This document shows, one piece after another, positions 1 through 64,000 of a stretch of DNA of 64,000 nt (within the stretch, counting starts at the first letter, position 1; the number at the start of each line of letters is the position of its first letter). The notes under the pieces were generated by a model that saw only the letters and a list, made by a program, of their open reading frames with translations, had not been told where the DNA came from and did not search any database. Source of the DNA: a virus; the IMG/VR virus record IMGVR_UViG_3300046559_000436, positions 1 to 64,000 of that record; one strand, 5' to 3'. The position numbers were made by a program, and so were the translations under genes.

Positions 1-26
1 CCCGGGCTTTTTCTTTGTCTAAATAC

Positions 27-55
27 TTGACTGTGAGGAACGTTTCTGATAAGAT
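27..55 (+). promoter_or_regulatory. sigma70/HrdB-like promoter driving a leaderless mRNA
   Basis: TTGACT(27-32)-17 nt-TAAGAT(50-55); ATG at 62, 6 nt downstream, with no SD. Confidence 0.7.
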
Positions 56-61
56 AGACAG

Positions 62-400
62 ATGACAGAGGTAAAGCTCACCAAGCTTTCATTGGCCTCT
101 AGGCTCAAGAAGGCTGCGACAAATCTCTATGAGTTTCTGGAGAATCCGAAATCCGTCAGTCACCCTGACGCGTTTCTGTTGGCCACGGCTCATCTGATAG
201 ATGTCACCTCTGTTGAGCTGGAAGCGGAAGTAACTTCCTTGAAGCGCACGCTCGGTGGTCAGACCGCCAAGATCGCGCATCAAGGCGACGTAATCAAGAG
301 GCTGGAAACCGAGATCGCAGGGTTGAAGGCTACTCTCGACAAGGCTCGGAACGATAAGAGCCCGGCAGTAGGGATGGCATCAGGTTATGGTAGTCATTGA
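62..400 (+). CDS. hypothetical coiled-coil protein
   Basis: ORF directly after a promoter; heptad-like C-terminal half. Confidence 0.7.
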   Translation: MTEVKLTKLSLASRLKKAATNLYEFLENPKSVSHPDAFLLATAHLIDVTSVELEAEVTSLKRTLGGQTAKIAHQGDVIKRLETEIAGLKATLDKARNDKSPAVGMASGYGSH

Positions 401-899
401 GACGCCTCAGGTCGGCGACGTTGGTTTGGTCAGAGTCAAAGGACTGACCGGGTGGTTCATCGACCTCGGGCAGGAGTTGAACGGCTCCAAGGAAGTAGAC
501 GCCAAGTTCGAGCACGCTCTTATGTACACGGGCGACAGCGAGGCGCTGGAAGGTCAGCCTGGCGGTGCAGTCATCGACAGTCTCGCGGGTCGCTACGGAT
601 CTCGTGAGATTACCTGGGTCCGACCGCTGCCCGGCATTGACCAGGACCAGATGTCGGCGCTCGTGGCTGAGGCCACCAGGTTGGTGGGGACGAAATACTC
701 GTTCCTGGACTACGCGGCGTTGGCTATCAAGCGGTTCCACCTGCCCGTTCCGGGGGTTGAGAAGAGGGTCATCTCGACCAAGCACATGATCTGTTCTCAG
801 ATTATTGTCGAAGTCTACCGAAACTCGGGCGTGGCCAACCTGTTCCCGGGGAGGCCGTCTGGGTACGTCACTCCGGCTGACTACGCGGTGTTCAGATGA
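387..899 (+). CDS. permuted papain-like (NlpC/P60, YiiX/YebB-type) amidase
   Basis: GDVGLV...FEHALMYTG (His) precedes KY..ICSQII..Y (Cys), the permuted catalytic order. Confidence 0.7.
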   Translation: MVVIETPQVGDVGLVRVKGLTGWFIDLGQELNGSKEVDAKFEHALMYTGDSEALEGQPGGAVIDSLAGRYGSREITWVRPLPGIDQDQMSALVAEATRLVGTKYSFLDYAALAIKRFHLPVPGVEKRVISTKHMICSQIIVEVYRNSGVANLFPGRPSGYVTPADYAVFR

Positions 900-1033
900 A
901 AGCCCCCAACAGTAAATGGGACAAATTAAATCGGAAGTACCACCTGTACGATTGGTGGAAGAGCGTCATATTTCTGGGCGTTCTAGGCTTGATCGAACTG
1001 TACGTCGCGTTAACCCCAGGGGCTCATAGATAG
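896..1033 (+). CDS. small membrane protein (45 aa)
   Basis: ATGA overlap with the upstream stop; MKAPNSKWDKLNRKYHLYDWWKSVIFLGVLGLIELYVALTPGAHR; one hydrophobic segment; below the ORF-track cutoff. Confidence 0.5.
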   Translation: MKAPNSKWDKLNRKYHLYDWWKSVIFLGVLGLIELYVALTPGAHR

Positions 1034-1194
1034 TGCTTGTTCTGGCTTGGTTTCTGATCGTCTGTTTTCTAATCTCTTGCATCTCCTCGCTGGTGATGGT
1101 TGGGATGCTGATCTTCGAGGTCTGGGTCCGGTGGGTGGGACCGGCCTTTTGGGGGGCGTGGCGGTGGGTGGTAAAGATGTTTGGATCTCGATAG
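1033..1194 (+). CDS. small hydrophobic membrane protein
   Basis: GTG overlapping the previous TAG; VLVLAWFLIVCFLISCISSLVMVGMLIFEVW... Confidence 0.4.
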   Translation: MLVLAWFLIVCFLISCISSLVMVGMLIFEVWVRWVGPAFWGAWRWVVKMFGSR

Positions 1195-1381
1195 CTTGTT
1201 TGGTACTAACTGGGTGCGGGGTGGGCTTGAGTGTCAGCTTCTGGAGAGAGTGGCGCAGTGACAAGGAATTTCGTCAATCAGTTGCTCCAATCTGGAAGTC
1301 AAATCGAGATGCTAGGCATCGGACTGCTACTGATAGCCATCGGGTTGTTTCTCGTGGTAGTGGAGATGGCGAGGTCGAACC

Positions 1382-1744
1382 GTGAACGGTAGCTTGGCTG
1401 CTTCGGTCTGGCCGTGGGATGACGTTTGGGTGCTGACGATCCCAGTCAAGGCGGGAGACACCGTCTATCTTCACGGTAAGAGTCGACTCGTCTTGCAGGT
1501 TTCAGGGGACGGCCCGTACGTGGCGGCGGTGGATTACCCGCTGAGTGAGCCAGCTGTCATAGGGGCCACAGTCAGGGTCCGATGCGGCACTCATCCCATC
1601 GGTCTTCGTAAAGACGACGGTCAGTGTCTTGAATGTCTGGCCTCAGCGCCGTCGGCGATAAGATTCGTTGAAGTTCCGTGCCCAGGGACCACCTGCGTTC
1701 ACTACCTGTACGGGATGCAGCACAAGCATGAATTCGAGGTGTGA
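1382..1744 (+). CDS. hypothetical protein with Cys/His motifs
   Basis: ORF with GAGG upstream; CGTH..CLEC, CPGTTC..H. Confidence 0.55.
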   Translation: MNGSLAASVWPWDDVWVLTIPVKAGDTVYLHGKSRLVLQVSGDGPYVAAVDYPLSEPAVIGATVRVRCGTHPIGLRKDDGQCLECLASAPSAIRFVEVPCPGTTCVHYLYGMQHKHEFEV

Positions 1745-1747
1745 CGA

Positions 1748-2011
1748 ATGATCAGCCAATGGTGGTCCCTGATCCCTCCGACGGTGTTTGCTGTCGGTGG
1801 CATCCTTAAGGACCGAGGCAAGAAGTGGGAGCCGCCGGGATTTACCATCCTGTCCATGTCAGGTCTCGGGTGGATGGTGTACGGTATCCTACGGAACGAA
1901 GTGACTGTTTGGGTGGTGGGGGCACTGATTGCCTCGGCGTATTGTCTCAAGCTCACTGAATTGGCCAGGGGATCGGCGACTGGTAAACTTGACGAGGAAG
2001 ATAAAGCCTAA
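1748..2011 (+). CDS. small 3-TM membrane protein
   Basis: Three hydrophobic segments; WMVYGIL weakly resembles PQ-loop/SemiSWEET. Confidence 0.55.
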   Translation: MISQWWSLIPPTVFAVGGILKDRGKKWEPPGFTILSMSGLGWMVYGILRNEVTVWVVGALIASAYCLKLTELARGSATGKLDEEDKA

Positions 2012-2025
2012 CGTCAGGAGTAGGG

Positions 2026-2310
2026 ATGAACCAGATCGTCGAAGAGATCCAGGCCGTAGTGGACCGCCTGCACTCGGAGGGTCACACCGTGGCCACCCGC
2101 CTGGAGAACGCTCTGCACGGTCTGAAGAAGCACCTGACCAAGGACAAGGCCGTGGATGTCGCTGAGGTCGAAGCTGACGTCAAGCAGATCGAAACGGACG
2201 CCGCTCCTGTCGAGGCTGAGATCAAGGCCGACACTGCGCAGATGGCCGCCAAGGTCAAGGGTCAGGTCGAGGCTGATCTGGCCGAGGCCACCGACGTCGT
2301 CAAGAAGTAG
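2026..2310 (+). CDS. hypothetical alpha-helical protein
   Basis: AGGAG SD; strongly biased codons. Confidence 0.75.
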   Translation: MNQIVEEIQAVVDRLHSEGHTVATRLENALHGLKKHLTKDKAVDVAEVEADVKQIETDAAPVEAEIKADTAQMAAKVKGQVEADLAEATDVVKK

Positions 2311-2373
2311 CGCACCTCTGATGGCCCGGATGCCGTAATCGGCTCCGGGCTATCGTGTATCTAGGACGATGTC

Positions 2374-3849
2374 GTGAATTCTCCGTTTCTGTCAAACAGT
2401 CCTCTCCTGGAAGCTAAGCTACATCAGCTGGAAGAGCTTCGAAAGCTCAAGGAAGAACTAGACTTCCTTTCCACCATCCCGAACCAGATCAATCGGGAAT
2501 ACGCCCCGACCGCTCGACCAGCCCAGTACCCGCCGGACGACCCCCGCCATCTTTGTTCGACCTGCGAAGATGCGGAGGGGATTGATCCGTTGTGGAACAT
2601 CTGGCTGCTCCTGGCCGGTCGTGGGTTCGGTAAGACCTTCGTCGGGGCCAGCTGGACCGTGCATAACGCGCTGGCTATCCCGAATTCTGAGTGGCTGGTT
2701 ACGGCTCCCACATTCAGAGATGTTCAGAGAACGTGCTTCGAGGGCGACTCCGGCATCCTCAAGCGGTTCAACGAAGGGGAGATGAAGCAGTATCTCCGAA
2801 ATGAACTGCTGATCAAGCTGTCCAACGGCAGTAAGATTCACGGAGTGTCGGCCGATGAACCGGAGCGAGCCCGAGGGATGAACCTGTGGGGGGCTTGGGC
2901 CGACGAGATCGGATCGTGGAGACGACCGGAGATCTGGTACGAGGGCATCATCCCGGCCATCCGCAAGGGTGAGCACCCTCGGGTAGTGGTCACCACGACC
3001 CCACGACCTACAGCGCTGATCAAGGACCTGTACAGTCGAAGAGACGGAACTGTTCATCTGACTCGCGGTTCCACCTTCGACAACCAACAGCACCTGTCGG
3101 CGATAGCTCTTGCCGAACTTAAGCGCCGATATGATGGAACCAGGCTCGGCCAGCAGGAACTATACGGTGCTCTTCTTGAGGACATCGAAGGTGCGCTGTT
3201 CCGGCGTGACTTGATCGACAACGCTCGAATCACCAGGGACGAGGTCCCTGCGGACTTGGTTCAGTTGGTGGTAGCGGTTGACCCGGCTGTGACCAGCGAC
3301 GAGACCAGCGACCTCACCGGCATCGTGGTGGTGGGGTGCGACGAGAAGGGACACGGTTACGTCCTAGCGGATCGGTCCATGAAGGGCACCCCCGATCAGT
3401 GCATGAGGGAGGCGGCCAGAACCTACCACGAGTTCCATGCTGACACCATCGTCGCAGAGGTGAACAACGGCGGGGACTACATCGGGTCCGTTCTGAAGCA
3501 TGTTGATCCTTTTGTACCAATCAAGGTTGTTCGAGCGTCTCGCGGCAAGGAGATCCGGGCGGAGCCGACTGCGGCTCTGTACGAACAGGGTCGAATCCAC
3601 CACGTCGGAATGTTCGCCAACCTCGAAGACGAGATGTGCGACTGGATTCCCGGAGTTACCAAGAAATCGCCCGACCGCGTGGACGCGCTGGTGTGGGCCG
3701 TAAGCGGCCTGAACGGGTTGAGCGGGGGTGGGTGGGCCAGCGCGTACGGAGTGGTCTACTGCGACGCGTGCGAAAAGCCGTTCGTGTTGAAGATCAACCC
3801 AGAAACATGCCCCAAGTGTTCGGCTCCGCACAGGTACGAAGCTGCTTAG
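2374..3849 (+). CDS. terL: terminase large subunit
   Basis: Walker A AGRGFGKT, Walker B WADE, TTTPRP, RNaseH-like nuclease (VAVDPA, SDLTG, AEVNNGG, PDRVDA); C-terminal CDAC..CPKC Zn ribbon. Confidence 0.95.
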   Translation: MNSPFLSNSPLLEAKLHQLEELRKLKEELDFLSTIPNQINREYAPTARPAQYPPDDPRHLCSTCEDAEGIDPLWNIWLLLAGRGFGKTFVGASWTVHNALAIPNSEWLVTAPTFRDVQRTCFEGDSGILKRFNEGEMKQYLRNELLIKLSNGSKIHGVSADEPERARGMNLWGAWADEIGSWRRPEIWYEGIIPAIRKGEHPRVVVTTTPRPTALIKDLYSRRDGTVHLTRGSTFDNQQHLSAIALAELKRRYDGTRLGQQELYGALLEDIEGALFRRDLIDNARITRDEVPADLVQLVVAVDPAVTSDETSDLTGIVVVGCDEKGHGYVLADRSMKGTPDQCMREAARTYHEFHADTIVAEVNNGGDYIGSVLKHVDPFVPIKVVRASRGKEIRAEPTAALYEQGRIHHVGMFANLEDEMCDWIPGVTKKSPDRVDALVWAVSGLNGLSGGGWASAYGVVYCDACEKPFVLKINPETCPKCSAPHRYEAA

Positions 3850-3851
3850 AG

Positions 3852-3881
3852 TTGTCGGATAGTCACTGTTAGTGGTAGGAT
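3852..3881 (+). promoter_or_regulatory. promoter for a leaderless transcript
   Basis: TTGTCG-18-TAGGAT; ATG at 3888. Confidence 0.5.
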
Positions 3882-3887
3882 TGTGCT

Positions 3888-4154
3888 ATGAACAACAAGA
3901 CTGCAGCGGTTCCTCACGGAGACAACGGCACGTTCTATGGAACCCCGAGAAACTTGCCGTTCGTCTTTCTGTGCCAGGCTGACGTCAACTTCTGCGGTAG
4001 GAAGTGGATCGTCAACACTGAGAAGCAGTACGAAGAGGCTGTCAAGGCCCGCCAGACTCACGAGGTTCTATGTTCCGCCCGGGTCGCGTCTGCCGGGATC
4101 TTCACGGCTCTTGGGGAAGCTGAACACTCTGGACTGTTGGTGGCCAAGAGATGA
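3888..4154 (+). CDS. hypothetical protein
   Basis: Leaderless ATG; coupled to the next ORF. Confidence 0.6.
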   Translation: MNNKTAAVPHGDNGTFYGTPRNLPFVFLCQADVNFCGRKWIVNTEKQYEEAVKARQTHEVLCSARVASAGIFTALGEAEHSGLLVAKR

Positions 4155-4492
4155 ACCTGAGAGATATGGCCCGAATCGGGGTCATCAATCTGGAGGAAGG
4201 AACCGGACTTCCTCTGAGAGACGTGCCGGTGGGGACCCGCGATCAGTATTGCGCCATGGTCAGGGACACCTTCAAGAGCATGGACGTCGATCTGGGTGAA
4301 AAAGAACAAGCCAATGCCGCGTTCATCGGAGCCCACGTCGCCATGAGCACGATGATGACCCAGGGACCTGCGTCTCTGATGTCGATGAGCCACCTTCTTC
4401 GGTACTTGATGGACAGAGCGGACGGTGGCGAAACCAAAGTGTCCAGATGGACTAGACTCAAGATAAGGCTGGCAAATTGGCTGACATCCTAG
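4151..4492 (+). CDS. hypothetical protein
   Basis: ATGA overlap with the upstream gene. Confidence 0.65.
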   Translation: MNLRDMARIGVINLEEGTGLPLRDVPVGTRDQYCAMVRDTFKSMDVDLGEKEQANAAFIGAHVAMSTMMTQGPASLMSMSHLLRYLMDRADGGETKVSRWTRLKIRLANWLTS

Positions 4493-4719
4493 ACGGCGCG
4501 ACCCAGTGTCAGTTTTGCGCCGGTATCCACGACGTAGTGAGGGACCTGCCCAAGTGGCAGCAGCCGTGCCCTAGAATCAAGAAGATCGAGTTCTACGAGA
4601 ACGGATTCCCGAGTTCCATTGAGTTCTGGCGCAGCTCGATGAACTGGGAAGAGCACATCGTGTTCCCCAGGAGCTTGGTTGAAGACGAGGAGACCGAGGA
4701 TGCCGCTCAAGGCTCTTGA
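4477..4719 (+). CDS. hypothetical protein (CQFCAGIH motif)
   Basis: Overlapping tandem ORF. Confidence 0.55.
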   Translation: MADILDGATQCQFCAGIHDVVRDLPKWQQPCPRIKKIEFYENGFPSSIEFWRSSMNWEEHIVFPRSLVEDEETEDAAQGS

Positions 4720-4948
4720 CGACTACAAGTTCAAGACGTCCAAGTTGATTAATCCGGTCACCCGGAGTGAGATCATACTGAGCCCTCCTTTCGGGTACGA
4801 CACCGACGACGAACTGAGAAAGTTCATGGATCTGGTGGGGCAATATTGCACGCTGGCGTGGCGTCTTGGTGTAATCGACGTAAAGGAGATCGCGTCCCAG
4901 TCATGGGTGAACGACTGGTACGGAACCCGGAGCTTCGAAGGTAAGTAA
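4700..4948 (+). CDS. hypothetical protein
   Basis: GGAG SD before ATG 4700. Confidence 0.6.
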   Translation: MPLKALDDYKFKTSKLINPVTRSEIILSPPFGYDTDDELRKFMDLVGQYCTLAWRLGVIDVKEIASQSWVNDWYGTRSFEGK

Positions 4949-4970
4949 TACCGATCGGGCGGCAAACTTA

Positions 4971-5348
4971 ATGGGATTTCTCCCGAACCTGGCCAGCTTG
5001 ACCGCTGCTGTTGGTTCTCAGCTGAACGTGACCTACGTTCTGCACAACGACGACGACACCCTGATGAACATAACGAACAAGACGTTCGAATTCTCCATCA
5101 GGACGGACCCAGGTCAGCTCTCCGCAACACCCCCTCTGGTAAGCGTCAATAGCACGGCAAGCACGGCCAGTGGTACGATTGCGGTAACCACCAACACCTC
5201 CACAGTCGCAGTGTCAGTCAGCGCAGCCGCTATGAACACTCTGACTCAACGTCAGTATTTCTACACGCTGTGGATGGACCAGGGACAGAACGACGCTACC
5301 GCGATGGTGTCCGGGGTGTTGTTTGTGCAGTTCACTTCAGTCCCTTAG
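4971..5348 (+). CDS. virion structural protein (BppU-N-like beta sandwich, possible fibre adaptor)
   Basis: Thr/Ser-rich beta pattern ending YFYTLWM..SGVLFV; precedes the fibre gene. Confidence 0.5.
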   Translation: MGFLPNLASLTAAVGSQLNVTYVLHNDDDTLMNITNKTFEFSIRTDPGQLSATPPLVSVNSTASTASGTIAVTTNTSTVAVSVSAAAMNTLTQRQYFYTLWMDQGQNDATAMVSGVLFVQFTSVP

Positions 5349-5358
5349 GGGGAACTCT

Positions 5359-8300
5359 GTGGCCAACGTGTACATCACCAGCCCAGGGACTTCCGGTCCT
5401 CGAGGGAACGGTTGGCTGACCGGCATTGGGGCACCACTAAACTCGGTCGGGTTCGACGGTGACCTTTATCTGGATACCACTAACACTGGTATCTTCTACG
5501 GTCCTAAGGCCAACGGGGCGTGGGGCTCCCCCAATCAGTTCACAATCCTGAAGTCGAATACCACAGCCACTACCAATCCGCATGTCACGGACGACAGCAG
5601 CCTTGGTTACGTAGACGGTTCTTTCTGGATTAACAATGCCTCTGTGCCGCCGACCTACTTCGTGGCTTCATCCGTTGCCGTCGGAAACGCAGTGTGGACC
5701 CCCGTTTTGCCAGTCGGGACCACTGCGGGAACCGTAGCGGCGGGTAACGATTCCAGGGTCGTCGGAGCGGCTCAGAAGGCCGCCAATCTCTCCGACCTGT
5801 TCGATGCTCCTACCGCCCGAAATAACTTGGGCTTGGGATCTGCCGCAACAGAGAATGTCGGAACTACGGCGGGGACAGTTGCGGCCGGTGATGACTCCCG
5901 GATCACGGGGGCTGCGCAGAAGTCGGCCAACCTCTCCGATCTCGCCGACGCGCCGACGTCTCGAACCAACCTAGGTCTGGGGACGTCAGCCACAGAGAAC
6001 GTCGGAACTGCGGCCGGTACCGTAGCAGCTGGGAACGACTCTCGGATCACGGGGGCCATCCAGACCGGCCAGGCTGCAGCCGGTGATCTGGCCGGAACCT
6101 ACCCGAATCCGACTGTTGTAATCACTCACCTTTCCGCGCCGCTCCCGATTGGTCAGGGGGGGACCGGTTCGTCCACACAGAACTTCGTTGACCTGACCGG
6201 TGGTCAGAATATCGGCGGCGTCAAGAACTTCACGTCGTCGCCAACAGTCCCCACGCCCTCAGGGGCCACGGACGTGGTCAACAAGTCTTACGCGGATTCC
6301 ATTGCCTCAGGTCTGTCGGTCAAGACCTCCAGCGTCGCGGCTACCGCGTCAGCGTTGCCGTCCAACACGTACAACAACGGAGCCAGTGGTGTCGGCGCGA
6401 CTCTGACAGCCACATCGACCGGAACGCTCACCGTGGACGGCCATCTAACCGTTCTTAACGATTTGATCCTCGTTAAGAACGAGGCAGCCCCGGCCAACAA
6501 CGGCACCTATAAGGTGACCACAGCGGGCGCGGTGGGCGTGGCGTACGTGCTGACTCGAACCACCGACATGGACCAGGCAGCTGAGGTCCCAGGGGCTTTT
6601 ACCTTTGTCACCAGTGGATCTACCAACACCAGCACCGGTTGGATCGTCTTTGGTGCGGGCCCGTACGTAGTCGGTACCACGGCGATAAACTGGACGCTGT
6701 TCTCTAACGCGTCGACGATCTCCGTCGGAACCGGCCTTACGCAGGTCGGAACCGTCATCAGCCTGACGGTTCCGGTGTCCGCAGGTAACCTGCCTTCGGC
6801 CACCACCAGTGCCTTCGGGATCGTGGAGATCGACGGCACTGCGAGCGATATCCAGCCGCTGGGTTCTCAGGCAGCTGGAGCAACGGGCAAGGTCGCCGAC
6901 GCCGGACACGTTCACCCCACAACCGGCGTGACGCTCCATTCCGAAGCTGCAACGACCGTAGTCACTGAGACCGGATACGGGCAGTCGAGCACTACGGGCG
7001 CAGCGCTAACCTACGCTCGTGAAGACCACACCCACGGCAGCCCGTCGTTGACAACCAACCCCCCGTCTACTGTGGAGACGATCGGGATTGGTGGGGTGCT
7101 GGGTGCGGCCACGACCCCAGCCCGAGCTGACCACGTCCACCCGATGGCAGCCGCCGGGGCTCCGCACTCGTCTGCGGTCGGTGACGCTCAGTCCACGGGG
7201 GTGTCCAGCAATCCGGCGGCCAGTGACCACATCCACGCTCGTGAGGCTTTCGGCGGCCCGACGTCCGAGACCACCTATGGCCTGACGCCCAACGGCGGAG
7301 CGGCAACGTCGGTCTCCCATTCCGATCACACACATGGCACTCCGTCCCTCACCACTTCGGCTCCGGCCACTACCGAGGCTATCGGAACTGCGGCCTCTCT
7401 AGGAGTGGCGGTCACCCCCGCGCTGGCCGATCATGTGCACCCGATGGCCTCTGCCGGTCTGCCAACAGTGTCTTCAGTAGGCGACACGGCGACCACAGGC
7501 GTGGCCATCACGTTCTCGGCGTCCAACCACGTTCACGGCCGGGAGAGTTTTGGGGCGGTCACCCCGCTGGCTTCTTTCGGGACGGCGTCTGCCAACGGCA
7601 CTGCCACCAGTACGTCCCACTCCGACCACGTGCACGGCGCTCCCGCTCTGCCCATTGCGTCAGCCGGTACGCAGGGCGTCGTACAGTTGACACACGACCT
7701 GGGCGGCACGTCCGCGTCACCCAACGTGGTTGGTATTACGGGCGTGCCGGTATCCGGAACACCGGCCTTCGGTCAAGGCATCTTCGCTTCGTCCGGGTCT
7801 GCCGCAGCCTGGCAGATCAACCCCTACCTATTCGGAGACACTGGCGTAGCTAACGGTGGCGTGATCGCGGCCAATGCCGGGCACCCAACGCAGTTCAACA
7901 TCAGTGCTGGTGTGGGATACGTCGTAGACAACGTGACCAACCCGGCAGCTCCCACGGTCACACGAGTTACTATCAACGCACAGACGATTGACCTGACCAC
8001 CTTCGTCGCTTCTCCTGCGCCGACCACGCGCACAACCAACTGGTGGATGGTCAACACCTCAGGAACAGTTATTGTTCAAGCCACGCTGCCGACCAACGTG
8101 CAGCGTCGAACGAATCTGGTTCTAGGTGTCACCGGCTCTGTTGTCAGCACCGGAGTCCTATTCAATATCCAGCCGGTTCTGACTGTCCAGTCTCAGCCCA
8201 TGAACCAGTTGTATGACCTGATGGATGCGCTCGGCCCATTTAATGAGGTCGGTAACGTGATAAGCCCCAACGGCGCTACTCTGTCGTTCAACAAGAGCGC

Positions 8301-8757
8301 GGGCACTTGCTTCGACATGTCGTTCAATTCAGGCATCAACCTGAATGATCCGCACATTACCACCAACCCGGCTGAAACTCCCACATCCTTCCGTAACTCC
8401 ACCCAGCTGGCGGGGTCTCAAGGCTCGTTGGTTACCCTGGTTGATGTGACACACTACGATGTTGGTGGTGTGGTCACTCTGGTTCCTGGTGGGGGCGCCA
8501 CAACCACCATTCAGAGGGTGTGGCTATTCGGCACACAGGTGGCCACCGCTCAGGTTGCTATTCAGTACGGACAAGCTTCCTACGGATCTTTGGCAAATGC
8601 CAAGGCGGCCCTTGGTTTGGAGACCTACGTGGTGAACCCGGACTACACCGGGATTGCCATCTTGTTGGGTTGGATTGGTGTCACCAAGTCCTGCACCAGC
8701 CTGGCTGACACCGCCAACTGCTTCCTCGTTCAGGCCCCCAAGTTTGCCGTTCCGTAA
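5359..8757 (+). CDS. long fibre protein
   Basis: G.DGDLYLD N-terminus, three GTxAGTVAAGxDSR repeats, NLSDL..ARxNLGLG repeats, eight xHxH fibre motifs; Thr/Ala/Gly-rich. Confidence 0.85.
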   Translation: MANVYITSPGTSGPRGNGWLTGIGAPLNSVGFDGDLYLDTTNTGIFYGPKANGAWGSPNQFTILKSNTTATTNPHVTDDSSLGYVDGSFWINNASVPPTYFVASSVAVGNAVWTPVLPVGTTAGTVAAGNDSRVVGAAQKAANLSDLFDAPTARNNLGLGSAATENVGTTAGTVAAGDDSRITGAAQKSANLSDLADAPTSRTNLGLGTSATENVGTAAGTVAAGNDSRITGAIQTGQAAAGDLAGTYPNPTVVITHLSAPLPIGQGGTGSSTQNFVDLTGGQNIGGVKNFTSSPTVPTPSGATDVVNKSYADSIASGLSVKTSSVAATASALPSNTYNNGASGVGATLTATSTGTLTVDGHLTVLNDLILVKNEAAPANNGTYKVTTAGAVGVAYVLTRTTDMDQAAEVPGAFTFVTSGSTNTSTGWIVFGAGPYVVGTTAINWTLFSNASTISVGTGLTQVGTVISLTVPVSAGNLPSATTSAFGIVEIDGTASDIQPLGSQAAGATGKVADAGHVHPTTGVTLHSEAATTVVTETGYGQSSTTGAALTYAREDHTHGSPSLTTNPPSTVETIGIGGVLGAATTPARADHVHPMAAAGAPHSSAVGDAQSTGVSSNPAASDHIHAREAFGGPTSETTYGLTPNGGAATSVSHSDHTHGTPSLTTSAPATTEAIGTAASLGVAVTPALADHVHPMASAGLPTVSSVGDTATTGVAITFSASNHVHGRESFGAVTPLASFGTASANGTATSTSHSDHVHGAPALPIASAGTQGVVQLTHDLGGTSASPNVVGITGVPVSGTPAFGQGIFASSGSAAAWQINPYLFGDTGVANGGVIAANAGHPTQFNISAGVGYVVDNVTNPAAPTVTRVTINAQTIDLTTFVASPAPTTRTTNWWMVNTSGTVIVQATLPTNVQRRTNLVLGVTGSVVSTGVLFNIQPVLTVQSQPMNQLYDLMDALGPFNEVGNVISPNGATLSFNKSAGTCFDMSFNSGINLNDPHITTNPAETPTSFRNSTQLAGSQGSLVTLVDVTHYDVGGVVTLVPGGGATTTIQRVWLFGTQVATAQVAIQYGQASYGSLANAKAALGLETYVVNPDYTGIAILLGWIGVTKSCTSLADTANCFLVQAPKFAVP

Positions 8758-8772
8758 AAAGGAGAAACAGGC

Positions 8773-9117
8773 ATGACTGTTGTTACGGCTATCGCCCAGC
8801 AGGCACACACCGCCGCTCTTCAGCTGTCCAACCAGGACTTCACGAAGATCGTCGACACAGTAAACTTCACTGTTCTGTCGACGGCCACCATCTCCATCAA
8901 CATCTACGCCCTGAATCTTCAGACAGACGTCACCGAAATACAGCTGTTGGTGGACGATGTCATCTTGTACGATGGAGAGGCTCTGCCTTCTCTGACCGTC
9001 AATAAGGTGGTCGCGGCGGGCAACCACTCCATTGACGTCCAAGCGATATGTTTCAATCCCAACGCCACCGCTACCATCCGAGGCATCACAGTCCTCAACC
9101 TGACCACCGGGATCTGA
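8773..9117 (+). CDS. hypothetical structural protein
   Basis: AGGAG SD; beta-rich. Confidence 0.6.
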   Translation: MTVVTAIAQQAHTAALQLSNQDFTKIVDTVNFTVLSTATISINIYALNLQTDVTEIQLLVDDVILYDGEALPSLTVNKVVAAGNHSIDVQAICFNPNATATIRGITVLNLTTGI

Positions 9118-9203
9118 TCTGAACTAGATCATGGGGCTGTTTTGTAGTAAAATTAAAGCTCAACCTCTTGCGGAGCAAGGGGGTTAAGGCCGGAGGCCAA
9201 GAG

Positions 9204-12200
9204 TTGTCGAGTCGTAGATCTATCATGGCTGCCAACAAGGGAATCTCGGTTCCTGTTGGTGGGATGGGCAGTGGTGGCGGTGCCCCTTCGGCGGGTGGTA
9301 GCTGGGGGTCAGGCGCTGCAGCTATGGCCGGTGGGATGCAGTCACACGGCTGGGCCGCAGCTTACGGTCAACCCATGCCGGGTCTTCCACGGCTTCCCGA
9401 CACCTTCACCAACGGTGCGTTCGGCCCTCTTGCTCCGATCCTTCCAGTTCCTGTCGATATGCCGGAAGAGGACACCGGCTACGCTGAAGCTCGCCTTCAG
9501 GAGTACCAGGTTGGCTGGAACCTTCCGGTAGGAACCCCAGGGGCCGAGGGGATCAAACTAACCGACTTCGGCACGTTGAAGACGCTGGCCGACCTGTACT
9601 CGGTGGCCAGAGCCTGCATTCAACTCCGTAAGTCGGAGATCCGTGGTATCGAGTGGGACATCCTGCCCACTCGTGACGCCTCGAAGGCCATGCGAGGTTC
9701 GCCGTCCCTGGCCAGATCGTTCGGTGCACGTAGAGCGGAAGCCATCCGGTTCTTCAAGCGACCCGACCCGGACTTCTTCAACTGGTCCAGCTTCCTCGAC
9801 GCGCTAAGCGAAGAGGTGTTCGTCTTTGACGCCTTGTCGCTGCTGATCCGGCCCAAGTGGGCCAGAGGGAACGGTCTGGGGCTTCTGGGGTCGGATCTCG
9901 ACTCGTTGTCGCTGATCTCCGGACCCACCATCCGGCCACTGTTCGGCATGCATGGTGAGCGGCCACGGCCCCCGGCCCCAGCGTACCAGCAGTACCTGTA
10001 CGGTGTTCCCCGAACCGACTTGATGTCCCTGATCACAGAGCGTGACCTGGAGTCCGGCCAACTGACCGGGTCGGAGATGGGTCAGTTCCAGGCCGATCAG
10101 CTTCTGTACCTGCCGATGGTGGCCAGGCGATGGACCCCGTACGGATTCCCGCCGATCGAGCGTGCTCTGATTCCGGTTCTATCCGGTCTACAGAAGCAGG
10201 GCTTCCAGTACGACTACTACCGTGAAGGTTCGGTTCCGGCGGTCTACATCTCGCCGGGTGGCGCCAATGCCAACATGACCCCGAACCAGATCCGCGAACT
10301 CCAGGATGCCCTCAACGCCATCGCGGGTGACCCAGCCTGGAAGCACAAGATCATCGTGCTACCGGCCGACTCGAAGGTCATGCCGCAGAAGCAGACCGAG
10401 CTGGCGGATCAGTTCGACGAGATCGTGATGAACCAGGTGTGCATGGCGTTCGACGTCCAGCCTATGGAGCTGGGCATCATGCCTAAGGTGTCCACCACGG
10501 TCAGCCCTGGTGCGGCCAACCAGATGTCCAAGGCTAGCCAGACGATCCATGATCGGAAGGCCACCAAGCCGTTCCTGTCGTTCGTGTCGGATATCATGAA
10601 CGTGATCCTTCAGGAGGTGGCCGGTCAATCGGACATGCGGTTTATGTTCGAAGGTCTGGAGGAGGGTGATGATGAAGCGACCAAGACCAAGACGCTGATC
10701 GACCAGGTCGGCGCGGCTCTGCGTTCGATCGACGAGGCCCGAGAGGAGCTGGATCTTCAGCCCTGGGGTCTTCCCGAAACTAGCGACCCTGGTTGGGCCA
10801 CCGCCACTGGTTGGACTCCTCTAACCGAGGCTGTTGCCGCCGCACGCAGTGGAACCGAAGAAGGTTCGGTCTTCGTCGACCCGGCGGGGGCGATCACGGG
10901 CGACACGGCTCCGGATTCCGCTGGTGCCTCGGCTTCTGGTGGCGCTGGCACCCCAGTTCCGGACCAGCCCGAGGCAGCGAACGGAGAGCCCACCCCTCCG
11001 ACCGTTCCTGGCATCCAGGCCGAACCAGGGTCTCCTCAGGCTCCGTCAGACCCGACCATGGCCACTCCGGCGGGCGGGGTCCAGATCCCCGGCCACGCAG
11101 CTGCGGAAGCGGCAGCGCCGGACGTTCCGTCGGCCATGGCGAAGGGCTTCAAGGGCCCTCACAAGGATTTCCAGGAGCGTCGGGCCACCCGGGTCGAGAA
11201 GCACTCCGCAAAGGTCGAGGAACGGCTCTCGGAGCTTGTCGAAGGGGTGCGGGACGGAAAGATCGACCGCAACAAGGCAGTCGCACTCGGTGTGACCGTT
11301 CTGGCGGCCGGTTACGCGGACATCGTAGACAAGGCCATTAACGACGCTGACAGCGACCTAGGGCTGAATCTGGACTCTCGGGACCACCGGCTCGGGACTG
11401 ACGTGGCGTGGCGGGAGAGCGAGAAGCAGCGACAGTGGCTTGACGGTCTGATCCAGAAGGCAATCGACGACCCTAACAAGAAGCTCAAGGGTCGAATCAG
11501 TGCCTATGCCCGGAGTCTGCAGGCGGTGTACAACCGCATGTACGTCAACACGGCCAAGGGGACGGGTCAGGACTGGCGTATCACGTGGAGACTCGGCCCG
11601 ACCGAGCACTGTGACTCGTGCATCGAGAGAGACGGCAAGCAGTACGACCTCAACACCCTGCCAGGAATCCCGGGCGACGGTGGGTTTGATGACATCTGCG
11701 CCGGTGGCCCCAAGTGTGGATGCTCTCTCGAATTCGAGGAGGCTGACCGCAAGGACGCAGACGTAAATCCCGTCAAGAACCCGGGCAAGATCGACACCTT
11801 GGATCTCAAGGACCTGCACGAGCGAGTGGCTGAGCTGGCCAACTCCCGCATGCAGGTGGTTGGAAAGCACCCAGCCCAGCTGCTCAAGCCTGAGGACATC
11901 AGCGAGACGGACGTTCAGCAGATTTTCGCCAGCAAGACCAGGGCGATTCTGTCCGAGCTTGAGGCCATGACCCGGCATGTCAAGAAGGGTCGGTTGGTGT
12001 CCGAATGGGAGCCGCGTCACCTGTCCTCGGATGTGCTGGCCCGGGTCAACGAGTACATAGCTAAGGGCGCCGATGTGGAGACCGCATCGCAGATGGTTCG
12101 CCAGCAGCGCTTGGTGAGTACCGACGGGGTAGAGTATTGGGCTGACTTGATCGGGGACTGGCGGCCCGGTCAGATTTCGGAAGGTCGGGGCGGGGGCTAC

Positions 12201-13184
12201 GAGAAGCGTCCGCACGACGTGAACGACATTCAGGTCGCGTCCAAGGGGGCCAGCGACCTGGACGACCCGAACCCGGTGGCAGCTGAACACGTCGAAAACA
12301 TGATGATGGGGGATTTCAAGCCTTCCGGAATCAAGTGGATCAAGGACACTCAGTGGGTCGGTCCTATCAAGGTCGAGCCAGATCGAGTCGATCAGGATGA
12401 CATCGACGGGTGGGCGGCCAGCCACGAGCCCGAGAAGATCGCCAGGTTCGTCAAGATGCTGGAGAAGGGCAAGAAGATCAAGCCCGCCATCAGCATCCGA
12501 CAGACTGAGGGTGACAGTCGGATCAAGATCGTGGACGGTCACCACCGGTTCCTGGCCTACAAGCAGGTAGATGAGCCGTTCATCACTTATCTCGGGTTCG
12601 TCCCGGAGGGTGACGACCGGTGGGAGAGCACTCACTCTTACCAGCTGGCCAAGGACGGAAAGCCTTCTGAGTCCGCCCATGCCGTCAAGAGCCACGGAGA
12701 GGGTGAGAAGGTCTCGAAGGAGTCGGTGAACTACCGCCCGGCGGATGACCCAAACCAGCGATGTGGCAACTGCTCGATGTTCACATCGGAGACCAACACA
12801 TGCACCTTGGTTGACGGGGCCATTCGGGCCATCGACGTCTGTGACGAATGGGACCCGGTCGACACCAACAAGGCTCTGGCGCCCCAGGCTCTAGCTGCTC
12901 CGTCCCAAACGATCCCGGTCCAGACTCCTCAGGAGCCGCTCGACGAAGAGACGATGATGGCGGATCCGACGCTGATCGACTTCTTTGAAACAGGGGATGG
13001 AGCCAGTCAGATCAAGTGGGGGACCACTGGCGACATCTCGCGTTGCGTGACATTGGCAACGCAGTCGTTGGGGCTGGAGAACGCACAGCAGTTCTGTCAG
13101 GTTCGATACGCCAAGATGACCGGCCAGACAGCTAGCGGTCTGATTCATCAGAGCCCCGATGCTGGTGCCGGTGGTGGTAGCTAG
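9204..13184 (+). CDS. portal protein fused to MuF-like, ParB-like and HiPIP-like domains
   Basis: TTG start with GGAGG SD; portal motifs (YGFPPIE, FDVQPMELG, SIDEAREELDLQP), then WRLGPTEHCDSC..GPKCGC, IVDGHHR and CGNCSMF..C..G.I....C. Confidence 0.85.
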   Translation: MSSRRSIMAANKGISVPVGGMGSGGGAPSAGGSWGSGAAAMAGGMQSHGWAAAYGQPMPGLPRLPDTFTNGAFGPLAPILPVPVDMPEEDTGYAEARLQEYQVGWNLPVGTPGAEGIKLTDFGTLKTLADLYSVARACIQLRKSEIRGIEWDILPTRDASKAMRGSPSLARSFGARRAEAIRFFKRPDPDFFNWSSFLDALSEEVFVFDALSLLIRPKWARGNGLGLLGSDLDSLSLISGPTIRPLFGMHGERPRPPAPAYQQYLYGVPRTDLMSLITERDLESGQLTGSEMGQFQADQLLYLPMVARRWTPYGFPPIERALIPVLSGLQKQGFQYDYYREGSVPAVYISPGGANANMTPNQIRELQDALNAIAGDPAWKHKIIVLPADSKVMPQKQTELADQFDEIVMNQVCMAFDVQPMELGIMPKVSTTVSPGAANQMSKASQTIHDRKATKPFLSFVSDIMNVILQEVAGQSDMRFMFEGLEEGDDEATKTKTLIDQVGAALRSIDEAREELDLQPWGLPETSDPGWATATGWTPLTEAVAAARSGTEEGSVFVDPAGAITGDTAPDSAGASASGGAGTPVPDQPEAANGEPTPPTVPGIQAEPGSPQAPSDPTMATPAGGVQIPGHAAAEAAAPDVPSAMAKGFKGPHKDFQERRATRVEKHSAKVEERLSELVEGVRDGKIDRNKAVALGVTVLAAGYADIVDKAINDADSDLGLNLDSRDHRLGTDVAWRESEKQRQWLDGLIQKAIDDPNKKLKGRISAYARSLQAVYNRMYVNTAKGTGQDWRITWRLGPTEHCDSCIERDGKQYDLNTLPGIPGDGGFDDICAGGPKCGCSLEFEEADRKDADVNPVKNPGKIDTLDLKDLHERVAELANSRMQVVGKHPAQLLKPEDISETDVQQIFASKTRAILSELEAMTRHVKKGRLVSEWEPRHLSSDVLARVNEYIAKGADVETASQMVRQQRLVSTDGVEYWADLIGDWRPGQISEGRGGGYEKRPHDVNDIQVASKGASDLDDPNPVAAEHVENMMMGDFKPSGIKWIKDTQWVGPIKVEPDRVDQDDIDGWAASHEPEKIARFVKMLEKGKKIKPAISIRQTEGDSRIKIVDGHHRFLAYKQVDEPFITYLGFVPEGDDRWESTHSYQLAKDGKPSESAHAVKSHGEGEKVSKESVNYRPADDPNQRCGNCSMFTSETNTCTLVDGAIRAIDVCDEWDPVDTNKALAPQALAAPSQTIPVQTPQEPLDEETMMADPTLIDFFETGDGASQIKWGTTGDISRCVTLATQSLGLENAQQFCQVRYAKMTGQTASGLIHQSPDAGAGGGS

Positions 13185-13417
13185 TGGTTGACGGTAGGGA
13201 TGTAGACCGGGCCAAAGAACTCTTGGTGGAGTTGGCTGAGATATTGAACAAGCTCCACCAGACCGGCACCCCGATCGAGTTGAAGTTTGACAGCGTCTTT
13301 TCCGATGTAGGTTACTGCCTGCAGAACGAAGACGGTTCGTGGCGGGCAGCGGTTAAGACAGGAAAACCCCCCAAGTGGTGGTCCAAACATGATCGTCACA
13401 ATCCGGATGATATTTAG
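13184..13417 (+). CDS. hypothetical protein
   Basis: Start overlaps the portal stop. Confidence 0.55.
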   Translation: MVDGRDVDRAKELLVELAEILNKLHQTGTPIELKFDSVFSDVGYCLQNEDGSWRAAVKTGKPPKWWSKHDRHNPDDI

Positions 13418-13419
13418 AG

Positions 13420-13449
13420 TTGTCCGATTAGTTTGGTTACCGTTATAAT
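13420..13449 (+). promoter_or_regulatory. promoter for the head-assembly operon
   Basis: TTGTCC-18-TATAAT upstream of the protease gene. Confidence 0.6.
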
Positions 13450-13475
13450 TGGCTCAGACGGGTAATAGGAGTTAT

Positions 13476-16148
13476 GTGGCCACCTCACTCACTGAACCAG
13501 GATCGACGGAAGTAGAAAGCCTTCACTTCAGCTTCCCCATCTCCAAGATGGAGACTGACGCGGACGGCGATCTGATCGTCAAGGGCGTGGCCACTGACGG
13601 TTCTGTCGACAGCGACTACCAGATTGTCGACCCTGAGTGGTCGGCCAAGGCACTGGGCGATTGGCTTTCCACTGGCGGTAACGTCCGCATGGCTCACGAC
13701 GCTCATCGCCCGGTGGGCAAGGGTCTGTCGGTGGAGATCGACCGGGACGGTGACGGCAAGCACTGGGTCAAGTCCGTCATCGTCGACTCGGAAGCCAAGA
13801 GGCTGGTCGAAAAGGGTGTGCTTCGAGCGTACTCGGTCGGCATCAGCCACCCAGTGATCAAGCGCGACCCGACCGGCCGAGCCCGTGGCGGAATCATCTG
13901 CGGCGGTGAGCTGAGCGAACTGTCGATCGTGGACCGCCCGGCGAACAAGAACAGCTACCTCGAACTTGCCAAGGCCGCTGGTGCGAACGGCTCGATCGAG
14001 TTCACCGGTGTACTGCACGAGGGAGCCCCCGAGGACGTCGTGAAGAAGGCAGTCGGAACCTTCTCACCCGGCGATCTGGCGAAGCTCCTGGAGCACCGTC
14101 GGGTCGCCGAGAAGCGCGACATGGACCCGGATGTGGGCGGCGGCGTCGATCGAGACAAGATCCCCGCCTCGGACTTTGTGGACCCCAAGGGCCGCAGATT
14201 TCCGATCGTCACATCCGGAGACGTATCGGACGCTGTCAGCTCTTACGGCCGAGCCAAGCCGCAGATCCCGATGGACAAGTTCAAGAGTCGGCTCACATCC
14301 ATTGCCCGGCGTAAGGGCTTCGAGTCGTCGCTCCCAGAGAGCTGGGGCAACGGCGATGCAAAGAAGGGTGCCTTGATGGCCCAGCCACCGATGGGGTCGG
14401 CCCAGGCCCCCCAGCCGCAGCCCCCCCAGCACAGTGGCCCTCCGGTACCGGCGCAGGGCCACCCGGCCCCTCCGGCGGGCCCCCAGACCCATCCGGCTAC
14501 TCTGGCCCCCAGCCCTCCGCACGGCGGCCCCCAGGACGGCACGGCGCCCCACCCGCAGCCCCAGATGCAGGACCCCAATCAGCCTCCGGCTTTCAAGTGT
14601 GACTGCCCGTGCGGCTATGAGGCCGACAGCCACATGAACTTCTGCCCAGGCTGCGGGTCCCCGATCGACAAGGGCGGCATGGGCATGGGTGGCCAGCCCC
14701 AGCCTCCGGCAGGTGGTCAGCCCCCGGCCGACCCCACCGACGCCAACGGCCATATGCAGGTGACCATGCCGATGCAGCAGAAGGCCGATGCCCCCCCGTC
14801 CAAGACGGTTGGCGAGCCTCTGGAGCGTACAGACGTCCCGGAGTCGGTTGCGGACGCCAAGAAGAAGCCGAAGAAGCAGGGCAAGCCGAAGTCCCTGATG
14901 GCTGAGACCGAGGCGTACGCCAAGAAGCCGAAGAAGAACGGCAAGATCCCGACTCCGAAGGGCGTCCCGACTCCCGACGGTCTCCCTGCCACCAAGTCGT
15001 CGGTGGAGATGGACTACGCCATGCAGACGGCGATGGTCCTGAAGCAGCTCGACGTCCCGTCGGACCTCGGCGCACTTCACGACCTCCTGTGCCCCGGGTT
15101 CCACCCGATCGACGCCGAGAAGTGCCACCCCACCCATTCGCTCAAGTCGGTGGATGTCAGCTTCTGGCAGAACGAGGCGCTGAACGCGGCCACAGGCGCC
15201 CCCCTGGTGGAGGCGGCCAGGGCAACCGAACGCTGGCAGGCCGCCGAGACCATCAAGTCGGCGGCTGCTGATCGACCGGATGAGATCCTGGACATCCGCC
15301 ATGAGGCCCACAAGGCATTCAAGGACGCTCAGATCGGCCCTGGGACTGCTCCAACTCCGACTCAGATCCGGGCCGGTCAGTTCAAGCGCCCCAACCTGAC
15401 TGCCGGTCACGGTCGCCCATCGAACGGACACGACAGCCCGAACACGGCGGAGGTTCCGTCGGACGGTATCGCTGCCGCTGACTTCCGGGGCGGATACCTG
15501 GACTCCCAGCACGCCGATGAGAGCCCGTCCAACAAGAGTCAGCGCCCGATCAACTACCCCACTTCGACGGGTAACCTCCAGACCGTCGACTACGCGAACG
15601 CGTCCCGTCAGGCGGCCAAGTCCGCGATGGACGCCATCCACGACCACATCTCCCACACGTTCCCGGACCTCTGCCCGATGGGCTCCCCCGGCGGCACCGA
15701 GGACCTCGGCCACGTCCCGATGGGCGAGACCAAGGTCCCGCAGCCCGTCGGCGACCGAGCCAAGAAGTCCGAGGGAACGGGCACGGAGAAGTCCGTCACC
15801 ACCGAACCCGCAGGTTCTGACGTTCTGGAGATGCTGGGAGGGATGGCAGCGGAGCTGCGCACCCTCACCAAGTCTCTGAACAAGGAACGTAAGCGGAACG
15901 CCGAACTGCAGAAGACGGTCGATTCCATGGCAGCGATGCCGGACCCGACAGTTACCGCGTTCAAGGGCGTGTTCTTCGATCGTACCGTCAACAAGTCGGC
16001 AGTTCCGGCCAGGGCGGTCGCTGACGCTGCGGAGCAGACTCAGCAGATGATGATGCGCGAGCTGGAGTCCCAGTTCCGCACCAGCCACGACCCGGCGCAG
16101 CGGGAGGCTGCCTGGGCGTCTCTCATGAAGATGCGCGGCCTGTCCTAA
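13476..16148 (+). CDS. prohead protease / scaffold fusion
   Basis: HK97-type protease (GVATDGSVD..D, MAHD, AYSVG, ELSIVDRPAN), then DFVDPKGRRFPI domain, Pro/Gln-rich linker, Zn ribbon and C-terminal coiled coil. Confidence 0.85.
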   Translation: MATSLTEPGSTEVESLHFSFPISKMETDADGDLIVKGVATDGSVDSDYQIVDPEWSAKALGDWLSTGGNVRMAHDAHRPVGKGLSVEIDRDGDGKHWVKSVIVDSEAKRLVEKGVLRAYSVGISHPVIKRDPTGRARGGIICGGELSELSIVDRPANKNSYLELAKAAGANGSIEFTGVLHEGAPEDVVKKAVGTFSPGDLAKLLEHRRVAEKRDMDPDVGGGVDRDKIPASDFVDPKGRRFPIVTSGDVSDAVSSYGRAKPQIPMDKFKSRLTSIARRKGFESSLPESWGNGDAKKGALMAQPPMGSAQAPQPQPPQHSGPPVPAQGHPAPPAGPQTHPATLAPSPPHGGPQDGTAPHPQPQMQDPNQPPAFKCDCPCGYEADSHMNFCPGCGSPIDKGGMGMGGQPQPPAGGQPPADPTDANGHMQVTMPMQQKADAPPSKTVGEPLERTDVPESVADAKKKPKKQGKPKSLMAETEAYAKKPKKNGKIPTPKGVPTPDGLPATKSSVEMDYAMQTAMVLKQLDVPSDLGALHDLLCPGFHPIDAEKCHPTHSLKSVDVSFWQNEALNAATGAPLVEAARATERWQAAETIKSAAADRPDEILDIRHEAHKAFKDAQIGPGTAPTPTQIRAGQFKRPNLTAGHGRPSNGHDSPNTAEVPSDGIAAADFRGGYLDSQHADESPSNKSQRPINYPTSTGNLQTVDYANASRQAAKSAMDAIHDHISHTFPDLCPMGSPGGTEDLGHVPMGETKVPQPVGDRAKKSEGTGTEKSVTTEPAGSDVLEMLGGMAAELRTLTKSLNKERKRNAELQKTVDSMAAMPDPTVTAFKGVFFDRTVNKSAVPARAVADAAEQTQQMMMRELESQFRTSHDPAQREAAWASLMKMRGLS

Positions 16149-16193
16149 CCGACAGATCGCAACTAGCCTCCCTAACGAAGGGTTAAAAGCACC

Positions 16194-18041
16194 ATGGCAA
16201 TGGAACTCCTCGACGCCGAGAAGATCGGCCCGGCCGGTATCACCGGCTCGGTCATCAACGAGGCCGCTCGCGAGGCCGGTAACTACGGCAACACTCACGA
16301 GATGCTCAAGCACCGTGTCACCGGCCTGGTCAAGGGCGCTGGCTTCGCGGCTCCGGGTGGCAACACCCCACTGACCGACAACGGCCAGATCCTGACCAAG
16401 GCCCACCAGGCCGCCCTCGACATCCGGACCTCGACCTACCAGGGCTACTCGGACCGCCAGTCGGTGGTCAAGAGCCTGAACGGTGGGTTCCTGAACCAGT
16501 TCGGCTACCTCAAGTCCGCTCTGAGTGCTCCGTCCATCGGGGAGCAGGTGCAGCAGCTCGTTGGCGGCATGCCGGGCGGCGCTGACGCTCTGAAGTCGTT
16601 CACGGCGGGCAACCTGGGCATCGGCTCGATCTACGGCCTGGTCCCGTTCGACCTGCTCGCGCCATCGCGCCTGATCTACCCGATGTACACCGTCTTCCGG
16701 AACAAGTTCCCACGGCCGCAGGGCCAGGGCACCAGCCGGATCGAGAAGGTGTTCACCGGCATCTCCGGTTCGCAGACCGGCGGCCAGGGCGTCGTCGACA
16801 TCTCGATCCCGGAGCTGGTCCAGGCCGGTGCTTCGATGTCGAGCACGCAGTGGCCGCTGAACCTGCCGAGCCAGGGCTCGCAGACGCAAGTGACTCTGAA
16901 CGTCCCCTACAAGTTCTTCGGCCTCACCGAGTCCCTGTCGTGGCTGTCGCAGTTCAGCGGTCAGGGCTTCGAGGACATCTCGGCCCTCGCGAACCTCATC
17001 CTCCTCCAGGAGATGATGCTCGGCGAGGAGTACCAGATGATCGCTGGCTCCAGCACCACGCTGAGCGCTCCGACCGTGGTCTCTCTCACCGCCCGCACCG
17101 CTGGTTCCGGTGAGACCACCGTTGGCACCAACGCCAACTTCACGGTCTTCGTCACCGCGACCAACTACTACGGTGAGACCACCGCCGCGCAGTCCTCCAC
17201 CATCGCCACCACCACCGGCCAGGTCGTCGACCTCACCGCCACTCTCCCGCCCGGCGGCCAGCAGCTCAACATCTACGTCTCCGTCAACGCCTCTCCGACT
17301 CGCGCCAACGCGTTCCTGGTCAAGTCCGGCGTCGGCGGCTCCAAGTTCACCGTTCAGGGTACCATCCCTGGCTCGGGCGCCAACCCTCCCGCCGCCGACA
17401 CCGGGACCGGTTCTCAGAACCGCATGGAGGGTCTGATCCCGACCCTGACCGGCAAGTCCAACACCTCGGGCATCTACCCGGCCAACTGGCAGGGCGGCTA
17501 CGTCAACCAGAACGTCGGCACCCACCTCGGCTTCAACGCCATCTACACCGCGCTGCAGGCCCTGTGGGACGGCGCGCAGGGCTCCGGCAACAACCCGGGT
17601 GCGTTCCGTGCCGACCCGGCGGAGATCGTCGGCGAGGGTGGCGACATCATGCGCCTCTCGAACGACGTGATCTCCCAGGGCGCGGCCACCAACTACCGCC
17701 TGTTCCTCGACCAGCCTGACGTGGGCGGCGTTCGGGTCGGTGCGGCGGTCTCCGAGTTCCAGAACCCGATCACCCGCTCTGTGCTCAAGCTGGTCGTCCA
17801 CCCGTGGCTGACCCAGGGCACCGCGATGCTGATGTCCTACCAGCTCCCGCAGACCTGGTCGAACGTCTCCAACGCGTGGGAGATGACGGTCGTCCAGGAC
17901 TACATGTCCATCGCCTGGCCGGTCATCGACGCGACCTTCCGCTACTCGATCTTCCTCTACGGCGCGATGGTCGCCCACGCCCCGCAGTACTCGGGCATCC
18001 TCCAGGGTCTCCAGATCTCGGACACCACTCCGTTCAGCTAA
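16194..18041 (+). CDS. major capsid protein with an inserted beta-sandwich domain
   Basis: Follows protease/scaffold; very strong C-ending codon bias; followed by a terminator. Confidence 0.8.
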   Translation: MAMELLDAEKIGPAGITGSVINEAAREAGNYGNTHEMLKHRVTGLVKGAGFAAPGGNTPLTDNGQILTKAHQAALDIRTSTYQGYSDRQSVVKSLNGGFLNQFGYLKSALSAPSIGEQVQQLVGGMPGGADALKSFTAGNLGIGSIYGLVPFDLLAPSRLIYPMYTVFRNKFPRPQGQGTSRIEKVFTGISGSQTGGQGVVDISIPELVQAGASMSSTQWPLNLPSQGSQTQVTLNVPYKFFGLTESLSWLSQFSGQGFEDISALANLILLQEMMLGEEYQMIAGSSTTLSAPTVVSLTARTAGSGETTVGTNANFTVFVTATNYYGETTAAQSSTIATTTGQVVDLTATLPPGGQQLNIYVSVNASPTRANAFLVKSGVGGSKFTVQGTIPGSGANPPAADTGTGSQNRMEGLIPTLTGKSNTSGIYPANWQGGYVNQNVGTHLGFNAIYTALQALWDGAQGSGNNPGAFRADPAEIVGEGGDIMRLSNDVISQGAATNYRLFLDQPDVGGVRVGAAVSEFQNPITRSVLKLVVHPWLTQGTAMLMSYQLPQTWSNVSNAWEMTVVQDYMSIAWPVIDATFRYSIFLYGAMVAHAPQYSGILQGLQISDTTPFS

Positions 18042-18053
18042 GACCCCCGGACC

Positions 18054-18088
18054 GCTAGGGGCGGGTGTCGCACCCACCCGCCCCTAGC
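18054..18088 (+). terminator. stem-loop after the capsid gene
   Basis: GCTAGGGGCGGGTG...CACCCGCCCCTAGC. Confidence 0.7.
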
Positions 18089-18114
18089 TTCGATCAAAAC
18101 AAGGAGATCCTCGG

Positions 18115-18441
18115 ATGCCGATCTTCGGCTCGAACGTCCAGACCACCTCGGTTGGCAACTCTGCCACCCAGGTGTTCAACCCGAACGCTGCGCCGTACTC
18201 CACGCTCGCCGGTCCGCTCAAGGACCCGGTCATCGAGAACACCAGCGCCACTGTGACCGTCTACCTGGGTCAGTCGGCCGTCACCGCCGTCACTGGCCTT
18301 CCGCTCGCACCGGGCCAGCAGATCACCTACAACGGCTTCTCGACGGCGGCCGGTTCCGGCGGTACTGCGCTGTACGCCATCACGTCGTCCGGTACCGCCG
18401 TCGTCGTGGCCGGTCTCGCCACCATCAACATCAACGAGTAA
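18115..18441 (+). CDS. putative capsid decoration protein
   Basis: AAGGAG SD; small beta-rich protein after the capsid gene. Confidence 0.55.
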   Translation: MPIFGSNVQTTSVGNSATQVFNPNAAPYSTLAGPLKDPVIENTSATVTVYLGQSAVTAVTGLPLAPGQQITYNGFSTAAGSGGTALYAITSSGTAVVVAGLATININE

Positions 18442-18506
18442 CAACACCCCCGGTCGGCTGCAGCCGTGAAAGCGGCTGCAGCCCCCCTCACGATTGGGTA
18501 TGCAAC

Positions 18507-18977
18507 GTGTCTCTCAACGGAACACTCCAGCAGCCGGGTGTGATGCTGATCGAGAGCCAGACGGTTTTCGACAACACGGTCACCTTCTCCCCCGGCACTC
18601 CTCTGGTGTCTCAGGGCCCCGTCACCCTCAACACCATCAACGGCGGCGGCACTGTCCCAACCATCGCCACTGTCACCGCTGGTGCTGGCGTCGGTTCGAC
18701 CGCCACCCTCAAGGTCGGCCACGACGTCGGTGGCTCGTTCGTACTGACCGCTGCTGGCACCCCGGCGGCCGGTCCGATCGCCACCGTGACCTTCGGAACC
18801 CCATTGACAGCCGCTCCGGTGTCTGTCGTGGTCTCCGCCGTGGACACCACCGGCTCTCCGCTCCTGGTGGTCAACGTGGGCGCGGGAGCCTTCGCAACGA
18901 CGGGATTCAGCATCGTCGGTCCGGCTCTCACCGCTGCTCACACCTACCTGATCTCGTACCAGGTGGTCGCGTCGTAA
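18507..18977 (+). CDS. virion structural protein
   Basis: Thr/Ala/Gly-rich beta protein; biased codons. Confidence 0.6.
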   Translation: MSLNGTLQQPGVMLIESQTVFDNTVTFSPGTPLVSQGPVTLNTINGGGTVPTIATVTAGAGVGSTATLKVGHDVGGSFVLTAAGTPAAGPIATVTFGTPLTAAPVSVVVSAVDTTGSPLLVVNVGAGAFATTGFSIVGPALTAAHTYLISYQVVAS

Positions 18978-19261
18978 TGCTTCACCTCGACCAGACTTTC
19001 ATCGCCGCTTCCCCCGCAATCACCAAGTTCGTGGACGTCCCACCGGGCCCGTGTTCGGTGGTTATCAGCGTGCTTCAGTCTGGTGCTGCGGTAAGCGTTG
19101 GCTCGTCCAGCACGGCCACCACGTCCACCAACGGATTCGTGGCCAACGCAGGTCAGAGCGTCACCATCAACCAGCCGGTTGGCGCATCTGGAGTGACCCT
19201 GTATGGTGTCGGCATCGGCGGAACTGCTATCATTAGCACAGCGATAGCGATCCAGGGTTAA
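18977..19261 (+). CDS. virion structural protein, paralog of 18115-18441
   Basis: TAATG coupling; shared V.(L/V)G..G(L/F)...GQ..T...G..LY pattern. Confidence 0.55.
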   Translation: MLHLDQTFIAASPAITKFVDVPPGPCSVVISVLQSGAAVSVGSSSTATTSTNGFVANAGQSVTINQPVGASGVTLYGVGIGGTAIISTAIAIQG

Positions 19262-19275
19262 CGTAGGAGTTGCGG

Positions 19276-19614
19276 ATGGGTGTCAAGGTTCAGCTACCCC
19301 CCGGGTGCAAGGGCTTCGATTGCGCCGACGGTACGAAGTACACCGCCAAGAAGTCGGGCGGTACCGTCGAGGTGTCCGAACGCCATGCTGCCGCCATCAA
19401 CGGCGGTCAATACGGGCAGACCGACTTCATCAGCGCGAAGGGGGCGCTGAATCTCGGCACCAGGGACGGCCGATGGTGTCAGAAGTGCAACCGCATCTGG
19501 AACGCCTGGAACAAGGTTTGCTCCAAGTGCGGAGACCCCACGGTAACTGAGGCAGAGCTAGCGGAGGCTGGCGGAATTCAGACGACTCCGCCGTCCCCGT
19601 ACAACGCTGCCTGA
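19276..19614 (+). CDS. Zn-ribbon hypothetical protein
   Basis: AGGAG SD; CQKC..CSKC. Confidence 0.65.
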   Translation: MGVKVQLPPGCKGFDCADGTKYTAKKSGGTVEVSERHAAAINGGQYGQTDFISAKGALNLGTRDGRWCQKCNRIWNAWNKVCSKCGDPTVTEAELAEAGGIQTTPPSPYNAA

Positions 19615-19639
19615 CCAACAAAAGACAGGAGAAACGAGT

Positions 19640-20254
19640 ATGACTATTCACGCGCGGTCCGACGTGGCTGCGGTTACCATTTCCCCGGACAGCGGAGGTT
19701 GTGGCCAGTTCCACAGCCGACCCGTGCACCAGGGAGCCCCCGTGAAGCTGTGGAGCCTGACGTGCACTCCATGTGAGAGCGTTCTGAAGAACGATTCTCA
19801 CTGGTCCGGGACCATCAGCGGCATTCCCGAGACTCCGGACGAGAAGGAGTACCGGGAGGATCAGGAGACCAAGGGTCGTCTCGACCAGCAGAACCAGACT
19901 GCTGAGGCTCTGTCCAAGCTTGGGTCTCTGGGAGACCTTCCGGCGGCCATTGCGCAGCTGGCCAACATGTTCTCCAACCCCGACCACCGCCCGCGTACTG
20001 ACGATCGTTCCTGCACTTCGTGTGGGTCCAAGATGGTCATGGGCGCCAAGTTCTGCGGTGAGTGTGGCGCCAAGGACGCTGATGACGTCGTACTAGACTC
20101 CAGCATCGAGGAGAGTGAGCTGATGGTGGGGGCTCACATCGACGTCGAGTCTCTCAGCCACCAGCAGCTGAAGGACCTGGCCAAGGAGAAGGGCATCCCG
20201 AGCCCGCATATCATCAAGAAGGCGGAGCTGGTCCGGATTCTGTCCGGTAAGTAA
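19640..20254 (+). CDS. Zn-ribbon protein with a C-terminal Rho-N-like domain
   Basis: CTSCG..FCGECG; LSHQQLKDLAKEKGI...KKAELVRIL. Confidence 0.6.
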   Translation: MTIHARSDVAAVTISPDSGGCGQFHSRPVHQGAPVKLWSLTCTPCESVLKNDSHWSGTISGIPETPDEKEYREDQETKGRLDQQNQTAEALSKLGSLGDLPAAIAQLANMFSNPDHRPRTDDRSCTSCGSKMVMGAKFCGECGAKDADDVVLDSSIEESELMVGAHIDVESLSHQQLKDLAKEKGIPSPHIIKKAELVRILSGK

Positions 20255-20262
20255 GGAGCGGG

Positions 20263-20445
20263 ATGGCGCGGGGACGACACACCTGCCGTATTTGTCCCCG
20301 CAGGGGGCGGCCACCGGTCGGTCAATGCCGCGATTGCGGATCTCAGTTTTGCGATCGGCATGGCACCTGGACTTCCGACCGGTGGCTTTGCTCTAAGTGC
20401 GACAGGATCTACGCCAAGGAAGCGATTAACCAGCAATGGCTCTGA
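20263..20445 (+). CDS. small Cys/His Zn-finger protein
   Basis: AAGGAG SD; CRIC..CRDC..FCDRH..CSKC. Confidence 0.55.
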   Translation: MARGRHTCRICPRRGRPPVGQCRDCGSQFCDRHGTWTSDRWLCSKCDRIYAKEAINQQWL

Positions 20446-21377
20446 CCCCGTATGTGACGCCTAGTATGCTGACCAACGCTCCTACCGGCGTGTCCTGGCA
20501 GATCATCCCGTTCCCCAAGTCCAGCAGTCAGCAGCAGCTCGACGAGCAGACCAACATTTGCAACCGGGCTACTGCCATTGTCGATGGATACTGTAACCAG
20601 ATCCTGCGCTCCACCGTCGACAATGAGTTCATCAACGGGCCCGGCAACTACCGGACCAACTTCCGCAGTGCGACGGGCGAAACCAGGATCGTCTTGTCCC
20701 GGTGGCCGATCACCAACATTCTGGCCGTTCAGTGGACCTCAACCGCTTCTTACCCTCGGGTGTACCAGACCGTCCCAACCGGCATGTACGAGATTGAGCG
20801 TCCCGTTCTCGGTCTCTACCAGTCGTCCGCCCCTACCGGATCTGGTGATGGTGGTCAGTCCATCACCATCGCCCCTGGTTTCGGTGGGTGGGCCAACGGC
20901 CGACAGGGCTACCGGTATCTGATCAGCTACACCAACGGGTGGCCCCACACCAGCCTTACCGCTGCTGTCTTGGCCGGAGCCACCACCCTCTCGGTTGACG
21001 ACGTAACCGGGTGGGCTGGCGCCTCTGGGATCATCTACGACTCCACTGTCCAGGAGAGTGTGGTAGTCACTTCAGTAACCGCCAACACCCCTCTCCAACT
21101 TCCCAATGGAGTGGGCACGGCCTTGTCCGGTCCGGGAACTCTGACTTTGTCTGCCCCGCTGACCAACGCCCACGCAGCTGGAACCGTGGTGTCAACCCTT
21201 CCCGGTTCCATTCTGTGGGCCACGATGCTCCAGGCCACCGCCCAGGCTCTAGAGGCCGGTATCACGTCGGTTTCTATTCAGAACATGCCCGGGTCGATAA
21301 CCACCGGCGGCAAGGGAGTTCACGACCTCTTGATGGAATCCGACCTGCTCTTGGCTCCCTACCGCCGTCTGATTTAG
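20436..21377 (+). CDS. head-to-tail adaptor
   Basis: YVT N-terminus, RATAIVDGYC, YTNGW, LLAPYRR C-terminus typical of gp6/gp15-like adaptors. Confidence 0.75.
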   Translation: MALTPYVTPSMLTNAPTGVSWQIIPFPKSSSQQQLDEQTNICNRATAIVDGYCNQILRSTVDNEFINGPGNYRTNFRSATGETRIVLSRWPITNILAVQWTSTASYPRVYQTVPTGMYEIERPVLGLYQSSAPTGSGDGGQSITIAPGFGGWANGRQGYRYLISYTNGWPHTSLTAAVLAGATTLSVDDVTGWAGASGIIYDSTVQESVVVTSVTANTPLQLPNGVGTALSGPGTLTLSAPLTNAHAAGTVVSTLPGSILWATMLQATAQALEAGITSVSIQNMPGSITTGGKGVHDLLMESDLLLAPYRRLI

Positions 21378-21411
21378 TACGGTAAAATTTAGCTTGTAGG
21401 AGGAGGGTGGC

Positions 21412-21711
21412 GTGGCAAAGTCGTCCAGAAGATCCACTAGCCGCAGAACTCCGACAGCCAAAAACGGAGTGGCCGGTCGTAGAGTAGCGGCAGCCGGAAT
21501 CTTGATATCCCCTACTCTTATGCGTCGCAAGGCCACCACCGTCAGGACCATCAACGCCGCCAACATCTTGTCTTTCAGCAGGAAGCAGGGAACCACCCGC
21601 GTCGGAGAGATCCACGGGTTCAGAACGGTCAACGCTCCTGGTTCTGGGCGGAAGTCCATCAGAGTGTCGCCCGCCTTGCACGGGGTCAACGCTCCGAAGG
21701 GCAGGTATTAA
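21412..21711 (+). CDS. highly basic small protein
   Basis: GGAGGAGG SD; Arg/Lys-rich with almost no acidic residues. Confidence 0.55.
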   Translation: MAKSSRRSTSRRTPTAKNGVAGRRVAAAGILISPTLMRRKATTVRTINAANILSFSRKQGTTRVGEIHGFRTVNAPGSGRKSIRVSPALHGVNAPKGRY

Positions 21712-22221
21712 ATGCCCTTGAACAGCGTTCAAATCTACGTCGCGAACCTTTTGAATGACCTTGAAGTTCCGATGGGTGGTATTCCTCCGGTCGAAGCGTA
21801 TATTACCCCTCCAGTCTACGAGGATATCGACCGACCAAAGGCGTACGTGTGGGGTGGGAGGGCGCGCGGTCATCGACACACCATGCCTCGCAACACGACC
21901 GGTCAGATAGTCGACGGTCATTCAGGCTTCAAGCGAATCGACTGGCATGTTGACATCTACCTGGTCTACGAGACCACCCCGGATTCAGCTAGCATTGACC
22001 AAGAATTCCCGGTCATTGTCGACGCTGTCAAAACCAAGCTCTGGACCACTCCCCTCAACGCCTTCATCACGGACCCTACCACAAACGTAACATCTCAGAT
22101 TACTTCCATCGGCGAGGAATGGGATTATGAGATGCTGCCGGAGCGCACACCCAACACACTTCGGATGATTTACTACTCGGCTCGAATCACCATGATGGTG
22201 ACAGAGATAGTGCAGGGCTGA
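21712..22221 (+). CDS. putative tail terminator / head-tail joining protein
   Basis: Position and size. Confidence 0.55.
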   Translation: MPLNSVQIYVANLLNDLEVPMGGIPPVEAYITPPVYEDIDRPKAYVWGGRARGHRHTMPRNTTGQIVDGHSGFKRIDWHVDIYLVYETTPDSASIDQEFPVIVDAVKTKLWTTPLNAFITDPTTNVTSQITSIGEEWDYEMLPERTPNTLRMIYYSARITMMVTEIVQG

Positions 22222-22664
22222 TGTTCAGTACCTCCATCAAGATCACCGGCAAGTACGGGATGTCCGATCTTTCCATCCTGCGGGCCATTACCGTGTGGGA
22301 AGCTGAAATAGCTCCCGCGCTACTGGCCGAAGTGAAGAGACGAGCCCCGGTCTACCCTCAGGGTGGCGGCAGGCTTCGGGATTCCATGTACCTCAGTCGC
22401 AGATCCTCTGGTCAGGGGCTGGAAGCTCGAATCATGAGTTCTGCCCCGTACGCCGAATTTGTCGTGAGAGGCACATCCCCTCACATCATTGAGCCAAAAA
22501 GCTCACTTGCGCTACACTGGTCTGGTAAGGGTTCTGACGTTTACGCGGCCAGAGTCAACCACCCAGGCAATAAGGCCAACCCGTTCGTTCAGCAAGCCAT
22601 CTCGGCCTTGATGCCGATGATGACTGCAAAGCTCAGAACACGCGTTCAGGAAGAGTTCGAGTGA
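22221..22664 (+). CDS. HK97 gp10-like tail component
   Basis: APV..GRLRDS, YAEFVVRGT.PH.I, VNHPG.KANPF. Confidence 0.8.
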   Translation: MFSTSIKITGKYGMSDLSILRAITVWEAEIAPALLAEVKRRAPVYPQGGGRLRDSMYLSRRSSGQGLEARIMSSAPYAEFVVRGTSPHIIEPKSSLALHWSGKGSDVYAARVNHPGNKANPFVQQAISALMPMMTAKLRTRVQEEFE

Positions 22665-22903
22665 CGACCACGAAGCTAGTGTATAATGGTTCTGTGACAA
22701 CCTCGTTCTCAGCCATCAACGCTGAACTGAAGCCGGGCGAGGAGTTTTACGTGCCGGACGGCCTGGCGGAGTCCTTTCTACAGCGGCCCGACGTCGAGCT
22801 TGCCACCGACCACGGGATGGCTGAATCGGACGATCCCAAGCCAATCCGGACAAAGTCCACCACTCAGCTGAAGCCAGCGGCCGAAGCGCCCGAGGCCAAG
22901 TAA
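22661..22903 (+). CDS. hypothetical protein
   Basis: GTGA overlap. Confidence 0.6.
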   Translation: MTTTKLVYNGSVTTSFSAINAELKPGEEFYVPDGLAESFLQRPDVELATDHGMAESDDPKPIRTKSTTQLKPAAEAPEAK

Positions 22904-22916
22904 CCACTAGGGGTAT

Positions 22917-24575
22917 ATGGCATTCCCGAACATTACGGAGCGCTCTGGCGCTCAGTCTGCCACGGGCTTCACCCGAGAGACCACTTTCGGCGCCCCGCTG
23001 GCGGCTTCCAGCTACCTGCCGATGATGAGCAACACCCTGGAACTCGATCCCGGGTGGTTCACTCCTCACGTCATGCAGGCCAACCGCGCGCTGCAGGTAT
23101 ACAACCTGTATGGTGAGCAGAAGTTCACCGGCGCTATCGAGGGTCCGCTGTTCCCGACGAACGGCGTGGCGTTCCTCCTCGGCTCCATCGGCTTCGACGC
23201 CCAGATCGGGTATGGCGTCACCGGCACCCCCAGCATGGTCGCGTCCGTCACTACGACCACGACGGCGTCCATCGCGTTCGGTACCAGCGTCGTGGCTGTC
23301 ACCTCGGCCACTGGATTCGCGGTCGGCCAGACTATCAATGTCGACACAGGTCTGCTGGCCGAGACCCGTCGCATTGCGTCTATCTCCGGCTCGAACATCA
23401 CCGTCGACGTGGCGTTCTCTCAGAATCACGCCATCGGCGTCAACGTCACCACCTTCGGTCTGACCTCGACCACTGTCAACGGTTCCACCATCGCGGGTGC
23501 TACTACAGTCACCCTGACTTCGGCTACTGGGTTCGCCGTCGGTCAGTTCATCACGGTCGATACCGGACTGAACGCCGAGACCCGACGCATCACCGTCGTG
23601 GCTGTCAACGTCATCACGGTAGACGCAGCGTTCAACCTGGCCCACAACACGTTGGTCCCGGCTGTCACTGCCTCTACCACTACGATGTCGGCCCCTTCGA
23701 TCGCCACCGCCACCTCGATCACAGTGACTTCGGCCACCGGCATCGTTCAGGGTACGATCATCCAGATCGACACCAACAGCCCGACCGGCGGTTTCACCTC
23801 CGAGGTCCGTAAGGTCACCAACGTGGTCTCCACCACGCTGACCCTGGATGTGGCGCTGACCTACGCTCACGCGTCGGGTGCGGTGGTAACGGTCGTGGTG
23901 ACTCCGTTCGCCCACACGGTGCTGGATGCCCCATCGATCCCGTCGTTCACGATCGAAAAGAACGTCGGTAACTTCCAGTCGCTCCAGTTCGCCGGTTCTC
24001 GCATCGGCAAGATGGACGTCAAGGTTCCGACTGGGAACAACGCAGCCACCATCACGGCCGACATGACCGGTCGGTCGGTAGCCATCCTGCCCACTCCGTC
24101 CGCTGTGTCGGTACTGAACGAGCAGCCGTACGTGTTCGCCGAGGCCGCGCTGGTCTACAACGGCAACCTTCGCGCCGACGTCCGAAACGTGAACATCACG
24201 ATCGACAACGGCCTCAAGCCGGTGTACACCTACTCCGGCAACCGTGGCCCGTCGTTCATCACCCCGGTCACTCTGCACGTCTCCGGTTCGTTCGAGGCGG
24301 TCTGGTCGAGCTTCAACGACCCAACCTACGGCGACTTCACCCAGATGCAGCAGGGCAACCTGGCTGCTCTGAGCGTCTCTCTGGTCCACGCGACTACCAA
24401 CAACACAGTGACCATCACCATCAACCAGATCGCTCTGGCCAAGTTCGCCAACGACATCAAGATGGAGGACGTCATCCTGTCGTCCCTCAACTTCGAGGCG
24501 ACTAAGCCGGTGTCTGGACCGTTCCTGAACACCATCACCGCCGTGGTGCAGGACACCCAGTACCTCCCGTTCTAA
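22917..24575 (+). CDS. major tail tube protein with three inserted repeat domains
   Basis: RETTFG N-terminus and PSFTIEK tube motifs; internal TSATG..VG..I.VDT....ETRRI repeats; precedes the chaperone and tape measure. Confidence 0.8.
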   Translation: MAFPNITERSGAQSATGFTRETTFGAPLAASSYLPMMSNTLELDPGWFTPHVMQANRALQVYNLYGEQKFTGAIEGPLFPTNGVAFLLGSIGFDAQIGYGVTGTPSMVASVTTTTTASIAFGTSVVAVTSATGFAVGQTINVDTGLLAETRRIASISGSNITVDVAFSQNHAIGVNVTTFGLTSTTVNGSTIAGATTVTLTSATGFAVGQFITVDTGLNAETRRITVVAVNVITVDAAFNLAHNTLVPAVTASTTTMSAPSIATATSITVTSATGIVQGTIIQIDTNSPTGGFTSEVRKVTNVVSTTLTLDVALTYAHASGAVVTVVVTPFAHTVLDAPSIPSFTIEKNVGNFQSLQFAGSRIGKMDVKVPTGNNAATITADMTGRSVAILPTPSAVSVLNEQPYVFAEAALVYNGNLRADVRNVNITIDNGLKPVYTYSGNRGPSFITPVTLHVSGSFEAVWSSFNDPTYGDFTQMQQGNLAALSVSLVHATTNNTVTITINQIALAKFANDIKMEDVILSSLNFEATKPVSGPFLNTITAVVQDTQYLPF

Positions 24576-24601
24576 TCCGATCAAAGGTGCGATAGAGAAC
24601 C

Positions 24602-24979
24602 ATGAGCTTCCTTTCCGCGTACAACGGGGTAACCCGAGTCGTCATTTCGAAGGACGGCGACAAGGAATACTGGGTTGACCTCAAGAAGTACCTGACACAG
24701 GGGGGTCAGGAGACTGCTGAGGCCGCCATGAACCGTGTCGAGGTGGTCAACGGCAAACCCGTGGTCCGTCCCGACGTGGCCAAGTACCGGAAGCTCATGG
24801 TTTTCGCCGCCATCGACGACTGGAACATGGACGACGACAACGGCCAGACCTGGCCGATCAACCTGCAGAACGTCGGCCGACTCCCACTTCCAATATTCAA
24901 CCAGCTGTGGGTGCAGATCCAGACCAACAACAGCGAGTCGGAGAGGAGCAAGGACGAGCAGCTTGACTTTCGTGAGTAA
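24602..24979 (+). CDS. tail assembly chaperone (G)
   Basis: Between tail tube and tape measure; AIDDWNMDDDNG. Confidence 0.8.
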   Translation: MSFLSAYNGVTRVVISKDGDKEYWVDLKKYLTQGGQETAEAAMNRVEVVNGKPVVRPDVAKYRKLMVFAAIDDWNMDDDNGQTWPINLQNVGRLPLPIFNQLWVQIQTNNSESERSKDEQLDFRE

Positions 24980-25214
24980 AGTCTCGGCTGCCATCCGATT
25001 CGGTACCCCCGCTGATGACGTCCCGTCGCTAAGCTCTTTCCTCCTTGAGGCAGAGATGTTCAAGCGATTGGGTCTCAGACGCGAGGAGCTGCTCCAACGA
25101 CCCGCCCAGGAAATCAAGGATTACTGCTTCTTCATCTCGATGATTCAACGAGAGGAGCAGGCGCAGCAGGCTAAGTCCAACCATCGGGGCGCCGGACCTT
25201 CAACGCGAGGATAG
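24969..25214 (+). CDS. tail assembly chaperone extension (GT), +1 frame
   Basis: Open +1 frame overlapping the G stop and ending immediately before the tape measure start. Confidence 0.6.
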   Translation, partial: FVSKVSAAIRFGTPADDVPSLSSFLLEAEMFKRLGLRREELLQRPAQEIKDYCFFISMIQREEQAQQAKSNHRGAGPSTRG

Positions 25215-28200
25215 ATGGCTAACGTCGAAGAGATTTCAGTCCTCGCCGTTGTTGAGGCCCAGGACAAGGCCACCGGCATCCTCAGCAGTATCTTTGGTTC
25301 GATCACGGGCCTGGTTGACGCGTACAAGAGATTTGGTGAGGCGTCCGCCCTCTCCGGCCAGGTGTTCTCTGACTCGATGATGGGTCTGATGACAACCGAG
25401 GAGAGGGCGGCCACCGCCGCTATTCGGCTCCAGGACGCCGAGACCATGGCCTCTGAAGCTTCTATGGCTATGCGCGAGGCTCAGATCGAGCTGGGAATGG
25501 CCGTAGAGGCGGAGGGCTTCAAGTCTGACGCCGCCGCTGCCGCTCAGAACCGCCTCCGTGAAGCCACTCTGGCCAATACCATCGCCTCTAACGGTCTCAA
25601 GGACGCTCAGCGCGACAACGCCGCAGCTCAGGAAGAGCTGACCGCCAAGCAGGCCCTAGGTAAGGAGAGCCTGGCAGCTACCTCCAGTGCCATGATCGGT
25701 GTGGGTGCGGTGACGGCCGTCGCCGCTGGCGCCTCTGTGGACCTCGCTGCCAAGTTTCAGACCCAGACCCAGACTCTGGTTGCCGGTGCTGGCGTTCAAT
25801 CTGACCAGATCCAGAAGGTCCGGTCGGACATTCTCCAGTACGCAGTAGACACCGGCACCTCGACCAAGGACCTGAGCGACGCATTCTTCCAGGTCAACTC
25901 TCGTCTGGGTGACGTCGGCCGATCAACGGTTGTAGTCAAGGACGCCGCAGAGCTGGCCAAGGTCCACATGGCGGACATGGCTACCGTCGGCAAGGCCCTA
26001 GCTGACGCCATGAACTCTTACGCAGCGTCAGGGCTCTCGGCCAGCCAGGCGTCCAACATCCTTGGCACGGCGGTCGAGGAAGGCGGTATGTCCTTCCAGG
26101 AACTTTCCACCTCTCTCGCCCAGGTTGCCCCGCAGGCGGCTTCTCTGAAGATCCCGCTGGCCGATGTCACTGGCGCTCTGGCCACCATGACCACCCAGGG
26201 CATGTCCACCCAGCAATCAGCCCAGGACCTTCGTCACGCGATCGAGAAGCTGAACAGTCCGACCGCTGGCATGATCACGACCTGGAACCAGTTCGGTCTG
26301 ACCGCCAGCCAGGTGCAGAACTCCCTGGCCGGTCCGGGTGGCCTTCAGAAGGCCATGACCATGATCGACGACGCCATCCGGTCTAAGATGGGCCCTTCTG
26401 GTCAAATTGTGATCGACACTTTTAAGCAGTCCACTGACGCAGCTAACGCCATGAACATGATGCTGCAGAAGATGGACCCGTCGGCCAAGCAGTTGGCTAC
26501 TGAACTTCAGAATGGCGGCATCTCCGCCAAGGACTACACCAAGTCAGCCAAGGAACTGACCGGTGCTTCTGCGGACCAGGCTCTTCAGTTCAAGTCGCTG
26601 TTCGACAAGGCCAATGGTTTTAACGACGCCCTGAAGTCCGGGAAGCCCGGTTTTTCTGATTATAACGACGCTCTCAAGGCAGCGTACGGAGACCAGACCT
26701 CACTGTCTGCTGCTCTGATGCTGACCGGTGACCACGCTGACAAGTGGACCAAGATCACCAAGGACGCTACAGCGGCGGCCGGGAACGCCAACGGTCAGAT
26801 CAAGGGTTGGTCTGATGTTCAGGGTACTCTGTCGCAAAAGATGGCCGAGTCCAAGCAGGCCCTCGAAACTGCGGCCATCACCCTTGGTACCGCGCTTATC
26901 CCGGCCGTAACTCAGATCGTTCAGGACATCACCCCCTGGATCGAGAAGCTAGGGAAGCTGCTCGAACACCACCAGACTTTCGTCAAGGTCCTGGTAGCCG
27001 TCGGCTTGGCTCTCGGTGTCTTGGGTATGGCCATCAAGGCTATCACCATAGCAACCGAGGCGTGGGAAGCCATTCAGGTCGTTCTTGACGCTGAATTGTG
27101 GGCCAACCCTATCGGCGTAATTATCCTCGCGATCATTGCCGCCATCGCCGCCATCACAGCCATCGTGGTTGCAGTGATTTACGCCTACAACCACTTCAAG
27201 TGGTTTCACGATCTGGTCAACACGGTCTGGGGTGGGATCAAGGCGGGCGCCATCGGCTTGTGGCACATTCTTGAGACTGTGTTCAAGGGTATCGCTGCCG
27301 CCGCGATGTGGGTCTACTCCAACGGCATCCTTCCGCTGTGGCACGCTCTTGAAGCTGCTTGGAACGGTATTGTTACCGGCGCTAAGGCTGCGTTCAACGG
27401 TATCGTTGATGCTGGTAAGTGGCTGTGGGACATGCTGACCGGCATCTGGAACTCCATCGTCAACGTGACCACCTCGGTGTGGGACGGAATAACGGCGTTC
27501 TTCAACAAGTGGTGGCCGCTGCTCTTGATCATCTTTGCCGCCCCGATCGCCGTCCTGATGGCGATCTGGAACCACTTCCACACTCAGATAACCGAAGTAG
27601 CTAGCTCGGTTTGGAACGGCATCAAGGAATTCTTCGTCGGGACCTGGAACTTCCTCAAGACCGCAGCCCAATATGCCTGGATGTACATTCACGACGTGAT
27701 CATCGAACCGATCGTGGATGTGTGGCATATGCTCGAAAGCGTTATGGGGTACCTCGGTGGCGCGATCTCCAAGACGTGGAACTACCTCGGCGGTCTTACC
27801 AGCGCGGCGTGGCAGCAGATCAAGCGGTACGTCATTCAGCCGATCGATGAACTCTTGAACTGGATCGGCGGCAACATCAGCCGGGCCTGGGACTCCTTCT
27901 CTAACACTTTCAATGGAATCATGAACTGGCTCGGTGGTATTGGGAGCTGGTTCGAGAGCGTTGGTGAGGACATCGTCAACGGCATCATCAGCGGTCTTGA
28001 CCACGCCGGTTCCTGGCTGATGAACAAGATCAAGGGTCTGGCCAACGACGCTCTGGGTGCGGCCAAGTCGTTCCTAGGCATCGGGTCTCCTTCCAAGCTG
28101 TTTGCCCAGGAAGTTGGACAGTGGATCCCGCATGGCATTGCTCAAGGTATCGCGAATCACGCCCAGGTGGCTGTTGACGCTGTTCAGAACATGGCCGGGT

Positions 28201-28469
28201 CCCTTCCTCAGGCCATTGGCGTCCAGGGTGCCGTTAACATCGGCGTGAACGGCATCAACGCTGCTGGAACTGTCACAGCCACAGGGCTGGGTCTTACAGC
28301 CGGTGGTGGCGGTGGGCGGGGTGGGTCTGGTGACATCCACGTTCACATGGACATGAGAGACGCTATTGTGGCGGGCGACAGGGGGATGACCGACTTGGCC
28401 AACCGGCTCGGTAGCGCTCTGGCCACCCAGATCCTGCCTCAGGCGGGGGTTAGGCTGCACACCTTCTAA
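25215..28469 (+). CDS. tape measure protein
   Basis: 1084 aa, Ala-rich helical; TP901-type core; Trp-spaced repeats; LGIGSPSK. Confidence 0.95.
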   Translation: MANVEEISVLAVVEAQDKATGILSSIFGSITGLVDAYKRFGEASALSGQVFSDSMMGLMTTEERAATAAIRLQDAETMASEASMAMREAQIELGMAVEAEGFKSDAAAAAQNRLREATLANTIASNGLKDAQRDNAAAQEELTAKQALGKESLAATSSAMIGVGAVTAVAAGASVDLAAKFQTQTQTLVAGAGVQSDQIQKVRSDILQYAVDTGTSTKDLSDAFFQVNSRLGDVGRSTVVVKDAAELAKVHMADMATVGKALADAMNSYAASGLSASQASNILGTAVEEGGMSFQELSTSLAQVAPQAASLKIPLADVTGALATMTTQGMSTQQSAQDLRHAIEKLNSPTAGMITTWNQFGLTASQVQNSLAGPGGLQKAMTMIDDAIRSKMGPSGQIVIDTFKQSTDAANAMNMMLQKMDPSAKQLATELQNGGISAKDYTKSAKELTGASADQALQFKSLFDKANGFNDALKSGKPGFSDYNDALKAAYGDQTSLSAALMLTGDHADKWTKITKDATAAAGNANGQIKGWSDVQGTLSQKMAESKQALETAAITLGTALIPAVTQIVQDITPWIEKLGKLLEHHQTFVKVLVAVGLALGVLGMAIKAITIATEAWEAIQVVLDAELWANPIGVIILAIIAAIAAITAIVVAVIYAYNHFKWFHDLVNTVWGGIKAGAIGLWHILETVFKGIAAAAMWVYSNGILPLWHALEAAWNGIVTGAKAAFNGIVDAGKWLWDMLTGIWNSIVNVTTSVWDGITAFFNKWWPLLLIIFAAPIAVLMAIWNHFHTQITEVASSVWNGIKEFFVGTWNFLKTAAQYAWMYIHDVIIEPIVDVWHMLESVMGYLGGAISKTWNYLGGLTSAAWQQIKRYVIQPIDELLNWIGGNISRAWDSFSNTFNGIMNWLGGIGSWFESVGEDIVNGIISGLDHAGSWLMNKIKGLANDALGAAKSFLGIGSPSKLFAQEVGQWIPHGIAQGIANHAQVAVDAVQNMAGSLPQAIGVQGAVNIGVNGINAAGTVTATGLGLTAGGGGGRGGSGDIHVHMDMRDAIVAGDRGMTDLANRLGSALATQILPQAGVRLHTF

Positions 28470-29899
28470 TGTCTATGATCCCCCTCCCGAATCTTACCTT
28501 TACGATCACGCCACCGGGCGGGACCGCGATCAACTACACCAACAACCTGGCGTGGTCAGGCGTTAGCGCTCCCTCCCTTACCCAGAATTTTGGCAGACAG
28601 GGCGACACCGCCCAGTTCTCGATCGTGGACGACTACACCGGCCAGGCCCAGCCGAACTTCATAATCAAGGCGCTGTCTCAGGTCTCGTTCTTCGACAACA
28701 CCGCCAACGTCTTCCTGTTTACGGGAGTGATCACAGACGTTCAGTTGGATGTTCTGGTCAACCGTAACGTCTGGACCTTGGCTTGCACAGACTACACGTT
28801 CTACGCTGACAACGCCATCGTGCAAGGCACGTTTATCGGTCAGACTATCGACCAGATCGTCGTATCGCTGACTCAACAGGCAAATTGCGGCATCGTGGCC
28901 GTCCAGACAGGCCAGACCACAGGCTCCGTTACTGGATACGTGTCCCCCGCTCCGTTGATTCAGTCATTCGTGCTGAATTATTCGACCCTGTCCGAGGCGT
29001 GGAGGAAGTTGTCGAAGCTGGCCAGCCAGACCACCCCGTTTGGCTGGTACGTCGATCAGAATCGCAACCTGCATTTCTACGATCAGACCACCGCCCAGCC
29101 GTCCGGGGTCAACTTCACCACTACCTTGAGTTACGTGGGGTCTTCCACTCCGAACTTGACTGAGGGCCACCTTCAGTTCTCCAACTCGTTCAATTACGAG
29201 TGGGACGGCGCGTCGGTTCGAAATCGAATCCTAGTTCAGGGCGCCACCCAGATCGTCAAGTACGGCAATTACCGAACAGCCAATCCCGTCGATCAGTGGC
29301 AGACTAACGGCGTCCAGCAGTCGTGGCCGCTCCGCTACACGGTCACTGGCAGTCCGGTTCTGTCCGTCAATGGAACCAATCAACCCGCCACCCTAGTTCA
29401 GGCCGGAGCTTCTTTCACCGGCACCGGGTGGACCGTAGCTCAGAACTCGATCGGAACGTGGTTCCTCAACAGTCCATCTGGTGGTGCCCAGGCCGGTGGT
29501 CAGACGATCAAGCTCTGGTACGACTATCAGATCCCGATCATCGCTCAGGCTAACGACATCTCCAGTCAGCAGACGTACACCGGCCCCAACGGCGGGATCT
29601 TCGAAGAGTACATCTCGGACACTTCCCTGACTTCGGTTCCGATGGCCCAGGCCCGAGCTTTCCGTCAGCGACAGGAGTACGCTTTTGTGGCTGAACGGTT
29701 GACTCTGTCTACCTCTCCCGAATTCATGGGCTGGGTTCGGGCCGGTCAGACGTTCACGATGACCAACTCGTTCATTCCGGATTCTCGCAACAGCTACGCT
29801 TGGGGCTTGGTCGGAGCCACCTTCATCGTCGTTTCGAATTCTGTTCAATTCGGAGAGGGCGGATACCGAGTTCTTCAGATGAAGTGCGTCCGAATCTAG
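28469..29899 (+). CDS. minor tail (hub/baseplate) protein
   Basis: Follows the tape measure; WYVDQNRNLHF, VRNRILVQG. Confidence 0.75.
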   Translation: MSMIPLPNLTFTITPPGGTAINYTNNLAWSGVSAPSLTQNFGRQGDTAQFSIVDDYTGQAQPNFIIKALSQVSFFDNTANVFLFTGVITDVQLDVLVNRNVWTLACTDYTFYADNAIVQGTFIGQTIDQIVVSLTQQANCGIVAVQTGQTTGSVTGYVSPAPLIQSFVLNYSTLSEAWRKLSKLASQTTPFGWYVDQNRNLHFYDQTTAQPSGVNFTTTLSYVGSSTPNLTEGHLQFSNSFNYEWDGASVRNRILVQGATQIVKYGNYRTANPVDQWQTNGVQQSWPLRYTVTGSPVLSVNGTNQPATLVQAGASFTGTGWTVAQNSIGTWFLNSPSGGAQAGGQTIKLWYDYQIPIIAQANDISSQQTYTGPNGGIFEEYISDTSLTSVPMAQARAFRQRQEYAFVAERLTLSTSPEFMGWVRAGQTFTMTNSFIPDSRNSYAWGLVGATFIVVSNSVQFGEGGYRVLQMKCVRI

Positions 29900-29909
29900 G
29901 AGGTGTTGG

Positions 29910-30119
29910 ATGCCCGGAACTGTCCGTCCTTACACGTTGTCTGATATTATTGGACAGTTGAACACTCAGAGCGCCGGTGATCAGGGCTCGATCGTCCCAC
30001 TTCAAGGGTTCTTCTCCCCAACAAACGAGACAGCCACATTTTCTGGGACGTTCACCACTAGCGTGCAAGCCAATCCGGGATGGGATGCTGGTAGATGGGG
30101 ACTGGTAACGTGGGGATAA
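29910..30119 (+). CDS. small tail protein
   Basis: AGGAGG SD; W....W...TW C-terminus. Confidence 0.6.
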   Translation: MPGTVRPYTLSDIIGQLNTQSAGDQGSIVPLQGFFSPTNETATFSGTFTTSVQANPGWDAGRWGLVTWG

Positions 30120-30658
30120 AGGCCGAAGGTGAAGGTTCATTCACCATCAAGGGGCGGTTGTCTTTGACGGTAGTGGATCCCGATGGGAACGTTGTCGACA
30201 GGCGTGAGGGCGACAACGTGATGTGCACGGCTGGTTTGACCGCCATTGCCAACTCGCTGGTCTGGTCCGGTGTTCAGGACCAGTCAGCCAACCTCGGTCT
30301 TACGATCCCCACTTATCTGACTCCATTGTGGGGCGCCGTCGGGTCTTCTACCACCCCAGCAACAGCCGCTGACACTCTTCTCGGCGCCGAGCTGGCCCGG
30401 GTCATCGTGGGGGCGGGTTCCAGCACTCCGGCCACCCCAGCAATCTCCGCTCAGACCATCTGGACTTTCTACTTCCCGACCCCCGCTACCAGCTATACGG
30501 TCGGTGAAGCCGGAGTGTTCGCCAATGGCTCCAGCCTTGCGGTTAACCCCTCCACTGCTGGCACTCTTCTCGATCACTGGGTGTTCTCCCCCACCGTTTC
30601 GGTGACCAACCCCAACACGTTGATTCTCCAGGCAACCTTCAACATCGCTGGGACGTAG
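30095..30658 (+). CDS. minor tail protein
   Basis: NVMCTAG..AVGS....DTLLGAE..EAGVF pattern of tail-fibre attachment proteins. Confidence 0.7.
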   Translation: MGTGNVGIKAEGEGSFTIKGRLSLTVVDPDGNVVDRREGDNVMCTAGLTAIANSLVWSGVQDQSANLGLTIPTYLTPLWGAVGSSTTPATAADTLLGAELARVIVGAGSSTPATPAISAQTIWTFYFPTPATSYTVGEAGVFANGSSLAVNPSTAGTLLDHWVFSPTVSVTNPNTLILQATFNIAGT

Positions 30659-30661
30659 CCG

Positions 30662-31423
30662 ATGGTCAGCTTCACGCCCACCTGGCAGGCGGCCTCCGCT
30701 ACTTTCGGGGCTAACGCTGGCCACGTCAACCAGTTCTTGGCTTCCCATCCGTCTCAGTTCATCTACACCGGCGGGGCGATCAAGTCGTCCAAGGCCACTG
30801 GTATCGCGGTCTATTCGGACACCTACACCCAGATGCTGTCCACCTCGTTCGTGACCGTGGCGAATCAGGTCACCGTCGGCACCATCAACATTCAGTTGAG
30901 TGCTGTCGGAGGCTCCCCCACTCTGGCTCTGACTCCTCCGATCACTGTCAGCGTCTACGCCGACCAGGGAGGGCTTCCGACGGGGTCTCCGCTGGTCTCA
31001 AACACCATCTCGGGTAACTACGTCTACTCAGCTCCTTTCTGGGTTCCCGTACCCCTCCCGGTGGCCGGACTGACCCCTCTTACGACCTATCACGTGTCGG
31101 TGTCGATGGTCGGCACCTCGTCTCATTACTACGTATGGCAAAGGTCCAACCAGGGGACCGGCGCGGCTATTTCGCTCGATAACGGATCGACGTGGACCGC
31201 ACAGACTTACGGGTTGATGTACCAGATCCTGGACCAGGGCTCGACTGGTCTGATTCAGTACATCTACGAAGATAACGGTGCCCGTTGGATTCAGCTGAGT
31301 TATAATAGTCAAAACATGTTGACTCAGATCACCGAGTTCACCACAGCCCAATCCGCAACCGGTTATCTGCAGGGCACTCGCACCATCGCGTACACCAACG
31401 GCGTAGTAACAGGAGTGAGTTAA
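30662..31423 (+). CDS. minor tail protein (paralog 1)
   Basis: Shares motifs with 33223-33969 and 34959-37310. Confidence 0.7.
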   Translation: MVSFTPTWQAASATFGANAGHVNQFLASHPSQFIYTGGAIKSSKATGIAVYSDTYTQMLSTSFVTVANQVTVGTINIQLSAVGGSPTLALTPPITVSVYADQGGLPTGSPLVSNTISGNYVYSAPFWVPVPLPVAGLTPLTTYHVSVSMVGTSSHYYVWQRSNQGTGAAISLDNGSTWTAQTYGLMYQILDQGSTGLIQYIYEDNGARWIQLSYNSQNMLTQITEFTTAQSATGYLQGTRTIAYTNGVVTGVS

Positions 31424-33223
31424 ATGCCGTTTCTTGCTGGCTACATCACCCCTCAGGATTACGGAGCCGTTGGTAACGGAACCGCCGACGACACTACGGC
31501 CATCCAGAGCGCCCTGACCGCTGCTGCCGGTAAGAGCCTTTACTTCCCGGCTGCTACCTACAAGACCACCGCAGCTCTCACCGTGCCTATCGGTAGTCAC
31601 ATCAACATCCTCGGCGATGGCCCGTCCAACTCCGTCATCAATCAGACCTCGACCACGCTCAATGCTCTTACCATCACGGACGCTATCGGCGTCACGATTC
31701 AGGGGATCGGCTTCACTGGCCCTTCCAGTGGTTCTGGTATCGGCATCAGCTTTGTTCTAGGGTCCAACGCCAACACCTTTCAATGCGATCTCCGAGACAT
31801 TAGCGTGTCGGGTTTCGGAAGCCACGGCGTGTCGATCGCCACCCCCACCCTGTGCAACCTGGTCAGAGTGGTCTCGCAGAACAACGGCGGCAGCGGTTTT
31901 AACACCACATCTTCCGCTGCCAGCACCACCTTCCAGGACTGCGCGGCCAACAGCAACACCAGCAACGGTTTCAGCATCAACAACCTGAGTTATGGCAACT
32001 TCACTGGCTGCGCCGCCACTTCTTGTGGTGGTATTGGCTACGCCTTGACCAACTGTAACAGCGTCTCGCTGATCAGCAGCGGCGCTCAGGCGTGCACCGG
32101 CAATGGATTCGACATCTCTGGTGGCGACACCGTCAGCTTGTTGTCATGCTACACCCTCACCAACAACGCCGTCGGCGTGCACTTCGGGTCGTCTCACCTT
32201 CAGGGCTACATCCAGGGCTATTACGACAACTCCCCCGGCGGTGGCGCGACCAACTCTATCAAGGTTGACTCGGGTTGCAAGGTCACCGTCGGAAGCAACA
32301 CCACCACCACCGCGACGAGCCTGGACGCCAACGCCACAAGCCACCTCGATGGTAATACCATCAGCGCCTCTGGTAACCAGGGGAACTCAAGCCTTCTGGC
32401 CAACCGCGCGGCTGTCACCAACTCTGCCTCAGTCACTCTGGCGACCAACGGAACCAACCAGTGGCTCGCCGCTGGCCTTGTCAACGACTCGACCAACGAC
32501 TTGCATATTCAGGACTCGGTCAACAGTGTGAACTCGATGATCTTCGAGCAGCATGCAACCACCAGCAACATCCAGATCGGTCCCACCAAGTCGTTCGGCT
32601 CAGGTGTCGGAGTCCTTGGCCTGACCAACGCCACCACAGCTCCGTCCACCAACCCGTCCGGTGGCTTGATCGTTTATGGCACCAGCGGTCTGGTGACCAC
32701 TCGCAACCCTCAGGGTTTGGTCCAGACACATTCGGGCTTGGTTCAAGCTCAGACTTCGACTGTAACAGTTGCCAACACCGCAGCTGCCACGGCTTTGACC
32801 AGCTTCACCGTACCAGCCAACGACCCCATTGCCGGTGCGGTTTACTTCCTCGAAGGCTATGGGGTCTATTCCACCACCGGCACCCCAACCATCCAATTCA
32901 TCCTGTACTGGGGTGGTACCGGTGGCACCGTTTTGGCCACTATCCCTGCGATCACGACAACCAACAACAGCGCCAACGCTCCCTTCCGCTACAACGCTCA
33001 GTTGACGTTCAGGTCCACCACCACCGTTGTTGGCGAACTGGTGCTCCGTCTGGTCACAGCTACCGCCAGCGATATCACGTCTTCGTACCTGAACGTCCCT
33101 ACCGCAGCCACCACAGTAACCACCAGCGGCACCAGCGCTCTCGTGGTCGGTGTCACCTGGGGTACAGCCAATGCGTCCAATACGATCTCCCTGCTGGGTG
33201 GTCAGGTTTCGAGGTTGGCCTAA
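31424..33223 (+). CDS. tail spike / right-handed beta-helix (pectate lyase 3-like) depolymerase
   Basis: PQDYGAVGNGTADDTTAIQSAL..LYFPAATY; N..GF beta-helix repeats. Confidence 0.85.
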   Translation: MPFLAGYITPQDYGAVGNGTADDTTAIQSALTAAAGKSLYFPAATYKTTAALTVPIGSHINILGDGPSNSVINQTSTTLNALTITDAIGVTIQGIGFTGPSSGSGIGISFVLGSNANTFQCDLRDISVSGFGSHGVSIATPTLCNLVRVVSQNNGGSGFNTTSSAASTTFQDCAANSNTSNGFSINNLSYGNFTGCAATSCGGIGYALTNCNSVSLISSGAQACTGNGFDISGGDTVSLLSCYTLTNNAVGVHFGSSHLQGYIQGYYDNSPGGGATNSIKVDSGCKVTVGSNTTTTATSLDANATSHLDGNTISASGNQGNSSLLANRAAVTNSASVTLATNGTNQWLAAGLVNDSTNDLHIQDSVNSVNSMIFEQHATTSNIQIGPTKSFGSGVGVLGLTNATTAPSTNPSGGLIVYGTSGLVTTRNPQGLVQTHSGLVQAQTSTVTVANTAAATALTSFTVPANDPIAGAVYFLEGYGVYSTTGTPTIQFILYWGGTGGTVLATIPAITTTNNSANAPFRYNAQLTFRSTTTVVGELVLRLVTATASDITSSYLNVPTAATTVTTSGTSALVVGVTWGTANASNTISLLGGQVSRLA

Positions 33224-33969
33224 TGCCCACAACGACTTGGCTGGCGGCCACTACAGGTCAGCCCCCGCTGGCCCAACAGATCAACCAGCTTCTGGCAACG
33301 CACACGTTCCAGAATATCTACGCGGGCACCCAGAAGTCGTCCGCCACAGGTGGGTCAGGAAGCTCCAGCACCAACGGTCTATGGCTGGCCCAGTCGTTCA
33401 CCACAGCCGTTGGTCAAACGACCATCGGGTACGGTCTCATCCAGGTGTTCCCGAGTCCGTCCACCAGCTCCAGCACCGTTCTCGGCCCCACCACGATCTC
33501 GATCTACACCAACGTGGCCGGAGCGCCCGGCGTGCCTTTGGTTACCACCGCAGTCACGGTTGAGTATTCCAACTTTTCCCCGTTGGACACTATATTCCCC
33601 CTGCCAGTTACCGGCTTGTCGGCTTCTACTCAGTACTGGATCGTAATCGCGGCAGCCGGGAACTCGTCGTTCTCGTACTCCTGGAACAAGTCCAGCGCGG
33701 TAAGTGGGGCTTCGACTTCCCCCAACGGCAGCACCTGGACCACCCAGGCGTACGGCTTCCGGTACCAGATCTTCGACCAGTCCATCGTTCAGCCTGTCGT
33801 TGCCACCTGGGAGGACGGTGGCCAACGGTGGACCGCCAGCTATTGGAGTAACAACAACAGCGTTATTGGGTCCTACGGCGAATACACCGCTGGTCAGACT
33901 GTTGCGGGATACACTCAGTCGTATCGAACTTTCCTTCATAGCTCCAATCTATTCTCGGGGACAGTCTAG
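33223..33969 (+). CDS. minor tail protein (paralog 2)
   Basis: TAATG coupling; QINQLLATH, LAQSFTT, GSTWTTQAYG. Confidence 0.7.
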   Translation: MPTTTWLAATTGQPPLAQQINQLLATHTFQNIYAGTQKSSATGGSGSSSTNGLWLAQSFTTAVGQTTIGYGLIQVFPSPSTSSSTVLGPTTISIYTNVAGAPGVPLVTTAVTVEYSNFSPLDTIFPLPVTGLSASTQYWIVIAAAGNSSFSYSWNKSSAVSGASTSPNGSTWTTQAYGFRYQIFDQSIVQPVVATWEDGGQRWTASYWSNNNSVIGSYGEYTAGQTVAGYTQSYRTFLHSSNLFSGTV

Positions 33970-34458
33970 ATGGCCAACACCCTCGAAATTCTTAACTTCG
34001 TCAACACGTCGTTCGCTATGAACCCCCCTTCCTTCGTCGGATACCAATCCACCACCCAGACGCTGACTAACGCCGCTTGGACGTCTTTGAGCCTGGATTC
34101 CTCTTCATACGACAACTACGTTGGTCATTCCAACAGCACCAACAACTCCAGGTACACGGCCCAGATCGCCGGTTGGTATACGTGTTGCGGGGTGTACGCC
34201 CCGCAGGCTGGTAACAGTTCCGGGTTCCGTGCTGTTCGTCTCGCCACCAACGGGACGTCCACGGTATTGGGTGGGGCCAGCTACTCGGGTCAGCCGACCA
34301 CCGCTGAAGACAGCCCGGTCACCCCCACCAAGGACGTTTTTCTCAACGTTGGTGACTACGTTGAAGTCCAGGGATGGCAGAACACAGGCGGTAATTACAA
34401 CACCGCCATCAACTCGGACCTTCGAAGCGGCCTCTGGGTTCGTTTCTCGCATTTCTAG
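33970..34458 (+). CDS. receptor-binding-like beta-sandwich tail protein A
   Basis: NNSRYTAQIAGWY..GDYVEVQGWQ (C1q/TNF-like). Confidence 0.7.
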   Translation: MANTLEILNFVNTSFAMNPPSFVGYQSTTQTLTNAAWTSLSLDSSSYDNYVGHSNSTNNSRYTAQIAGWYTCCGVYAPQAGNSSGFRAVRLATNGTSTVLGGASYSGQPTTAEDSPVTPTKDVFLNVGDYVEVQGWQNTGGNYNTAINSDLRSGLWVRFSHF

Positions 34459-34467
34459 GAGAGTCCG

Positions 34468-34950
34468 GTGGCCAACACCCTCGAGCTGTCCAATTTCACC
34501 AACATCGGATTCGTTCTGAATCCACCGGCGTTTATTGGGTACCAGGCGACTACCCAGTCTCTAAACAACACCAACTGGACGTCCCTTAGCCTCGACGCTG
34601 AGAGTTACGACAACTACACCGGTCACTCCAATATCACCAACAACAGTCGGTACACCTCTCAGGTATCTGGTTGGTACACTGTCAGTGGGGTCTACGCCGC
34701 AGTTGGTAACGCCACCGGGTTTCGAGCGGTACGTATCGTCAAGAACGGCAACCAGCTCCTAGGATTCGCCAGCTACAGCGGGGCCACCACCTCCTCCGGC
34801 ACCAGCATCATCACCCCAACGAATGACCTCCTGCTTGCCGCTGGGGACTACGTTGAAGTCCAGGGATGGCAGAGCACGGGTGGCAACTTGAATACTGACA
34901 TCGGCGTCGACACGCGATCTGGCCTGTTCGTTCGTTTCTCACATTTTTAA
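34468..34950 (+). CDS. receptor-binding-like beta-sandwich tail protein B (tandem duplicate of A)
   Basis: Closely matches A end to end (MANTLE..NPP.F.GYQ..SLSLD..YDNY.GHSN..VRFSHF). Confidence 0.7.
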   Translation: MANTLELSNFTNIGFVLNPPAFIGYQATTQSLNNTNWTSLSLDAESYDNYTGHSNITNNSRYTSQVSGWYTVSGVYAAVGNATGFRAVRIVKNGNQLLGFASYSGATTSSGTSIITPTNDLLLAAGDYVEVQGWQSTGGNLNTDIGVDTRSGLFVRFSHF

Positions 34951-34958
34951 GGACTGAG

Positions 34959-37310
34959 ATGCCCGCAACACCTCCTTGGGAGTCCGCCAGGAACGGCGTC
35001 TCGAATGACTTGAATGCGGTCAACCACGCCAATCAGGTAAACCAGCTTCTCGGCACCCATGGCATTAACCCGGTCTACGAGGGTAACAGGGTAGTCGTCC
35101 CGGCCGACGGAACCGGATTCTTCCAGGAATTCACCGGAAACGGCATCGATCTTGCTCAGACGTTCACTATGTCGGGCACCACCACCGGGCGGGTGTCTCT
35201 CCCGGTCTTCTCTACCAGCACTGGCTCTGATTTCACCGTCACTCTGTGTCCAGACTCCGGGGGTAACCCGGTCACCACCAACGTGCTGGCCCAGACCATG
35301 GTTCCGGCCTCCTGGGTGAACAACCTCACCAATCAGTTTGGAACCGTAGGCGCCGGTCCTCTGGTTATCGCTCAGAACCAGACCATGACCGGTACCCAAA
35401 ACATCACCACCGGCCAGGCGTGGGGTGCCATTACGGTCGATGGCACTGGCACCCCGCTTTTCAACAACTCCGTCTGTACCAACGGGAACTACTTCATCTC
35501 GGCTGGCGGCATCACCACGGCCTTGTCGGGCGCTGTCTTCACATCCCAGTTCGTCGGAACTGGTCAGCTAGCCACTCCGATCCTTCAGCCCTCCATTCCG
35601 GTTCCGACCTACTTCGGCATGCTGGCGGCCAACAGCAACTCGTTGTTCTTCATCGGCGGCAATATCGCTAGCGGCGGAACCACCCTTACTGCCAACACCT
35701 ACACCGCCTCGTGGAATCCACTGACCGGAATAGTCGGAACGTGGAGCCTTCAGGCCGCCATTCCTCTTGCCGTCCAGCACGGATCTGCCGCCACTTCTGG
35801 CAACACCGTCTACGTTGTTGGTGGGGCCGACCAATCCGATGTTGTTCGGGCCGAGGTGTATTACGCTACAGTAAGCAATGGCCAGATCACCACCTGGAAC
35901 AGGGCTCAGAACCTGCCGACTCCCCTGCAGCAAAGTGCTGTCGCGGTGGTTAACGGTTGGCTTGTGGTGGCGGGTGGCTCCACAACATCAGGTTCCAACA
36001 CCTCGACCAGCCTGGTGTATTATGCCCAGATCCTCCCGGATGGCTCCCTAGGTCTATGGCGGAGCGGTCCCAGCCTCGCCTCCGCTATGTACACCTGGGC
36101 GCCCGGCTGGAATTTCGCTACCACGGACAGCGGCATGCATATTGTCGGTGGAACTGTCACCGGTGGCGGCGCGATCTTCCTTGTCCAGAGTTTGTCTGTC
36201 ACGGCCAACGCCGTAGGGGACTACTGGAAATCTCAAGGATTCGGCAGTATCGGTGGGGCACAGATGGTCACGGCCTTCCCCATGGGCAACGGCAAATGGA
36301 ATCTGATCACCCCGCACATCGGGAACCCGTCCTCGTACGCGTGGTCCGTGCTAACGCCGATGCCGTTCATGTCGGTCCCTCTGGTGGCCACCGGCTTGAC
36401 CAACGGCGCCACCTACCACATCATGTACCAGGAACATCAGTACCGAACCTCATCCGACTTTCTCAGCATCGGGATGAGTAACGGAGCTTACCCGGTAAGT
36501 GCGCAATCCAGGACCCGAGGCGGTTCCGTTTGGTCCACATTCAGTTCGGGTAACTCGATCCCTATGGTGATCTACGACAACTCGGTTTCAGCCAACGGGT
36601 TGATCCTGCACACCTGGGAGGACCCCACCTCGACCGGCAGTACAGCTTTCAGCAACATGGCCAGTCGGACCACCTCCATGCTGTACAATTCGTACAATCT
36701 TCCCATCGGGTATTGCGAATCGACGGTTCTGCCCAACGAACCGTTGAACATGAACCCCACCTTCACCACGGGCGTCACTAACTGGACTGCCCATAACTGC
36801 ACTTTCGTCCAATCGAGCGCTCAGGTCCACGGTGGATTCGCGTTCTCTGGTCTGATGACTCCGAACGGCGTTGCGTCGGCGCCCAACGTTACTTCCGAGC
36901 TGGTCCCGATCCAGCAGGCTCTTGTGTCGTTCCGACCGGTTCAGATCTATCAGATCAACGGTTGGTTCTATTCCCCAACCGGTTGGGGAAACGTCTCTCT
37001 GTCTGTTGACTGGTATGACGCCAACCAGACTTACATCACCACCACAAATTCCACCACCACCCTTGCCGCCGCGACGTGGACCAACCTGGTGATGAGTTAT
37101 AACCCTCCGTCAAATGCCTTCTACGCTTCGATCAACTTCATCGAAGCCACGACTCCGGCCGCTGGCAACACCGTCTTCTTCTCGAACGTGTTCATCGTAG
37201 CGTCCCCCGAACGTACACTTGCAGTTGCGCCTGTGGTTCAAATAAACTATGGATCAAGCGGCTCAAACGGCGTTCCCTGGCCGCCACTCGGCGTCACGGC
37301 TTTCAACTAG
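34959..37310 (+). CDS. tail protein with Kelch-like beta-propeller and CBM-like domain
   Basis: Repeats FFIGG/YVVGG/VVAGG/HIVGG with W; NPTFTTGVTNW..VHGGFAFS CBM4/9-like segment. Confidence 0.7.
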   Translation: MPATPPWESARNGVSNDLNAVNHANQVNQLLGTHGINPVYEGNRVVVPADGTGFFQEFTGNGIDLAQTFTMSGTTTGRVSLPVFSTSTGSDFTVTLCPDSGGNPVTTNVLAQTMVPASWVNNLTNQFGTVGAGPLVIAQNQTMTGTQNITTGQAWGAITVDGTGTPLFNNSVCTNGNYFISAGGITTALSGAVFTSQFVGTGQLATPILQPSIPVPTYFGMLAANSNSLFFIGGNIASGGTTLTANTYTASWNPLTGIVGTWSLQAAIPLAVQHGSAATSGNTVYVVGGADQSDVVRAEVYYATVSNGQITTWNRAQNLPTPLQQSAVAVVNGWLVVAGGSTTSGSNTSTSLVYYAQILPDGSLGLWRSGPSLASAMYTWAPGWNFATTDSGMHIVGGTVTGGGAIFLVQSLSVTANAVGDYWKSQGFGSIGGAQMVTAFPMGNGKWNLITPHIGNPSSYAWSVLTPMPFMSVPLVATGLTNGATYHIMYQEHQYRTSSDFLSIGMSNGAYPVSAQSRTRGGSVWSTFSSGNSIPMVIYDNSVSANGLILHTWEDPTSTGSTAFSNMASRTTSMLYNSYNLPIGYCESTVLPNEPLNMNPTFTTGVTNWTAHNCTFVQSSAQVHGGFAFSGLMTPNGVASAPNVTSELVPIQQALVSFRPVQIYQINGWFYSPTGWGNVSLSVDWYDANQTYITTTNSTTTLAAATWTNLVMSYNPPSNAFYASINFIEATTPAAGNTVFFSNVFIVASPERTLAVAPVVQINYGSSGSNGVPWPPLGVTAFN

Positions 37311-37316
37311 GGGTGT

Positions 37317-37712
37317 ATGAGTTCCCACCAGGCGGTCAAGCATCCGTTTCGGATGATCAAGAAATCCTCTGACCAGTTCATGACACTGGTGGCTGACAGA
37401 GTTCTGCCATCCTCTGCCATGTTCTACACAGCCATGATCGCCCCGTTGGTGGTCATTCCGATGTCGAGCAGCGTCAAGACTCTGTTGATGATTGTGGCCA
37501 GCAACTGGATTCAGTGGTGGGCTCTTCCCGCCCTTCAGAGCAGGCAGAACGAGATCAGCAACAAGCAAGACGCCAAGGCCGACGCGGACCACGAGGTGAT
37601 GACCTACCTGGCCAACGCCTCCGACAGTCAGGACGCCAGGCTGACCAGCCTCGAAAGCCACCTGGCTGACATCAAGGAACTACTGTCCCCAGTCATTCGG
37701 AAAAGGGATTGA
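37317..37712 (+). CDS. membrane protein (DUF1003-like), possible holin-associated
   Basis: Two hydrophobic segments, P.LQSRQN..A.AD.E and a coiled-coil tail. Confidence 0.5.
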   Translation: MSSHQAVKHPFRMIKKSSDQFMTLVADRVLPSSAMFYTAMIAPLVVIPMSSSVKTLLMIVASNWIQWWALPALQSRQNEISNKQDAKADADHEVMTYLANASDSQDARLTSLESHLADIKELLSPVIRKRD

Positions 37713-38167
37713 TTTTGATCAGCAACGACTCCGGTCATGTCACTCCCGCTCACGTCCAGCCTCACGCCTCTCATTACAACGTGCACTTCCCTGAGCACGG
37801 CACCCGTGAGGGCGACCCGTACTACAAGGAGTTCGAAGCCTTCCGCAAGCGCGCGAAGAAGGACCCCTCTCTGTACACCTGTGAGGTCGGCAAGCGTCGC
37901 GGAGACACGTCGGACTGCACCACGGACAAGCCTCTCGAACTGCATCACGCCCACATCGAGTGGGCCCTGCAGAACGAAGTGGACATGGACATGGTCCGCC
38001 GTCAGTTCCCGGAGATCACGGACGAGAACGAGCTGGGGCACTGGATCGAGTCCGACAGGAACCTGATCTTCCTGTGCCAGTTCCATCACCGAGGCCACGG
38101 GGGCGCTCACGTCGCCTCCGCCTCGGACTTCGAAGGGCAGCACTTCGTCAAGCACATGATCGACTAG
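37709..38167 (+). CDS. HNH-like domain protein
   Basis: CEVG..C...LELHH..NLIFLCQFHHRG..AH. Confidence 0.55.
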   Translation: MILISNDSGHVTPAHVQPHASHYNVHFPEHGTREGDPYYKEFEAFRKRAKKDPSLYTCEVGKRRGDTSDCTTDKPLELHHAHIEWALQNEVDMDMVRRQFPEITDENELGHWIESDRNLIFLCQFHHRGHGGAHVASASDFEGQHFVKHMID

Positions 38168-38177
38168 GGAGCCGCCG

Positions 38178-38381
38178 ATGCCCGAAGAGGAAGAAAGCTA
38201 CCGGAATCTTGAACATCGACTGGATCAGCTAGACTCCTGGCATCAGTCCGAGGACGCTGTCAAGCAAGCTAAGACTGAAATCAAGTCAGAAAGGCGCTCC
38301 AGAGAGCAGCTGATATTCTCTCTGATCAGTGCCGTCTCGATGTTGGTCAACGTCTACCTTTCCGTATTTCACAGGAAGTGA
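38178..38381 (+). CDS. small membrane protein (coiled coil plus C-terminal TM)
   Basis: GGGAG SD; hemolysin XhlA-like architecture. Confidence 0.55.
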   Translation: MPEEEESYRNLEHRLDQLDSWHQSEDAVKQAKTEIKSERRSREQLIFSLISAVSMLVNVYLSVFHRK

Positions 38382-38384
38382 TTT

Positions 38385-38741
38385 ATGAGTACAGAGGTGC
38401 GCTGGCTCACCGAGCCCGAGGACCACGACTATCCCGCCGCGCTCGACTATCTCGAACTACTGATCGATTTGAGCCTGGCCGAGCAGGTGGTGTCCATGCT
38501 CGAAGAGGCTCCTGTCGTCTCGAAGAAGGCCAAGGACATTCTACGCGCGTCCACTTTGCCACTTCTGTCGGAGAATGACCCTCACGTGGCTAAGGACCTA
38601 CACAAGATCAAGCAGGGTCATGCGCTGTCTCCGGTCCTTCTTGCCCGTGGGGACAACCTGATCATCGCTGACGGCTACCACCGCGTCTGCGCCTGTTATC
38701 ACGTGGATCCCAACACCGAGATCTCCTGCAAGCTAGTTTAA
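38385..38741 (+). CDS. ParB/Srx-like domain protein
   Basis: LSPVLL..LIIADGYHRVCA. Confidence 0.65.
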   Translation: MSTEVRWLTEPEDHDYPAALDYLELLIDLSLAEQVVSMLEEAPVVSKKAKDILRASTLPLLSENDPHVAKDLHKIKQGHALSPVLLARGDNLIIADGYHRVCACYHVDPNTEISCKLV

Positions 38742-38849
38742 GGTTCAACGACTAGCTGGTGTTTGCTTTGCTCAGCTGGTATCCTTGTATCAAAGGTTCA
38801 CGTCAACCAACTCATCGGAGTTAACCGTGACTGCTGTACTCTCTGGCCA

Positions 38850-39144
38850 GGTGTCTAGCCTGGTCCGTACCACCACTGGCGGCAACTCGACCGTGGTCGT
38901 CCTTCCGGTGTCCGTCACCGCCGCACTGCCCGCCGCTCTGAAGCTCGGTTCCGACTTCGGCACCGCCAACATCCGGGTGGCCGTCTACAACGACGTCAAC
39001 GGCTGGCGCGTCTACGACCCGTACGTGATCGTCGACGGCGCCACCGTGACGGAGCTGGACCTGTCGGCTGGCGACAGCAAGCTGTCCATCGGCCGCGACT
39101 CGGGCACCGGCCTCGTCGGCTGGACCGTCGTCGCTGCCGTCTGA
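38850..39144 (+). CDS. hypothetical protein (start uncertain)
   Basis: Strong codon bias from about 38850 (LVRTTTGG...). Confidence 0.5.
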
Positions 39145-39166
39145 TCAACCAGCAAGGAGGGGCCTA

Positions 39167-40195
39167 GTGGCTCGTTTTTCCGGTGCCGAGTGGATCGGCC
39201 CTACGCCCAACGAGACTGCAGGTGGACAGGTCGACGTCCACGGTCTCGTGCTTCACATCCAGGAGGGGACCGAGGCCGGTTCCGAGTCCTGGTTCAAGAA
39301 CCCTGACGCACAGGCTTCTGCCCACTTCCTCAACCCCAAGTCCGGCGGCCTGCGTCAGCTGGTCGACACCGCCGACCGGGCTTGGGCGGAGATGGCCGGA
39401 AACCGCCACTGGATCTCCGTCGAGAACGAGGGCATGTCAGGCGAGAGCCTGACGGACAGCCAGGTGGAGAACGTCGCCCAGCTCTTCGCCTGGATTCACA
39501 ACACCTACGGAACTCCGGTTCAGTCCACCGACGACCCGAATGGGCAGGGCGTGGGCTGGCACGGCATGGGCGGCGACGCCTGGGGCGGCCACTTCGACTG
39601 TCCGGGTGACCCGATCAAGGCGCAGCGGCCACGAATCCTGGCCAGGGTCGCGGAGATCCTCGGCGGTACTCCCCCCACTGGCGGTGGCGGTGGTTCGACC
39701 GGGGGCGGCTCCGGTGAGCCTCGACAGCAGGTGACCCTCGACGGCCTGACCTACGGGTACGGCACTTCTGGCCAACAGGTCAGGCAGGTCCAGCGGCTCC
39801 TAGTCGGTCAGGGCTGCGACCCGCAGGGCATCGACGGCATCTGGGGCGACCACACCACCGGAGCCTACGCCGAGTGGCAGAAGAAGTGCGGTTTCTCGGG
39901 TTCCGACGCCGACGGCGTCCCGGGGTCTACCACGATGCGTCGCCTTCTCTGGACCGGCGGAGTACCCGCCTTCCAGCACGACCTGCAGTGGACCGGGTCC
40001 TACCACGGGGTCGACGAGGCTGCCAAGACCTGGCAGCAGAAGATGACCGACCGCACCTGGGCTGTCAACGGTGTGGACGGATACTACGGCCCTCACTGCC
40101 AGGAACTCTGTCGAGAGTTCCAGCAGCGTCACGGGCTTCAGGTGGACGGGATCGTCGGTCCGATCACCTGGCTCATGACCTGGATGGCGCCGTAG
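39167..40195 (+). CDS. endolysin: N-acetylmuramoyl-L-alanine amidase plus two peptidoglycan-binding domains
   Basis: LVLHIQEG, SAHF, ISVENEG, GWH..H.DCPG (Amidase_2); DGIWG..T, DGYYG, DGIVGP.TW. Confidence 0.92.
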   Translation: MARFSGAEWIGPTPNETAGGQVDVHGLVLHIQEGTEAGSESWFKNPDAQASAHFLNPKSGGLRQLVDTADRAWAEMAGNRHWISVENEGMSGESLTDSQVENVAQLFAWIHNTYGTPVQSTDDPNGQGVGWHGMGGDAWGGHFDCPGDPIKAQRPRILARVAEILGGTPPTGGGGGSTGGGSGEPRQQVTLDGLTYGYGTSGQQVRQVQRLLVGQGCDPQGIDGIWGDHTTGAYAEWQKKCGFSGSDADGVPGSTTMRRLLWTGGVPAFQHDLQWTGSYHGVDEAAKTWQQKMTDRTWAVNGVDGYYGPHCQELCREFQQRHGLQVDGIVGPITWLMTWMAP

Positions 40196-40245
40196 AATAG
40201 GGTGAGCGCCTAGGCGACCGCCTGATCACCCAGGAGACCCGTTCT

Positions 40246-40551
40246 ATGACCCAGCCCACCGACCCTGTTCAGTCGTTCGTCAAGATCAGCATCGAACAGG
40301 TATATTCAGAGGTGCGAACAATTCACGATGCGTTGCAGCGGATCGAGTCGACACTTGCGTCGATGCGCGATCTTGAGCCACGGATTCGTGATCTGGAAAA
40401 GCTCCGCCTGCAAGAGCAGGTGCCGGACCACGAATCCCGACTTCGGGCGCTAGAGGACCGCCGCATCCCCCATTCCGTGATGACAGTCTTCGCGGGAGTT
40501 GTGGGGACAGCGGCGCTCGTCTGGCAGGGCATCCTGATGCTGATGAAGTAG
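40246..40551 (+). CDS. membrane-anchored coiled-coil lysis-associated protein
   Basis: AGGAG SD; coiled coil plus C-terminal TM after the lysin. Confidence 0.6.
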   Translation: MTQPTDPVQSFVKISIEQVYSEVRTIHDALQRIESTLASMRDLEPRIRDLEKLRLQEQVPDHESRLRALEDRRIPHSVMTVFAGVVGTAALVWQGILMLMK

Positions 40552-40680
40552 GTTCCGATGGGCCTGAACTGGGGGTTCAGGTAAGTTCCGATTACTTCCA
40601 AGTAGTCTGAACCACCTGAACCCCCTATTCGTACCCGGGTGAACCCACACAGAGTCACGGATCATATAAACAAATCCCTC

Positions 40681-40710
40681 TAGACTTGGGGGCAATTGAT
40701 CTGGTATAAT
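40681..40710 (+). promoter_or_regulatory. promoter for a leaderless HTH gene
   Basis: TAGACT-18-TATAAT; ATG at 40717. Confidence 0.6.
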
Positions 40711-40716
40711 TGCTAT

Positions 40717-41019
40717 ATGAACGAGAATATCAACAACACCGAAGAGCGAGTTGCTCTCAACAAGTTCTCAAAGGTGACGGAGTGCCACTTCACCACGGCC
40801 AGCCGCCTCCGTTCCGGTGACCGGATGCCGGGCCCCGAACTCCTGCTGAAGATCGTCAAGAAGTACAACCTCGATCCGATGAAGACGCTGGAGGCGTTCG
40901 GGACCAAGAACCCCGCAGTCTTCGGCCGATTCCTGAGAGAGAACGTCTTCCACATCACGGAGGAGGACCTCGCCAACGACAAGAACGGGTCTGGTTCCCA
41001 CTCGTCCCGAGCGGCCTAA
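40717..41019 (+). CDS. XRE/Cro-like HTH regulator
   Basis: FSKVTECHFTTASRLRSGDRMPGPELLLKI. Confidence 0.65.
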   Translation: MNENINNTEERVALNKFSKVTECHFTTASRLRSGDRMPGPELLLKIVKKYNLDPMKTLEAFGTKNPAVFGRFLRENVFHITEEDLANDKNGSGSHSSRAA

Positions 41020-41156
41020 CAACACAATACGGAGCCAGCCGATGGCGACACTACCCCTTCGCCGAATCGATTAAGCCCCCGACGCCGCTGTGCTGAGGGG
41101 GCTTTCTCGTATCTGTGGACTTGCTTCTAGAGCAAAATGTCTGCTACAATAATCCT

Positions 41157-41351
41157 ATGAGGGGCAAGACACCGTGGTCCAAGGCACTGAAGGAAGCTCT
41201 TGACCGGGGCGAGGTCGTACGAGAGACCGAGACCGATCAGGAGGTTACTTATGAGGCCCGGTTCAGATTCGATCCCACACCCTGGGTTACCGGGGACGGC
41301 CGTCGATTCGATGGCAGTCAATGTTTCGCTTTCCCGAAAGGAATACTCTAA
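41157..41351 (+). CDS. hypothetical protein (leaderless)
   Basis: TTGCTT-18-TACAAT(41145-50), then ATG 41157. Confidence 0.6.
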   Translation: MRGKTPWSKALKEALDRGEVVRETETDQEVTYEARFRFDPTPWVTGDGRRFDGSQCFAFPKGIL

Positions 41352-41890
41352 TGCCTCGTCTCCCCCACGACCACCCCGCGAACGACCTTCCGGCCACCCC
41401 GGACCAGAAGAACTTCATTCTCAAGTACAAGATGGCTCCGGTCTCTGTGGTTCTGCGGCTCACCTACCGAGAAGCCCAGCGGATCATGTCTGGCGGCGGG
41501 GTTCCGGTGGAACCCCCGGTTCCGAACCAGCCCAAGAAGCCGGTTCCGGCGGTTCAGCTGGAGAAGGGTGGGTTGCACTTGATCGGAACCCGGGTGTTCC
41601 GGCTTCACATGGGTGGTTCCGGTCTCCTGTACGCGAAGGTTCTGACGGAACTCGAAATTCCGCGCGTCGCCAGCAACGGAGTTCGGCGATTCCGATGGGA
41701 GTTCGCCAAGGGCGTCATGCGATCGATTCGGCCGGAGAACAGGCTCACCAAGGAACAGGCCGAAGCATTTGGCCGTCGGTTCTCATGCTGCGTCCGCTGC
41801 GGGATCGAGCTGGACCCCAACATCACTGACCGAGACGGCAACCGCCGTTACATCGGTCCCATCTGCGAGAAGAAGATGGGATGGTCATGA
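41351..41890 (+). CDS. DUF6011-like Zn-finger protein
   Basis: A.AFG....CCVRCGIEL...GPIC. Confidence 0.6.
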   Translation: MPRLPHDHPANDLPATPDQKNFILKYKMAPVSVVLRLTYREAQRIMSGGGVPVEPPVPNQPKKPVPAVQLEKGGLHLIGTRVFRLHMGGSGLLYAKVLTELEIPRVASNGVRRFRWEFAKGVMRSIRPENRLTKEQAEAFGRRFSCCVRCGIELDPNITDRDGNRRYIGPICEKKMGWS

Positions 41891-42411
41891 CAAAGCCTCT
41901 CCTACTGCTTGATGTGGACGGGCCGCTGAACCCGTACGCGGCCAAGCCGTCCCGCCGACCCGAGGGTTACGAGACACACCGGCTGGTGCCGACCGGCCAC
42001 AACCCTCGAAAGCCGTTCCGGGTCTGGCTCAATCCGAGCCATGGCCCGTCTCTGCTGGCACTGCCTTTTGACCTGGTCTGGTGCACCACCTGGGAACACG
42101 ACGCCAACCGACTGATCGGACCCAACATCGGGCTACCTGAACTGCCGGTGCTGGAGTTTCCTCCAGCTCTCAAGTTCCGGAACTTCGAGCGGGACGAGGA
42201 TGGCACCTACTGGAAGACGCACACTGTCGTCGAATGGGCGGCCGGGCGACCATTCGCCTGGGTGGACGACGAGATCCGGGCAGCTGATCACGAGTACATC
42301 GCCAACCACCACCGGGGGGCGGCCATGGCGCACCAGATCAACCCAGCCAAGGGGCTTCTGCCCGAAAACTTCGATATCCTGAAAGTGTGGGCCAAGCGCA
42401 ATGGCAATTAA
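41887..42411 (+). CDS. HAD-family phosphatase (Swiss Army Knife RNA repair-like)
   Basis: LLLLDVDGPLN, LVWCTTW, WK, FAWVDD. Confidence 0.85.
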   Translation: MTKPLLLLDVDGPLNPYAAKPSRRPEGYETHRLVPTGHNPRKPFRVWLNPSHGPSLLALPFDLVWCTTWEHDANRLIGPNIGLPELPVLEFPPALKFRNFERDEDGTYWKTHTVVEWAAGRPFAWVDDEIRAADHEYIANHHRGAAMAHQINPAKGLLPENFDILKVWAKRNGN

Positions 42412-42865
42412 CATCGACAGATACACGTACACCCCGACCAGGGAACACGGGATCGTCGGAATTAGCCCAACTCTTGGTGCTCAGTTCGAGGCCGAATGTA
42501 GGTGCGGCAGCAAGATCAAGCCGGGCCCCAATCCCTCAGCTGCCTTCGCCAACGGACGGGTGCACGTGCTGAAGGCCACGGAGGCCCCTCCCGCCGATTC
42601 CGAGGAGCCTTCCGGTACCGAGCGGCCCGCCCCTGCCCCCAGGCCGCAGAGAACCCCGCCCCAGGCCGGGACGAAGCCTCCATGCGCCTGCCTGTGCGGC
42701 GGTACCACCGGCGGGGGCCGCTATCTGCCCGGCCATGACTCCCGCCACCTCAAGAACCTCACGGAGCGCATCAACAAGGGAGAGATGACCTTGTCAGACG
42801 CCATGCTCGTGCTGGAAGCGTCACCCAAGCTGGCCGCCAAGCTGGCCAAGAGGCTGTCTCACTAG
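42401..42865 (+). CDS. hypothetical protein with CxCxCG..GHD motif
   Basis: CACLCGGTTGGGRYLPGHD. Confidence 0.6.
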   Translation: MAINIDRYTYTPTREHGIVGISPTLGAQFEAECRCGSKIKPGPNPSAAFANGRVHVLKATEAPPADSEEPSGTERPAPAPRPQRTPPQAGTKPPCACLCGGTTGGGRYLPGHDSRHLKNLTERINKGEMTLSDAMLVLEASPKLAAKLAKRLSH

Positions 42866-42959
42866 CAAGCTGTCATAGGGCGCTGGTATACTGCTCGTAG
42901 AAATAGCGGGCTGGCCAGCGCCCTAGCTGTGTTCGTGCCCAACGGAGAATTGAGGGAAC

Positions 42960-43931
42960 GTGGCTGCACCGATTACTGTCTCGTGGTCCGAAATCAACAA
43001 CTACCGATCGTGCCCTCACAAGCACGAGCTGGAGTACACCCAGCGCTGGCAGCGGCCCAACAACCCCCACTCGGCCCTCGGTCGGGGAACCTTCGTCCAC
43101 AAGGTGCTTGAGGTCTACTACACCTCGCTCCTGACCGGCAAGGACATCGAGACCGCCTACCGGGACGCCCGTCGCGAGATCGGCGACTACCGTGGGCTGG
43201 GCTTCGACCGTGAGACCTGCGACCTGGTCGAGTGGATTCTTGAGGGGTACCACGAGAAGTGGTCGACCGAGGACTCCCTGAAGTGGAAGGTCGTCGCGGT
43301 CGAACACCGGTTCCAGGTTCCGCTACTGACTGCGGGCGGACGTAAGTCTCGGTTCATCCTCAAGGGCGGCATCGACCTGATCGTCCGGGACCAGCGCGGC
43401 CGATTGATCATCATCGACCACAAGACCTGTGCCGTCCTGCCGGACGATCAGAGCTACGAGATGTCCGACCAGTTCGGCCTGTATCTGTGGGCCATGCGGC
43501 AGCTCGGTCACAAGATCTTCGCGGGCATCCACAACGCGCTCAAGACCAAGCGCAACAAGGGTGACTTCCCTGAGAACGTCGAGATGTGGGAAACTGTGAA
43601 GGCCGAGGGCGGCAAGCCCGGCGCCAGGCCGGTTCCCCAAGAGCTGGATGCACGGTTCGCCCGGACCTGGCTGGCCCGGACCGACCGTGAGCTGACCACC
43701 ATCGCCCTCGAAGCGATGCAGACCGCGCAGAAGATGCACAACGCCAGCCTCCCCAAGGAGCGCAACCCCGACGACATGAAGTGCAAGCGGATGTGCTCCT
43801 TCCGCGACGCGTGTATCATCGGTCGTCGACAGGGGCCGGAGAAGGAACTTCACTTCCTAAAGGAGGTCGGGTTCGTTCAGAACTTCGCTCGCCACCTCGG
43901 AGAGCCCAGCAACCCGAACAGCCTCCTCTAG
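42960..43931 (+). CDS. PD-(D/E)XK RecB/Cas4-like exonuclease
   Basis: SWSEINNYRSCP, GTFVHKVLE, GGIDL, IIDHKT, QFGLY, C..MC.F...C. Confidence 0.85.
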   Translation: MAAPITVSWSEINNYRSCPHKHELEYTQRWQRPNNPHSALGRGTFVHKVLEVYYTSLLTGKDIETAYRDARREIGDYRGLGFDRETCDLVEWILEGYHEKWSTEDSLKWKVVAVEHRFQVPLLTAGGRKSRFILKGGIDLIVRDQRGRLIIIDHKTCAVLPDDQSYEMSDQFGLYLWAMRQLGHKIFAGIHNALKTKRNKGDFPENVEMWETVKAEGGKPGARPVPQELDARFARTWLARTDRELTTIALEAMQTAQKMHNASLPKERNPDDMKCKRMCSFRDACIIGRRQGPEKELHFLKEVGFVQNFARHLGEPSNPNSLL

Positions 43932-43940
43932 GAGTTCAAT

Positions 43941-44108
43941 ATGGACGACCAGAACCTGAACGCCGACTTCGACAAGCTCTCCGAGAGAGTCAGTCTCAAG
44001 CAGCTGGCCGATCAGGGGGTCGAGGCTCTACTGGCCGGACTCGGCAATCGGGTTCTTCCCGACGCCGTCGGCCAGGTCGGAGTGGCGGCCTTCAACTCCT
44101 CGATCTAG
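43941..44108 (+). CDS. hypothetical protein (55 aa)
   Basis: AGGAG SD; MDDQNLNADFDKLSERVSLKQLADQGVEALL... Confidence 0.6.
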   Translation: MDDQNLNADFDKLSERVSLKQLADQGVEALLAGLGNRVLPDAVGQVGVAAFNSSI

Positions 44109-44113
44109 GGGAC

Positions 44114-44143
44114 TTGACTCTAGCACAAGACATGTGCTAGAAT
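44114..44143 (+). promoter_or_regulatory. strong promoter of the RNA operon with an overlapping palindrome
   Basis: TTGACT-18-TAGAAT; CTAGCACA(44120-27)/TGTGCTAG(44133-40) inverted repeat. Confidence 0.75.
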
Positions 44144-44314
44144 GGGATTACTCCGGAGACGGGGCGGGTTCCTTCCCCCCGACTCGTCCCGTCTCACGGA
44201 CAAAAGCTTCCACCTGCACTAAGTACCCAGCTCTTGCGGACGACCTTTCACGGGGAAGGTCGGGGCTACCTGGGAGACGTGGTCAGCGGAAGGGCGGCGG
44301 CCGTAAAACGTGGT

Positions 44315-44386
44315 GTGCTGGAAGTCGTCGGCGGGACGACGCCCCCTAAACCGGGGAGACGGTGGGTTCGAGCCCCACTCAGCATA
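44315..44386 (+). ncRNA. aberrant tRNA-like RNA (loop CTAAACC)
   Basis: Acceptor GTGCTGG/TCAGCAT, D stem GTCG/CGAC, 4-bp CCCC/GGGG anticodon stem, T arm GTGGG-TTCGAGC-CCCAC. Confidence 0.55.
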
Positions 44387-44649
44387 CGAATGGTCACACC
44401 AAGTGCACTTGGCGCATTCGAACACCCCGACATACAGTGACCTCTGGTCGGATCGCGTACTAAACCCGTCCATGCTTACCCTTACGGGTCGGCGGCGTTC
44501 AGGGAGACGGGGTACCGGGATAGAGTGAACGTACTCCCGGGAAGGTGGGCCGGACGTCTGTATGCCGCAGTTTACGGGCACACGGGTAACAGTCAGAATT
44601 GCGAGACTAGAATCCGGGAGCGGGAGGGGTACCCCGCACAACTTAACAA

Positions 44650-44758
44650 GGGCCTGTAGTTTACTTGTCCGAACGAGGGGCGCCCCTCAAGTAGGTCGCA
44701 CTACCGGAAGAACGGCGGCAGAAATCCGCTGGTGCGGGTTCGAATCCCGTCAGGTCCA
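44650..44758 (+). ncRNA. aberrant tRNA-like RNA with Ala identity and a D-loop insertion
   Basis: GGGCCTG/CAGGTCC-A acceptor (G3-U70, A73), TA-GTTT..GAAC D stem with a roughly 40 nt insert, GCGG-CAGAAAT-CCGC, GCGGG-TTCGAAT-CCCGT. Confidence 0.6.
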
Positions 44759-44943
44759 CGTTGTCCAGGTCACCACGGTCGAGGAAACAACCCCTCGGAC
44801 GGATCGAGACGGACAAGCACAGACGATCGTGACCGAGTCTGTGCTCAGCAGAGAAGCGGCGCAGACAAGGGCAGGGCCGCCACGCGGGGAGCGCCTCCGG
44901 AAACGGAGGACACGAGGGATGAGACCCGCATCCAACTTAATAA

Positions 44944-45024
44944 GCCCCTTTGGCGGAATGGCAGACGCGCTGGTCTTAGGAACCAGTGTCTTCGGACGTG
45001 AGAGTTCAAATCTCTCAGGGGGCA
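44944..45024 (+). tRNA. tRNA-Leu(TAG)
   Basis: GCCCCTT/AGGGGGC acceptor, CTGGT-CTTAGGA-ACCAG, long variable arm, GAGAG-TTCAAAT-CTCTC; no encoded CCA. Confidence 0.93.
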
Positions 45025-45159
45025 CGGGACGTACAGAATGTCGGAAGTAACCGGAGTGGAACACGTCGGAGTGCGCACGATGACGTGGAAAGCAAAGGCG
45101 AGGTAAGACAATAGCGCAGAACGCCGGACGGTGTTTGTCTGCCACGTCCACCGATCACT

Positions 45160-45233
45160 GCCCCTTTAGCTCAGTTGGCCAGAGCGGCTGCCTTGTAAGC
45201 AGCGGGTCGCCGGTTCGAATCCGGCAGGGGGCT
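45160..45233 (+). tRNA. tRNA-Thr(TGT)
   Basis: GCCCCTT/AGGGGGC, GCTGC-CTTGTAA-GCAGC, GCCGG-TTCGAAT-CCGGC. Confidence 0.93.
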
Positions 45234-45399
45234 CTAGCCTGGGACCGACGGGTTCCGGGTGAGGTCGCGGGAAGGCCACCCGACGACCATCGGCTGTGCG
45301 TAGGCGCTACTGGGATGCTGCAGACCCAGGGTCGGTCCGAGTCCGGCGGTCGAGCTGAGCTAGGTGAAAGTGACCCCACCCACTTCCTCCGGTGCTCCG

Positions 45400-45440
45400 A
45401 GAAAACCCCTCTGTTGCCTGGAAAGCAGAGGGGTTTTCTT
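45400..45440 (+). terminator. intrinsic terminator of the RNA operon
   Basis: AGAAAACCCCTCTG/CAGAGGGGTTTTCT followed by T. Confidence 0.8.
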
Positions 45441-45506
45441 GTGCTTACGTGTATTCCGCCAGAGAAATAGAGCATGGTACAATTATATATAGAGAGGAGG
45501 ACGCGT

Positions 45507-45716
45507 ATGCTGAACAGACCGGCAATTCGACAGCGCATGTCAGAAATGGGCATCAACCAGGCCACTCTGGCTAAGAAGATGCACGTCAAGGACATGCACG
45601 TGTCACTGTGGCTAAACAACCACAGAGCCCCAGACTTGCCCAACGTCATCAAGATCGCGGATGCGCTTAACTGTAGTCTTGATGACATCGTGATCAGAGT
45701 CAGGAGCGCGGCGTGA
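45507..45716 (+). CDS. XRE-family HTH regulator
   Basis: GAGGAGG SD; GINQATLAKKMHV..VSLWLNNHRAPDL..IADALNCSLDDI. Confidence 0.85.
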   Translation: MLNRPAIRQRMSEMGINQATLAKKMHVKDMHVSLWLNNHRAPDLPNVIKIADALNCSLDDIVIRVRSAA

Positions 45717-45789
45717 CCAACACCCCCGACATGGATGAGGGCTCTGACCGCCCAAGTCAGAGCCCTCGGATGATCACCCAGGAGATGAG

Positions 45790-48705
45790 ATGACCACTAC
45801 CCCCTCAATTACACCACAGACAATGTCGAGCACGCAATGCGAGCTGCGACAGGGTTGCCCCATGGCCCGCGTCCACGGCCCGTTCGCTGACGGTTACCTG
45901 GAGTACCAGCGGTCCGGTTGGCAGGGAACTCTGCCGCTGCCGAAGCTGGAGAAGAACGACCCTCCGCGCGGGTTCACCGGTCAGAAGTTTATCGAGGTCT
46001 GGCCGACCGAGTCCGACCTGCACATGTGGTCCCACGAGTCCAGCTCCAACCTGGGTCTCAGGCTGCCGAACGACATCATCGGCATCGACGTGGACCAGTA
46101 CATCAAGAAGGGCCGCCCGAAGACCGGCCACGACCGATTGGTCGTGCTTGAGAAGACGCTAGGGGAGCTTCCGCCCACCTGGCGTTCGACTCGACGCGGC
46201 TACAGCAACCCTTCGGGTATCCGGTTCTTCCGGGTTCCGGCCGACAAGATGTGGCCGGGCGTGGTGGATATCGACGTCGAGGTCATCCAGCATCGTCACC
46301 GGTACGCCGTGGTCTGGCCGTCGGTGGTGCCGGACACCGAGACCGGCGAGGTCATGCAGTACCAGTGGTTCACCCCCGAGGGCGAGGTGGCGATCCGTCC
46401 GCCGTCCCCGAGCGAACTGCCGGAACTGCCGGAGGCGTGGGTGCGCCACCTGTGGCAGCAGGCCAGGGTGTCGGGGTCGGTAACGGTTCGGTCGGGTGAC
46501 TATCCGATCATGCCGGACATCCCGGACGAGGTGGACACATCGGCCCCGTGGTATCTGAAGGCACTGGCCAGGCCGGACGCCAGCGGTCGGGGCAACCAGA
46601 CCATGGTGTCGGTAGTCGGCGGCATCGCCAAGATGTTCGTCGAGAGTGGCCTGCCGTACGAGGCCGCCGTTGCCACCGCGTTGGGTTACGAGCGCAGCTC
46701 GATCGACCCGCAGCCGGACGAGACCGTGCTGGATCGCCTGCAGTATTTCTGGGCCGTGGAGATGGCCAAGAAGCGCGAGCGGGACGAGGCTACGCCCTTC
46801 AGCACCCTACGGCCCCAGAAGATCGCGGGAGACCCCACCGGAGCCCCCGGAGACGTCACGACGGGCGTAGTCTCGGAGGCCATGTACGACGACGAGGACA
46901 GGGGGTACCTGGCGGAACGGATCGACGGCAAGGTCGGATACTCGACCATCACCATCGAGATGTCCAAGAACGGACCGAAGCCTGTCGAGGTGATCTACTC
47001 CGATTTCGAGATCGAGGCGGTCGGAGTGAGCGCCAACCAGGCCGGTGACGGGACCACCTGGGTGGTCAACATCACCAAGCGGGACGGAACGGTGCTGGAG
47101 GACGTCGAGCTGCCCAGCAAGACTCTCAGCTCGACCAACACGGCCCGGGGGTGGTTCGCGGATCGTGGCTGCATTCTGTCGGCCAGCGACGACAAGAAGT
47201 ACGGACCGATGGGCCTGCGGCTTCTCCGGAACCTGCAGTGGCAGAATCCGGCCAGCTTCCGGGTAACGGACCACCTCGGATGGGACGACCGCTCGGGAAC
47301 CTTCGTCACGTATGAGGGGGCCATCACGGCGAACGGGATCAACCAGCGCGCCGAGGCCAGGCCGAGCCGTGGACTGAAGAGCCGCAAGCTCGTCAACCAC
47401 CACTACGGCTTCGGAGACGAGGAGCGCACGAAGGAGCTGCTGCGGGAGATCCTGACCTTCCACGACAGCACTTTCACCTCGGTGCACGCGGCGTGGATGT
47501 GCGCGGCTGTACTGAAGGGTCACCTGATGCGCAAGTCGTCGCTGTTCCCGATCTTCCTGGTCGAGGCGGCGTCGGAGTCCGGCAAGACCACCGGCTACGC
47601 GCAGCTGATCCGTCAGTTGTTCGGGGATCTGTCCAAGGAGGAGGGCGTCGGCACCCGGGCCAGCATCCGTAACGCCTTGACGGCGCACCGAGGAGCACCG
47701 GTCCGGATCGACGACGCGGACGAGCTGGACTCCATCAAGGAGATCCTGCGCCAGGTTCCGAACGAAGGCGCGGTTGACAAGTCGGGTGAGGACAACCAGT
47801 CCACCGTCCGGGCCAAGCTGGTCGCACCGGTCTGGATCTCCTGTGAGGGGTCCGGAATCCGGGGTGAGAAGGCGATGATGGACCGCGTGGTGACCTGCGA
47901 CCTGCCCAACCCGAAGGGTCGCATGTCGCTGAAGGACCCGAGTCGGACCCAGTGGGACGACATCGTGGACTTCATGGGGGACCACTGCCAGAGCGAATTC
48001 GGTCTGACCGAGTACTCGGGCACGCTGGTGCAGATGATTCTCAGGGAGTCCCGGCTGATCGAGGAGTTCGGCCGCCTGAGGAAGGCCAGCGGACGGTACA
48101 ACGACAAACTGGCGGTGCTGAAGGTGGGGGCCAGGGTGCTGGCGTCCGTCACGGGCGACGAGTCCCACATCGTTCGGGTCGACGAATGGTGCGATACCCA
48201 GATCGACACGGGCGATGAGAACGCGCTGACCATGACGGTGATTCCGGCGGCCATCACTGCGCTGGGCATTCACGAGACTCCGATGCGTGAAATGAAGCCC
48301 CCGTACTACAACATCCCGGCTCCGGTCGTGTTCCTGACGGAGAAGGACGGCAGCCAGTCCATGTGGGTGCACATCAAAAATCTGGCCAGCTGGTGGGAGA
48401 AGCACCGGAACGGCCGGATCGAGGAGCGGACCGAAACGGCCACGGCTCTCCAGGAGCAGTCGGCCAGGATCGGAATGCGCGGTGGCAAGGCTGGCGTAAG
48501 AAACCGGGACTGGAAGCAGGTGTGCATCACTGACACGCTCGGCGGCAAATACCCTAATGAACGCATCTACATCGTTCGGATCCCCGACAAGTACCGGGAC
48601 GTCATTCTCGAACGACTCGGACTGGAGACCAGCGAGGAGCGCGTGCAGGGCACTTCGAAGCTCACGCCCGGCCAAGTGATCGCCATCGGGCGGTCCGCCC
48701 ACTAA
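45790..48705 (+). CDS. primase-polymerase / helicase fusion
   Basis: Prim-Pol N-terminus (NLGLRL..IGIDVD, RFFRVP, YAVVWPS); C-terminal P-loop ASESGKTT with RIDD. Confidence 0.85.
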   Translation: MTTTPSITPQTMSSTQCELRQGCPMARVHGPFADGYLEYQRSGWQGTLPLPKLEKNDPPRGFTGQKFIEVWPTESDLHMWSHESSSNLGLRLPNDIIGIDVDQYIKKGRPKTGHDRLVVLEKTLGELPPTWRSTRRGYSNPSGIRFFRVPADKMWPGVVDIDVEVIQHRHRYAVVWPSVVPDTETGEVMQYQWFTPEGEVAIRPPSPSELPELPEAWVRHLWQQARVSGSVTVRSGDYPIMPDIPDEVDTSAPWYLKALARPDASGRGNQTMVSVVGGIAKMFVESGLPYEAAVATALGYERSSIDPQPDETVLDRLQYFWAVEMAKKRERDEATPFSTLRPQKIAGDPTGAPGDVTTGVVSEAMYDDEDRGYLAERIDGKVGYSTITIEMSKNGPKPVEVIYSDFEIEAVGVSANQAGDGTTWVVNITKRDGTVLEDVELPSKTLSSTNTARGWFADRGCILSASDDKKYGPMGLRLLRNLQWQNPASFRVTDHLGWDDRSGTFVTYEGAITANGINQRAEARPSRGLKSRKLVNHHYGFGDEERTKELLREILTFHDSTFTSVHAAWMCAAVLKGHLMRKSSLFPIFLVEAASESGKTTGYAQLIRQLFGDLSKEEGVGTRASIRNALTAHRGAPVRIDDADELDSIKEILRQVPNEGAVDKSGEDNQSTVRAKLVAPVWISCEGSGIRGEKAMMDRVVTCDLPNPKGRMSLKDPSRTQWDDIVDFMGDHCQSEFGLTEYSGTLVQMILRESRLIEEFGRLRKASGRYNDKLAVLKVGARVLASVTGDESHIVRVDEWCDTQIDTGDENALTMTVIPAAITALGIHETPMREMKPPYYNIPAPVVFLTEKDGSQSMWVHIKNLASWWEKHRNGRIEERTETATALQEQSARIGMRGGKAGVRNRDWKQVCITDTLGGKYPNERIYIVRIPDKYRDVILERLGLETSEERVQGTSKLTPGQVIAIGRSAH

Positions 48706-48717
48706 CTTAATACCGTC

Positions 48718-48755
48718 GCTGAGCCCCCCAGGAGGAAGACTCTGGGGGGCTCAGC
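48718..48755 (+). terminator. stem-loop after the primase gene
   Basis: GCTGAGCCCCCCA/TGGGGGGCTCAGC. Confidence 0.7.
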
Positions 48756-49047
48756 TGTATCTCGGGCCTGCAGAAGACTAGGTCTTCCGGAGGACCCCCA
48801 GGGTCTTCCAACTACAAGGAGTCACGAGAAACAACGGGGAGTAGATGACGATTGCTCCCGGAAGAACCCAGGAAGACCCCTATATATATATAAGAAGACC
48901 TATAAGAAGACCTAATATCTTCCAAAAAAGTACGAAGTCAGAGGGGGTGGAAGACCTGAAGACCATAGAAGAAGTAGTTTCTTACGTACGCGCGCCTCTC
49001 ACAGACGTGTGCGTGCAAGGACCCCCCGCTCTCCCCGGAGGGTCTTC
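48735..49047. repeat. GAAGAC iteron-like cluster with an AT core; candidate replication origin
   Basis: About 10 GAAGAC/GTCTTC copies in both orientations around TATATATATATAA (48881-93). Confidence 0.6.
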
Positions 49048-49289
49048 CCGCCCCCTGGGGCTCTCCGGGGAGCTGCGGCTCTCTGTGGGGTCTCTGGCGG
49101 CCTAGGAGCCCCTAGCCGGTCCTCTAGGGCCATCCGCCCCCGTACTGTTGCGGGAGACCCCACAGAGAGCCGGGACGAGCCCAGCCAGCGGCCTGGGTAG
49201 CCTGCCCCTGTGGGCGCTGCGCGGCTCCGGCGCGGTGGCCCTAGTGCCAGGGCTTGCGTCTATGGAAAGGTAGGTAGTTAGATGGGGAT

Positions 49290-49523
49290 ATGACGATGAG
49301 CACTGACCGACTGAACGAGCTTCGCACCTTCGATGCCGACGCCTCGACCCCCCAGCAGCGACAGGACGCCGTCCTGGAACTGACCGCCGAGGTCCAGCGC
49401 TGCTGGGCCCGCATTGCCGAACTTGAGAAGGACTCGGACTTCCTCAACCGCCTCCATGCGGCCGGGGTCGACAACTGGGACGGCTACCACTTCGGATTCG
49501 GCAACGAGGACGACGACGAGTAG
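49290..49523 (+). CDS. hypothetical protein
   Basis: Codon bias; LHAAGVDNWDGY motif common in phage proteins. Confidence 0.7.
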   Translation: MTMSTDRLNELRTFDADASTPQQRQDAVLELTAEVQRCWARIAELEKDSDFLNRLHAAGVDNWDGYHFGFGNEDDDE

Positions 49524-49601
49524 CTTGCGCTTGTAGCAAGCACAGTGCTGTAATAAGGATATTCCGCCCCGGGCTTCCGGGGCCCACCCCAGGAGGCACC
49601 G

Positions 49602-49823
49602 ATGGCGCTGAGTTACGAGGTACACGCTCGGAGCGAGTGGTTCCCGATCGACCTGTACGACAACCCCGAGGGCAAGGACGCCGACGACAGCACCAAGGCG
49701 GTGATGGTGCAGATGGGCGTCCTCAAGTTCAAGACTCGTAAGATCTCCGAGGATGTCGCTCGGAAGCTCAACGAGGCTCTCATCAAGGGCCACGTCGAGG
49801 CCACCGAACGGCTCGGCCTGTGA
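49602..49823 (+). CDS. hypothetical protein
   Basis: AGGAGG SD. Confidence 0.7.
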   Translation: MALSYEVHARSEWFPIDLYDNPEGKDADDSTKAVMVQMGVLKFKTRKISEDVARKLNEALIKGHVEATERLGL

Positions 49824-49859
49824 ACGTCCCGCAGGATTCGGTCCCGGCGACTCCGTAAC

Positions 49860-49889
49860 TTGACACAACGGCAACTGCTGTGATAAGAT
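49860..49889 (+). promoter_or_regulatory. promoter
   Basis: TTGACA-18-TAAGAT with GCTGTGA before the -10. Confidence 0.75.
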
Positions 49890-49918
49890 GGAGTCATCCA
49901 ATCAGGAGGGAAAGCACC

Positions 49919-50008
49919 GTGATCGTTTACGGCGACAGCGACAACGGTGGACTGGGTGACTCGGACGAGAACGGTCGTCCGCAGTCCCCTCGTCCACTCT
50001 GGTGGTAA
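49919..50008 (+). CDS. 29-aa peptide
   Basis: AGGAGG SD, GTG start; MIVYGDSDNGGLGDSDENGRPQSPRPLWW. Confidence 0.5.
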   Translation: MIVYGDSDNGGLGDSDENGRPQSPRPLWW

Positions 50009-50036
50009 CTGCTCAACCCGGGCGCAAGCCCGGCCA

Positions 50037-50109
50037 GCCTCTGTAGCTCAGCGGATAGAGCGAGACCCTTCTAAGGTCGAGGTCGCAGGTTCGAATCCTG
50101 CCAGAGGCG
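50037..50109 (+). tRNA. tRNA-Arg(TCT)
   Basis: GCCTCTG/CAGAGGC, GACC-CTTCTAA-GGTC, GCAGG-TTCGAAT-CCTGC. Confidence 0.93.
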
Positions 50110-50159
50110 CGCCATCGGACCCGCAAGGGGATCGAAGGGCAGACAGACAGGAGAATCAC

Positions 50160-51011
50160 GTGGGACTTCTCATTCCATTCGAAGAAGAAGAGCAGAGCAA
50201 GTACAAGATCGTCGTCCTGTACGGCGAGGTCGGTTCGGGCAAGACCAGCTCGTCGATGATGCTCGCCAATCGCGGCCGGATCATCGTCGTTCGTGCGGAC
50301 CCCGGCATGCACAAGGGTGCTCTGAAGGCCATCGGCGTCAACACCAAGAACATCCTCGTCCACCAGTTCGAGCACTTCGGCGACATCAAGGACCTCTACT
50401 GGGCCCTGAAGGAGAAGTTCGACGAGGACCCCGACTTCGCTGTTGCGATGGTGTGGGATTCGATGTCGGCCATCAACAAGAAGCTCGTCGACAACGAGGT
50501 CGCCCGTCGTCTGGAGAAGAAGACGAAGGTGATGTCCGGCGTCGACGAGTTCGAAGTTGACCGGGAGGTATACGGCAAGGTCACGGAACAGCTGCGGTGG
50601 ATCAACCGCTACTTCTTCGAGCTGCCGTGTCACCAAGTCGTCATCTCCCAGGAGAAGCAGGACAAGGACAAGAACGAGGGCACGATCTACTACCGCCCCT
50701 ACCTGTCCCCCGCGTACTCCTCCGACCTTCTCGGCGTAGCCGACGTGGTGATCAGCCAGGTTGCCGAGGTGGACGCTGACGGCGAGGTTCAGCGGTTCGG
50801 CTACACGGTGCCGTTCGAGCGCCGAGTGGCCAAGGACCAGCTGCACCTGCTCCCTGCCCGTCTGGCGAACGTGAACATGGCGGACGTGGCCGCCTACATC
50901 GAGGGCGAGATCGAGCCCGCCTCCGAGGAGGAACGCATCCTCAACCCCGAGAGGTGGCGCGAGGGCGGCGCGAAGCGACTGTCGAAGGACCAGTCGCGCA
51001 TGTCGATCTAG
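50160..51011 (+). CDS. AAA_24 / Sak4-like ATPase (recombinase)
   Basis: GGAG SD with GTG; LYGEVGSGKTS, VWDSMS, VVISQEK, AKD. Confidence 0.8.
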   Translation: MGLLIPFEEEEQSKYKIVVLYGEVGSGKTSSSMMLANRGRIIVVRADPGMHKGALKAIGVNTKNILVHQFEHFGDIKDLYWALKEKFDEDPDFAVAMVWDSMSAINKKLVDNEVARRLEKKTKVMSGVDEFEVDREVYGKVTEQLRWINRYFFELPCHQVVISQEKQDKDKNEGTIYYRPYLSPAYSSDLLGVADVVISQVAEVDADGEVQRFGYTVPFERRVAKDQLHLLPARLANVNMADVAAYIEGEIEPASEEERILNPERWREGGAKRLSKDQSRMSI

Positions 51012-51239
51012 GGGATTGCTCCTCTGGAAAGACGAGTGGTACCATGGAATTACCGGCCGCCCCGCAGTGGTGACGACGACCTGAACCCATCGGGGCGGCC
51101 GACCAAGCTCCCTGGTCTTGACCAGCTGGAAACGGCATGATAGACTGGGATCGCTCCCAAGTCCGCTGGGAGCAAGCGCGCCCGGCTTAGCAGGGCAGTC
51201 AATCAAACCGGCCGCAGGGCCAAACAGAGGAGAAACAAA

Positions 51240-51743
51240 ATGGCGAAGCTCGCTGACGACCTGGCGAACGATGTCACCAACTACGTTCCGGAGACCTTCG
51301 AGCCCATCGAGGACGGCGTCTACCTCGCCCGGCTCGAGGAGGACGTGGAGGTCAAGGTCGGCCCGAGGGGTCCGTACTGGAGCTGGAAGTTCGTCGTCCG
51401 TGAGGAGGACAACCCCGGCCTGACCCGCAAGAAGGTCACGCTCTACCACCGCACCTCGCTCTCGGCGGCGGCGGCGTTCAAGCTGCACGAGACCTTCGCC
51501 GCGTTCGGCGTCTCGGCCAACACCGACACCGAGGACCTGGTGAACACGGCCGAGCCCGCCGTCAAGGTCCACGTCGTCCAGAAGGTGGCCGAGCAGGGCA
51601 AGTACGCCGGTGAGATCGTGAACGACCTCGCCGACGGCCAGTGCCTCTACCCGATCAACAGCGATGCCAAGGTCAGCGCCGCGCAGAACGCCGCTCCGGC
51701 GCAGCCGGGTCCGGGCAAGAAGAGCAACAAGCCGCTGCTCTAA
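51240..51743 (+). CDS. single-stranded DNA-binding protein (DUF669-like)
   Basis: FEPIEDGVYLA..GPYWSWKF; follows the AAA recombinase. Confidence 0.7.
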   Translation: MAKLADDLANDVTNYVPETFEPIEDGVYLARLEEDVEVKVGPRGPYWSWKFVVREEDNPGLTRKKVTLYHRTSLSAAAAFKLHETFAAFGVSANTDTEDLVNTAEPAVKVHVVQKVAEQGKYAGEIVNDLADGQCLYPINSDAKVSAAQNAAPAQPGPGKKSNKPLL

Positions 51744-51783
51744 CCCTACCTCCTAGGCGCTAAGGGTTAGAACACTCCGCTAC

Positions 51784-51820
51784 TGAGCCCCCCTCCCAAG
51801 CTCCAGGGAGGGGGGCTCAG
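51784..51820 (+). terminator. intrinsic terminator
   Basis: CTGAGCCCCCCTCCC/GGGAGGGGGGCTCAG then TTGTGTTTGT. Confidence 0.75.
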
Positions 51821-51899
51821 TTGTGTTTGTGGCAAATCTCGTGATATAATAGGGGAGCAAGAGACGCAACCATAACTTTAACCGAAAGGAAAAGACAAA

Positions 51900-52130
51900 A
51901 TGGACAACATGATCGATCTGGAGAAGCTCTCTCAGGTGATGAGAGAGAAGGAGGTGAACGTGACCACCCTGTCCCGCAGAATCGGCCGTGACCGGGTGGT
52001 GGTCAGCGGCTGGAAGAACGGTCGTCGTATCCCGAACCTGGAGTCGGCCCTGTGCCTGGCCAAGGGCCTGGGTGTACCGGTCGAGGACATCTGCTACGAG
52101 GTCGCTCTGCCGGGTGATGAGGCGGCCTAG
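51900..52130 (+). CDS. XRE/Cro-like HTH regulator
   Basis: VTTLSRRIGRDRVVVSGWKNGRRIPNLESALCLAKGLGV. Confidence 0.85.
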   Translation: MDNMIDLEKLSQVMREKEVNVTTLSRRIGRDRVVVSGWKNGRRIPNLESALCLAKGLGVPVEDICYEVALPGDEAA

Positions 52131-52229
52131 CACTAATTGTCACGCAGGAAAATCGCGTGATAGACTAGTCTCAGAAAGACACCAGGGGGACATCGGCCCC
52201 CTCCGACACCGAGTGAACGGAGTTCCGCA

Positions 52230-54002
52230 ATGAACATGTTCGAGTCCATGATGGAGTCCCTGGGGCTGCAGGCGCGCAAGGAACAGACCGCCCTGGTCGA
52301 GTTCATCCGCACCAACCTCGCCAACGAGGAGCAGGCCATGATTCAGGCGGGCACCGGTGTCGGTAAGTCCTTCGCCGCTCTCGCCACCGCGTTCGAGGCC
52401 AACGAGAAGTACGGAATCCCGTCGCTCATCGTCTGCCCCACGAACGCCCTGATCGACCAGTACGTCAAGAAGGACGCCCCTCGGGTGGTCGAGGCCCTGA
52501 ACGAGGAGGGCAAGGAGCCCAAGAGGATCGCGCACATCAAGGGCCGCAACAACTACCTGTGTTCCGCCAGCCACGGCGCGATGCTCGACAAGAACGCCCC
52601 CAAGCTCATCAAGGAGTTCATCGAGAAGGGCGTCTTCGAATGGGCCGAGGCCGGTCTCGAAGGGTGGGGCTGCTCGGGTGACTGCGACCAGCGGATGGGC
52701 GACATCTGCGCCATCCAGGCGGCTCGCGAGTTGGCTTCCCGGGCTCACGTAGTGATCACCAACGGCCACGTGCTGGTGTGGGACCTGAAGGTCGAGCAGA
52801 TGACCGACGGGGTGGTGAACCTGCTGCCGCGAGTCGGGGCGGTGTTCATTGACGAGTGCCACGCTGTGGACGAGGTGGCCAAGAGCTGCAACTCGGACCA
52901 GATCGGCCCGAACGCGGCGGTGTACGACATGGTCCCGGGTCTGCAGAGGTGGGTGGCCCGAACCACGATGCTGATGAACCAGATGAAGCTCAACGAAGCA
53001 CCGGTCGACATCGACGCCGAACTGACGCGAATGCTCCAGGAGGCCGACCGTACGGCCGGTCGTCTGGAGTCTCAGCTCGCCGGGATGCGGGACCCTTCGT
53101 ACGCGGCGGAGGCCAAAGAGATCCGCAAGGATCTGAAGGCCGTTCAGCGGTTCATCGACTTCGCCACCGACAGCGACGACCGGTTCATCAGCACGATCAC
53201 CATCGAGCCGGGTAAGGACGGCGTGGACGTCACGCAGCTGAACCGCAAGTGCATCGACAGTTCCAGCTGGATGAAGAGGATTCTGCTGCGCCAGCCGTCC
53301 GCGCTGATCAGCGGCACCATCCCGAAGTCGCTCGGTCGCCGGATCGGAATCCCGGACGCGACCTTCGAGGACGTCGGTACTCCGTTCGACTACAGCAAGT
53401 CGGTGCTGGCCATCGGGTACGACTCGGCCAAGGACCGGAACGCGGAGGTCCGGCGCATCAAGAGCGTGGTCGACGCGGTTCTGGAGTACGCCCGGAAGCC
53501 GCACGAGGAGGGTGGCGGCGGATCTCTGGTGCTGTTCACTTCCTGGCGGGACCTGGAGGTTGTGATGCCCCAGGTGTACAAGGCCCTCAAGAAGGAGGGT
53601 CTCGACAAGAAGTGTCCGGTATGGATGCAGACCCGGGGTGACTCCGCCGAGACTCAGCGCGACCTGGTGGAGTTCAAGGAGCACGGCCACGGCGTGATGG
53701 GCGGAGTGGCCAGCCTCTGGACCGGCGTGGACGTCCCCGGCGCGGCCCTGCGCCAGGTGATCATCTACAAGCTCCCGTGGGGGGTTCCGACCCTGGAGGT
53801 CAAGGCCATCGAGAAGATCCACGGCCGTGACCCCTACGTGGACGACATGATGACCAAGTTGGTACAAGGTGCCGGGCGCCTCGTCCGTAGCACCGACGAC
53901 TTCGGTCGGGTGCTCATCACCGACAGCCGAGCCCGCCAGCTGCGGTGGCGCACCAACCCGATGAGCCGCCACATGGCGGAGTTCGCTCCGGCCAACCACT
54001 AA
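52230..54002 (+). CDS. DinG/XPD-family DNA helicase
   Basis: QAGTGVGKS, KGRNNYLC, DECH, ISGT, LVLFTSW, WTGVDVPG, QGAGRLVR; Fe-S Cys. Confidence 0.92.
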   Translation: MNMFESMMESLGLQARKEQTALVEFIRTNLANEEQAMIQAGTGVGKSFAALATAFEANEKYGIPSLIVCPTNALIDQYVKKDAPRVVEALNEEGKEPKRIAHIKGRNNYLCSASHGAMLDKNAPKLIKEFIEKGVFEWAEAGLEGWGCSGDCDQRMGDICAIQAARELASRAHVVITNGHVLVWDLKVEQMTDGVVNLLPRVGAVFIDECHAVDEVAKSCNSDQIGPNAAVYDMVPGLQRWVARTTMLMNQMKLNEAPVDIDAELTRMLQEADRTAGRLESQLAGMRDPSYAAEAKEIRKDLKAVQRFIDFATDSDDRFISTITIEPGKDGVDVTQLNRKCIDSSSWMKRILLRQPSALISGTIPKSLGRRIGIPDATFEDVGTPFDYSKSVLAIGYDSAKDRNAEVRRIKSVVDAVLEYARKPHEEGGGGSLVLFTSWRDLEVVMPQVYKALKKEGLDKKCPVWMQTRGDSAETQRDLVEFKEHGHGVMGGVASLWTGVDVPGAALRQVIIYKLPWGVPTLEVKAIEKIHGRDPYVDDMMTKLVQGAGRLVRSTDDFGRVLITDSRARQLRWRTNPMSRHMAEFAPANH

Positions 54003-54054
54003 CCCAATCGGCCCCCGCCCAGTAGAGGGCGGGGGCCCCACTATTAGGAGAGAT

Positions 54055-54258
54055 ATGAGTTACGTCAACGTCACCACTCTGAGTGAGGACTCGGTGGAGC
54101 AGCTCGGGCTGAAGAGGGACTTCGACATCGAGAAGACCCACGGCCACCAGTCGTTCGAGACCGATAGCGAGTCGCTGATGGCGGCAGCTGAGCTGATCAG
54201 TCGACTCGACAACCTCCAGAGCGGCGAGATGCTCATCGTCACGGCGGTGGGCTTCTGA
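54055..54258 (+). CDS. hypothetical protein
   Basis: AGGAG SD. Confidence 0.65.
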   Translation: MSYVNVTTLSEDSVEQLGLKRDFDIEKTHGHQSFETDSESLMAAAELISRLDNLQSGEMLIVTAVGF

Positions 54259-54557
54259 TGAGCACCACTCGGTACTTCGATCTGGGCGTGGTCCTGAGTC
54301 TGACCACGGGCAAGATGGTCACCAAGGAGGGGAGGGCTTCGGTCAAGGACCTCGTGGACTTCTTGACGAAGGACGCCGGACCCGAGGTGGTCACTCTGGC
54401 GGACCTGGTCACAGCTGCCCGCGAGAAGGTTCTGGGGCAGTATCCCGACCTGGCCTCGGCGGTCGTGCCGTCGTTCAGGACCGAGGAAGACATCTGGGAG
54501 TGGGTCGACTCCTTGAGATTCGATTATGGGGGGAAGGTGTATCTCACCGGTGTGTGA
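54258..54557 (+). CDS. hypothetical protein
   Basis: TGATG coupling. Confidence 0.65.
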   Translation: MSTTRYFDLGVVLSLTTGKMVTKEGRASVKDLVDFLTKDAGPEVVTLADLVTAAREKVLGQYPDLASAVVPSFRTEEDIWEWVDSLRFDYGGKVYLTGV

Positions 54558-54630
54558 CAACTGTGACGAAGAGAGTGACGAGAGTCGCGAGCAGCGGCGC
54601 AAAGACGACTACGAGCTGTAAGGGGCCGAT

Positions 54631-55044
54631 ATGAGCGCAACCATCCGGGATACTGGGGTCCGAGGTGTGACCGTTTCGTCGCCAGAGGGGTGGTCAGTTC
54701 CGGATGTAGCTGAGCGACTGGCCGCGCTGGCACGCCGTAGCGGCTGGGACGTGATCGATCAGAGGTGGTGGCACGACCGCCGGAAGGGGCTCCAGACGTT
54801 CTTTCTGGCCGTGGGGCGCCCTCTACGGCCCGGGGAGGTCCCCAGCTGCCCCGCTGGCCCCGGAGTGGGCTGGCAGTACCACCTCGTGTGGGAGGAGATC
54901 CCGGAGAAGGACCGCACTACGAACCACCGGTCCAGGATGACCATCCGGGTGAGCCGTGCGTACACTCCGAGCACCGGCAAGTGGCAGAACGGCCCCGCGA
55001 TAAAGGTGATCAGCGACACCATCACTCGCAACCCGGCTCGCTAG
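54631..55044 (+). CDS. hypothetical protein
   Basis: AAGGGG SD. Confidence 0.6.
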   Translation: MSATIRDTGVRGVTVSSPEGWSVPDVAERLAALARRSGWDVIDQRWWHDRRKGLQTFFLAVGRPLRPGEVPSCPAGPGVGWQYHLVWEEIPEKDRTTNHRSRMTIRVSRAYTPSTGKWQNGPAIKVISDTITRNPAR

Positions 55045-55046
55045 AA

Positions 55047-55076
55047 TTGTCGCAGCCGAAAACGCTGTGATAAGAT
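55047..55076 (+). promoter_or_regulatory. promoter with the AAAACGCTGTGA spacer motif
   Basis: TTGTCG-18-TAAGAT. Confidence 0.7.
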
Positions 55077-55114
55077 AGCCTCATAAGACGCTCCACTACC
55101 CCAGGAGAACAAGA

Positions 55115-55417
55115 ATGACCGACGTTACCAACGCCTACGGGCATAGGATCGGATCGCGCGGCATCACCACCCGCTCCTCTCTGCTGGATGCACTTCGGGG
55201 TCTGCTCAACCTGTACCCGGCCCACAACCTCCAGGTCAAGAACGTCACGGACATCGTCGGATGTTCTCCGGCGGTCTTCTGGACCTACTTCGCCCACCTG
55301 GATGACGCGTACCGGGCCCTGGCCGACACCGTCGGGGACGGGGATGCCCAGACGCTCTGGGCGCGACAGGTCAAGCACATCGTCAAGGTGCTGGACGAGG
55401 TCGCCGAAACCAGCTGA
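55115..55417 (+). CDS. truncated TetR-family regulator (DNA-binding domain, little ligand-binding domain)
   Basis: RGITTRSSLLDA..LL...LQVKNVTDIVGCSPAVFWTYF; only 100 aa. Confidence 0.7.
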   Translation: MTDVTNAYGHRIGSRGITTRSSLLDALRGLLNLYPAHNLQVKNVTDIVGCSPAVFWTYFAHLDDAYRALADTVGDGDAQTLWARQVKHIVKVLDEVAETS

Positions 55418-55478
55418 CGCAAGTCAACGGGGCCGACCCAATGGGTCGGCCCCACCACTGTATCCGAAAGGGAGAAAC

Positions 55479-57656
55479 ATGACCGCCACCTTCCTCGGAC
55501 GGACCCGAGTCGGAAGCACGTTCCTGCCCGAGCTGCCGCCGGACTGGCCGGTAGCGTTCGACTATGAGACCGCTGGGCTGTACCCGGACGGAGACTCCGG
55601 TACCAAGACTCAGCCCGCATCCCCGGAGGGCAGGGCGTCGGCCCTGGCCATCGCGTGGTTCGACCCCGAGACCGGCGAGCTGGTCTCACACGCCTTCCCG
55701 TTCGACCAGGGCAAGATTGCCGGGAAGCCGGGTAGGGCGATCCGGGACCCCGAGACCGGTCGACAGAGCTTCTCTCCGATCCAGGCCACCCTGGACTTCG
55801 ACAACCCCAACCTGGAACCGCAGTGGTACGTTGAGCTGATGGCCTGGCTCAGCCGTCGACGGTATCTGGTGGCCCACAACGCCAAGTTCGACATGGCGGT
55901 CGCTCGGATCGGTCTGCGTGCGGACGCAGGGGGGTTCGGCGGAGAGGAGGGCCTCGGCGGGACCGAGCTGGATCAGGAAGGGACCTACATCTATGACACG
56001 ATGCTGTCCCAGATGCTGTTGGCCCCTCTGGACATGCCGTCGCTGAAGCCTACGGCCAAGAAGCTGTGGGGTGACGACGAGACCGAGGAGCTGGAAGCCC
56101 TCAAGAAGGGGCTGAAGGCCAACGGCGTGGGGCTCGGTAAGCGATACGACCTGGTGGACTGGCCGATCCTGGCCAAGTACGCGGCCAAGGACGCCGAACT
56201 TACCATTCGCTTGCACCAGGTTCAGATGAACGCGGTCGACGACGAGATTGCGCCCCCGCTGTACGAGAGCCTGCTCGAAGACGACCTGCAGACCATGCGG
56301 GTACTGTACCGGATGGAGAAGCGCGGGCTGCCCTTCCTGAAGGAAGACGGTTTGGAGGTTGCCGAGGAGCTGCGTAAGCACGCCAAGATGGTGGCCAGCA
56401 CGATGCCATTCGATCCCAGCAAGCTCGCTCAGGCCATCCGGTTCTTCTACGGGTGGAAGTGCAGCAACTCCGAAATCAGGTCCCAGAAGTTCCTGACCGG
56501 GGACGAGCGGGACTGGTCGAAATTCCTGTGCGACAAGAGTTGCGAGGAGTGCCAGGGGAAGAACGGGCTCGGACTGGAGCCGACCAGCCGGACCGAGAAG
56601 CGCGGCGACCCCCAGCTCAATCAGGCCGAGATCGACAAGCTGGCCAAGCAGGGTCAGCCCTGGATCAAGGAGTTCCAAGAGTACGTCAGCTGCATGTCGG
56701 CCATCGCCAAATGGTACGACGGCTGGTCCCTTCGAGTGGGCAAAGACGGTCGTCTTCGGCCGGTTTTCAAGCAAGGCAAGCAGGAGACCGACAAGTCGGG
56801 CGGAGCCAAGAGCAAGGAGGGCGGCACCAAGACGGGTCGGCTGGCGGTGGAGCGGGTGCAGATCCAGGCGGTTCCCCGTAAGACGCACCTGCCCATCCCG
56901 GCCCCCCACCCCAAGAAGCTGATCCGGCCGACCAGCGGCAAGGTCGTGTGGGAATCGGACCTGCCCAACGGTGAGATGAGAATCGTCACTGTGATGTCCA
57001 ACTGCAACGCGATGTGGGACATCATCGACAAGCTGGACCGAGAAAAGGACGCCAGCGGCATTCACGGTCTGGTGTGCACCCAGATGTTCGGGTTGACACC
57101 TGAGGACGAGGATTTCCCCACCTTCAAGCAGGTGTCGAAGTGCATCGGTTTCGGGACGGTGTTCCAGTCCGGACCGCAGACCCTGGCTGACCAGGTCTAC
57201 CAGCAGTGCGGCGTGAAGTTCAAGGTTCAGGAGATGAAGGACTTCATCGCGGACTTCCGGGGTAAGTTCCCGGAGATCCAGCAACTGTCCGACCTGGCGG
57301 TGAAGAAGGCCGATCAGTGGCGCGGGCTGGGTTACGTCACACTGATCAACGGTCGCAACCGTTGGTTCGAGCCACACGAGCGGGTGGCCACCTGCGCGAT
57401 GTCGTCGGTTATTCAGGGTTCGCTCGCTGAGACCATGAAGACGTCCATGCGACAGGTGGAGGCTACTTACCCGGGCATCCTGATCAACCAGGTACACGAC
57501 TCGGTATGGGTGGAGGTGGACGACAGCCCGGAAGGCGAGGCGCTGGCTTGGGACGTGGCGCGGATGGTTCAGAACACCTTCGAGGAGACGTTCGACGTAC
57601 GCGAGCGACCCCGGATGAAGTTCCCGGTGACTCCGGAACGGCTTGACCTGAAGTGA
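55479..57656 (+). CDS. family A DNA polymerase with 3'-5' exonuclease
   Basis: ExoI FDYET, ExoII HNAKFD, ExoIII YAAKD; TGRL, motif A SDLPNGEMR, motif B K.IGFG, motif C QVHDS. Confidence 0.92.
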   Translation: MTATFLGRTRVGSTFLPELPPDWPVAFDYETAGLYPDGDSGTKTQPASPEGRASALAIAWFDPETGELVSHAFPFDQGKIAGKPGRAIRDPETGRQSFSPIQATLDFDNPNLEPQWYVELMAWLSRRRYLVAHNAKFDMAVARIGLRADAGGFGGEEGLGGTELDQEGTYIYDTMLSQMLLAPLDMPSLKPTAKKLWGDDETEELEALKKGLKANGVGLGKRYDLVDWPILAKYAAKDAELTIRLHQVQMNAVDDEIAPPLYESLLEDDLQTMRVLYRMEKRGLPFLKEDGLEVAEELRKHAKMVASTMPFDPSKLAQAIRFFYGWKCSNSEIRSQKFLTGDERDWSKFLCDKSCEECQGKNGLGLEPTSRTEKRGDPQLNQAEIDKLAKQGQPWIKEFQEYVSCMSAIAKWYDGWSLRVGKDGRLRPVFKQGKQETDKSGGAKSKEGGTKTGRLAVERVQIQAVPRKTHLPIPAPHPKKLIRPTSGKVVWESDLPNGEMRIVTVMSNCNAMWDIIDKLDREKDASGIHGLVCTQMFGLTPEDEDFPTFKQVSKCIGFGTVFQSGPQTLADQVYQQCGVKFKVQEMKDFIADFRGKFPEIQQLSDLAVKKADQWRGLGYVTLINGRNRWFEPHERVATCAMSSVIQGSLAETMKTSMRQVEATYPGILINQVHDSVWVEVDDSPEGEALAWDVARMVQNTFEETFDVRERPRMKFPVTPERLDLK

Positions 57657-57797
57657 CCAGCCCCTAGCGGGCCAGATCACCCCGCTGACCCCCGGAGGGC
57701 CTACAGTATGGGCATTGCTCCGGGGGAAAGCATGGTAGTACAATGGTGGTACACGGTGGGGCACGCGGCCCCACCCCGAACCCGAGAGGGAGTGATT

Positions 57798-57974
57798 ATG
57801 GACAGCAGATGGACCACGAAGGATGACCTGGACGCGGCTTTCTACGGGATCGTGGGGCCGCAGGTCAACCGCATCGTTAGCATCAAGATCAGCGGTCTCA
57901 TGAAGATCAGCGCGGCGGGCGGCCCCAGGCCGGACACCCGAGTGCCGGTGATGGTGGGTCAGCTGTGGAGATGA
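57798..57974 (+). CDS. hypothetical protein
   Basis: GGGAG SD after promoter TTGCTC-18-TACAAT (57715-44). Confidence 0.55.
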   Translation: MDSRWTTKDDLDAAFYGIVGPQVNRIVSIKISGLMKISAAGGPRPDTRVPVMVGQLWR

Positions 57975-58465
57975 CCAGCAAGGACGTCAAGGGAAAGACC
58001 ACGGGCGTGCAGACCGAAGTGACCCTTCCGGTCAATCTGACCTTCAGCTATGATCCTGAGGACCCCTTCGCGTTCTACATGAAGTTCAACCCCAGCCGTT
58101 TCAATGAAGAGGTCCAGTGGGTGGGTTCCCTGGACCTCCTGCGCCAGGGTGTTCACGCTCCGGCCGGTCTTGCCGACATCCAGGTCTACCCAATCGACAA
58201 GGGTCAGATCGCGATTCGGCTCGAAGCCGAGGTAGGCCATTCGACCACCCGAGTGGCGGCCAAGGACATCAAGGCGTTCATCAGCGCCATCGACGAGGAG
58301 GAATCAGTGTCCAGTGTGACGATCGGTGAGGCGGTCGAGATTACTCTGGAGCAGTTTCTGGAGGATCTCGGCCTCTACCCCTATGACAACGGCCCGTCTC
58401 TCCCGCCGGGGTGGTGCCCGAACTGTATGCGAGTCCACTCCGGCAACGGATGCGGTGACGCCTGA
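57971..58465 (+). CDS. SsgA-like (SALP) sporulation/cell-division protein
   Basis: FSYDPEDPFAFYMKF..VQWVGSLDLLRQG..PAGLADIQVYP..IRLE....G..AFI matches the SsgA/SsgB pattern. Confidence 0.8.
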   Translation: MTSKDVKGKTTGVQTEVTLPVNLTFSYDPEDPFAFYMKFNPSRFNEEVQWVGSLDLLRQGVHAPAGLADIQVYPIDKGQIAIRLEAEVGHSTTRVAAKDIKAFISAIDEEESVSSVTIGEAVEITLEQFLEDLGLYPYDNGPSLPPGWCPNCMRVHSGNGCGDA

Positions 58466-58692
58466 TGGGCTGGGGCAGCGCGGGGGCGACGATCTTCGAC
58501 CCTACGATCGAGGCTCTGGTCAAATCCGGGACCACTGACGAGGTGCTGTTCGACACGGCGGTGAACCTCATCAACAACCTCCAGAGCGAGGACTGGGACA
58601 CCGAGGGAGAGTCCCTGGATCACTTCAAGGACAATCCGGTGATCGTCCGGGCGTTCGCCAGCCTCGGAATCCGGTTGCACCACAGCACCTAG
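58465..58692 (+). CDS. hypothetical protein
   Basis: MGWGSAG..DWDT motif; TGATG coupling. Confidence 0.65.
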   Translation: MGWGSAGATIFDPTIEALVKSGTTDEVLFDTAVNLINNLQSEDWDTEGESLDHFKDNPVIVRAFASLGIRLHHST

Positions 58693-58694
58693 TA

Positions 58695-58724
58695 TTGATC
58701 CGCAGCAAAACGCTGTGATACAAT
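58695..58724 (+). promoter_or_regulatory. promoter (leaderless) with the AAAACGCTGTGA motif
   Basis: TTGATC-18-TACAAT; ATG at 58731. Confidence 0.7.
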
Positions 58725-58730
58725 TGTCCT

Positions 58731-59228
58731 ATGGTCAGGACAGTGAACGTAGGTAGAGCGGCGAATGACAAAGTCGGGGTCCCCGAGGGGCAATGGGTCT
58801 CGGTGGACCCCGGCGACATTCACGTCGGGGTATGCTTCTGGAACGGCCCCGAGCCGCAGTGGGCCAGGGAATTCCGGCCAGACCAGTTCGTAGACTGGCT
58901 CGTGGATCAGATGCAGGCCGGTGAGATCGAGCTGGTCGTGTACGAGATCTTCATGCTTTATGGTCAGAAAGCACACCAGCAGACAGGGTCCACCTTTGGG
59001 ACCGCTGAATTGATAGGCGTCATGCGTCACTTGTGCCGAAGGGCGGAGGTGCCGTTTGTGGGCTATCAAGCCAGCGCCCACAAAGGTCTGTACAAGTGGG
59101 AGAAGTTCAAGCCACCGCACAAATCTTTGAGAGACTGGGTCAGCTACGGGCACGGTTCGCACACGAAAGACGCAGAATGCTGCGGCTTTTACCACCTGAT
59201 CAAGAATGGAGTGATTAAGAATGGCTGA
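58731..59228 (+). CDS. RuvC-like Holliday junction resolvase
   Basis: VSVDPG..VG, LVVYE, ELIGV, HTKDA. Confidence 0.75.
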   Translation: MVRTVNVGRAANDKVGVPEGQWVSVDPGDIHVGVCFWNGPEPQWAREFRPDQFVDWLVDQMQAGEIELVVYEIFMLYGQKAHQQTGSTFGTAELIGVMRHLCRRAEVPFVGYQASAHKGLYKWEKFKPPHKSLRDWVSYGHGSHTKDAECCGFYHLIKNGVIKNG

Positions 59229-59571
59229 GAAGGCGCCTTTCAAGAAGAGCGGCGGGCTGTGGCACTCCCCCCCGAAGGAGAAGGACCTGAACAACCCGGA
59301 TGTCCCTGTCCACAAGCGGCCCACGCTTGAGTGGCGCGAGGTCAAGGAGTGGCGTGAGACCATGCTGGTGATCGGCCAGCAGCGCGGTCGGTCGGCGGCC
59401 TTCTTCCTGCTGTGCGGGGGCGGCGGGGCTGGCACGGACAGCTACCCGATGTTCATGTCGGACGCCACCGAGATGATGAAGACGGCGACCATCGTTCAGG
59501 GGACCGTCACTGGTCGTTGGACCATCGTCAAGAAGGGTCAGAACTACGGGCTGAAGTACCTGGGAGAGTGA
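59221..59571 (+). CDS. hypothetical protein
   Basis: GGAG SD; KKGQNYGL C-terminus. Confidence 0.65.
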   Translation: MAEKAPFKKSGGLWHSPPKEKDLNNPDVPVHKRPTLEWREVKEWRETMLVIGQQRGRSAAFFLLCGGGGAGTDSYPMFMSDATEMMKTATIVQGTVTGRWTIVKKGQNYGLKYLGE

Positions 59572-59574
59572 AAG

Positions 59575-60054
59575 ATGGGTGGGAATCAGTACGTGAGGTT
59601 CCTGATCAAGGACGCAGCGGCGAAGCTCGACGAGGTGGTCCACGCTCTAGGGACCATCCAGTCGGACTTCGCTCAGGCAGGTGAGGTATCTGCCTCGCAT
59701 CGGGCCACGAAGCTGGCAAACGACGTCATAGCGTACAAGGAGTCATTGATGAGCAAGATCGGCGATGAGCTTGGCGGCGAGGTGGTGGAGAAGATGCGCC
59801 AGGCCACTGGGGCCAAGCCCAGACCGCAGCGGCCCTGCATGTTCTACCTGATGCGCAAGCACGACCACTCCGGTGTGAGTGGCACGGGGGTGGTGGCCGA
59901 GGGTATCGAGTTCTCGGACGGCCGGGTGGCCATGCGATGGGTGACCCGGATGGCAGGATCGACCTGCACCTACGACTCGATTGACGATGTGATCGAGATC
60001 CATGGTCACGGCGGAAGCACGGAGGTGATCTATGGCCGACCTGGCCGGGATTAA
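59575..60054 (+). CDS. conserved actinophage hypothetical protein
   Basis: SGVSGTGVVAEGIEFSDG..IHGHGGST. Confidence 0.65.
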   Translation: MGGNQYVRFLIKDAAAKLDEVVHALGTIQSDFAQAGEVSASHRATKLANDVIAYKESLMSKIGDELGGEVVEKMRQATGAKPRPQRPCMFYLMRKHDHSGVSGTGVVAEGIEFSDGRVAMRWVTRMAGSTCTYDSIDDVIEIHGHGGSTEVIYGRPGRD

Positions 60055-60178
60055 GGAGCTGGTCGTGACGGTGTGCGACGCGTTCGGGATCACTCGGGAC
60101 GAGTTTCTGAAAATCGTCAAAGAAGAGGCCGAAGATATGGGCCTCACGATTCTGGAAGAGGTGCTGGCGCAATGTTGA
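60032..60178 (+). CDS. hypothetical protein (48 aa)
   Basis: GGAGG SD; MADLAGIKELVVTVCDAFGITRDEFLKIVKEE... Confidence 0.55.
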   Translation: MADLAGIKELVVTVCDAFGITRDEFLKIVKEEAEDMGLTILEEVLAQC

Positions 60179-60744
60179 ACTCTGATGTGATGGCGTGGGG
60201 GTCCCTGGTCACCTGCGTCACAACGTACGTCGGGTACCAGGCAGGGTCGTTGAAGGCCCGGGTCGTGGCGGACCGGGAGTACCGGGACCCCGAGACCGGG
60301 ATGCTGACTCGGAAGGGCTTCGAACATCGCGCCCTGAAGATGCTGGCCAAGAGCTGCAACTACATCGTGGTGATGGTCGACCTCAACGACCTGAAAAAGG
60401 TCAACGACGAGTTCGGCCACGCGGCGGGCGACATGTTCATCCGCGAGCAGGCTGGTCGAATCAGTGACTGGGCCCGTAGGAAGAACGGGGTGGCGGCCAG
60501 GCTCGGCGGGGACGAGTTCGTGGTGATCGTCACCGGCTCTGCCGACACCACGGCGCTCAAGGAAGATCTGAACCGACCGATCTGCTGGGAGGGCGAGACC
60601 AGGTACTGGACCGCCAGCGTCGGATTCTCCTGGATCTCGATCGGGGTGCTCAAGAGCGACCGGAAGAACTGCCTGTCCAAGGCTCTCGGCAAGGCTGACC
60701 AGGACATGTACAAGAACAAGGGCGAGGGGCGCAGCCGCCGCTAG
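60172..60744 (+). CDS. GGDEF diguanylate cyclase
   Basis: DPETGMLTR, VDLNDLKKVNDEFGHAAGD, ARLGGDEF, ASVG, ADQDMY..K. Confidence 0.9.
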   Translation: MLNSDVMAWGSLVTCVTTYVGYQAGSLKARVVADREYRDPETGMLTRKGFEHRALKMLAKSCNYIVVMVDLNDLKKVNDEFGHAAGDMFIREQAGRISDWARRKNGVAARLGGDEFVVIVTGSADTTALKEDLNRPICWEGETRYWTASVGFSWISIGVLKSDRKNCLSKALGKADQDMYKNKGEGRSRR

Positions 60745-60774
60745 TTGCGCCAGCGCAAAACGCCGTGATAAAAT
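60745..60774 (+). promoter_or_regulatory. promoter with the AAAACGCCGTGA motif
   Basis: TTGCGC-18-TAAAAT. Confidence 0.65.
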
Positions 60775-60817
60775 AGTCTCAGACGCCGGAGGGTCCGGCG
60801 GTCGGAAGGAGCACGGG

Positions 60818-61120
60818 ATGGCGCGGTTCAAGGTCGAGGTCGAGGTGTCCAGCCGAGGTCTGGCGGTGGACGTCGAGCACGGCATCCGGGAGATCCTGTC
60901 GGATCACAACTACAACCCGCAGAACCTGCAGGTGAAGACGATGCCGGAACCGACGCGGCTGGCGGACTTCCCGTCGCAGAACGTCCGGCGACGGATCGGG
61001 GACGAGACCTACCGGGTGGTGATTCCCGGCCTCTTCAAGGAGGGCAGGGAGGTCACGGTCCCCATCTGGGAGACGGACGTCGACCTGGAGCTGCTGGACC
61101 ACTACCTCAACGGCGGCTGA
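60818..61120 (+). CDS. hypothetical protein
   Basis: AAGGAG SD. Confidence 0.65.
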   Translation: MARFKVEVEVSSRGLAVDVEHGIREILSDHNYNPQNLQVKTMPEPTRLADFPSQNVRRRIGDETYRVVIPGLFKEGREVTVPIWETDVDLELLDHYLNGG

Positions 61121-61211
61121 CGAAAGCCGGATGCGGGGGGTCGATCTCTCAAATGTGAGGGGTCGACCCCCTGGGTCTTACTTTCCGAACAGACCTAAGA
61201 GGAGACAGAAG

Positions 61212-62408
61212 ATGACCGGGAAGTTGATCGTCGTAGCGGACGGGTTCTACGGAAGCTGCGGCAAGGGCCACGTCACCGAGATGCTGTTGAACTCGGACGA
61301 CAGCCTGGTTCAGGCGAACGTTCGAGTGGGCGGCCCGAACGCAGGGCACATCGTGTACGGGCCGCAGTGCCCGAGCTGGTGCGGGATCGGCGACGAGGGC
61401 CCGAGCGATGTCCCGTGGGGGGCGGAGCCCGAGGAGGACCACCTCGTGGTGGGCGGAATCCGTCTGCACCCCTGGAAGCTGCGTCAGGTGCCGGTCGGGG
61501 CGGTAGTGAACCACTACTGCAAGTTGGTGATCGCGGCCGGGTCGGAGATCCACCTGCCGACGCTGCACGAGGAGATCAAGGCGCTGGAGGACGCTGGCCA
61601 CCGCGTCATCAACCGGCTCTACATCGACTCGGCGGCTACGGTTCTGACTGAGCGTCACAAGGAGCAGGAGAAGCACCGCGACCTGACCGGCAAGCTCGGT
61701 TCGACGGCCAAGGGGATCGGCGCCGCTCGGGCGGACCGGATCTGGCGGACGGCGGAGACCTGGGGCGAGCACGTCAAGGACCACAACGATTCCCAGTGGA
61801 CGACGGACAACACGGCGGACTACCTGTACCAGCTGATGAGCCGGGCCGGTGGCACGGTGATCATCGAGGGCACCCAGGGGTTCGGGCTGGGTCTGCACAC
61901 CGAGAACTACCCGCAGGTGACCAGCACGGATTGCCGGGCGGTGGACTTCCTGGCACAGGCCGGACTGTCGCCCTGGCACAAGGCGGTCGAGAAGTTCGAA
62001 CCGTGGGTGGTGCTGCGGACCAGGCCGATCCGGGTGGCCGGGAACAGCGGCCCGATGAAGGGTGAGACCACCTGGGAGGAGATCGGGCTTCGGCCCGAGA
62101 AGACCACGGTCACGCGGAAGGTGCGCAGGGTCGGCGAGTTCGACGCCGGGCTGGCGAACCGGGCGATCGACGCCAACGGCGGTCACAACGTGGCCAGGGT
62201 GGCGCTCACGATGGTGGATCACGTGATCCCGGAGCTGGCGGGGGCGGACTTCATCGAGGACCTGACGCCCGAGGTGGTGACGAGGCTGAAGGGGTTCATC
62301 GAGGACATCGAGATCAAGCTCAGCGGCCAGGTGATCAGCTGGGTGGGGACGGGGCCGGACACCGGACTGTGGCTGGTGGACGAAAAGGGCGACCGACTGC
62401 CCTGGTGA
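61212..62408 (+). CDS. purZ: PurZ/PurZ0-like N6-succino-2-amino-dAMP synthetase (adenylosuccinate synthetase family)
   Basis: DGFYGSCGKG (Ser in place of the PurA Asp), GGPNAGH, GSTAKGIG, EGTQG, YPQVTS, RTRPIRVAGNSGP, TTVTRKVRRVGEFD, LTMVD, GTGP. Confidence 0.8.
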   Translation: MTGKLIVVADGFYGSCGKGHVTEMLLNSDDSLVQANVRVGGPNAGHIVYGPQCPSWCGIGDEGPSDVPWGAEPEEDHLVVGGIRLHPWKLRQVPVGAVVNHYCKLVIAAGSEIHLPTLHEEIKALEDAGHRVINRLYIDSAATVLTERHKEQEKHRDLTGKLGSTAKGIGAARADRIWRTAETWGEHVKDHNDSQWTTDNTADYLYQLMSRAGGTVIIEGTQGFGLGLHTENYPQVTSTDCRAVDFLAQAGLSPWHKAVEKFEPWVVLRTRPIRVAGNSGPMKGETTWEEIGLRPEKTTVTRKVRRVGEFDAGLANRAIDANGGHNVARVALTMVDHVIPELAGADFIEDLTPEVVTRLKGFIEDIEIKLSGQVISWVGTGPDTGLWLVDEKGDRLPW

Positions 62409-62468
62409 GGTAAGACCTGGGGCGGCTCCGGACGAGGAGCCGCCCCGTTCAGTAGAAGGAGCAGGGAA

Positions 62469-63050
62469 ATGACGCAGTTCGAAGAGATGGCGGGTCCGAT
62501 CGAGGTGGACGGCGTGCAGATCGCCGACCCCAAGGTTTCGGACTTCTTCAAGAGCGGGTTGAGGTTCGTCCGGACGGAAGGTCAGCCGGACGGTAGCGTG
62601 AAGTACTTCAGCGAGAAGACGCCGGACCCGCTGACGGCGTTCTCGGGGGCCACGCACATGATCAGCAAGGAGGAAGCCGTGGATCAGCTGGGGTTGACCA
62701 AGGAGAGCGACGAGACGACGGAGAGGATCGCCGACCTGAAGGAGTGGTGGGTGGAGATGGCGTCCATGGACGTCGGGATGGTCGCCGAGAAGGCGGTGAC
62801 GTACGGCAGCAACTCGCTGGAGCAGCTCGGTCGCAAGATGGCTCAGCTGGGCGGCCGGAAGGTGGTCAGCAGCGAGGAGGCGCAGGAGCTGGGCTGCTGG
62901 GTCTACCTGACCGGCAAGGTAGAGCGCTGGACCGACGCGGTGATGCGGGGGGAGCGCCCGAAGGACGACACTCTGACGGACATCATCGCGTACGCCACGA
63001 TGGCCACGCGCATCCGTCAGGCCGGGGGGTGGCCGGACAGCCGGGGGTAA
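62469..63050 (+). CDS. all-alpha NTP-pyrophosphatase-like / nucleotide-modification-associated (Nmad1/DUF1599-like) protein
   Basis: KAVTYG..GKVER..DDTLTDIIAYATM; directly after purZ. Confidence 0.6.
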   Translation: MTQFEEMAGPIEVDGVQIADPKVSDFFKSGLRFVRTEGQPDGSVKYFSEKTPDPLTAFSGATHMISKEEAVDQLGLTKESDETTERIADLKEWWVEMASMDVGMVAEKAVTYGSNSLEQLGRKMAQLGGRKVVSSEEAQELGCWVYLTGKVERWTDAVMRGERPKDDTLTDIIAYATMATRIRQAGGWPDSRG

Positions 63051-63130
63051 TTGCGCCGGAGTAAGACCCGGGTGTAGGATAGGGATATCGCCGGGGGGAC
63101 AACCTCCCGGCTCTCCCGAAAGAAGAGGCG

Positions 63131-63316
63131 ATGGCTGACACTACGGTGCAGATGAGCATCTCCCTTACGATCGCGTCAGGGGCGGTCGGAGGTGATGGGA
63201 CGCCGATCACCCCCGACAACGTCGGGGCGTACCTAGTAGGTGCGTCCTACTACATCACGCAGTACCAGGGCGTGGAGATCACGCAGGCGACGGTAACCGC
63301 CGTCAACCCCAGCTGA
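63131..63316 (+). CDS. hypothetical protein
   Basis: GAGG SD. Confidence 0.55.
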   Translation: MADTTVQMSISLTIASGAVGGDGTPITPDNVGAYLVGASYYITQYQGVEITQATVTAVNPS

Positions 63317-63346
63317 ACCTGTAGACAACCCGAAAGGAAACCTGAG

Positions 63347-63565
63347 ATGGCGAACGTGCGAGTTCCGGTCCTCGTGATCTTCGAGTACGACGACGAGGCC
63401 ACCACGGGGCCGAACTACGGCGATGAGCCGATGACCCCGGAGTTCATCCGGGAGTACATCAAGGGTGCGGGCGAGCACCTGATCGTGCCGAGCGTGACCG
63501 TGTGCGAGGCGGAGATCGGCAAGGTTCGCAAGACGGACGAGGACGGCAAGTTCTCGTCCATGTGA
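63347..63565 (+). CDS. hypothetical protein
   Basis: AAGGA SD. Confidence 0.6.
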   Translation: MANVRVPVLVIFEYDDEATTGPNYGDEPMTPEFIREYIKGAGEHLIVPSVTVCEAEIGKVRKTDEDGKFSSM

Positions 63566-63572
63566 CGCAAAC

Positions 63573-63606
63573 CGGGGCCCCCTGTGACACAAGACACAGG
63601 GGGCCC
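63573..63606 (+). terminator. stem-loop terminator
   Basis: GGGCCCCCTGTG/CACAGGGGGCCC. Confidence 0.65.
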
Positions 63607-63668
63607 TGTTGTGTGGGAACAAAAGAGTGATATACAATTGTCATAGAGACAACAAGAAGGAGGCAGTG

Positions 63669-63923
63669 ATGACCAAGGACGAGGCCAGTGGGCTGGTGGG
63701 CAAGTTCCGGGAGAACTTTCCGGAGGCGCTTCGGAGCGTGGAGGCGGCACAGGCGGCCACTCCGCTCGTGAAGGAGCTGCAGCACCGGTTCCCAAACGAG
63801 GTGATCACCGAGCAGATGGCGGACGCCGCCCGGAAGATCGGTGACGCGAACGGGCTGCACCCCGGCCTGGTCATGACCGTCCTCCTGGCGGCCGAGAAGG
63901 AGGGCTGGGAGTATGTTGGCTGA
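63669..63923 (+). CDS. hypothetical protein
   Basis: AGGAGG SD after promoter TTGTGT-18-TACAAT (63609-38). Confidence 0.65.
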   Translation: MTKDEASGLVGKFRENFPEALRSVEAAQAATPLVKELQHRFPNEVITEQMADAARKIGDANGLHPGLVMTVLLAAEKEGWEYVG

Positions 63924-64000
63924 CGCGTGCTGTAGCAGATGCGGAAAGCCCTTCGTGAAGGGGGACCGGATCGTCCACGATCCGTGTTGTCTGGCTCCTG

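What the first reader, a model, noticed from the sequence alone, without database searches (positions are those of the whole stretch)
44114..45440. tRNA-punctuated operon of unknown structured RNAs (1.3 kb, own promoter and terminator)
Seen: a near-consensus promoter (TTGACT-18-TAGAAT, with a palindrome over the spacer and -10) and a strong terminator enclose about 1.3 kb with no credible ORF. Four tRNA-shaped units (44315, 44650, 44944, 45160) alternate with 135-265 nt spacers that are heavily base-paired: GAGACGGG/CCCGTCTC (44156/44188), TTGTCC/GGACAA (44761/44811), GCACAGAC/GTCTGTGC (44817/44837), GACGTGG/CCACGTC (45082/45142) and GGACCGAC/GTCGGTCC (45242/45331). Known: phage tRNA spacers are usually short and unstructured, and large phage ncRNAs such as GOLLD and ROOL occur next to tRNAs. 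Inference: the tRNA and tRNA-like units act as RNase P/RNase Z punctuation that releases about five separate functional RNAs, or the region is one large multi-domain RNA. Either would be an undescribed phage RNA system.
Basis: partly seen in the sequence, partly recalled or inferred. Interest (0 to 1): 0.85.

Follow-up and report, generated by a model that had tools for sequence, protein, structure and literature searches.

The report
Phage tRNA operon with RNA mimics
A 1.3-kb protein-free transcription unit of an uncultivated Streptomyces-type phage carries two ordinary tRNAs, two tRNA look-alikes (one with alanine identity marks) and one copy of a conserved folded RNA motif that is not in Rfam and recurs just ahead of tRNA genes in related phages.

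Summary
A strong promoter (44114-44143) and a terminator (45400-45439) enclose 1.3 kb with no coding signal. It holds two canonical tRNAs (Leu-UAG, Thr-UGU) and two non-canonical tRNA-shaped units.

The claim that the spacers are "heavily base-paired" holds for only two of five. The leader (z -2.1) and spacer 3 (z -2.9) fold better than shuffles; the other three do not.

Comparative data pick out four modules.
- **S2 (44547-44638):** GGG, helix P1, a variable insert, GAGC, hairpin P2. About 20 copies were found, one strong copy in each of the six genomes searched whole, including cultured Streptomyces phage Hiyaa. Changes in both helices are almost all compensatory. Rfam 15 has no match. It usually sits 7-13 nt ahead of a tRNA or tRNA-like gene.
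- **Unit 2 (44650-44758):** a G3:U70/A73 alanine-identity mimic. Related phages carry a graded series up to true TLD-only tmRNAs, a kind known from mycobacteriophage DS6A.
- **C-rich-loop hairpin:** the first transcribed element in three syntenic arrays.
- **Junction box CAACUUAAYAA:** it abuts the first G of unit 2 and of tRNA-Leu.

No evidence supports spacers 4 and 5 or one large multi-domain RNA. Functions are inferred, not shown. The scan's first readers had already noted units 1 and 2 and spacer 2 on this same DNA.

The parts
44114..44143 (+). Promoter TTGACT-18-TAGAAT with extended -10 (TG)
   Evidence: 10 of 12 matches. The same type (TTGACn, 17-18 nt, TGnTAnAAT-like) is seen at about 49530 and about 49861 in the window, ahead of the arrays in L006 and L052, and ahead of the S2 copy in L194.
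44152..44199 (+). 5'-terminal hairpin with C-rich loop (UUCCUUCCCCCC)
   Evidence: It is the dominant helix in the fold of 44150-44299 (z -2.77). Rfam 6C gives only 23.5 bits against a gathering score of 47. Analogous C-rich-loop hairpins are the first transcribed element in L006 (two hairpins, z -4.46) and in L199.
44200..44314 (+). Rest of the leader (predicted branched fold)
   Evidence: MFE prediction only. No homologue was found.
44315..44387 (+). Unit 1: non-canonical tRNA-like RNA
   Evidence: It has a 7-bp acceptor stem, a 6-bp D stem with a 5-nt loop, the loop CU-AAA-CC and a canonical T-arm. ARAGORN calls it 'Phe(aaa)'. Rfam tRNA does not match; tRNA-Sec gives 17 bits, E 4.5.
44388..44546 (+). 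Spacer 2, 5' part
   Evidence: No excess structure and no homologue.
44547..44638 (+). S2 motif
   Evidence: Layout: GGG 44547-49; P1 44550-54 with 44613-17; a 58-nt insert; GAGC; P2 44620-24 with 44633-37. Model R1 scores 59.9 bits. Covariation. About 20 relatives.
44639..44649 (+). Junction box 1, CAACUUAACAA, abutting G44650
   Evidence: The 12-mer pattern CAACTTAAYAAG occurs exactly twice in 64 kb (0.05 expected). The same nAACUU-N5-G geometry is seen in L209 (twice), L150, L017 and L025.
44650..44758 (+). Unit 2: alanine-identity tRNA-like RNA
   Evidence: It has G1-C72, G2-C71, G3-U70 and A73, a canonical T-arm and about 74 nt of extra hairpins. Rfam tmRNA matches the ends only: 16.9 bits, E 7e-5. 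Relatives: L199 (30.3 bits), L014, L006 (50.5 bits), L052 (66.5 bits).
44759..44932 (+). Spacer 3, thermodynamically stable
   Evidence: z -2.9. No homologue. R1 scores only 3.3 bits on 44871-44932, so a second S2 copy is not supported.
44933..44943 (+). Junction box 2, CAACUUAAUAA, abutting G44944
44944..45025 (+). tRNA-Leu (UAG)
   Evidence: 56.6 bits.
45026..45159 (+). Spacer 4
   Evidence: z -0.19. No homologue.
45160..45234 (+). tRNA-Thr (UGU)
   Evidence: 68.8 bits.
45235..45397 (+). Spacer 5
   Evidence: z -0.20. No homologue.
45398..45447 (+). Intrinsic terminator
   Evidence: A 14-bp perfect stem followed by a U-rich tail.

Best explanation
The stretch is one host-RNA-polymerase transcription unit of an uncultivated actinophage. 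The host is probably Streptomyces. The unit makes only RNA.

The primary transcript, about 1.3 kb, is cut into several products. The likely enzymes are RNase P and RNase Z, followed by CCA addition, because no unit encodes CCA. Cutting or a second transcription start at the two CAACUUAAYAA boxes is also possible.

The products would be:
- two decoding tRNAs (Leu-UAG, Thr-UGU) for A-ending codons that are rare in high-GC hosts;
- two non-decoding tRNA mimics;
- at least two conserved accessory modules.

Unit 2 keeps the AlaRS identity set (G3:U70, A73) and the T-arm but has no usable anticodon arm. It most likely acts like the TLD-only tmRNA of phage DS6A. That means it would be an alanine-accepting or SmpB/AlaRS-titrating decoy, or a decoy for tRNA-targeting defence. 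The phage also encodes Rnl1 and PNKP.

S2 is a cis-acting structured leader placed directly ahead of a tRNA-type gene. My best guess is that it governs the making or 5'-end definition of the downstream RNA. It could be an antitermination, processing or stability element read by a host factor.

The C-rich-loop hairpin caps and protects the 5' end. It may also pair with G-rich (Shine-Dalgarno-like) RNA, as 6C RNA does.

Shown: the anatomy, the lack of coding signal, and the conservation and covariation of S2 and of the alanine-mimic acceptor stem. Inferred: transcription, processing and every function.
For: - Promoter, terminator and absence of coding signal.
- Synteny of the array with L006, and an array downstream of the exonuclease gene in L199.
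- Canonical tRNAs. Their codons are rare in the phage's own high-GC3 ORFs: CUA 1.9, ACA 3.5 per thousand.
- S2, first alignment: three P1 pairs change only on both sides; covariation score 0.212 against 0.071 in shuffles, 0 of 500 reaching it.
- S2, 20 sequences: five pairs with double-sided changes, 93.9% of cells paired, and 29-55% when the partner columns are slid. P2 changes are compensatory in L017, Hiyaa, L209 and a weakly matched (18.4 bits) second copy in L151.
- S2 is single-copy in each of the genomes searched whole. It was found in 1 of 151 sampled Streptomyces genomes, in a stretch that looks like a prophage.
- S2 lies 7-13 nt ahead of tRNA or tRNA-like 5' ends in the window, L209, L017, L025 and L150.
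- Alanine mimics: 5 of 70 acceptor-plus-T-arm units have G3:U70 and A73, and none of the five is a normal tRNA-Ala. Pair 6:67 covaries (U:A, C:G, A:U) while G3:U70 is kept.
- tmRNA scores run from 66.5 and 50.5 bits (both above the gathering score of 47) through 30.3 down to 16.9 bits.
- Precedent for a TLD-only tmRNA in a phage: PMC4131195, PMC11915505.
- Rnl1 and PNKP genes in the same phage.
Against: - There are no expression or end-mapping data.
- Unit 2 is far below the tmRNA gathering score and lacks the D-loop analogue GGAUUCGAC. It carries two extra hairpins between P2 and the T-arm, which no tmRNA has.
- Units 1 and 2 could be decaying tRNA genes.
- S2 also occurs 24-32 nt ahead of signal-peptide or lipoprotein genes (L154, L189, L190), so it is not specific to tRNA.
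- L199, the relative with the closest exonuclease, has no S2.
- P2 is an inverted repeat with nearly fixed spacing. Its 'covariation' could equally reflect a dimeric DNA-binding site.
- Alignment A6 was fitted to the model, which favours the structure it was built on.
- Three of five spacers show nothing.
Confidence: 0.55

Rival explanations
1. This is an ordinary tRNA cluster with decayed neighbours. Units 1 and 2 are pseudo-tRNAs, and the long spacers are relics of lost tRNA genes with no function of their own. S2 is only a conserved 5' leader or promoter-proximal sequence.
For: Spacers 2, 4 and 5 fold no better than shuffles, and only S2 has homologues. L006 and L199 pack more tRNA-shaped units into a similar length, as expected if units are gained and lost. 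Units 1 and 2 fail the tRNA model.
Against: Both odd units keep perfect 7-bp acceptor stems and canonical T-arms. The G3:U70/A73 combination recurs in five non-tRNA units, with a covarying neighbouring pair. No tRNA remnants are detectable in the spacers at E up to 10. Keeping about 850 nt of junk inside a promoter-terminator unit is unusual for a phage whose flanking genes are tightly packed.
Confidence: 0.25
2. S2 and the boxes act on DNA. The nAACTT box would be an actinobacterial -10 element (ANNNT) that starts leaderless tRNA transcripts at the tRNA's first G. The conserved GGGAGCGGGAGGGGTACCCCGC would be the binding site of a regulator or sigma factor just upstream of it.
For: The geometry fits: ANNNT ends 5-6 nt before a G that is position +1 of the next unit, in the window (twice), L209 (twice), L150, L017 and L025. 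In M. smegmatis 79% of promoters have ANNNT at -6 to -13, with G or A at +1 (PMC6448022). P2 is a fixed-spacing inverted repeat with very high sequence conservation. There is a single copy per genome.
Against: P1 covaries across an insert that varies from 21 to 106 nt. A double-stranded DNA site cannot explain that. The phage's clear promoters are of a different type (TTGACn plus an extended -10). The same invariant AA/CUU also fits the preference of actinobacterial RNase E to cut 5' of C (PMC10641625). Many S2 copies lack the box.
Confidence: 0.15
3. The whole 1.3 kb is one large multi-domain RNA, or it holds self-cleaving (HDV-like or theta-type) ribozymes that trim the tRNAs.
For: Spacer 3 is unusually stable (z -2.9). 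It offers crossing pairings (UUGUCC/GGACAA with GGUCAC/GUGACC) when read by eye.
Against: No Rfam ribozyme or large-RNA family matches at E up to 10. The modules occur separately in other phages. The crossing helices do not fit the HDV spacing (a P3 of 3 bp directly followed by the P1 3' strand). No homologue is available to test covariation.
Confidence: 0.05

Closest known systems
TLD-only tmRNA of mycobacteriophage DS6A (PMC4131195; Mao et al. 2009 as cited there; PMC11915505)
   Same: Phage-borne. Has the acceptor stem with G3:U70 and A73 and the T-arm, but no tag reading frame and no pseudoknots. The relatives L006 and L052 pass the Rfam tmRNA threshold as such molecules.
   Different: The window's unit 2 scores only 16.9 bits. 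It lacks the D-loop analogue and has about 45 nt of extra hairpins before the T-arm, one of them an anticodon-like arm with the loop CAGAAAU.
Phage T4 tRNA gene cluster with its two small stable RNAs of unknown function (species 1 and 2) - from my own knowledge; no paper was retrieved
   Same: A polycistronic phage tRNA transcript from which non-tRNA stable RNAs are released by the tRNA-processing enzymes.
   Different: A different host phylum and no sequence relation. Here the accessory modules are conserved across many phages and include tRNA mimics.
6C RNA of Actinobacteria (Rfam RF01066)
   Same: A GC-rich hairpin whose loop carries a run of six or more C. L006 has two such hairpins, as 6C does.
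   Different: The window has one hairpin only. It scores 23.5 bits against a gathering score of 47. L006 does not match at E up to 1. It is the 5' end of a tRNA operon, not a free-standing sRNA gene.
rRNA-operon leader antiterminators (boxB hairpin followed by boxA) and HK022 put RNA - a working analogy for S2, from my own knowledge
   Same: A small two-helix RNA at the head of an untranslated or short transcription unit, with a hairpin followed by a short single-stranded CA/U-rich box.
   Different: There is no sequence similarity to actinobacterial boxA. No test of antitermination was made. S2 is internal to the window's operon.
GOLLD / ROOL large phage RNAs
   Same: They are found in phages near tRNA genes.
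   Different: No Rfam match. The window's modules are small and separable.

Membership tests
tRNA (RF00005) | Score at or above the gathering score of 29 bits, with a full cloverleaf | tested here: met
   44944-45024 scores 56.6 bits and 45160-45233 scores 68.8 bits.
tRNA (RF00005) | The same test, for unit 1 (44315-44387) and unit 2 (44650-44758) | tested here: not met
   No tRNA match at E up to 10. Unit 1 has a 6-bp D stem with a 5-nt loop, the anticodon AAA and C37. Unit 2 has A33 and a D region of about 55 nt.
tmRNA, TLD-only form (RF00023) | Acceptor stem with G3:U70 and discriminator A73, plus a T-arm | tested here: met
   GGGCCUG/CAGGUCC followed by A, and GCGGG-UUCGAAU-CCCGU.
tmRNA, TLD-only form (RF00023) | D-loop analogue (GGAUUCGAC-like) followed by helix P2 that leads straight into the T-arm | tested here: not met
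   cmscan aligns only the ends, and 74 nt are unaligned. There is a weak likeness (GUCCGAAC plus GAGGGG/CCCCUC), but two extra hairpins follow.
tmRNA, TLD-only form (RF00023) | Score at or above the gathering score of 47 bits | tested here: not met
   16.9 bits. Relatives score 30.3 (L199), 50.5 (L006) and 66.5 (L052).
tmRNA, TLD-only form (RF00023) | Alanylation by AlaRS and binding of SmpB | not testable with these tools
   Needs biochemistry.
6C RNA (RF01066) | Two hairpins, each with a C-rich loop, and a score of at least 47 bits | tested here: not met
   One hairpin; 23.5 bits, E 2.3.
HDV-like / theta and other self-cleaving ribozymes; GOLLD; ROOL; YrlA | Match to the Rfam covariance models | tested here: not met
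   None at E up to 10 over 43900-45700. Covariance models see pseudoknots poorly, so this is weak for HDV-like folds.
S2 motif (defined here, model R1) | 5' GGG, helix P1 of 5-7 bp around a variable insert, GAGC, and a 5-bp P2 hairpin with a purine-rich loop | tested here: met
   59.9 bits, E 1e-11. Pair counts.
S2 motif (defined here, model R1) | Formation and function as RNA, rather than as DNA | not testable with these tools
   Only indirect support. It lies on the same strand as the flanking genes, inside a promoter-terminator unit. A few G:U pairs would be C-A mismatches on the other strand.

The most novel reading that the evidence does not exclude
S2 is a new class of cis-acting phage RNA, one copy per genome. 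It would recruit a host factor (RNA polymerase, RNase E or RNase P) to make or release untranslated tRNA-type RNAs. The operon's tRNA mimics are an RNA-based counter-defence kit: an alanine-identity, anticodon-less decoy and a Phe-like decoy. They would work together with the phage's Rnl1/PNKP repair enzymes and its circularly permuted tRNA-like genes against host tRNA-targeting immunity or trans-translation.
Probability: 0.25. Interest if true: 0.85.

Novelty: new variant of a known kind. Interest (0 to 1): 0.62.

Why it matters
Phage tRNA clusters are usually read as codon-usage helpers. Here a compact phage spends 1.3 kb on RNA only, and the comparative data show that selection maintains several non-decoding parts.

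- S2 is a covariation-supported motif that is absent from Rfam. It is present in cultured Streptomyces phages (Hiyaa, Spocter, Keanu), so it can be tested at the bench straight away.
- The graded series from true TLD-only tmRNAs to the window's alanine-identity mimic suggests that phage interference with trans-translation or AlaRS is more widespread and more varied than the single DS6A case.
- The same phage carries RNA ligase, PNKP and permuted tRNA-like genes. Together these point to an RNA-level arms race around tRNAs in actinobacteria.

Tried and rejected
**Nearest relatives could not be fetched**
The nearest relatives could therefore not be read. These are the primase homologues P0002 (89%), P0003/P0004 (58%) and the Streptomyces mirabilis and S. 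tauricus homologues (50% and 44%), and the exonuclease homologues at 81-82%.
- The primase was not found at E 1e-60 in 401 sampled Streptomyces genomes.
- It was not found in PLSDB plasmids.
- It was not found above 33% identity in GenBank phages.
- A single-protein scan of IMG/VR found nothing.

**Pattern scans that failed**
- One gave only chance hits.
- One was wasted on a wrong gap length.
- Most of the 31 metagenome pattern hits were chance; only L154 was new.

**Sequencing runs**
- No RNA holder is listed. Three rhizosphere or soil DNA runs hold near-identical DNA, with only two single-base differences in the operon region. They gave no covariation and no evidence on expression.

**Ideas tested and dropped**
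- A second S2 copy in spacer 3 is not supported: 3.3 bits.
- An HDV-like reading of spacer 3 was rejected on helix spacing, by eye.
- A G-quadruplex reading of GGG...GGGAGCGGGAGGGG was considered and set aside. The G tracts are broken in Hiyaa and in the weak second L151 match, while the P2 pairing is kept.
- Small-ORF readings were rejected. Indels in S2 are not multiples of three.

**Other searches that came back empty**
- Literature searches for the S2 sequence, for Hiyaa and for the T4 small RNAs returned nothing useful.
- A BLAST search with a short-insert S2 copy found no further cultured phage.
Full report
**Source and setting.** The window is the first 64 kb of a 97,260-base IMG/VR virus record, estimated 96% complete. 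GC content is about 60%. The finding lies between a PD-(D/E)XK exonuclease gene (42960-43931) plus a 55-codon ORF, and an HTH gene (45474-45716) followed by a 971-aa primase-polymerase (45790-48705). The primase's nearest named homologues are in Streptomyces. A piece of the operon matches cultured Streptomyces lividans phages. Near-identical DNA occurs in three rhizosphere or soil runs. The host is therefore probably a Streptomyces-like actinomycete; this is an inference.

**Check of the observation.** The promoter TTGACT-18-TAGAAT, with TG before the -10, is real and is the best in the 2.5 kb scanned. The same type is seen elsewhere in this phage, ahead of the arrays of L006 and L052, and ahead of the S2 copy in L194. 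The terminator is a perfect 14-bp stem at 45400-45439 with a U-rich tail.

A GC-by-codon-phase plot shows a spread of 0.4-0.58 in the flanking genes. The spread is at most 0.18 from about 44110 to 45450. Eight ORFs inside the stretch have no PHROG match. The 1.3 kb is therefore truly non-coding.

Four units carry an acceptor stem and a T-arm. Only Leu(UAG) and Thr(UGU) are tRNAs by Rfam. Tested against 200 dinucleotide shuffles, only the leader (z -2.1) and spacer 3 (z -2.9) fold better than chance. Spacers 2, 4 and 5 do not (z +0.56, -0.19, -0.20).

**Relatives.** Profile-guided scans of IMG/VR gave two relatives.
- L006 (primase 35%, exonuclease 49%) keeps the order exonuclease, promoter, RNA array, terminator, HTH, primase.
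- L199 (exonuclease 55%) has an array with its own promoter after the exonuclease gene and a small ORF, followed by a Sak4-like gene.

Both arrays contain more tRNA-shaped units than ARAGORN calls. BLAST between the arrays finds only the tRNAs. Whole-spacer covariation could therefore not be tested.

**The S2 motif.** One spacer segment did have homologues. 44538-44654 is 75.6% identical to L025:550-663. Two pattern scans of IMG/VR, one of the metagenome collection and a BLAST of GenBank phages gave about 20 distinct copies. Model searches added L017, L209, L202 and one Streptomyces genome.

The anatomy is:
- 5' GGG;
- helix P1 (CC-NNN...NNN-GG, 5-7 bp) around an insert of 21-106 nt;
- GAGC;
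- hairpin P2 (GCGGG, a 7-9 nt purine-rich loop, CCCGC).

In the window, P1 is 44550-54 with 44613-17 and P2 is 44620-24 with 44633-37.

P1 covaries. Three pairs change only on both sides: GC/AU/UA; GC/AU; AU/CG/UA/GC. The covariation score is 0.212 against 0.071 in shuffles, reached by 0 of 500. 94.7% of cells are paired, against 40-55% when the partner columns are slid by 1-3.

P2 was fixed by my search pattern in the first set. The model-found copies show compensatory changes: GUGGG/CCCAC in L017, GAGGG/CCCUC in Hiyaa, GCGAG/CUCGC in L209 and in a weakly matched (18.4 bits) second copy in L151. With 20 sequences, five pairs show double-sided changes and P2 is 100% paired. That alignment is fitted to the model, which flatters it.

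Indels are not multiples of three, so S2 is not coding. Rfam 15 gives nothing for S2 in the window or in Hiyaa at E up to 10 and 5 respectively. A full-text search for the core sequence found no relevant paper.

S2 is single-copy in each of the six phage genomes searched whole. It occurs in 1 of 151 sampled Streptomyces genomes, in a stretch that looks like a prophage.

Its context is consistent. It sits 7-13 nt ahead of the first G of a tRNA or tRNA-like unit in the window, L209 (tRNA-Arg), L017, L025 and L150. It heads a tRNA pair in L191 and a permuted-tRNA array in L198. In L154, L189 and L190 it lies 24-32 nt ahead of genes for signal-peptide or lipoprotein-like products.

**Junction box.** The pattern CAACTTAAYAAG occurs exactly twice in 64 kb, against 0.05 expected. 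Each time its last G is position 1 of unit 2 or of tRNA-Leu. The same geometry, nAACUU-N5-G, precedes tRNA-Arg and the S2 start in L209, and the next unit in L150, L017 and L025.

The invariant AACUU fits two known actinobacterial signals equally well:
- an ANNNT -10 element 5-6 nt before a +1 purine (79% of M. smegmatis promoters; PMC6448022);
- the preference of RNase E to cut just 5' of C (PMC10641625).

I cannot choose between them without end mapping.

**Unit 2.** Its acceptor stem GGGCCUG/CAGGUCC gives G1-C72, G2-C71 and G3-U70, followed by A73. This is the AlaRS identity set (established knowledge). The T-arm is canonical. Rfam tmRNA aligns only these ends (16.9 bits, E 7e-5).

A scan of all fetched loci for acceptor-plus-T-arm units found 70, of which five have G3:U70 and A73. 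None of the five is a normal tRNA-Ala.
- L052 scores 66.5 bits and L006 scores 50.5 bits. Both pass the tmRNA gathering score as TLD-only molecules.
- L199 scores 30.3 bits.
- L014 is a 61-nt tRNA-like unit without an anticodon arm.
- The window's unit 2 is the fifth.

The window, L199 and L014 share GGGCCNG...CNGGUCCA. In these three, pair 6:67 covaries (U:A, C:G, A:U) while the G3:U70 wobble is kept. That argues for selection on an alanine-type acceptor helix.

TLD-only tmRNA is known from mycobacteriophage DS6A. A similar molecule strongly inhibits tmRNA in E. coli (PMC4131195, PMC11915505). Unit 2 fails two defining features: the D-loop analogue and the score. I therefore file it as 'works like', not as a member.

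**Unit 1 and the leader.** Unit 1 keeps the acceptor stem and T-arm. It has a 6-bp D stem with a 5-nt loop and the loop CU-AAA-CC with C37. No homologue was found.

The first transcribed element (44152-44199) is a long hairpin with the loop UUCCUUCCCCCC. It is the main helix in the fold of 44150-44299 (z -2.77). L006 starts with two C-rich-loop hairpins (z -4.46), and L199 starts with one. The window and L006 hairpins share GGAGACG...CGUCUC around different inner pairs. The match to Rfam 6C is sub-threshold (23.5 against 47 bits).

**Wider context in the same phage.**
- Further tRNAs: Arg-UCU, Met and Pro-UGG. Together with Leu-UAG and Thr-UGU, several of these serve A-ending codons that are rare even in the phage's own genes.
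- An Rnl1-type RNA ligase and a PNKP.
- Near 95.8 kb, tRNA-like genes whose halves are circularly permuted. I also saw this arrangement in L014, L036 and L198.

**Verdict.** This is a real RNA-only operon. Its plain part, two tRNAs, is ordinary. Its alanine mimic is a divergent relative of a known but rare kind. S2 is a new, well-supported motif of unknown function. The leader hairpin and the junction box are recurrent. Spacers 4 and 5 and half of spacer 2 have no support. All functions remain inferred.

Noticed in passing
G000 about 95,790-96,010 (L196:12790-13010); L014:8250-8560; L036:8230-8500; L198:1150-1470 (minus strand): tRNA-like genes in circularly permuted order: T-arm, 3' acceptor strand, short loop, 5' acceptor strand, D-arm, with the break in the anticodon loop. 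They occur often in tandem. The same phage encodes Rnl1 and PNKP, which could join the anticodon-loop ends.
   Followed up: partly
G000 about 85,947-87,098 (minus strand) and up to 85,574 (minus strand) (L183): An Rnl1-type RNA ligase (PF09511, 54 bits) next to a kinase-phosphatase PNKP (AAA_33 plus HAD_PNKP). This is a T4-like tRNA repair pair.
   Followed up: yes
window 48,710-49,290: An origin-like stretch just after the primase gene. It has repeated GGTCTTCC/GGAAGACC words, a TATATATATATA tract and GC-rich palindromes. L014 and L036 have similar AT-rich repeat stretches after their primase genes.
   Followed up: no
L006:4718-4812; L017:3497-3590; L199:5396-5519: tRNA genes that match the tRNA model but carry inserts of 20-60 nt in the anticodon region. 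That is too short for group I introns.
   Followed up: no
L197 (Streptomyces phage Hiyaa, MK279841.1, 32,077-32,491): The unannotated 415-nt gap between genes 44 and 45 holds two S2-type motifs and an uncalled tRNA-like RNA that ends in CCA.
   Followed up: partly
L014:8030-8500; L036:7930-8460: A repeated unit, GAGAUGAACG-N5-7-GGUUACC, occurs four to five times in the arrays downstream of the primase gene. Its function is unknown.
   Followed up: no
L199:5830-5960: A run of three T-arm-like mini-hairpins (GGUUCGAUUCC) about 40-50 nt apart, without recognisable acceptor stems.
   Followed up: no
window 44586-44613: A promoter-like site, GTAACA-16-TAGAAT, lies inside the S2 insert. The -10-like part is not conserved in other S2 copies, so I did not count it as a promoter.
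   Followed up: partly

Follow-up and report, generated by a model that had tools for sequence, protein, structure and literature searches.

A tRNA-shaped RNA gene with guarded alanine identity marks and a freely replaced core in a soil phage: a possible non-decoding alanyl-tRNA mimic

A soil phage carries a 109-nt tRNA-shaped RNA gene at positions 44650-44758 (plus strand) of the window, by which we mean the whole 64,000-nt stretch of DNA that was analysed, taken from the start of a virus record of 97,260 bp. This element combines the complete alanine identity set of a tRNA acceptor end with a 39-nt insert in the D region. Judging from its sequence, the reading that we tentatively prefer is that the element derives from tRNA-Ala and may be a processed, alanine-chargeable RNA that takes no part in decoding, that is, a mimic of alanyl-tRNA. 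An earlier note on this DNA had claimed a non-canonical tRNA-shaped RNA with alanine identity, and this claim was borne out. The identity set is invariant in five syntenic units in which neighbouring pairs covary.

The features of the element, its operon and its relatives are collected in Table 1. The acceptor stem is paired at 7/7 positions, including G1-C72, G2-C71 and G3-U70, and ends in A73 at 44758. The alanine identity set, consisting of the G3-U70 wobble, A73, G2-C71 and a regular acceptor helix, is thus present in full. No CCA is encoded, and the bases after A73 read CGU. In the D region, U8-A9 and A14 are of tRNA type, and G18 is followed by U, without G19. A 5-nt direct repeat, GAACG (44671-44675 and 44710-44714), bounds the insert, and GUUU at 44659-44662 can pair with GAAC at either 44671-44674 or 44710-44713. 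These D-stem alternatives are near-equal in predicted energy (-39.8 versus -41.9 kcal/mol, with -42.8 kcal/mol for the unconstrained fold). The anticodon-like loop reads C-A-GAA-A-U, with A33 in place of U33 and with A37 present. All helices, the three inner hairpins included, are intact in the predicted fold, and the folding energy of the whole element is unexceptional by itself (z = -1.37). The frame formed by a 7/7 acceptor, a 5/5 T stem and a TTCRANN loop far exceeds what chance would give, with seven occurrences on the plus strand of the genome, in six tRNAs and the element, and none in 30 shuffles. The earlier note had listed an acceptor with G3-U70 and A73, a T arm, a GUUU/GAAC pairing, two hairpins and a GAA arm lacking U33, all of which lie where it had placed them. 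Its D-loop insertion of roughly 40 nt measures 39 nt between the GAACG repeats, and the architecture of a cloverleaf plus an insert holds.

Table 1. Positions of the element, its parts, the surrounding operon features and the related units (window coordinates unless a locus is named)
Feature	Position	Strand	Remarks
Whole tRNA-like RNA gene	44650..44758	+	sequence, fold, frame scan, insert-removal test
Acceptor 5' strand GGGCCUG; G3 at 44652	44650..44656	+	as in 46 ARAGORN-called phage tRNA-Ala genes among the matches listed
D-stem 5' strand GUUU (positions 10-13)	44659..44662	+	pairs with either GAAC copy
39-nt insert: first GAACG and two hairpins, closed by helix UCCG/CGGA (44668-44671 with 44705-44708)	44671..44709	+	fold; removal test
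Insert hairpin GAGGGG-CG-CCCCUC	44675-44688	+	sequence
Insert hairpin GUAG-GUCGCA-CUAC	44691-44704	+	sequence
Second GAACG; D-stem 3' strand in the model of the earlier note	44710..44714	+	sequence
Anticodon-like arm GGCGG-CAGAAAU-CCGCU; loop 44719-44725, GAA 44721-44723, A at position 33	44714..44730	+	fold, sequence
T arm GCGGG-UUCGAAU-CCCGU	44734..44750	+	sequence; T stem covaries among syntenic units
Acceptor 3' strand CAGGUCC (U70 = 44754) and discriminator A73 (44758)	44751..44758	+	sequence
3' spacer	44759..44823	+	highly conserved with L132; may be freed by 3' processing as an RNA of its own
Promoter-like site of the tRNA/ncRNA operon, TTGACT-18-TAGAAT	44114..44143	+	10/12 consensus matches
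Weaker promoter-like site GTAACA-16-TAGAAT, 37 nt upstream of the element	44586..44613	+	9/12; in the Hiyaa-conserved block
Stem-loop followed by a T run, ending the operon	45405..45440	+	seen by eye; not listed by the pattern scan
Syntenic unit L134a			75-80 nt; ARAGORN-called tRNA-Ala(UGC)
Syntenic unit L130a			68 nt; compact, UUUGCAA loop kept
Syntenic unit L129a			76 nt; core unrelated; no 7-nt anticodon loop beside the T arm
Syntenic unit L132a			94 nt; core unrelated; no 7-nt anticodon loop beside the T arm
Odd tRNA-shaped units of relatives	L129:9396-9519, 9872-9959; L132:11931-12022, 12263-12381, 12973-13039, 13540-13637; L130:9042-9137		

At full length, the element is not called by ARAGORN with default settings, and the Rfam tRNA model RF00005 (threshold 29 bits) does not report it even at E up to 10. 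Low-stringency ARAGORN searches (intron mode, lower thresholds), a check that the earlier note had proposed, returned only noise. When the 39-nt insert is removed, ARAGORN in default mode calls the remaining 70 nt as a tRNA whose anticodon is GAA and whose 5-bp anticodon stem carries a 7-nt loop with A37, indicating that a cloverleaf with a discrete D-region insert is an accurate description. Judged by the marks of a canonical tRNA, the element has the 7-bp acceptor, the 5-bp T stem and the UUCRANY loop, and it lacks U33 and G18-G19. Its 7/5 division between acceptor and T stem does away with the idea of an allo-tRNA, likewise a non-canonical tRNA shape from metagenomic or phage DNA, which is defined by a 12-bp acceptor branch split 8/4 or 9/3 (PMC5389517). 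Two further candidates were rejected. A possible tag reading frame in the element (GCG CCC CUC AAG UAG), spotted by eye, is put down to chance, as it is not conserved in the orthologues and a tmRNA architecture is absent; ORF 44562-45050 is rejected as coding for a protein, since the element and tRNA-Leu both lie in its path and gaps of 4, 5 and 11 nt interrupt the alignment with L132.

The element lies in a 1.3-kb tRNA/ncRNA stretch without a credible ORF that extends from a promoter-like site to a terminator-like stem-loop. The promoter scan found only two sites, against 0.4 expected in shuffles. Besides the element, the operon holds tRNA-Leu(UAG), tRNA-Thr(UGU) and an odd tRNA at 44315-44387. 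The latter (plus strand) is called as tRNA-Phe(AAA) by ARAGORN only, with G1-U72, a 6-bp D stem with a 5-nt loop and a 4-bp anticodon stem; it is missed by the Rfam tRNA model and matched weakly (17 bits) by the tRNA-Sec model, and a comparable unit with a 6-bp D stem is found in phage Hiyaa (L128:9595-9672). The operon is flanked by genes for a PD-(D/E)XK exonuclease, an HTH protein and a primase/helicase-like protein. Among annotated phages, those of Streptomyces in the Hiyaa group come nearest, sharing the gene order and 44% identity in the exonuclease. Just upstream of the element, a block at 44583-44641 (plus strand) is 80% identical to phage Hiyaa L128:9389-9445. Towards its 3' end it can be aligned with the T arm of the tRNA-Trp of L132 (L132:13931-14002) except for a deleted T loop, so that this block looks like a tRNA remnant. 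Further away, ORF 41881-42411 (plus strand), 2.2 kb upstream of the operon, matches the HAD domain of Swiss-Army-Knife RNA-repair proteins weakly (E = 3.7e-4, below the curated cut-off), and a frame scan placed T-arm-containing units at 95.6-96.0 kb of the virus record, beyond the window.

The stretch or parts of it recur in three rhizosphere or soil metagenome runs, and among the DNA contigs of these runs no variants or joints were seen inside the element. No RNA library was listed among the data sets that contain it. Searches of the phage for an encoded SmpB, a Fem-type (FemAB) transferase, a CCA-adding enzyme or an AlaRS/AlaX-type domain found none, so that its proteins give no hint of a partner for the mimic reading. 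There was also no sign of an antisense partner RNA: duplex energies between the element core and its flanks equalled those of shuffled cores in both the window and L132 (z -0.3 to +0.6), and the genome holds no exact complement of 12 nt or more to the core.

To follow the element across relatives, we fetched syntenic loci from viral and metagenome contigs by alignment of the exonuclease. In four such loci (L129, L130, L132 and L134; 48-55% identity), whose kinship to the phage is backed by many protein matches, the exonuclease is followed by a tRNA cluster that includes a unit with the acceptor frame of the element. The closest exonuclease homologues (P0002-P0004) are 81-82% identical. A query with the 971-aa primase/helicase found no close relatives in viral contigs and only distant ones, at about 32% identity, in annotated phages. 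Conservation was assessed across the resulting five syntenic units. Their interior is replaced entirely, with lengths from 68 to 109 nt, the element being the longest. In 5/5 units, A73 and the pairs from 1:72 to 5:68, G3-U70 among them, are unchanged, whereas pair 6:67 reads U-A, C-G, C-G, U-G and A-U, pair 7:66 changes once and four of the five T-stem pairs covary. The earlier note had proposed a search for compensatory changes that preserve G3-U70, and in the acceptor and T stems the five units show this pattern.

The clearest orthologue is L132a, in which the T arm, the 3' acceptor strand and A73 match the element at 23/24 positions; the 3' ends are so alike that the G3-U70 shared by this particular pair says little. 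In contrast, the two cores are unalignable, with 30 identical among 67 aligned positions and 14 gap columns. Selection thus bears on the acceptor/T half and the 3' spacer and not on the interior. Of these, the acceptor/T half is the portion required by AlaRS, EF-Tu and RNase P. The GAA arm of the element has no counterpart in L132a or L129a. As L134a is called as tRNA-Ala(UGC) and L130a retains the UUUGCAA loop, the lineage of the unit is that of tRNA-Ala. The acceptor GGGCCUG/CAGGUCC with A73 also recurs unchanged in 46 phage tRNA-Ala genes called by ARAGORN among the matches listed. With phage and bacterial tRNA-Ala the element shares the acceptor, A73, G2-C71, a canonical T arm, U8 and A14. 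It differs from them in its length, the D-region insert, the missing G19 and the lack of an alanine anticodon in a 7-nt loop, the sole such loop being that around GAA. Without the insert, the element is most like the unit L132d and the tRNA-Ala of L134a and not like the tRNA-Phe of L129, which gives the cluster units the appearance of paralogues that recombine. The GAA arm resembles that of L132d, and its origin from a phage tRNA-Phe is unsupported.

Some local features recur between units. A perfect palindrome forms the first inner hairpin of the element (GAGGGGCGCCCCUC, 44675-44688), of L132a (GGGGGUGGCCACCCCC, L132:14035-14050) and of the unrelated L048 (GAGGUGGCCACCUC, L048:1422-1541(-)), and GCGCGC before the T arm is common to L129a and L132a. 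The shared palindromes may reflect loop-loop pairing, a protein site or GC-rich chance.

Conservation continues beyond the 3' end of the element. The first 55 nt after A73 have only 4 differences from L132, and a second conserved block follows (window 44759-44943, plus strand; L132:14109-14300). One hairpin of the spacer differs in sequence and forms in both, as GCACAGAC/GUCUGUGC in the window and AUCGGGG/CCCCGAU in L132. The spacer at 44759-44943 is probably a structured RNA in its own right. A search pattern derived from the spacer gave no match in viral contigs.

These data leave a real, if unlikely, alternative to an alanyl-tRNA mimic, in which the element is a mosaic pseudo-tRNA that carries no amino acid and whose acceptor/T half is kept as a handle where RNase P and RNase Z cut to release the spacer RNA (44759 onward) and the upstream RNA. 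tRNA-like processing signals are known from tRNA punctuation, plant mitochondrial t-elements and mascRNA-type units. Like the element, they are tRNA-shaped units in a polycistronic non-coding transcript; in the element, only the acceptor/T half is conserved, and a conserved RNA segment comes after it. As the spacer and the acceptor/T half are conserved and the core is unalignable with that of L132a, the conserved parts are those that processing enzymes read, plus the spacer. The same alternative is in line with a spacer hairpin that persists despite sequence change, with cluster units that look like recombinant paralogues and with the decayed tRNA just upstream, which shows that tRNA genes in this operon do decay and counts against the mimic reading. 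However, processing signals need no aminoacylation identity: a cutting handle could do without G3-U70, yet the wobble and A73 are unchanged in 5/5 units while pairs 6:67 and 7:66 vary. Moreover, alanine identity is over-represented among tRNA-shaped units that ARAGORN leaves uncalled (see below), and every helix of the element is intact, down to the three inner hairpins. A processing handle thus explains the pattern of conservation well, but not the unchanged G3-U70 and A73.

Two other readings concern the GAA loop and the insert. Decoding by the element is unlikely because of A33, the lack of G19 and the 39-nt Y-shaped insert at the D region and elbow. It is accordingly in the realm of the improbable that GAA reads UUC/UUU in the ribosome, with the RNA charged either with alanine, giving Phe-to-Ala mistranslation, or with phenylalanine, which was considered because GAA and A73 are also PheRS identity elements. 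Such a decoder would fit the tRNA call obtained without the insert, with its 5-bp stem, 7-nt loop and A37, and the absence of a canonical tRNA-Phe from the phage, which the relative L129 possesses. Against it stand A33, where U33 is near-universal in tRNAs, the missing G19, the insert at the tRNA elbow, the silence of the Rfam tRNA model and the likeness of the arm to that of L132d, an odd unit with a 6-nt loop, and not to the tRNA-Phe of L129. As the GAA arm is also missing from L132a, the nearest orthologue, and from L129a, the suggestion of a Phe-codon mis-decoder in the earlier note found no backing, nor did that of a decoy for anticodon nucleases, the orthologues being without a conserved anticodon loop. 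We attach very little credence to the idea that the 39 nt between the GAACG repeats are cut out of the RNA, or deleted from the DNA through recombination of the repeats, to leave a 70-nt tRNA. The direct repeat at the insert ends, the ARAGORN call without the insert and the nearby ORF 41881-42411 with its sub-cut-off HAD-domain match would suit removal. However, 39 nt is far below the size of a group I intron, the Rfam scans reported no intron family, no insert-less form occurs among the DNA contigs of the three metagenome runs, and the product would keep A33. The relatives carry different interiors instead of a shared insert, and for the removable intron-like insert proposed earlier there was no sign of excision.

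The alanine-type ends of the element also invite comparison with tmRNA. The literature names one phage with a tag-less (CDS-less, TLD-only) tmRNA, DS6A, whose RNA is reported to inhibit endogenous tmRNA in E. coli (PMC4131195; PMC11915505). We located the DS6A unit at JN698994 28478-28557 (L182), where it is unannotated in the GenBank record. A search with the 23-nt 3' end of the element returned full phage tmRNAs and shorter forms, and this 3' end is identical to that of the full phage tmRNAs L002 and L003. A two-sided pattern search of viral contigs matched more than 120 contigs. Among the matches listed, 124 elements were extracted, comprising 46 ordinary tRNA-Ala and about 76 that are uncalled as tRNA, most of the latter being 70-92 nt long with the signature of a tmRNA tRNA-like domain and no room for a tag. 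From an alignment of the DS6A unit with 22 others (23 members) we built a family covariance model; RNAalifold predicted 18 pairs for these members, 13 of them with compensatory changes. Among the matches listed, about 43 of 100 loci (L006-L105) score at least 55 bits on this model. TLD-only tmRNA genes are thus widespread in viral contigs (L006-L105; L130:9641-9719; L134:4819-4899; DS6A), and the members of the family have a covarying P2 helix and a common inner hairpin, CCGCACGCGG. Annotated phages gave no match to a TLD-only unit in BLAST, the query being too short.

The element and the DS6A type are alike in being phage-borne, in having an alanine-type acceptor and T arm, in lacking a tag frame and a usable anticodon and in lying among tRNA genes, and true TLD-only members lie in the corresponding operon of the relatives L130 and L134. 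That the element is itself a diverged TLD-only tmRNA acting through SmpB binding is nevertheless most improbable. The Rfam tmRNA model RF00023 provides the sole clan match at E up to 10 (44650-44761; 16.9 bits against a threshold of 47), and together with the 3' end shared with L002 and L003 and the TLD-only units in the operons of L130 and L134 it speaks for such kinship. This match uses only the two ends, 74 nt where the model has 328 positions; ARAGORN found no tmRNA in the phage, and the element has no mRNA-like domain architecture. On the family model the element scores 22.9 bits, the level of ordinary tRNAs (about 21), whereas members including L130b and L134b reach 69-99, and the match misses its true 5' end. 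The family motifs GGUUUCGAC, GGAC and CCGCACGCGG are absent. Unlike the DS6A type, the element has no GGUNNUCGAC after the acceptor, no P2 helix, no inner CCGCACGCGG hairpin and no GGAC before the T arm, and its 5' part instead has tRNA-type U8-A9, a tRNA-type D stem and three inner hairpins. From its score and the missing motifs, we conclude that the element is not a member of the TLD-only family. As GGUUUCGAC and GGAC are where SmpB binds, SmpB as a target is unsupported by the sequence. The whole records of this phage and L129 hold no TLD-only unit, and the L130 record holds one while its alanine unit keeps the UGC loop; with only three records searched whole, this pattern is just a hint in favour of an alanyl-tRNA mimic.

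Alanine identity without a usable anticodon extends beyond the syntenic loci. In a census of 1.69 Mb of loci, 57 tRNA-shaped frames outside the search patterns were uncalled by ARAGORN, and G3-U70 with A73 occurred in 14/57 of them (25%), compared with about 4% of called, unselected tRNAs. Long alanine-type units with large structured inserts are found in L048 (120 nt), L010 (123 nt) and L127 (127 nt, with a D stem that encloses a long hairpin). Other tRNA-Ala-shaped units have canonical D and T arms with shrunken anticodon loops (L044:1161-1230, L005:157-229, L087:5348-5417(-) and L043:384-455(-)). The 4-nt loop CUAG of L044 looks like C-U-NNN-A-G minus exactly the three anticodon bases, and the anticodon-region loop of L005 is a GGAA tetraloop. 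The loci of these other alanine-type uncalled units share no detectable protein with this phage. Uncalled units with non-alanine acceptors exist in the relatives as well (L132b, L132c, L132f and L129c), so that units of alanine identity are not the only ones to have lost a usable anticodon arm, which counts against the mimic reading. The clusters of the relatives are full of long or odd tRNA-shaped units of 67-124 nt, with canonical acceptor, D and T arms, an expanded or replaced anticodon region and non-alanine acceptors. As standard tRNA finders miss all such units, they bear on annotation, whichever reading holds.

It is a rather doubtful generalization that phages possess a second class of non-decoding alanyl-tRNA mimics besides TLD-only tmRNA, made of tRNA-Ala derivatives that keep only the acceptor/T half readable by AlaRS and EF-Tu, have free and often enlarged cores and, charged with alanine, act on the host. 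The element, L132a, L129a, L048, L127, L010, L005 and L044 would be its members. If this were true, such RNAs might stand in for the TLD-only tmRNA in curbing trans-translation, or might sequester host defence enzymes directed against the tRNA acceptor end, of which MenT/AbiEii-type nucleotidyltransferases are an example.

For the element itself, an alanyl-tRNA mimic would arise as follows. The RNA would be co-transcribed with the neighbouring tRNAs from the promoter-like site at 44114-44143, possibly also from the weaker site at 44586-44613. Host RNase P would cut at G1, RNase Z or exonucleases would trim after A73, and the host CCA-adding enzyme would supply the CCA end because none is encoded. 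Host AlaRS would then charge the RNA with alanine, reading G3-U70, A73 and G2-C71 and ignoring the anticodon; we infer this step from the conserved marks. Hou and Schimmel in 1988 and Francklyn and Schimmel in 1989 are said to have established the G3-U70 identity and the charging by AlaRS of acceptor/T-arm minihelices independently of the anticodon. To our knowledge, AlaRS is the only synthetase whose substrate can lose the anticodon and still be charged, which makes tRNA-Ala an obvious precursor for RNAs that bear an amino acid but do not decode. The alanine-type acceptor/T half might occupy or divert host AlaRS, EF-Tu and possibly SmpB, in the manner proposed for the TLD-only tmRNAs in the same operon of two relatives.

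Phages are already known to carry non-canonical tRNAs and, in one case, a tag-less tmRNA; what is new here is a derivative of tRNA-Ala whose D region holds a 39-nt insert and whose core is freely replaced while the alanine marks are guarded. Overall, the element and its relatives suggest that actinomycete phages have reshaped tRNA-Ala genes time and again without giving up the alanine marks. Should the element be charged, it would be well suited to studying the benefit that a phage draws from a non-decoding alanyl-RNA; should it be uncharged, it would clearly exemplify a tRNA gene that has been turned into a processing signal.

Follow-up and report, generated by a model that had tools for sequence, protein, structure and literature searches.

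An uncultured soil phage carries, interleaved with its replication genes, a set of three small genes that on a narrow balance of probability acts on host development through an unregulated cyclase, an SsgA-like protein and a TetR-type domain. As judged from homologous proteins, the set is conserved in the diverged relatives of the phage, and it would probably keep the host from escaping into spores. The window analyzed here consists of the first 64 kb of the phage genome, which measures approximately 96 kb and was recovered from a rhizosphere metagenome. The features of the region are the following:

52230-54002: helicase, a replication gene
55047..55076, + strand: promoter copy (TTGTCG, 18-nt spacer, TG-extended TAAGAT) heading the TetR-like, PolA, ORF88, SsgA-like and ORF75 unit
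55115..55417, + strand: TetR-type DNA-binding domain, 100 aa, without the C-terminal ligand/dimer domain (by homology)
55429..55453, + strand: GC-rich hairpin between the TetR-like gene and PolA, with an 11-bp stem, an AAT loop and no T run (read directly from the sequence)
55479..57656, + strand: family A DNA polymerase PolA, 725 aa from ATG, with a GGGAG ribosome-binding site (PF00476, phrog_17)
57708..57974, + strand: 88-aa ORF without assigned function, its stop overlapping the SsgA-like start (ATGA), with a sub-threshold DUF6409 match only
57971..58465, + strand: SsgA-like protein, 164 aa (PF04686)
58465..58692, + strand: 75-aa ORF, its start overlapping the SsgA-like stop (TGATG), with no family matched
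58695..58724, + strand: promoter copy (TTGATC, 18-nt spacer, TACAAT) heading the RuvC-like, ORF116, ORF159 and GGDEF unit
58731-59228, + strand: possible RuvC-like resolvase (phrog_5202 and a weak phrog_159 match)
59221-59571 and 59575-60054, + strand: two phage proteins without assigned function (phrog_18619, phrog_7499), 5' of the cyclase
60172..60744, + strand: minimal, sensor-less GGDEF diguanylate cyclase, 190 aa (PF00990, TIGR00254; the source's own gene call)
60745..60774, + strand: promoter copy (TTGCGC, 18-nt spacer, TAAAAT) heading the PurZ unit and marking the end of the cyclase unit
61131..62408, + strand: PurZ, succino-amino-deoxyadenylate synthase, a 2-aminoadenine genome marker (NCBIfam NF038379, 320.5 bits against a cut-off of 300)

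The phage genome encodes a PurZ (2-aminoadenine) pathway. Its PurZ is 49% identical to that of Hiyaavirus, and its PolA shares 37% identity with its counterparts in the Streptomyces phages Hiyaa, Keanu and Spocter; on these two proteins the phage is a distant relative of the Streptomyces Hiyaavirus phages. Since the closest phages in both comparisons infect Streptomyces, we infer a Streptomyces-type host, although the phage GC content of 61.7% lies far under typical Streptomyces values. Beyond the possible RuvC-like resolvase listed above, no integrase or resolvase was found in the phage, and the bearer of the three-part set would be a virulent Streptomycetaceae phage.

An earlier note on this DNA had described three host-type regulators interleaved with replication genes, and this arrangement was borne out, with all three genes lying on the + strand where it had placed them and the helicase, PolA, the weak RuvC-like gene and PurZ surrounding them. 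A promoter motif, TTGnnn-N18-TAnnnT with the extended -10 element GTGATAnnnT, occurs in seven exact copies between 49.8 and 76.3 kb, all of them intergenic and on the + strand, and the GTGATAnnnT core has a single further match, which is intragenic, on the - strand and without a TTG box. The replication region is, on the evidence of this motif, driven by seven sigma-70-type promoter copies. The note had also placed each regulator downstream of a phage promoter, which applies directly to the TetR-like gene, the first after promoter 55047-55076; the SsgA-like gene follows in the same unit after another 2.9 kb, past the GC hairpin and PolA, and the unit starting at 58695-58724 ends with the cyclase. 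The hairpin itself may be a partial terminator or an RNA-stabilizing element. Hairpins of similar kind were observed 3' of the helicase and PurZ genes.

The cyclase scores 87.4 bits (E 1.2e-24, cut-off 23.8) against Pfam PF00990 and 86.6 bits (cut-off 37.4) against TIGR00254, and it consists of a short, weakly hydrophobic N-terminal helix (hydropathy maximum 0.94) followed by the catalytic domain. The intact RLGGDEF motif, D70, N78, D79 and GHAAGD, which contains the guanine-reading Asp D87, are invariant in 12 aligned sequences, and the Asp and Asn that specify GTP are retained; the metal- and substrate-binding residues and GGDEF are also invariant in six members of the phage clade at 57-70% identity. 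The RxxD inhibitory I-site, which stands five residues before GGDEF and is common in the family without being obligatory, is absent, its position reading RKNG, and it is likewise missing in the Streptomycetaceae relatives. The enzyme looks catalytically competent and unregulated. In the phylogenetic tree the phage cyclases form a monophyletic clade (support 1.0) nested in a 29-tip clade (support 0.94) whose named members all belong to Streptomyces or Actinacidiphila, that is, to Streptomycetaceae only, and the family comprises short (215-227 aa) Streptomycetaceae GGDEF proteins, apart from CdgB and CdgC. The latter two, Streptomyces development cyclases acting via the BldD and RsiG-WhiG switches, share the catalytic domain, and presumably the product, with the phage enzyme, but this enzyme lacks both sensor domain and I-site and belongs to a separate family. 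No GGDEF gene was found in the cultured Streptomyces phages of the collection. Yip peptides of Pseudomonas phages are a reported precedent for raising host c-di-GMP (PMC11461919; PMC8085984); however, these peptides bind a host cyclase, whereas the present phage brings its own predicted enzyme, and the protein families and hosts are different.

The SsgA-like protein matches Pfam PF04686 with 62.9 bits (E 2.7e-17, cut-off 25), and its gene was recovered in a six-frame search (E 9e-19). In an AlphaFold model with a pLDDT of 89.8, residues ~17-109 adopt an SsgB-type fold, and a long helix and a tail lie C-terminal to it. The best Foldseek match of this model was S. coelicolor SsgB (6SLC/6SUJ; E 2e-9, TM 0.76-0.78, rmsd 2.1-2.4 Å), with Thermobifida fusca SsgB (3CM1) at TM 0.71 and SsgB matches overall at TM 0.71-0.78 and E 2e-9 to 5e-8; S. 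coelicolor SsgB was also found in a PDB sequence search (E 1.4e-11). Fold and family signature residues are thus shared with both cellular SsgB proteins, but the phage protein is only 28% and 21% identical to them, respectively, is ~20-35 residues longer (cellular matches have 123-155 aa) and carries a tail. This rare C-terminal Cys/His tail, C-x2-C-x3-H-x4-C (C149, C152, H156, C161), is invariant in all four members of the SsgA-like subfamily, is probably zinc-binding, and was found in none of the cellular or cultured-phage SsgA-like proteins examined, including one chromosomal relative. Among 1.84 billion 50%-identity representatives searched, only one other matched the whole span; cellular matches all had E-values of 2e-9 or worse and spanned only residues ~17-107. 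The protein was also considered as an orthologue of SsgA, SsgB or SsgD, which it is not (only 53 bits on the SsgD equivalog model, whose cut-off is 185; ~28% identity to SsgB), and therefore its partners may differ. With 164 aa and a tail, it also departs from the typical single-domain size of ~125-150 aa.

A phage-borne ssgA homologue and the manipulation of development by actinophages are already in print, phage Dagobah carrying likewise a member of the actinomycete-only SsgA-like family that was proposed as a sporulation manipulator (PMC7650747, PMC10117723). Unannotated SsgA-like genes are also found in Ibantik and in the ~130-kb Streptomyces phages Belfort, Comrade, TunaTartare and others. 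The SsgA-like proteins of all these phages are 27-29% identical to the present one, which alone among them has the Cys/His tail, and in tblastn searches of Dagobah, Ibantik and the ~130-kb set the cyclase and the TetR-type domain were missing.

The third gene had been called a truncated TetR, which stands as far as a real homologue of the TetR DNA-binding domain is concerned, although no Pfam TetR_N (PF00440) match was obtained at E-values up to 5, nor at the gene in the six-frame search. The homology was recognized by BLASTP to the N-terminal domain of a TetR_N plus TetR_C_38 protein (38% over 65 residues, E 5e-13), and such a match is found once per genome in 41/41 Streptomycetaceae genomes (E 1e-8 to 1e-11). 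ESM Atlas gave a feature score of 0.95 and a structural TM of 0.71-0.75 to TetR regulators, and the best PDB matches, AmtR and DesT, aligned in register. On these alignments, the nearest cellular kin are the SCO4421-type TetR_N plus TetR_C_38 regulators. The DNA-binding domain of SCO4421 aligns with the phage protein from the first residues at 33-38% identity, but the latter stops at ~100 residues without the TetR_C_38 domain (PF19352), which was found nowhere in the phage. In an S. coelicolor-like genome the host counterpart occupies the SCO4421 position next to kbpA, afsK and afsR, which all exceed their NCBIfam equivalog cut-offs, and in 4/5 Streptomycetaceae loci read it lies 3' of an SDR gene rather than of kbpA. 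Among 101 genomes sampled from the class, the subfamily was present in 13 further genomes, plus four Streptomycetaceae already searched. SCO4421 is whiA-dependent with expression confined to spore chains, and its deletion has no visible phenotype (PMC3878966). Binding to DNA may be weak in a TetR-type domain that lacks the dimer domain, and the protein could equally be a regulator of phage genes.

Relatives of all three proteins (P0008, P0003 and P0012, the TetR-like homologue P0008 being 73% identical) are each a single-contig protein on a metagenome contig of 22,863 bp, and relatives of two of the three (P0129 and P0010) each lie on a contig of 9,949 bp. Judged by equal contig size, the three appear to share one contig and the two another; at least two diverged relatives thus appear to carry the cyclase and the SsgA-like gene as a pair, which in one of them is joined by the TetR-like gene. 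An SsgA-like gene was found within 10 kb of the GGDEF gene in 0/80 other GGDEF-carrying viral loci. Therefore, this pairing would be lineage-specific and not due to chance.

How such a set might act can be outlined from host genetics. Raised c-di-GMP, like overexpression of the cyclase CdgB, extends the vegetative phase, and it also reduces the expression of ssgB and ftsZ (bioRxiv 10.1101/2020.04.24.060822), a bldN mutant host locked in vegetative growth gives large clear plaques, and a hypersporulating bldD mutant gives small plaques with fast regrowth of resistant cells (PMC10117723). The three-part set would be expressed from host-RNA-polymerase promoters alongside the replication genes; the predicted unregulated cyclase would raise c-di-GMP, loading BldD and RsiG-sigma-WhiG and keeping hyphae vegetative, and high c-di-GMP would lower ftsZ and ssgB expression, blocking the developmental escape that limits plaques. 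The SsgA-like protein, most likely a putative interfering mimic, would engage the septum-placing SsgA/SsgB-FtsZ machinery free of host control, with an effect on septa that could be blocking or promoting, and the TetR-type domain would occupy SCO4421-type operators, or the phage's own, in a ligand-blind manner. WhiB of mycobacteriophage TM4, from a different protein family and host, is a reported precedent for a block of septation by a host-type developmental regulator encoded on a phage (PMC7650747). The reading of the earlier note as host reprogramming is therefore favored by three homologues tied to Streptomyces development, a competent-looking cyclase, a recurring set and host genetics, whereas its further proposal that phage DNA is steered into spores found no support, no integrase or resolvase having been found. 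The stricter version, in which a feedback-free cyclase flooding the cell with c-di-GMP, a tailed SsgB mimic disabling or redirecting septum placement and a ligand-blind DNA-binding copy of a sporulation-specific TetR form an anti-development kit jointly locking hyphae in a phage-permissive vegetative state, is put forward only tentatively.

Other explanations have to be weighed against an action on development, and that for the TetR-like protein carries the most weight, although we still regard it as doubtful: it would be an early-gene regulator with operators on the phage itself, such as at the repeated promoters, and unrelated to host development. Phage early regions often contain small helix-turn-helix regulators, this gene comes first after a phage promoter and the hairpin follows, because of which the protein can be made ahead of PolA, and the AAAACGC spacer conserved in the seven promoter copies could hold an operator. 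However, inspection by eye revealed no palindromic operator shared by the promoters, and of the more than 20 TetR-like candidates in each host genome, one particular conserved regulator stands ~15 bits above all others as the match of the protein. It is unlikely that the three genes are unrelated accessories whose cyclase feeds another c-di-GMP output instead of a developmental block, either altering the surface glycans of the hyphae, to the detriment of adsorption by later phages, or activating the glycogen-debranching enzyme GlgX and freeing sugar for phage replication. Their division over two transcription units is in line with it, and so are the several reported outputs of c-di-GMP in Streptomyces, including GlgX (PMC9530166), and the reported control of phage adsorption by c-di-GMP-dependent surface glycans in E. 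coli (PMC8669472); the joint travel of cyclase and SsgA-like gene in diverged relatives, and its absence from the 80 other viral loci, argue against it.

A role of the GGDEF enzyme in counter-defence, with a cyclic nucleotide jamming or decoying host nucleotide-signaling immunity, would draw on the arms races over cyclic nucleotides between phages and hosts, in which GGDEF-related polymerases are reported to take part (PMC12657218). It is nevertheless very improbable, since the base-reading Asp and Asn specifying GTP are kept, PADLOC matched neither the cyclase nor its neighbors and the closest relatives are ordinary Streptomycetaceae GGDEF proteins. That the genes are decaying, functionless passengers of host origin is the least credible explanation, given that their frames are intact with third-position GC like that of adjacent phage genes, that relatives at 45-76% identity show no change in the catalytic, fold and tail residues, and that a second rhizosphere study yielded near-identical fragments, which span most of the region and contain portions of the PolA, SsgA-like and cyclase genes.

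Development in Streptomyces has recently been found to keep the spread of phages in check, and host developmental regulators such as WhiB, SsgA, ParB, FtsK and Lsr2 have copies in actinophages. To these, the present phage lineage adds a predicted self-sufficient source of c-di-GMP and ties it to an SsgA-like protein and to a shortened TetR with a link to sporulation. The three small genes can be expressed separately in S. venezuelae, which makes the override of the BldD/WhiG checkpoint and of septation by a phage a direct question, and they may give a biological context to SCO4421, a conserved regulator; the compact, predicted unregulated cyclase is also a possible tool for raising c-di-GMP in actinomycetes. 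If the anti-development kit is real, this would be the first phage to override a bacterial multicellular program with a c-di-GMP source of its own.

Three genes for host-type regulators, encoding a TetR-like protein, an SsgA-like protein and a GGDEF-domain cyclase, were described in the earlier note as interleaved with replication genes, and the plus-strand gene order bears this out, with PolA and a RuvC-like gene lying between them:

55047-55076, plus strand: promoter heading the TetR-like gene
55115-55417, plus strand: TetR-like gene, followed by a GC hairpin
55479-57656, plus strand: PolA gene
57708-57974, plus strand: ORF88
57971-58465, plus strand: SsgA-like gene
58465-58692, plus strand: ORF75
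58695-58724, plus strand: promoter
58731-60054, plus strand: RuvC-like gene and two genes without known function
60172-60744, plus strand: GGDEF cyclase gene
60745-60774, plus strand: promoter, with ORF100 and then PurZ downstream
61131-63050, together with 65963-71331 of the whole phage record (G000): full Z-base (2-aminoadenine) toolkit comprising PurZ, a 193-aa protein, a dUTPase fusion, ThyX and a PurB-like lyase

The overlaps at the ORF88/SsgA-like and SsgA-like/ORF75 junctions (ATGA and TGATG) imply that these three genes are translationally coupled. In the repeated promoter motif, TTGnnn is separated by 18 nt, within which AAAACGC is conserved, from an extended -10 element, GTGATAnnnT. 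Its seven exact copies are all intergenic and on the plus strand between 49.8 and 76.3 kb, looser copies occur at 51118 and 63051, and the copies span 49860-63080 of the window and 76307-76346 of G000, with a conserved AGTCTCAG-like stretch directly downstream. The element looks like host sigma-70-type promoters, so that the host polymerase would read the three genes together with the replication genes, and it may amount to something beyond an ordinary sigma-70 site. A 14-bp palindrome, TTGCGC CA GCGCAA, is present in the copy at 60745. Strong GC hairpins without T runs, a terminator kind common in high-GC actinomycetes, follow several genes in the window (54003-54054, 55429-55453, 62409-62468 and 63566-63608).

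The IMG/VR record comprises 97,260 bp, the window making up its first 64 kb, and has a completeness rating of 96% and a GC content of 61.7%. Since its first and last 1,150 bases (window 1-1150 versus G000 96111-97260) are 97.6% identical, the unique genome amounts to about 96 kb; either two strains contributed to the assembly of a terminal repeat or the genome is circularly permuted, and a Logan contig from the same sample measures 96,140 bp. The left half carries genes for the large terminase, portal protein, a tail tape-measure-like protein and an amidase endolysin, and the right part carries replication and nucleotide genes. The phage is probably virulent, because searches of it for tyrosine integrase, serine recombinase and WhiB genes all came back negative. 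Its genome very likely contains 2-aminoadenine, given that PurZ (61131-62408) scores above NCBI's curated cut-off and is accompanied by genes for a PurB-like lyase, ThyX and a dUTPase. The 193-aa all-alpha protein adjoining PurZ, which has a DTLTD motif and no family match, is a MazZ- or DatZ-type candidate.

The nearest cultured phages belong to the Streptomyces Hiyaavirus group (Hiyaa, Keanu, Spocter and Galactica), with identities of 37% for PolA and 49% for PurZ; in Hiyaa, the PolA-PurZ interval has hypothetical genes only. The DNA derives from a rhizosphere metagenome, and a second rhizosphere study yielded near-identical fragments that cover the greater part of the region and take in portions of the PolA, SsgA-like and cyclase genes. 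In both runs, contig depth rises over the cyclase because GGDEF domains from other organisms add to it. Megablast of the region against phage records gave no match, pattern scanning of IMG/VR returned only remote PolA matches (≤27%) and no relative of the SsgA-like protein, two metagenome pattern scans returned no close relatives, and PADLOC matched none of ten proteins of the region.

Several further genes of this phage deserve mention. An FtsK/SpoIIIE-family ATPase of 621 aa (G000 79471-81336, minus strand) is weakly similar to the plasmid transfer protein TraB; Streptomyces employs genes of this type to move DNA from one hyphal compartment to another or into spores. A polynucleotide kinase-phosphatase adjoins a T4-type RNA ligase (G000 84642-87098, minus strand), and this tRNA-repair pair suggests that the host cuts tRNAs upon infection. 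ARAGORN called four tRNAs (window 44315-45234 and 50037-50110), namely Phe-AAA, whose anticodon is unusual, Leu-TAG, Thr-TGT and Arg-TCT, the last probably a false call that sits within an AAA_24 ATPase gene. Two more genes encode a RapZ C-terminal domain standing alone (G000 64443-64868, E 1e-26) and a protein of the DUF7873 family (G000 94894-95685, E 6e-94).

The GGDEF domain match is unambiguous in both Pfam and NCBIfam. The start was placed at the ATG at 60172, since the source gene call and all relatives measure 184-190 aa, a size that also rules out an alternative GTG start at 60073. When the phage protein was aligned with five near relatives and six proteins from Streptomycetaceae, no variation was seen in GGDEF, in the metal-binding Asp or in the substrate motifs KxxND and GHAAGD. 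Because the guanine-specifying Asp is retained, the predicted product is expected to be c-di-GMP and not a mixed dinucleotide. At the product-inhibition site, RKNG replaces RxxD, and the enzyme has no sensor domain, only about 35 residues preceding the catalytic domain; a confident transmembrane helix in this N-terminus was rejected, the hydropathy maximum of 0.94 being too low. In a FastTree phylogeny of 49 of the 183 matches, rooted arbitrarily, the six phage-type cyclases formed one clade (support 1.0), nested in a 29-tip clade (support 0.94) in which every named tip belongs to Streptomyces or Actinacidiphila, the exact sister group not being resolved. No GGDEF gene was detectable in Streptomyces phages among 50,697 records searched, although viral contigs in general often carry such genes; IMG/VR has at least 261, many of them at contig ends.

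Membership of the SsgA-like protein in its family was established by Pfam, by a search of PDB sequences (S. coelicolor SsgB, E 1.4e-11) and by a confident structural model (pLDDT 89.8) that superposes on SsgB from S. coelicolor and T. fusca; the protein is not orthologous to any named paralogue. Beyond the fold, a long helix leads into a tail whose residues C149, C152, H156 and C161 are invariant. When 1.84 billion representatives were searched exhaustively with HMMER, just one other representative matched along the whole length, and the cellular SsgA-like proteins all matched residues ~17-107 only. A genome pattern scan returned one ordinary chromosomal SsgA-like gene, and the tail alone gave no usable match in the ESM Atlas. 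SsgA-like genes also occur in other phages, all of which infect Streptomyces: that of Dagobah is annotated and published (PMC7650747), and unannotated ones are present in Ibantik and about ten 130-kb phages.

The 100-aa TetR-like protein has no match to the Pfam TetR_N model, and its AlphaFold model, built on a two-row alignment, was discarded (pLDDT 49). Three lines nevertheless agree on a TetR-type domain. PDB searches put two TetR regulators, AmtR and DesT, at the top, with the helix-turn-helix of each aligned in register; the ESM Atlas returned TetR_N clusters by features (0.95) and structure (TM 0.71-0.75); and, decisively, a profile of the phage protein and its 73%-identical relative picked out a single strong match in one Streptomyces genome (E 8.8e-9; runner-up 4e-4). 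Across 41 Streptomycetaceae genomes, the profile gave exactly one such match apiece, each within a ~218-aa frame. This host counterpart comprises TetR_N plus TetR_C_38, and its alignment to the phage protein starts right at the N-terminus (38% identity over 65 residues, E 5e-13). "Truncated TetR", as the earlier note had it, is a fair label, since the phage protein stops about 25 residues past the DNA-binding domain and TetR_C_38 is encoded nowhere in the phage.

In an S. coelicolor-like genome, the host gene is divergent from the adjoining kbpA, followed by afsK and afsR, all three above the NCBIfam equivalog cut-off. From this synteny we infer that it is SCO4421, the TetR gene near afsK, which is whiA-dependent, with expression confined to spore chains, and whose deletion gave no visible phenotype (Salerno et al., PMC3878966); the protein cluster has an S. 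coelicolor entry. In four other Streptomycetaceae species it directly follows an SDR gene, amid acyl-CoA dehydrogenase and enoyl-CoA hydratase genes, so that a search of the five loci for a conserved upstream operator found no common intergenic region. The final 16 bases before the start are kept in both contexts. Of 101 genomes sampled from the class, 13 contain the subfamily in addition to four that were among the Streptomycetaceae genomes searched before, and the match thus cannot single out a host.

Relatives of the three proteins (P0008, TetR-like; P0003; P0012) were each found on one contig, always of 22,863 bp and from the same sources, and P0129 (SsgA-like) and P0010 (cyclase) each on a contig of 9,949 bp; owing to these identical sizes, the members of each group are taken as co-resident. 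No SsgA-like gene lay within 10 kb of 80 other GGDEF-carrying viral loci. The relatives diverge by 24-55% with functional residues retained, which argues for selection. Phage copies of developmental regulators, including ssgA, have been published as annotations and hypothesis (PMC7650747, PMC10117723). New here are a self-contained cyclase in a Streptomyces-type phage, a tailed SsgA-like subfamily, the cellular counterpart of the truncated TetR and, given the presumed co-residence, the conservation of the three genes together.

The cyclase could serve other c-di-GMP outputs, such as surface glycans or GlgX, or act in counter-defence, and the three genes could be mere passengers, but each of these readings explains the gene linkage less well than action on host development. 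For the TetR-type domain, binding to SCO4421-type operators in a ligand-blind manner and regulation of phage promoters instead appear about equally plausible.

A previous study demonstrated that Streptomyces hyphae stay vegetative for longer at high c-di-GMP and proceed to sporulation when it is low, with ssgB, ssgD, ssgE and ftsZ upregulated in cyclase mutants and cell-division genes downregulated in phosphodiesterase mutants (bioRxiv 10.1101/2020.04.24.060822). Phage Alderaan has also been shown to be limited by host development, forming large, clear, non-shrinking plaques on a vegetative-only bldN mutant and small plaques on a hypersporulating bldD mutant, where resistant cells regrow fast (PMC10117723). 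In a developmental role, the unregulated phage cyclase would drive the infected compartment towards a bldN-like, phage-friendly state, the best-supported step of the mechanism and one we rate somewhat above an even chance. The SsgA-like protein would then be made while host ssgB is repressed and, in view of its diverged surface and extra tail, is favoured to interfere with septum placement rather than simply replace the host protein.

Follow-up and report, generated by a model that had tools for sequence, protein, structure and literature searches.

In sporulating actinomycetes, the positive recruiter of FtsZ is SsgB, which in this role is the archetype of the SsgA-like proteins (SALPs). Within the same family, SsgC of Streptomyces coelicolor has reportedly been proposed as a natural antagonist of SsgA. 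SALPs have been known solely from sporulating or morphologically complex actinomycetes (PMC3814722). In S. coelicolor SsgB, Arg55 forms salt bridges to E120 and V115 in the alpha2-alpha3 loop, and these contacts set the angle of helix alpha3; substitutions at any of E120, V115 and G118 cause the division plane to tilt or rotate, and an SsgB that comprises only residues 1-114 co-pellets with FtsZ all the same, while bundling it less (PMC8061694). The family has also been noted in viruses: an ssgA gene was reported in Streptomyces phage Dagobah (Hardy et al. 2020, PMC7650747), and phage ssgA has been listed among candidate manipulators of host development (Luthe et al. 2023, PMC10117723). In the literature we found no experiment on any phage SALP.

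Here we describe a phage SALP with a C-terminal Cys2-His-Cys tail and a rebuilt alpha3 region; phage SALPs as such are already known, and these two features are what is new. The window, a stretch of 64 kb, is the first part of a 97,260-bp IMG/VR virus record from a rhizosphere metagenome, estimated to be 96% complete, with all genes on the + strand and a GC content of ~60%. The record encodes a large terminase, a portal, a tape measure, and minor tail and tail-fibre proteins, which identifies it as a tailed phage. A variant ~98-99% identical to this phage also occurs, at low depth, in a second rhizosphere study. Within the SALP gene this variant carries 3 SNPs, all synonymous third-position changes; seen at low depth and on single contigs, they lend weak support to selection on the gene. 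Among the public sequencing runs that match the phage record, none is an RNA run.

The SALP gene lies at 57965..58465 (+ strand) in a tight string of genes. The preliminary description had placed it at 57971-58465, and the ORF list indeed contains an open reading frame there, with an ATG start and 164 aa, identical to the database gene call P0001. A GTG at 57965 would instead give 166 aa. The GTG is preceded at 6 nt by a GGTGGG box, whereas the ATG has a GGAG immediately adjacent to it, and the N-terminus read from the GTG (MEM-T) resembles that of the closest homolog, P0002 (MEL-T). We therefore favour the GTG, for its better Shine-Dalgarno spacing and its P0002-like N-terminus. The string begins with a family-A DNA polymerase (55482..57656, +; Pfam DNA_pol_A) and continues with an ORF of 88 aa (57708..57974, +), the SALP gene and an ORF of 75 aa (58465..58692, +). 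The SALP gene overlaps both small ORFs through its start and stop codons: the stop of the upstream ORF overlaps the SALP start, and the ATG of the downstream ORF overlaps the SALP stop (TGATG). For the 88-aa ORF, Pfam gave only a sub-threshold match to DUF6409 and PHROG gave none; the 75-aa ORF matched neither Pfam nor PHROG. The nearest promoter-like site (58695-58724), the sole one nearby, lies past this gene string and ahead of a RuvC-like gene.

Farther along, 1.6 kb downstream of the SALP gene, lies a GGDEF diguanylate cyclase (60073-60744, +; 87 bits) in which the RLGGDEF motif is present and RKNG replaces the RxxD I-site. A PurA-like synthetase is also encoded further downstream. We looked for other developmental mimics as well, and the 97-kb record encodes neither WhiB (PF02467) nor Lsr2 (PF11774).

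By both HMM and fold, the phage protein is a genuine SsgA-like protein. The preliminary description had recognized a SALP signature by eye and had staked the assignment on an SsgA HMM hit or a fold match; both were found. Pfam SsgA (PF04686) matches residues 21-107 at 63 bits (E 2.6e-17) against a gathering cut-off of 25, covering profile positions 1-89 of 98, and the same HMM run on the whole 97-kb record finds one copy (58031-58291, 63.9 bits) and no second. The best PDB sequence match is S. coelicolor SsgB (6slc, E 1.4e-11). An AlphaFold2 model built on 40 sequences reached a mean pLDDT of 89.5, and in a Foldseek search of the PDB the best eight matches were all SsgB chains (6slc, 6suj and 3cm1; E 1e-9 to 2e-5), with target-normalised TM scores of 0.62-0.78 over the eight and 0.76-0.78 for the top matches. 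The SsgB fold is a beta sheet around which three helices wrap. In the 40-sequence SALP alignment, which includes the query, W50, G60, G66 and F103 are invariant, and Y27, D31, P32, A34, L56, D69, P74 and G89 are at least 90% conserved.

Set beside SsgB of S. coelicolor (6SLC/6SUJ) and Thermobifida fusca (3CM1), with which it has its Pfam family and fold in common, the phage protein keeps the YDP-x-DP-[FY]-A motif, W51, the DLL-x-x-G helix, the AG-x-x-D-[IV]-x-V-x-P strand and the FL helix, and it is acidic, as are other SALPs. It differs in being phage-encoded, in its low identity (~28-34%) and in being ~30 residues longer, the added length ending in the Cys2-His-Cys tail; it also has Leu for Arg55 and no VPxGxE loop. 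The most similar cellular SALPs are 28-40% identical over ~90 residues. Among the NCBIfam SALP models the sole match was SsgD, which scored 53 bits where the cut-off is 185, and this places the similarity below equivalog level. By these sequence comparisons, no named Streptomyces SALP is orthologous to the phage protein. We considered that the gene might have been captured recently from a host and rejected this, as identity to every cellular SALP is at most 40% and the GC content of the gene matches that of the phage.

The tail is found in just three further proteins among ~15 billion: P0002 (73-76% identical to the query), P0003 (51-54%) and P0004 (46-47%). All three are singletons encoded on metagenome contigs of Logan or ENA. 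When 1.84 billion representatives were searched exhaustively with phmmer, all matches but two covered only residues ~13-130 of the query. Profile scans of viral, metagenome and genome contig collections with the alignment of this clade returned no additional member. In a tree of 150 SALPs the four tailed proteins form a supported clade (SH-aLRT 95); its placement beside Ibantik or any cellular subfamily lacks support, so that no donor can be named.

We compared the tailed proteins with cellular SALPs at the positions that govern alpha3 in SsgB. Downstream of the SsgA core (residues 21-107, 58031..58291, +), which comprises the beta strands and helices alpha1 and alpha2, lies an acidic region that spans the end of alpha2 and alpha3 (residues 108-135, 58292..58375, +). 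It contains a modelled helix (118-132), ends in LEDLGL, carries a net charge of -9 and replaces the VPxGxE loop of cellular SALPs. Arg55, present in 137 of the 150 aligned SALPs, is Leu in the four tailed proteins (Ser-Leu-Asp in place of Ala-Arg-Asp), and V115, P116, G118 and E120, each present in 109-124 of the 150, are lost along with the whole VPxGxE motif. The hydrophobic-patch positions (Y35, V37 and L57 of SsgB) are still hydrophobic. Arg55 and VPxGxE are not a formal criterion of the family, and thus their loss leaves SALP membership standing and weakens equivalence to SsgB. With the patch kept and the Arg55-VPxGxE pair gone, the part of SsgB sufficient for FtsZ association is conserved, and the part concerned with geometry and bundling is rebuilt and extended. 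A complex prediction that combined the clade alignment with S. coelicolor FtsZ, run without controls, gave a score of 0.00 and no verdict, which counts neither for nor against binding.

The tail itself comprises 29 residues (136-164, 58376..58462, +), with YPYD, GPS-x-P and the ligand series C149-x2-C152-x3-H156-x4-C161. The series falls within CPNCMRVHSGNGC at 58415-58453, which is the sole C-x2-C-x3/4-H-x4-C in the six frames of the 97-kb genome and holds all 3 cysteines of the protein. That the protein carries an extra Cys/His tail had been proposed from its letters, and the homologs bear this out: C149, C152, H156 and C161 are invariant across all three, despite identity down to 46%, a degree of conservation that, judged from the alignment, is above chance expectation. 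Across the four tailed members, invariant positions make up 13 of the 29 residues of the tail, 33 of the 107 core residues and 7 of the 28 alpha3-region residues, and by this count the tail is the best-conserved portion of the protein.

Given the four invariant ligands, we infer that the tail binds zinc and is probably a small zinc knuckle. In the model, which for the tail rests on four sequences, it forms a short beta hairpin that leads into a helical turn (pLDDT 66-82), a shape that would suit such a knuckle. Like the zf-CCHC knuckle (C-x2-C-x4-H-x4-C), the tail has its ligands in the order Cys, Cys, His, Cys within 13 residues, with an aromatic residue preceding them and a hairpin and turn in the model. 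It differs in having three rather than four residues between the second Cys and the His, where zf-CCHC and retroviral knuckles have x4, and in an acidic rather than basic context; it shows neither the zf-CCHC spacing nor a match to the zf-CCHC HMM. Searched alone, the tail matched no Pfam family even at E 10 and had no homolog of similar length beyond the four-member clade. In the ESM Atlas it gave no usable feature match, and all structure matches were below TM 0.5.

The known SALPs of cultured phages lack this tail. Dagobah gp31, TunaTartare gp213 and Ibantik gp20 match the SsgA HMM at 75, 58 and 28.5 bits, respectively, and a further SALP, in BillNye, was found through BFVD; all four are fold matches. 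Dagobah gp31 is annotated as an SsgA family regulator and the BillNye protein is also annotated, and TunaTartare gp213 and Ibantik gp20 are recorded as 'hypothetical protein'. A tblastn search of cultured phages returned nothing at E 1e-5 and, at E 10, Ibantik, Dagobah, TunaTartare and Sham. All four SALPs are less than 30% identical to the query. Those of Dagobah and TunaTartare retain Arg55 and VPxGxE, unlike the tailed clade. The nearest by sequence is Ibantik gp20, which has Ser-Leu-Asp and a loop-less alpha3 in common with the tailed clade and whose C-terminus falls exactly where the tail of the query begins; its grouping with that clade is without statistical support in the tree.

These genes also lie among early or replication genes, beside a primase/polymerase in Dagobah and beside Pol I and ThyX in Ibantik, and this bears on a possible function in replication or recombination, in which a 'whirly'-like SsgB fold and a zinc knuckle would together bind single-stranded nucleic acid. 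The SsgB fold, as seen in the 3CM1 structure, reportedly resembles whirly single-stranded DNA-binding proteins and MRP guide-RNA-binding proteins. In the phage studied here the SALP gene sits between the polymerase and a RuvC-like resolvase, so that three unrelated phages (this one, Dagobah and Ibantik) carry a SALP within a module for replication or nucleotide metabolism. The sole PDB sequence match of the tail, moreover, is the zinc knuckle of a retroviral nucleocapsid/Gag protein (1cl4), at a non-significant E of 2.9. The charge of the protein speaks against such binding: with a pI of 4.5 and a net charge of -12 (-9 in the alpha3 region and -1 in the tail), there is no basic surface, and all phage SALPs checked have a pI of 4.0-4.6. 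A position among early and middle genes would also be expected of genes for host takeover. Chiefly because of the pI and net charge, we consider a nucleic-acid role very unlikely.

The polymerase at the head of the gene string links the tailed proteins to one another. Its three nearest homologs (83, 80 and 78% identity) are on contigs of 22863, 9949 and 10999 bp, and P0002, P0004 and P0003, respectively, are recorded on contigs of these same sizes. With three of three contigs equal in size, and with the link drawn from size rather than from DNA, it is very likely that each of the four known members has the tailed SALP linked to this polymerase; together they probably represent one small phage lineage. 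Among these members the SALP has diverged to 47-76% identity, compared with 78-83% for the polymerase, and yet has kept its tail, as would be expected where a gene product interacts with the host.

Such a pattern, with the tail most conserved and the core fast-diverging, is typical of host-interaction or arms-race genes and could also mean that the SALP fold is a mere scaffold, its function unrelated to division and the Cys/His tail its working part. The protein might then inhibit a host defence or sensor or act as its decoy, or it might pair with the two small ORFs that overlap its gene, neither of which has a known family; the tail might serve as a docking peptide or as a switch that senses redox state or metal. 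Against this, the residues invariant throughout the SALP family are retained, and the tail-less SALPs of several independent Streptomyces phage lineages point to the SALP core as the seat of function. We regard a scaffold role as unlikely.

The distribution of the family also bears on the host. Every cultured phage found to carry the SsgB fold infects Streptomyces. The closest cultured relatives of the polymerase are likewise from Streptomyces phages, of the genus Hiyaavirus, at 37% identity and with a similar gene order; one of these phages, Keanu, has no SALP. A filamentous actinomycete host, as had been suggested from the SALP gene at the outset, is very likely on four grounds combined: the restriction of SALPs among cells, the Streptomyces hosts of the cultured SALP phages, a polymerase akin to those of Hiyaavirus, and recovery from the rhizosphere. 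With a GC content of 60% and relatives as distant as these, the assignment stays above genus level. The accompanying statement that SALPs are restricted to morphologically complex actinomycetes holds for cells but not for their phages, since this tailed-phage record and the Streptomyces phages Dagobah, TunaTartare, Ibantik and BillNye all carry the SsgA family.

For the function of the tailed SALP we favour, with about an even chance of being right, a phage auxiliary gene whose product disrupts the FtsZ- and SsgB-dependent sporulation septation of the host. A protein of SsgB fold would be produced alongside the replication genes while the phage is infecting a filamentous, sporulating actinomycete, and its conserved core, including the patch equivalent to Y35, V37 and L57, would engage the cellular partners of SALPs, namely FtsZ and/or SsgA and SsgB. 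The remodelled alpha3 and the putative zinc-knuckle tail would then give a different output or bring in an additional partner, such that, with alpha3 altered and the tail putatively stabilised by metal, the positional output of SsgB would not be reproduced. Sporulation septation would be blocked or misplaced, and the infected hypha would remain a productive vegetative compartment instead of escaping by forming aerial hyphae and spores, which are phage-tolerant. The GGDEF cyclase encoded downstream may push the same way via c-di-GMP and BldD, as a cyclase that lacks the I-site is expected to keep the host in vegetative growth. For a SALP that counteracts a SALP, SsgC, a cellular paralogue that has the ordinary length and no Cys/His tail, would be the precedent, its reported role following the same logic.

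Disruption of septation would be in keeping with what is known of phage infection in Streptomyces, where development limits phage spread, with aerial growth and sporulation at the plaque rim containing the infection, and where developmental genes are repressed early after infection (PMC10117723). A more elaborate version, which we put forward as speculative and improbable, would make the tail a zinc-dependent adaptor that docks a further host or phage factor at nascent division sites or away from them, so that the protein retargets the FtsZ-recruiting machinery instead of simply competing with it. Together with the feedback-insensitive cyclase, such a protein would form a two-level module for developmental arrest, acting on transcription via c-di-GMP and BldD and on cell biology via the SALP.

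The preliminary description had proposed a dominant-negative form or a mimic of SsgA/SsgB; an agonist fits the sequence just as well as an antagonist. The phage protein might substitute for SsgA or SsgB, supplying an activity of this type free of host regulation and causing extra septa, fragmentation or local remodelling of peptidoglycan, whether to compartmentalise the infected hypha, to aid lysis or to disperse infected fragments. The full SALP core and fold are conserved, and if the GGDEF cyclase raises c-di-GMP, the host ssgA and ssgB genes would be repressed and a phage copy could bypass this repression. The repression argument draws on what is reportedly known of the BldD regulon and c-di-GMP. 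In liquid culture, the morphogene SsgA is known to influence fragmentation (cited in PMC11302927), and a prophage can promote the dispersal of Streptomyces clumps (PMC11302927). On the other side, the residues that in SsgB secure alpha3 geometry and the fidelity of the septum plane are missing, identity to SsgB is just ~28-34%, and the SsgD model scores far under its cut-off (53 against 185 bits). The promotion of septation also seems at odds with a cyclase expected to maintain vegetative growth. On balance we hold an agonist to be possible, and clearly less probable than the disruption of septation that we favour.

If the gene should be an inert host-like one, little would be lost, as the SALP family is known in phages already. 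Otherwise, the tailed SALP is a natural variant under phage selection, one that has kept the core, lost the Arg55-E120 lock and gained a predicted metal-binding tail, and is thus a ready probe of which SsgB surfaces matter for the reading of position and for the division plane. It would also give a first handle on what phage SALPs, noted since 2020, do. Furthermore, the presence of a SALP near a phage diguanylate cyclase adds to the view that actinophages counter the developmental 'escape' of Streptomyces.

SsgA-like proteins (SALPs) were also found in other phage records under uninformative annotations. Two Streptomyces phage products, each annotated as 'hypothetical protein', score above the cut-off of the Pfam SsgA model: Ibantik gp20 (L003, 3968-4330) at 28.5 bits and TunaTartare gp213 (L004, 2510-2881) at 58 bits. 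Both have the SsgB fold in BFVD, and the TunaTartare gene is also present in phage Sham. A further record from human faecal samples, MT838510.1 (L005/L007; 5175 bp, entered as 'Bacteriophage sp.'), contains the gene for a canonical SALP, which scores 94 bits and keeps Arg55 and a TPGTE loop. This contig is very GC-rich and unannotated, and no phage gene is visible in its 5175 bp. It is probably a piece of actinomycete chromosome deposited as phage.

The VPxGxE loop is absent from a small further group of SALPs of 135-137 aa (P0062, P0088 and P0125, matched in the phmmer search). The position of Arg55 is occupied by Leu in P0062 and P0125 and by His in P0088, and all three end at the C terminus in LD-x-x-I-E-E-[IV]-L. 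These proteins suggest that the loop-less type of SALP is broader than the tailed clade.

Directly upstream of the SALP gene in the window lies an ORF of 88 aa (57708-57974, + strand). In the variant from the second rhizosphere study, two of the three SNPs within this ORF change a residue (Met9 to Thr and Tyr to His), and all three SNPs within the SALP gene are silent. The true start of the ORF may be later than listed, or the constraint on it may be weaker.

The same strand carries a family-A polymerase (55482-57656), whose nearest cultured relatives are those of Streptomyces Hiyaavirus phages and of Gordonia phage Ghobes. An open frame rich in Ser, Thr, Arg and Pro extends 98 residues ahead of it (55188-55481). 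This extension is probably untranslated: the gene as called in the database has 725 aa, and alignments to homologs begin at about residue 8, counted from the 55482 start. A PurA-like adenylosuccinate synthetase (61131-62408, + strand) follows 3.5 kb downstream of the polymerase, the same gene order as in the Hiyaavirus phage Keanu. PurZ has reportedly been found in phages that include Hiyaa and Ghobes, and this would fit a 2-aminoadenine (Z-genome) reading.

Genes for WhiB and Lsr2 are absent from the whole phage record. The SALP gene is followed, 1.6 kb downstream, by a phage gene for a GGDEF diguanylate cyclase (60073-60744, + strand; Pfam 87 bits). Its RLGGDEF motif is intact, the position of the RxxD inhibitory site reads RKNG, and it has no sensor domain. 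Within this gene, contig depth rises from 27 to 63 at positions 60396-60581 in both rhizosphere runs, where many short contigs continue into dissimilar sequence; the rise reflects contigs of other organisms recruited by conserved GGDEF motifs and is not a feature of the phage. In Streptomyces, BldD and sigma-WhiG are under the control of c-di-GMP, and for this reason the predicted cyclase would offer the phage a second means of acting on the development of its host, beside the SALP.
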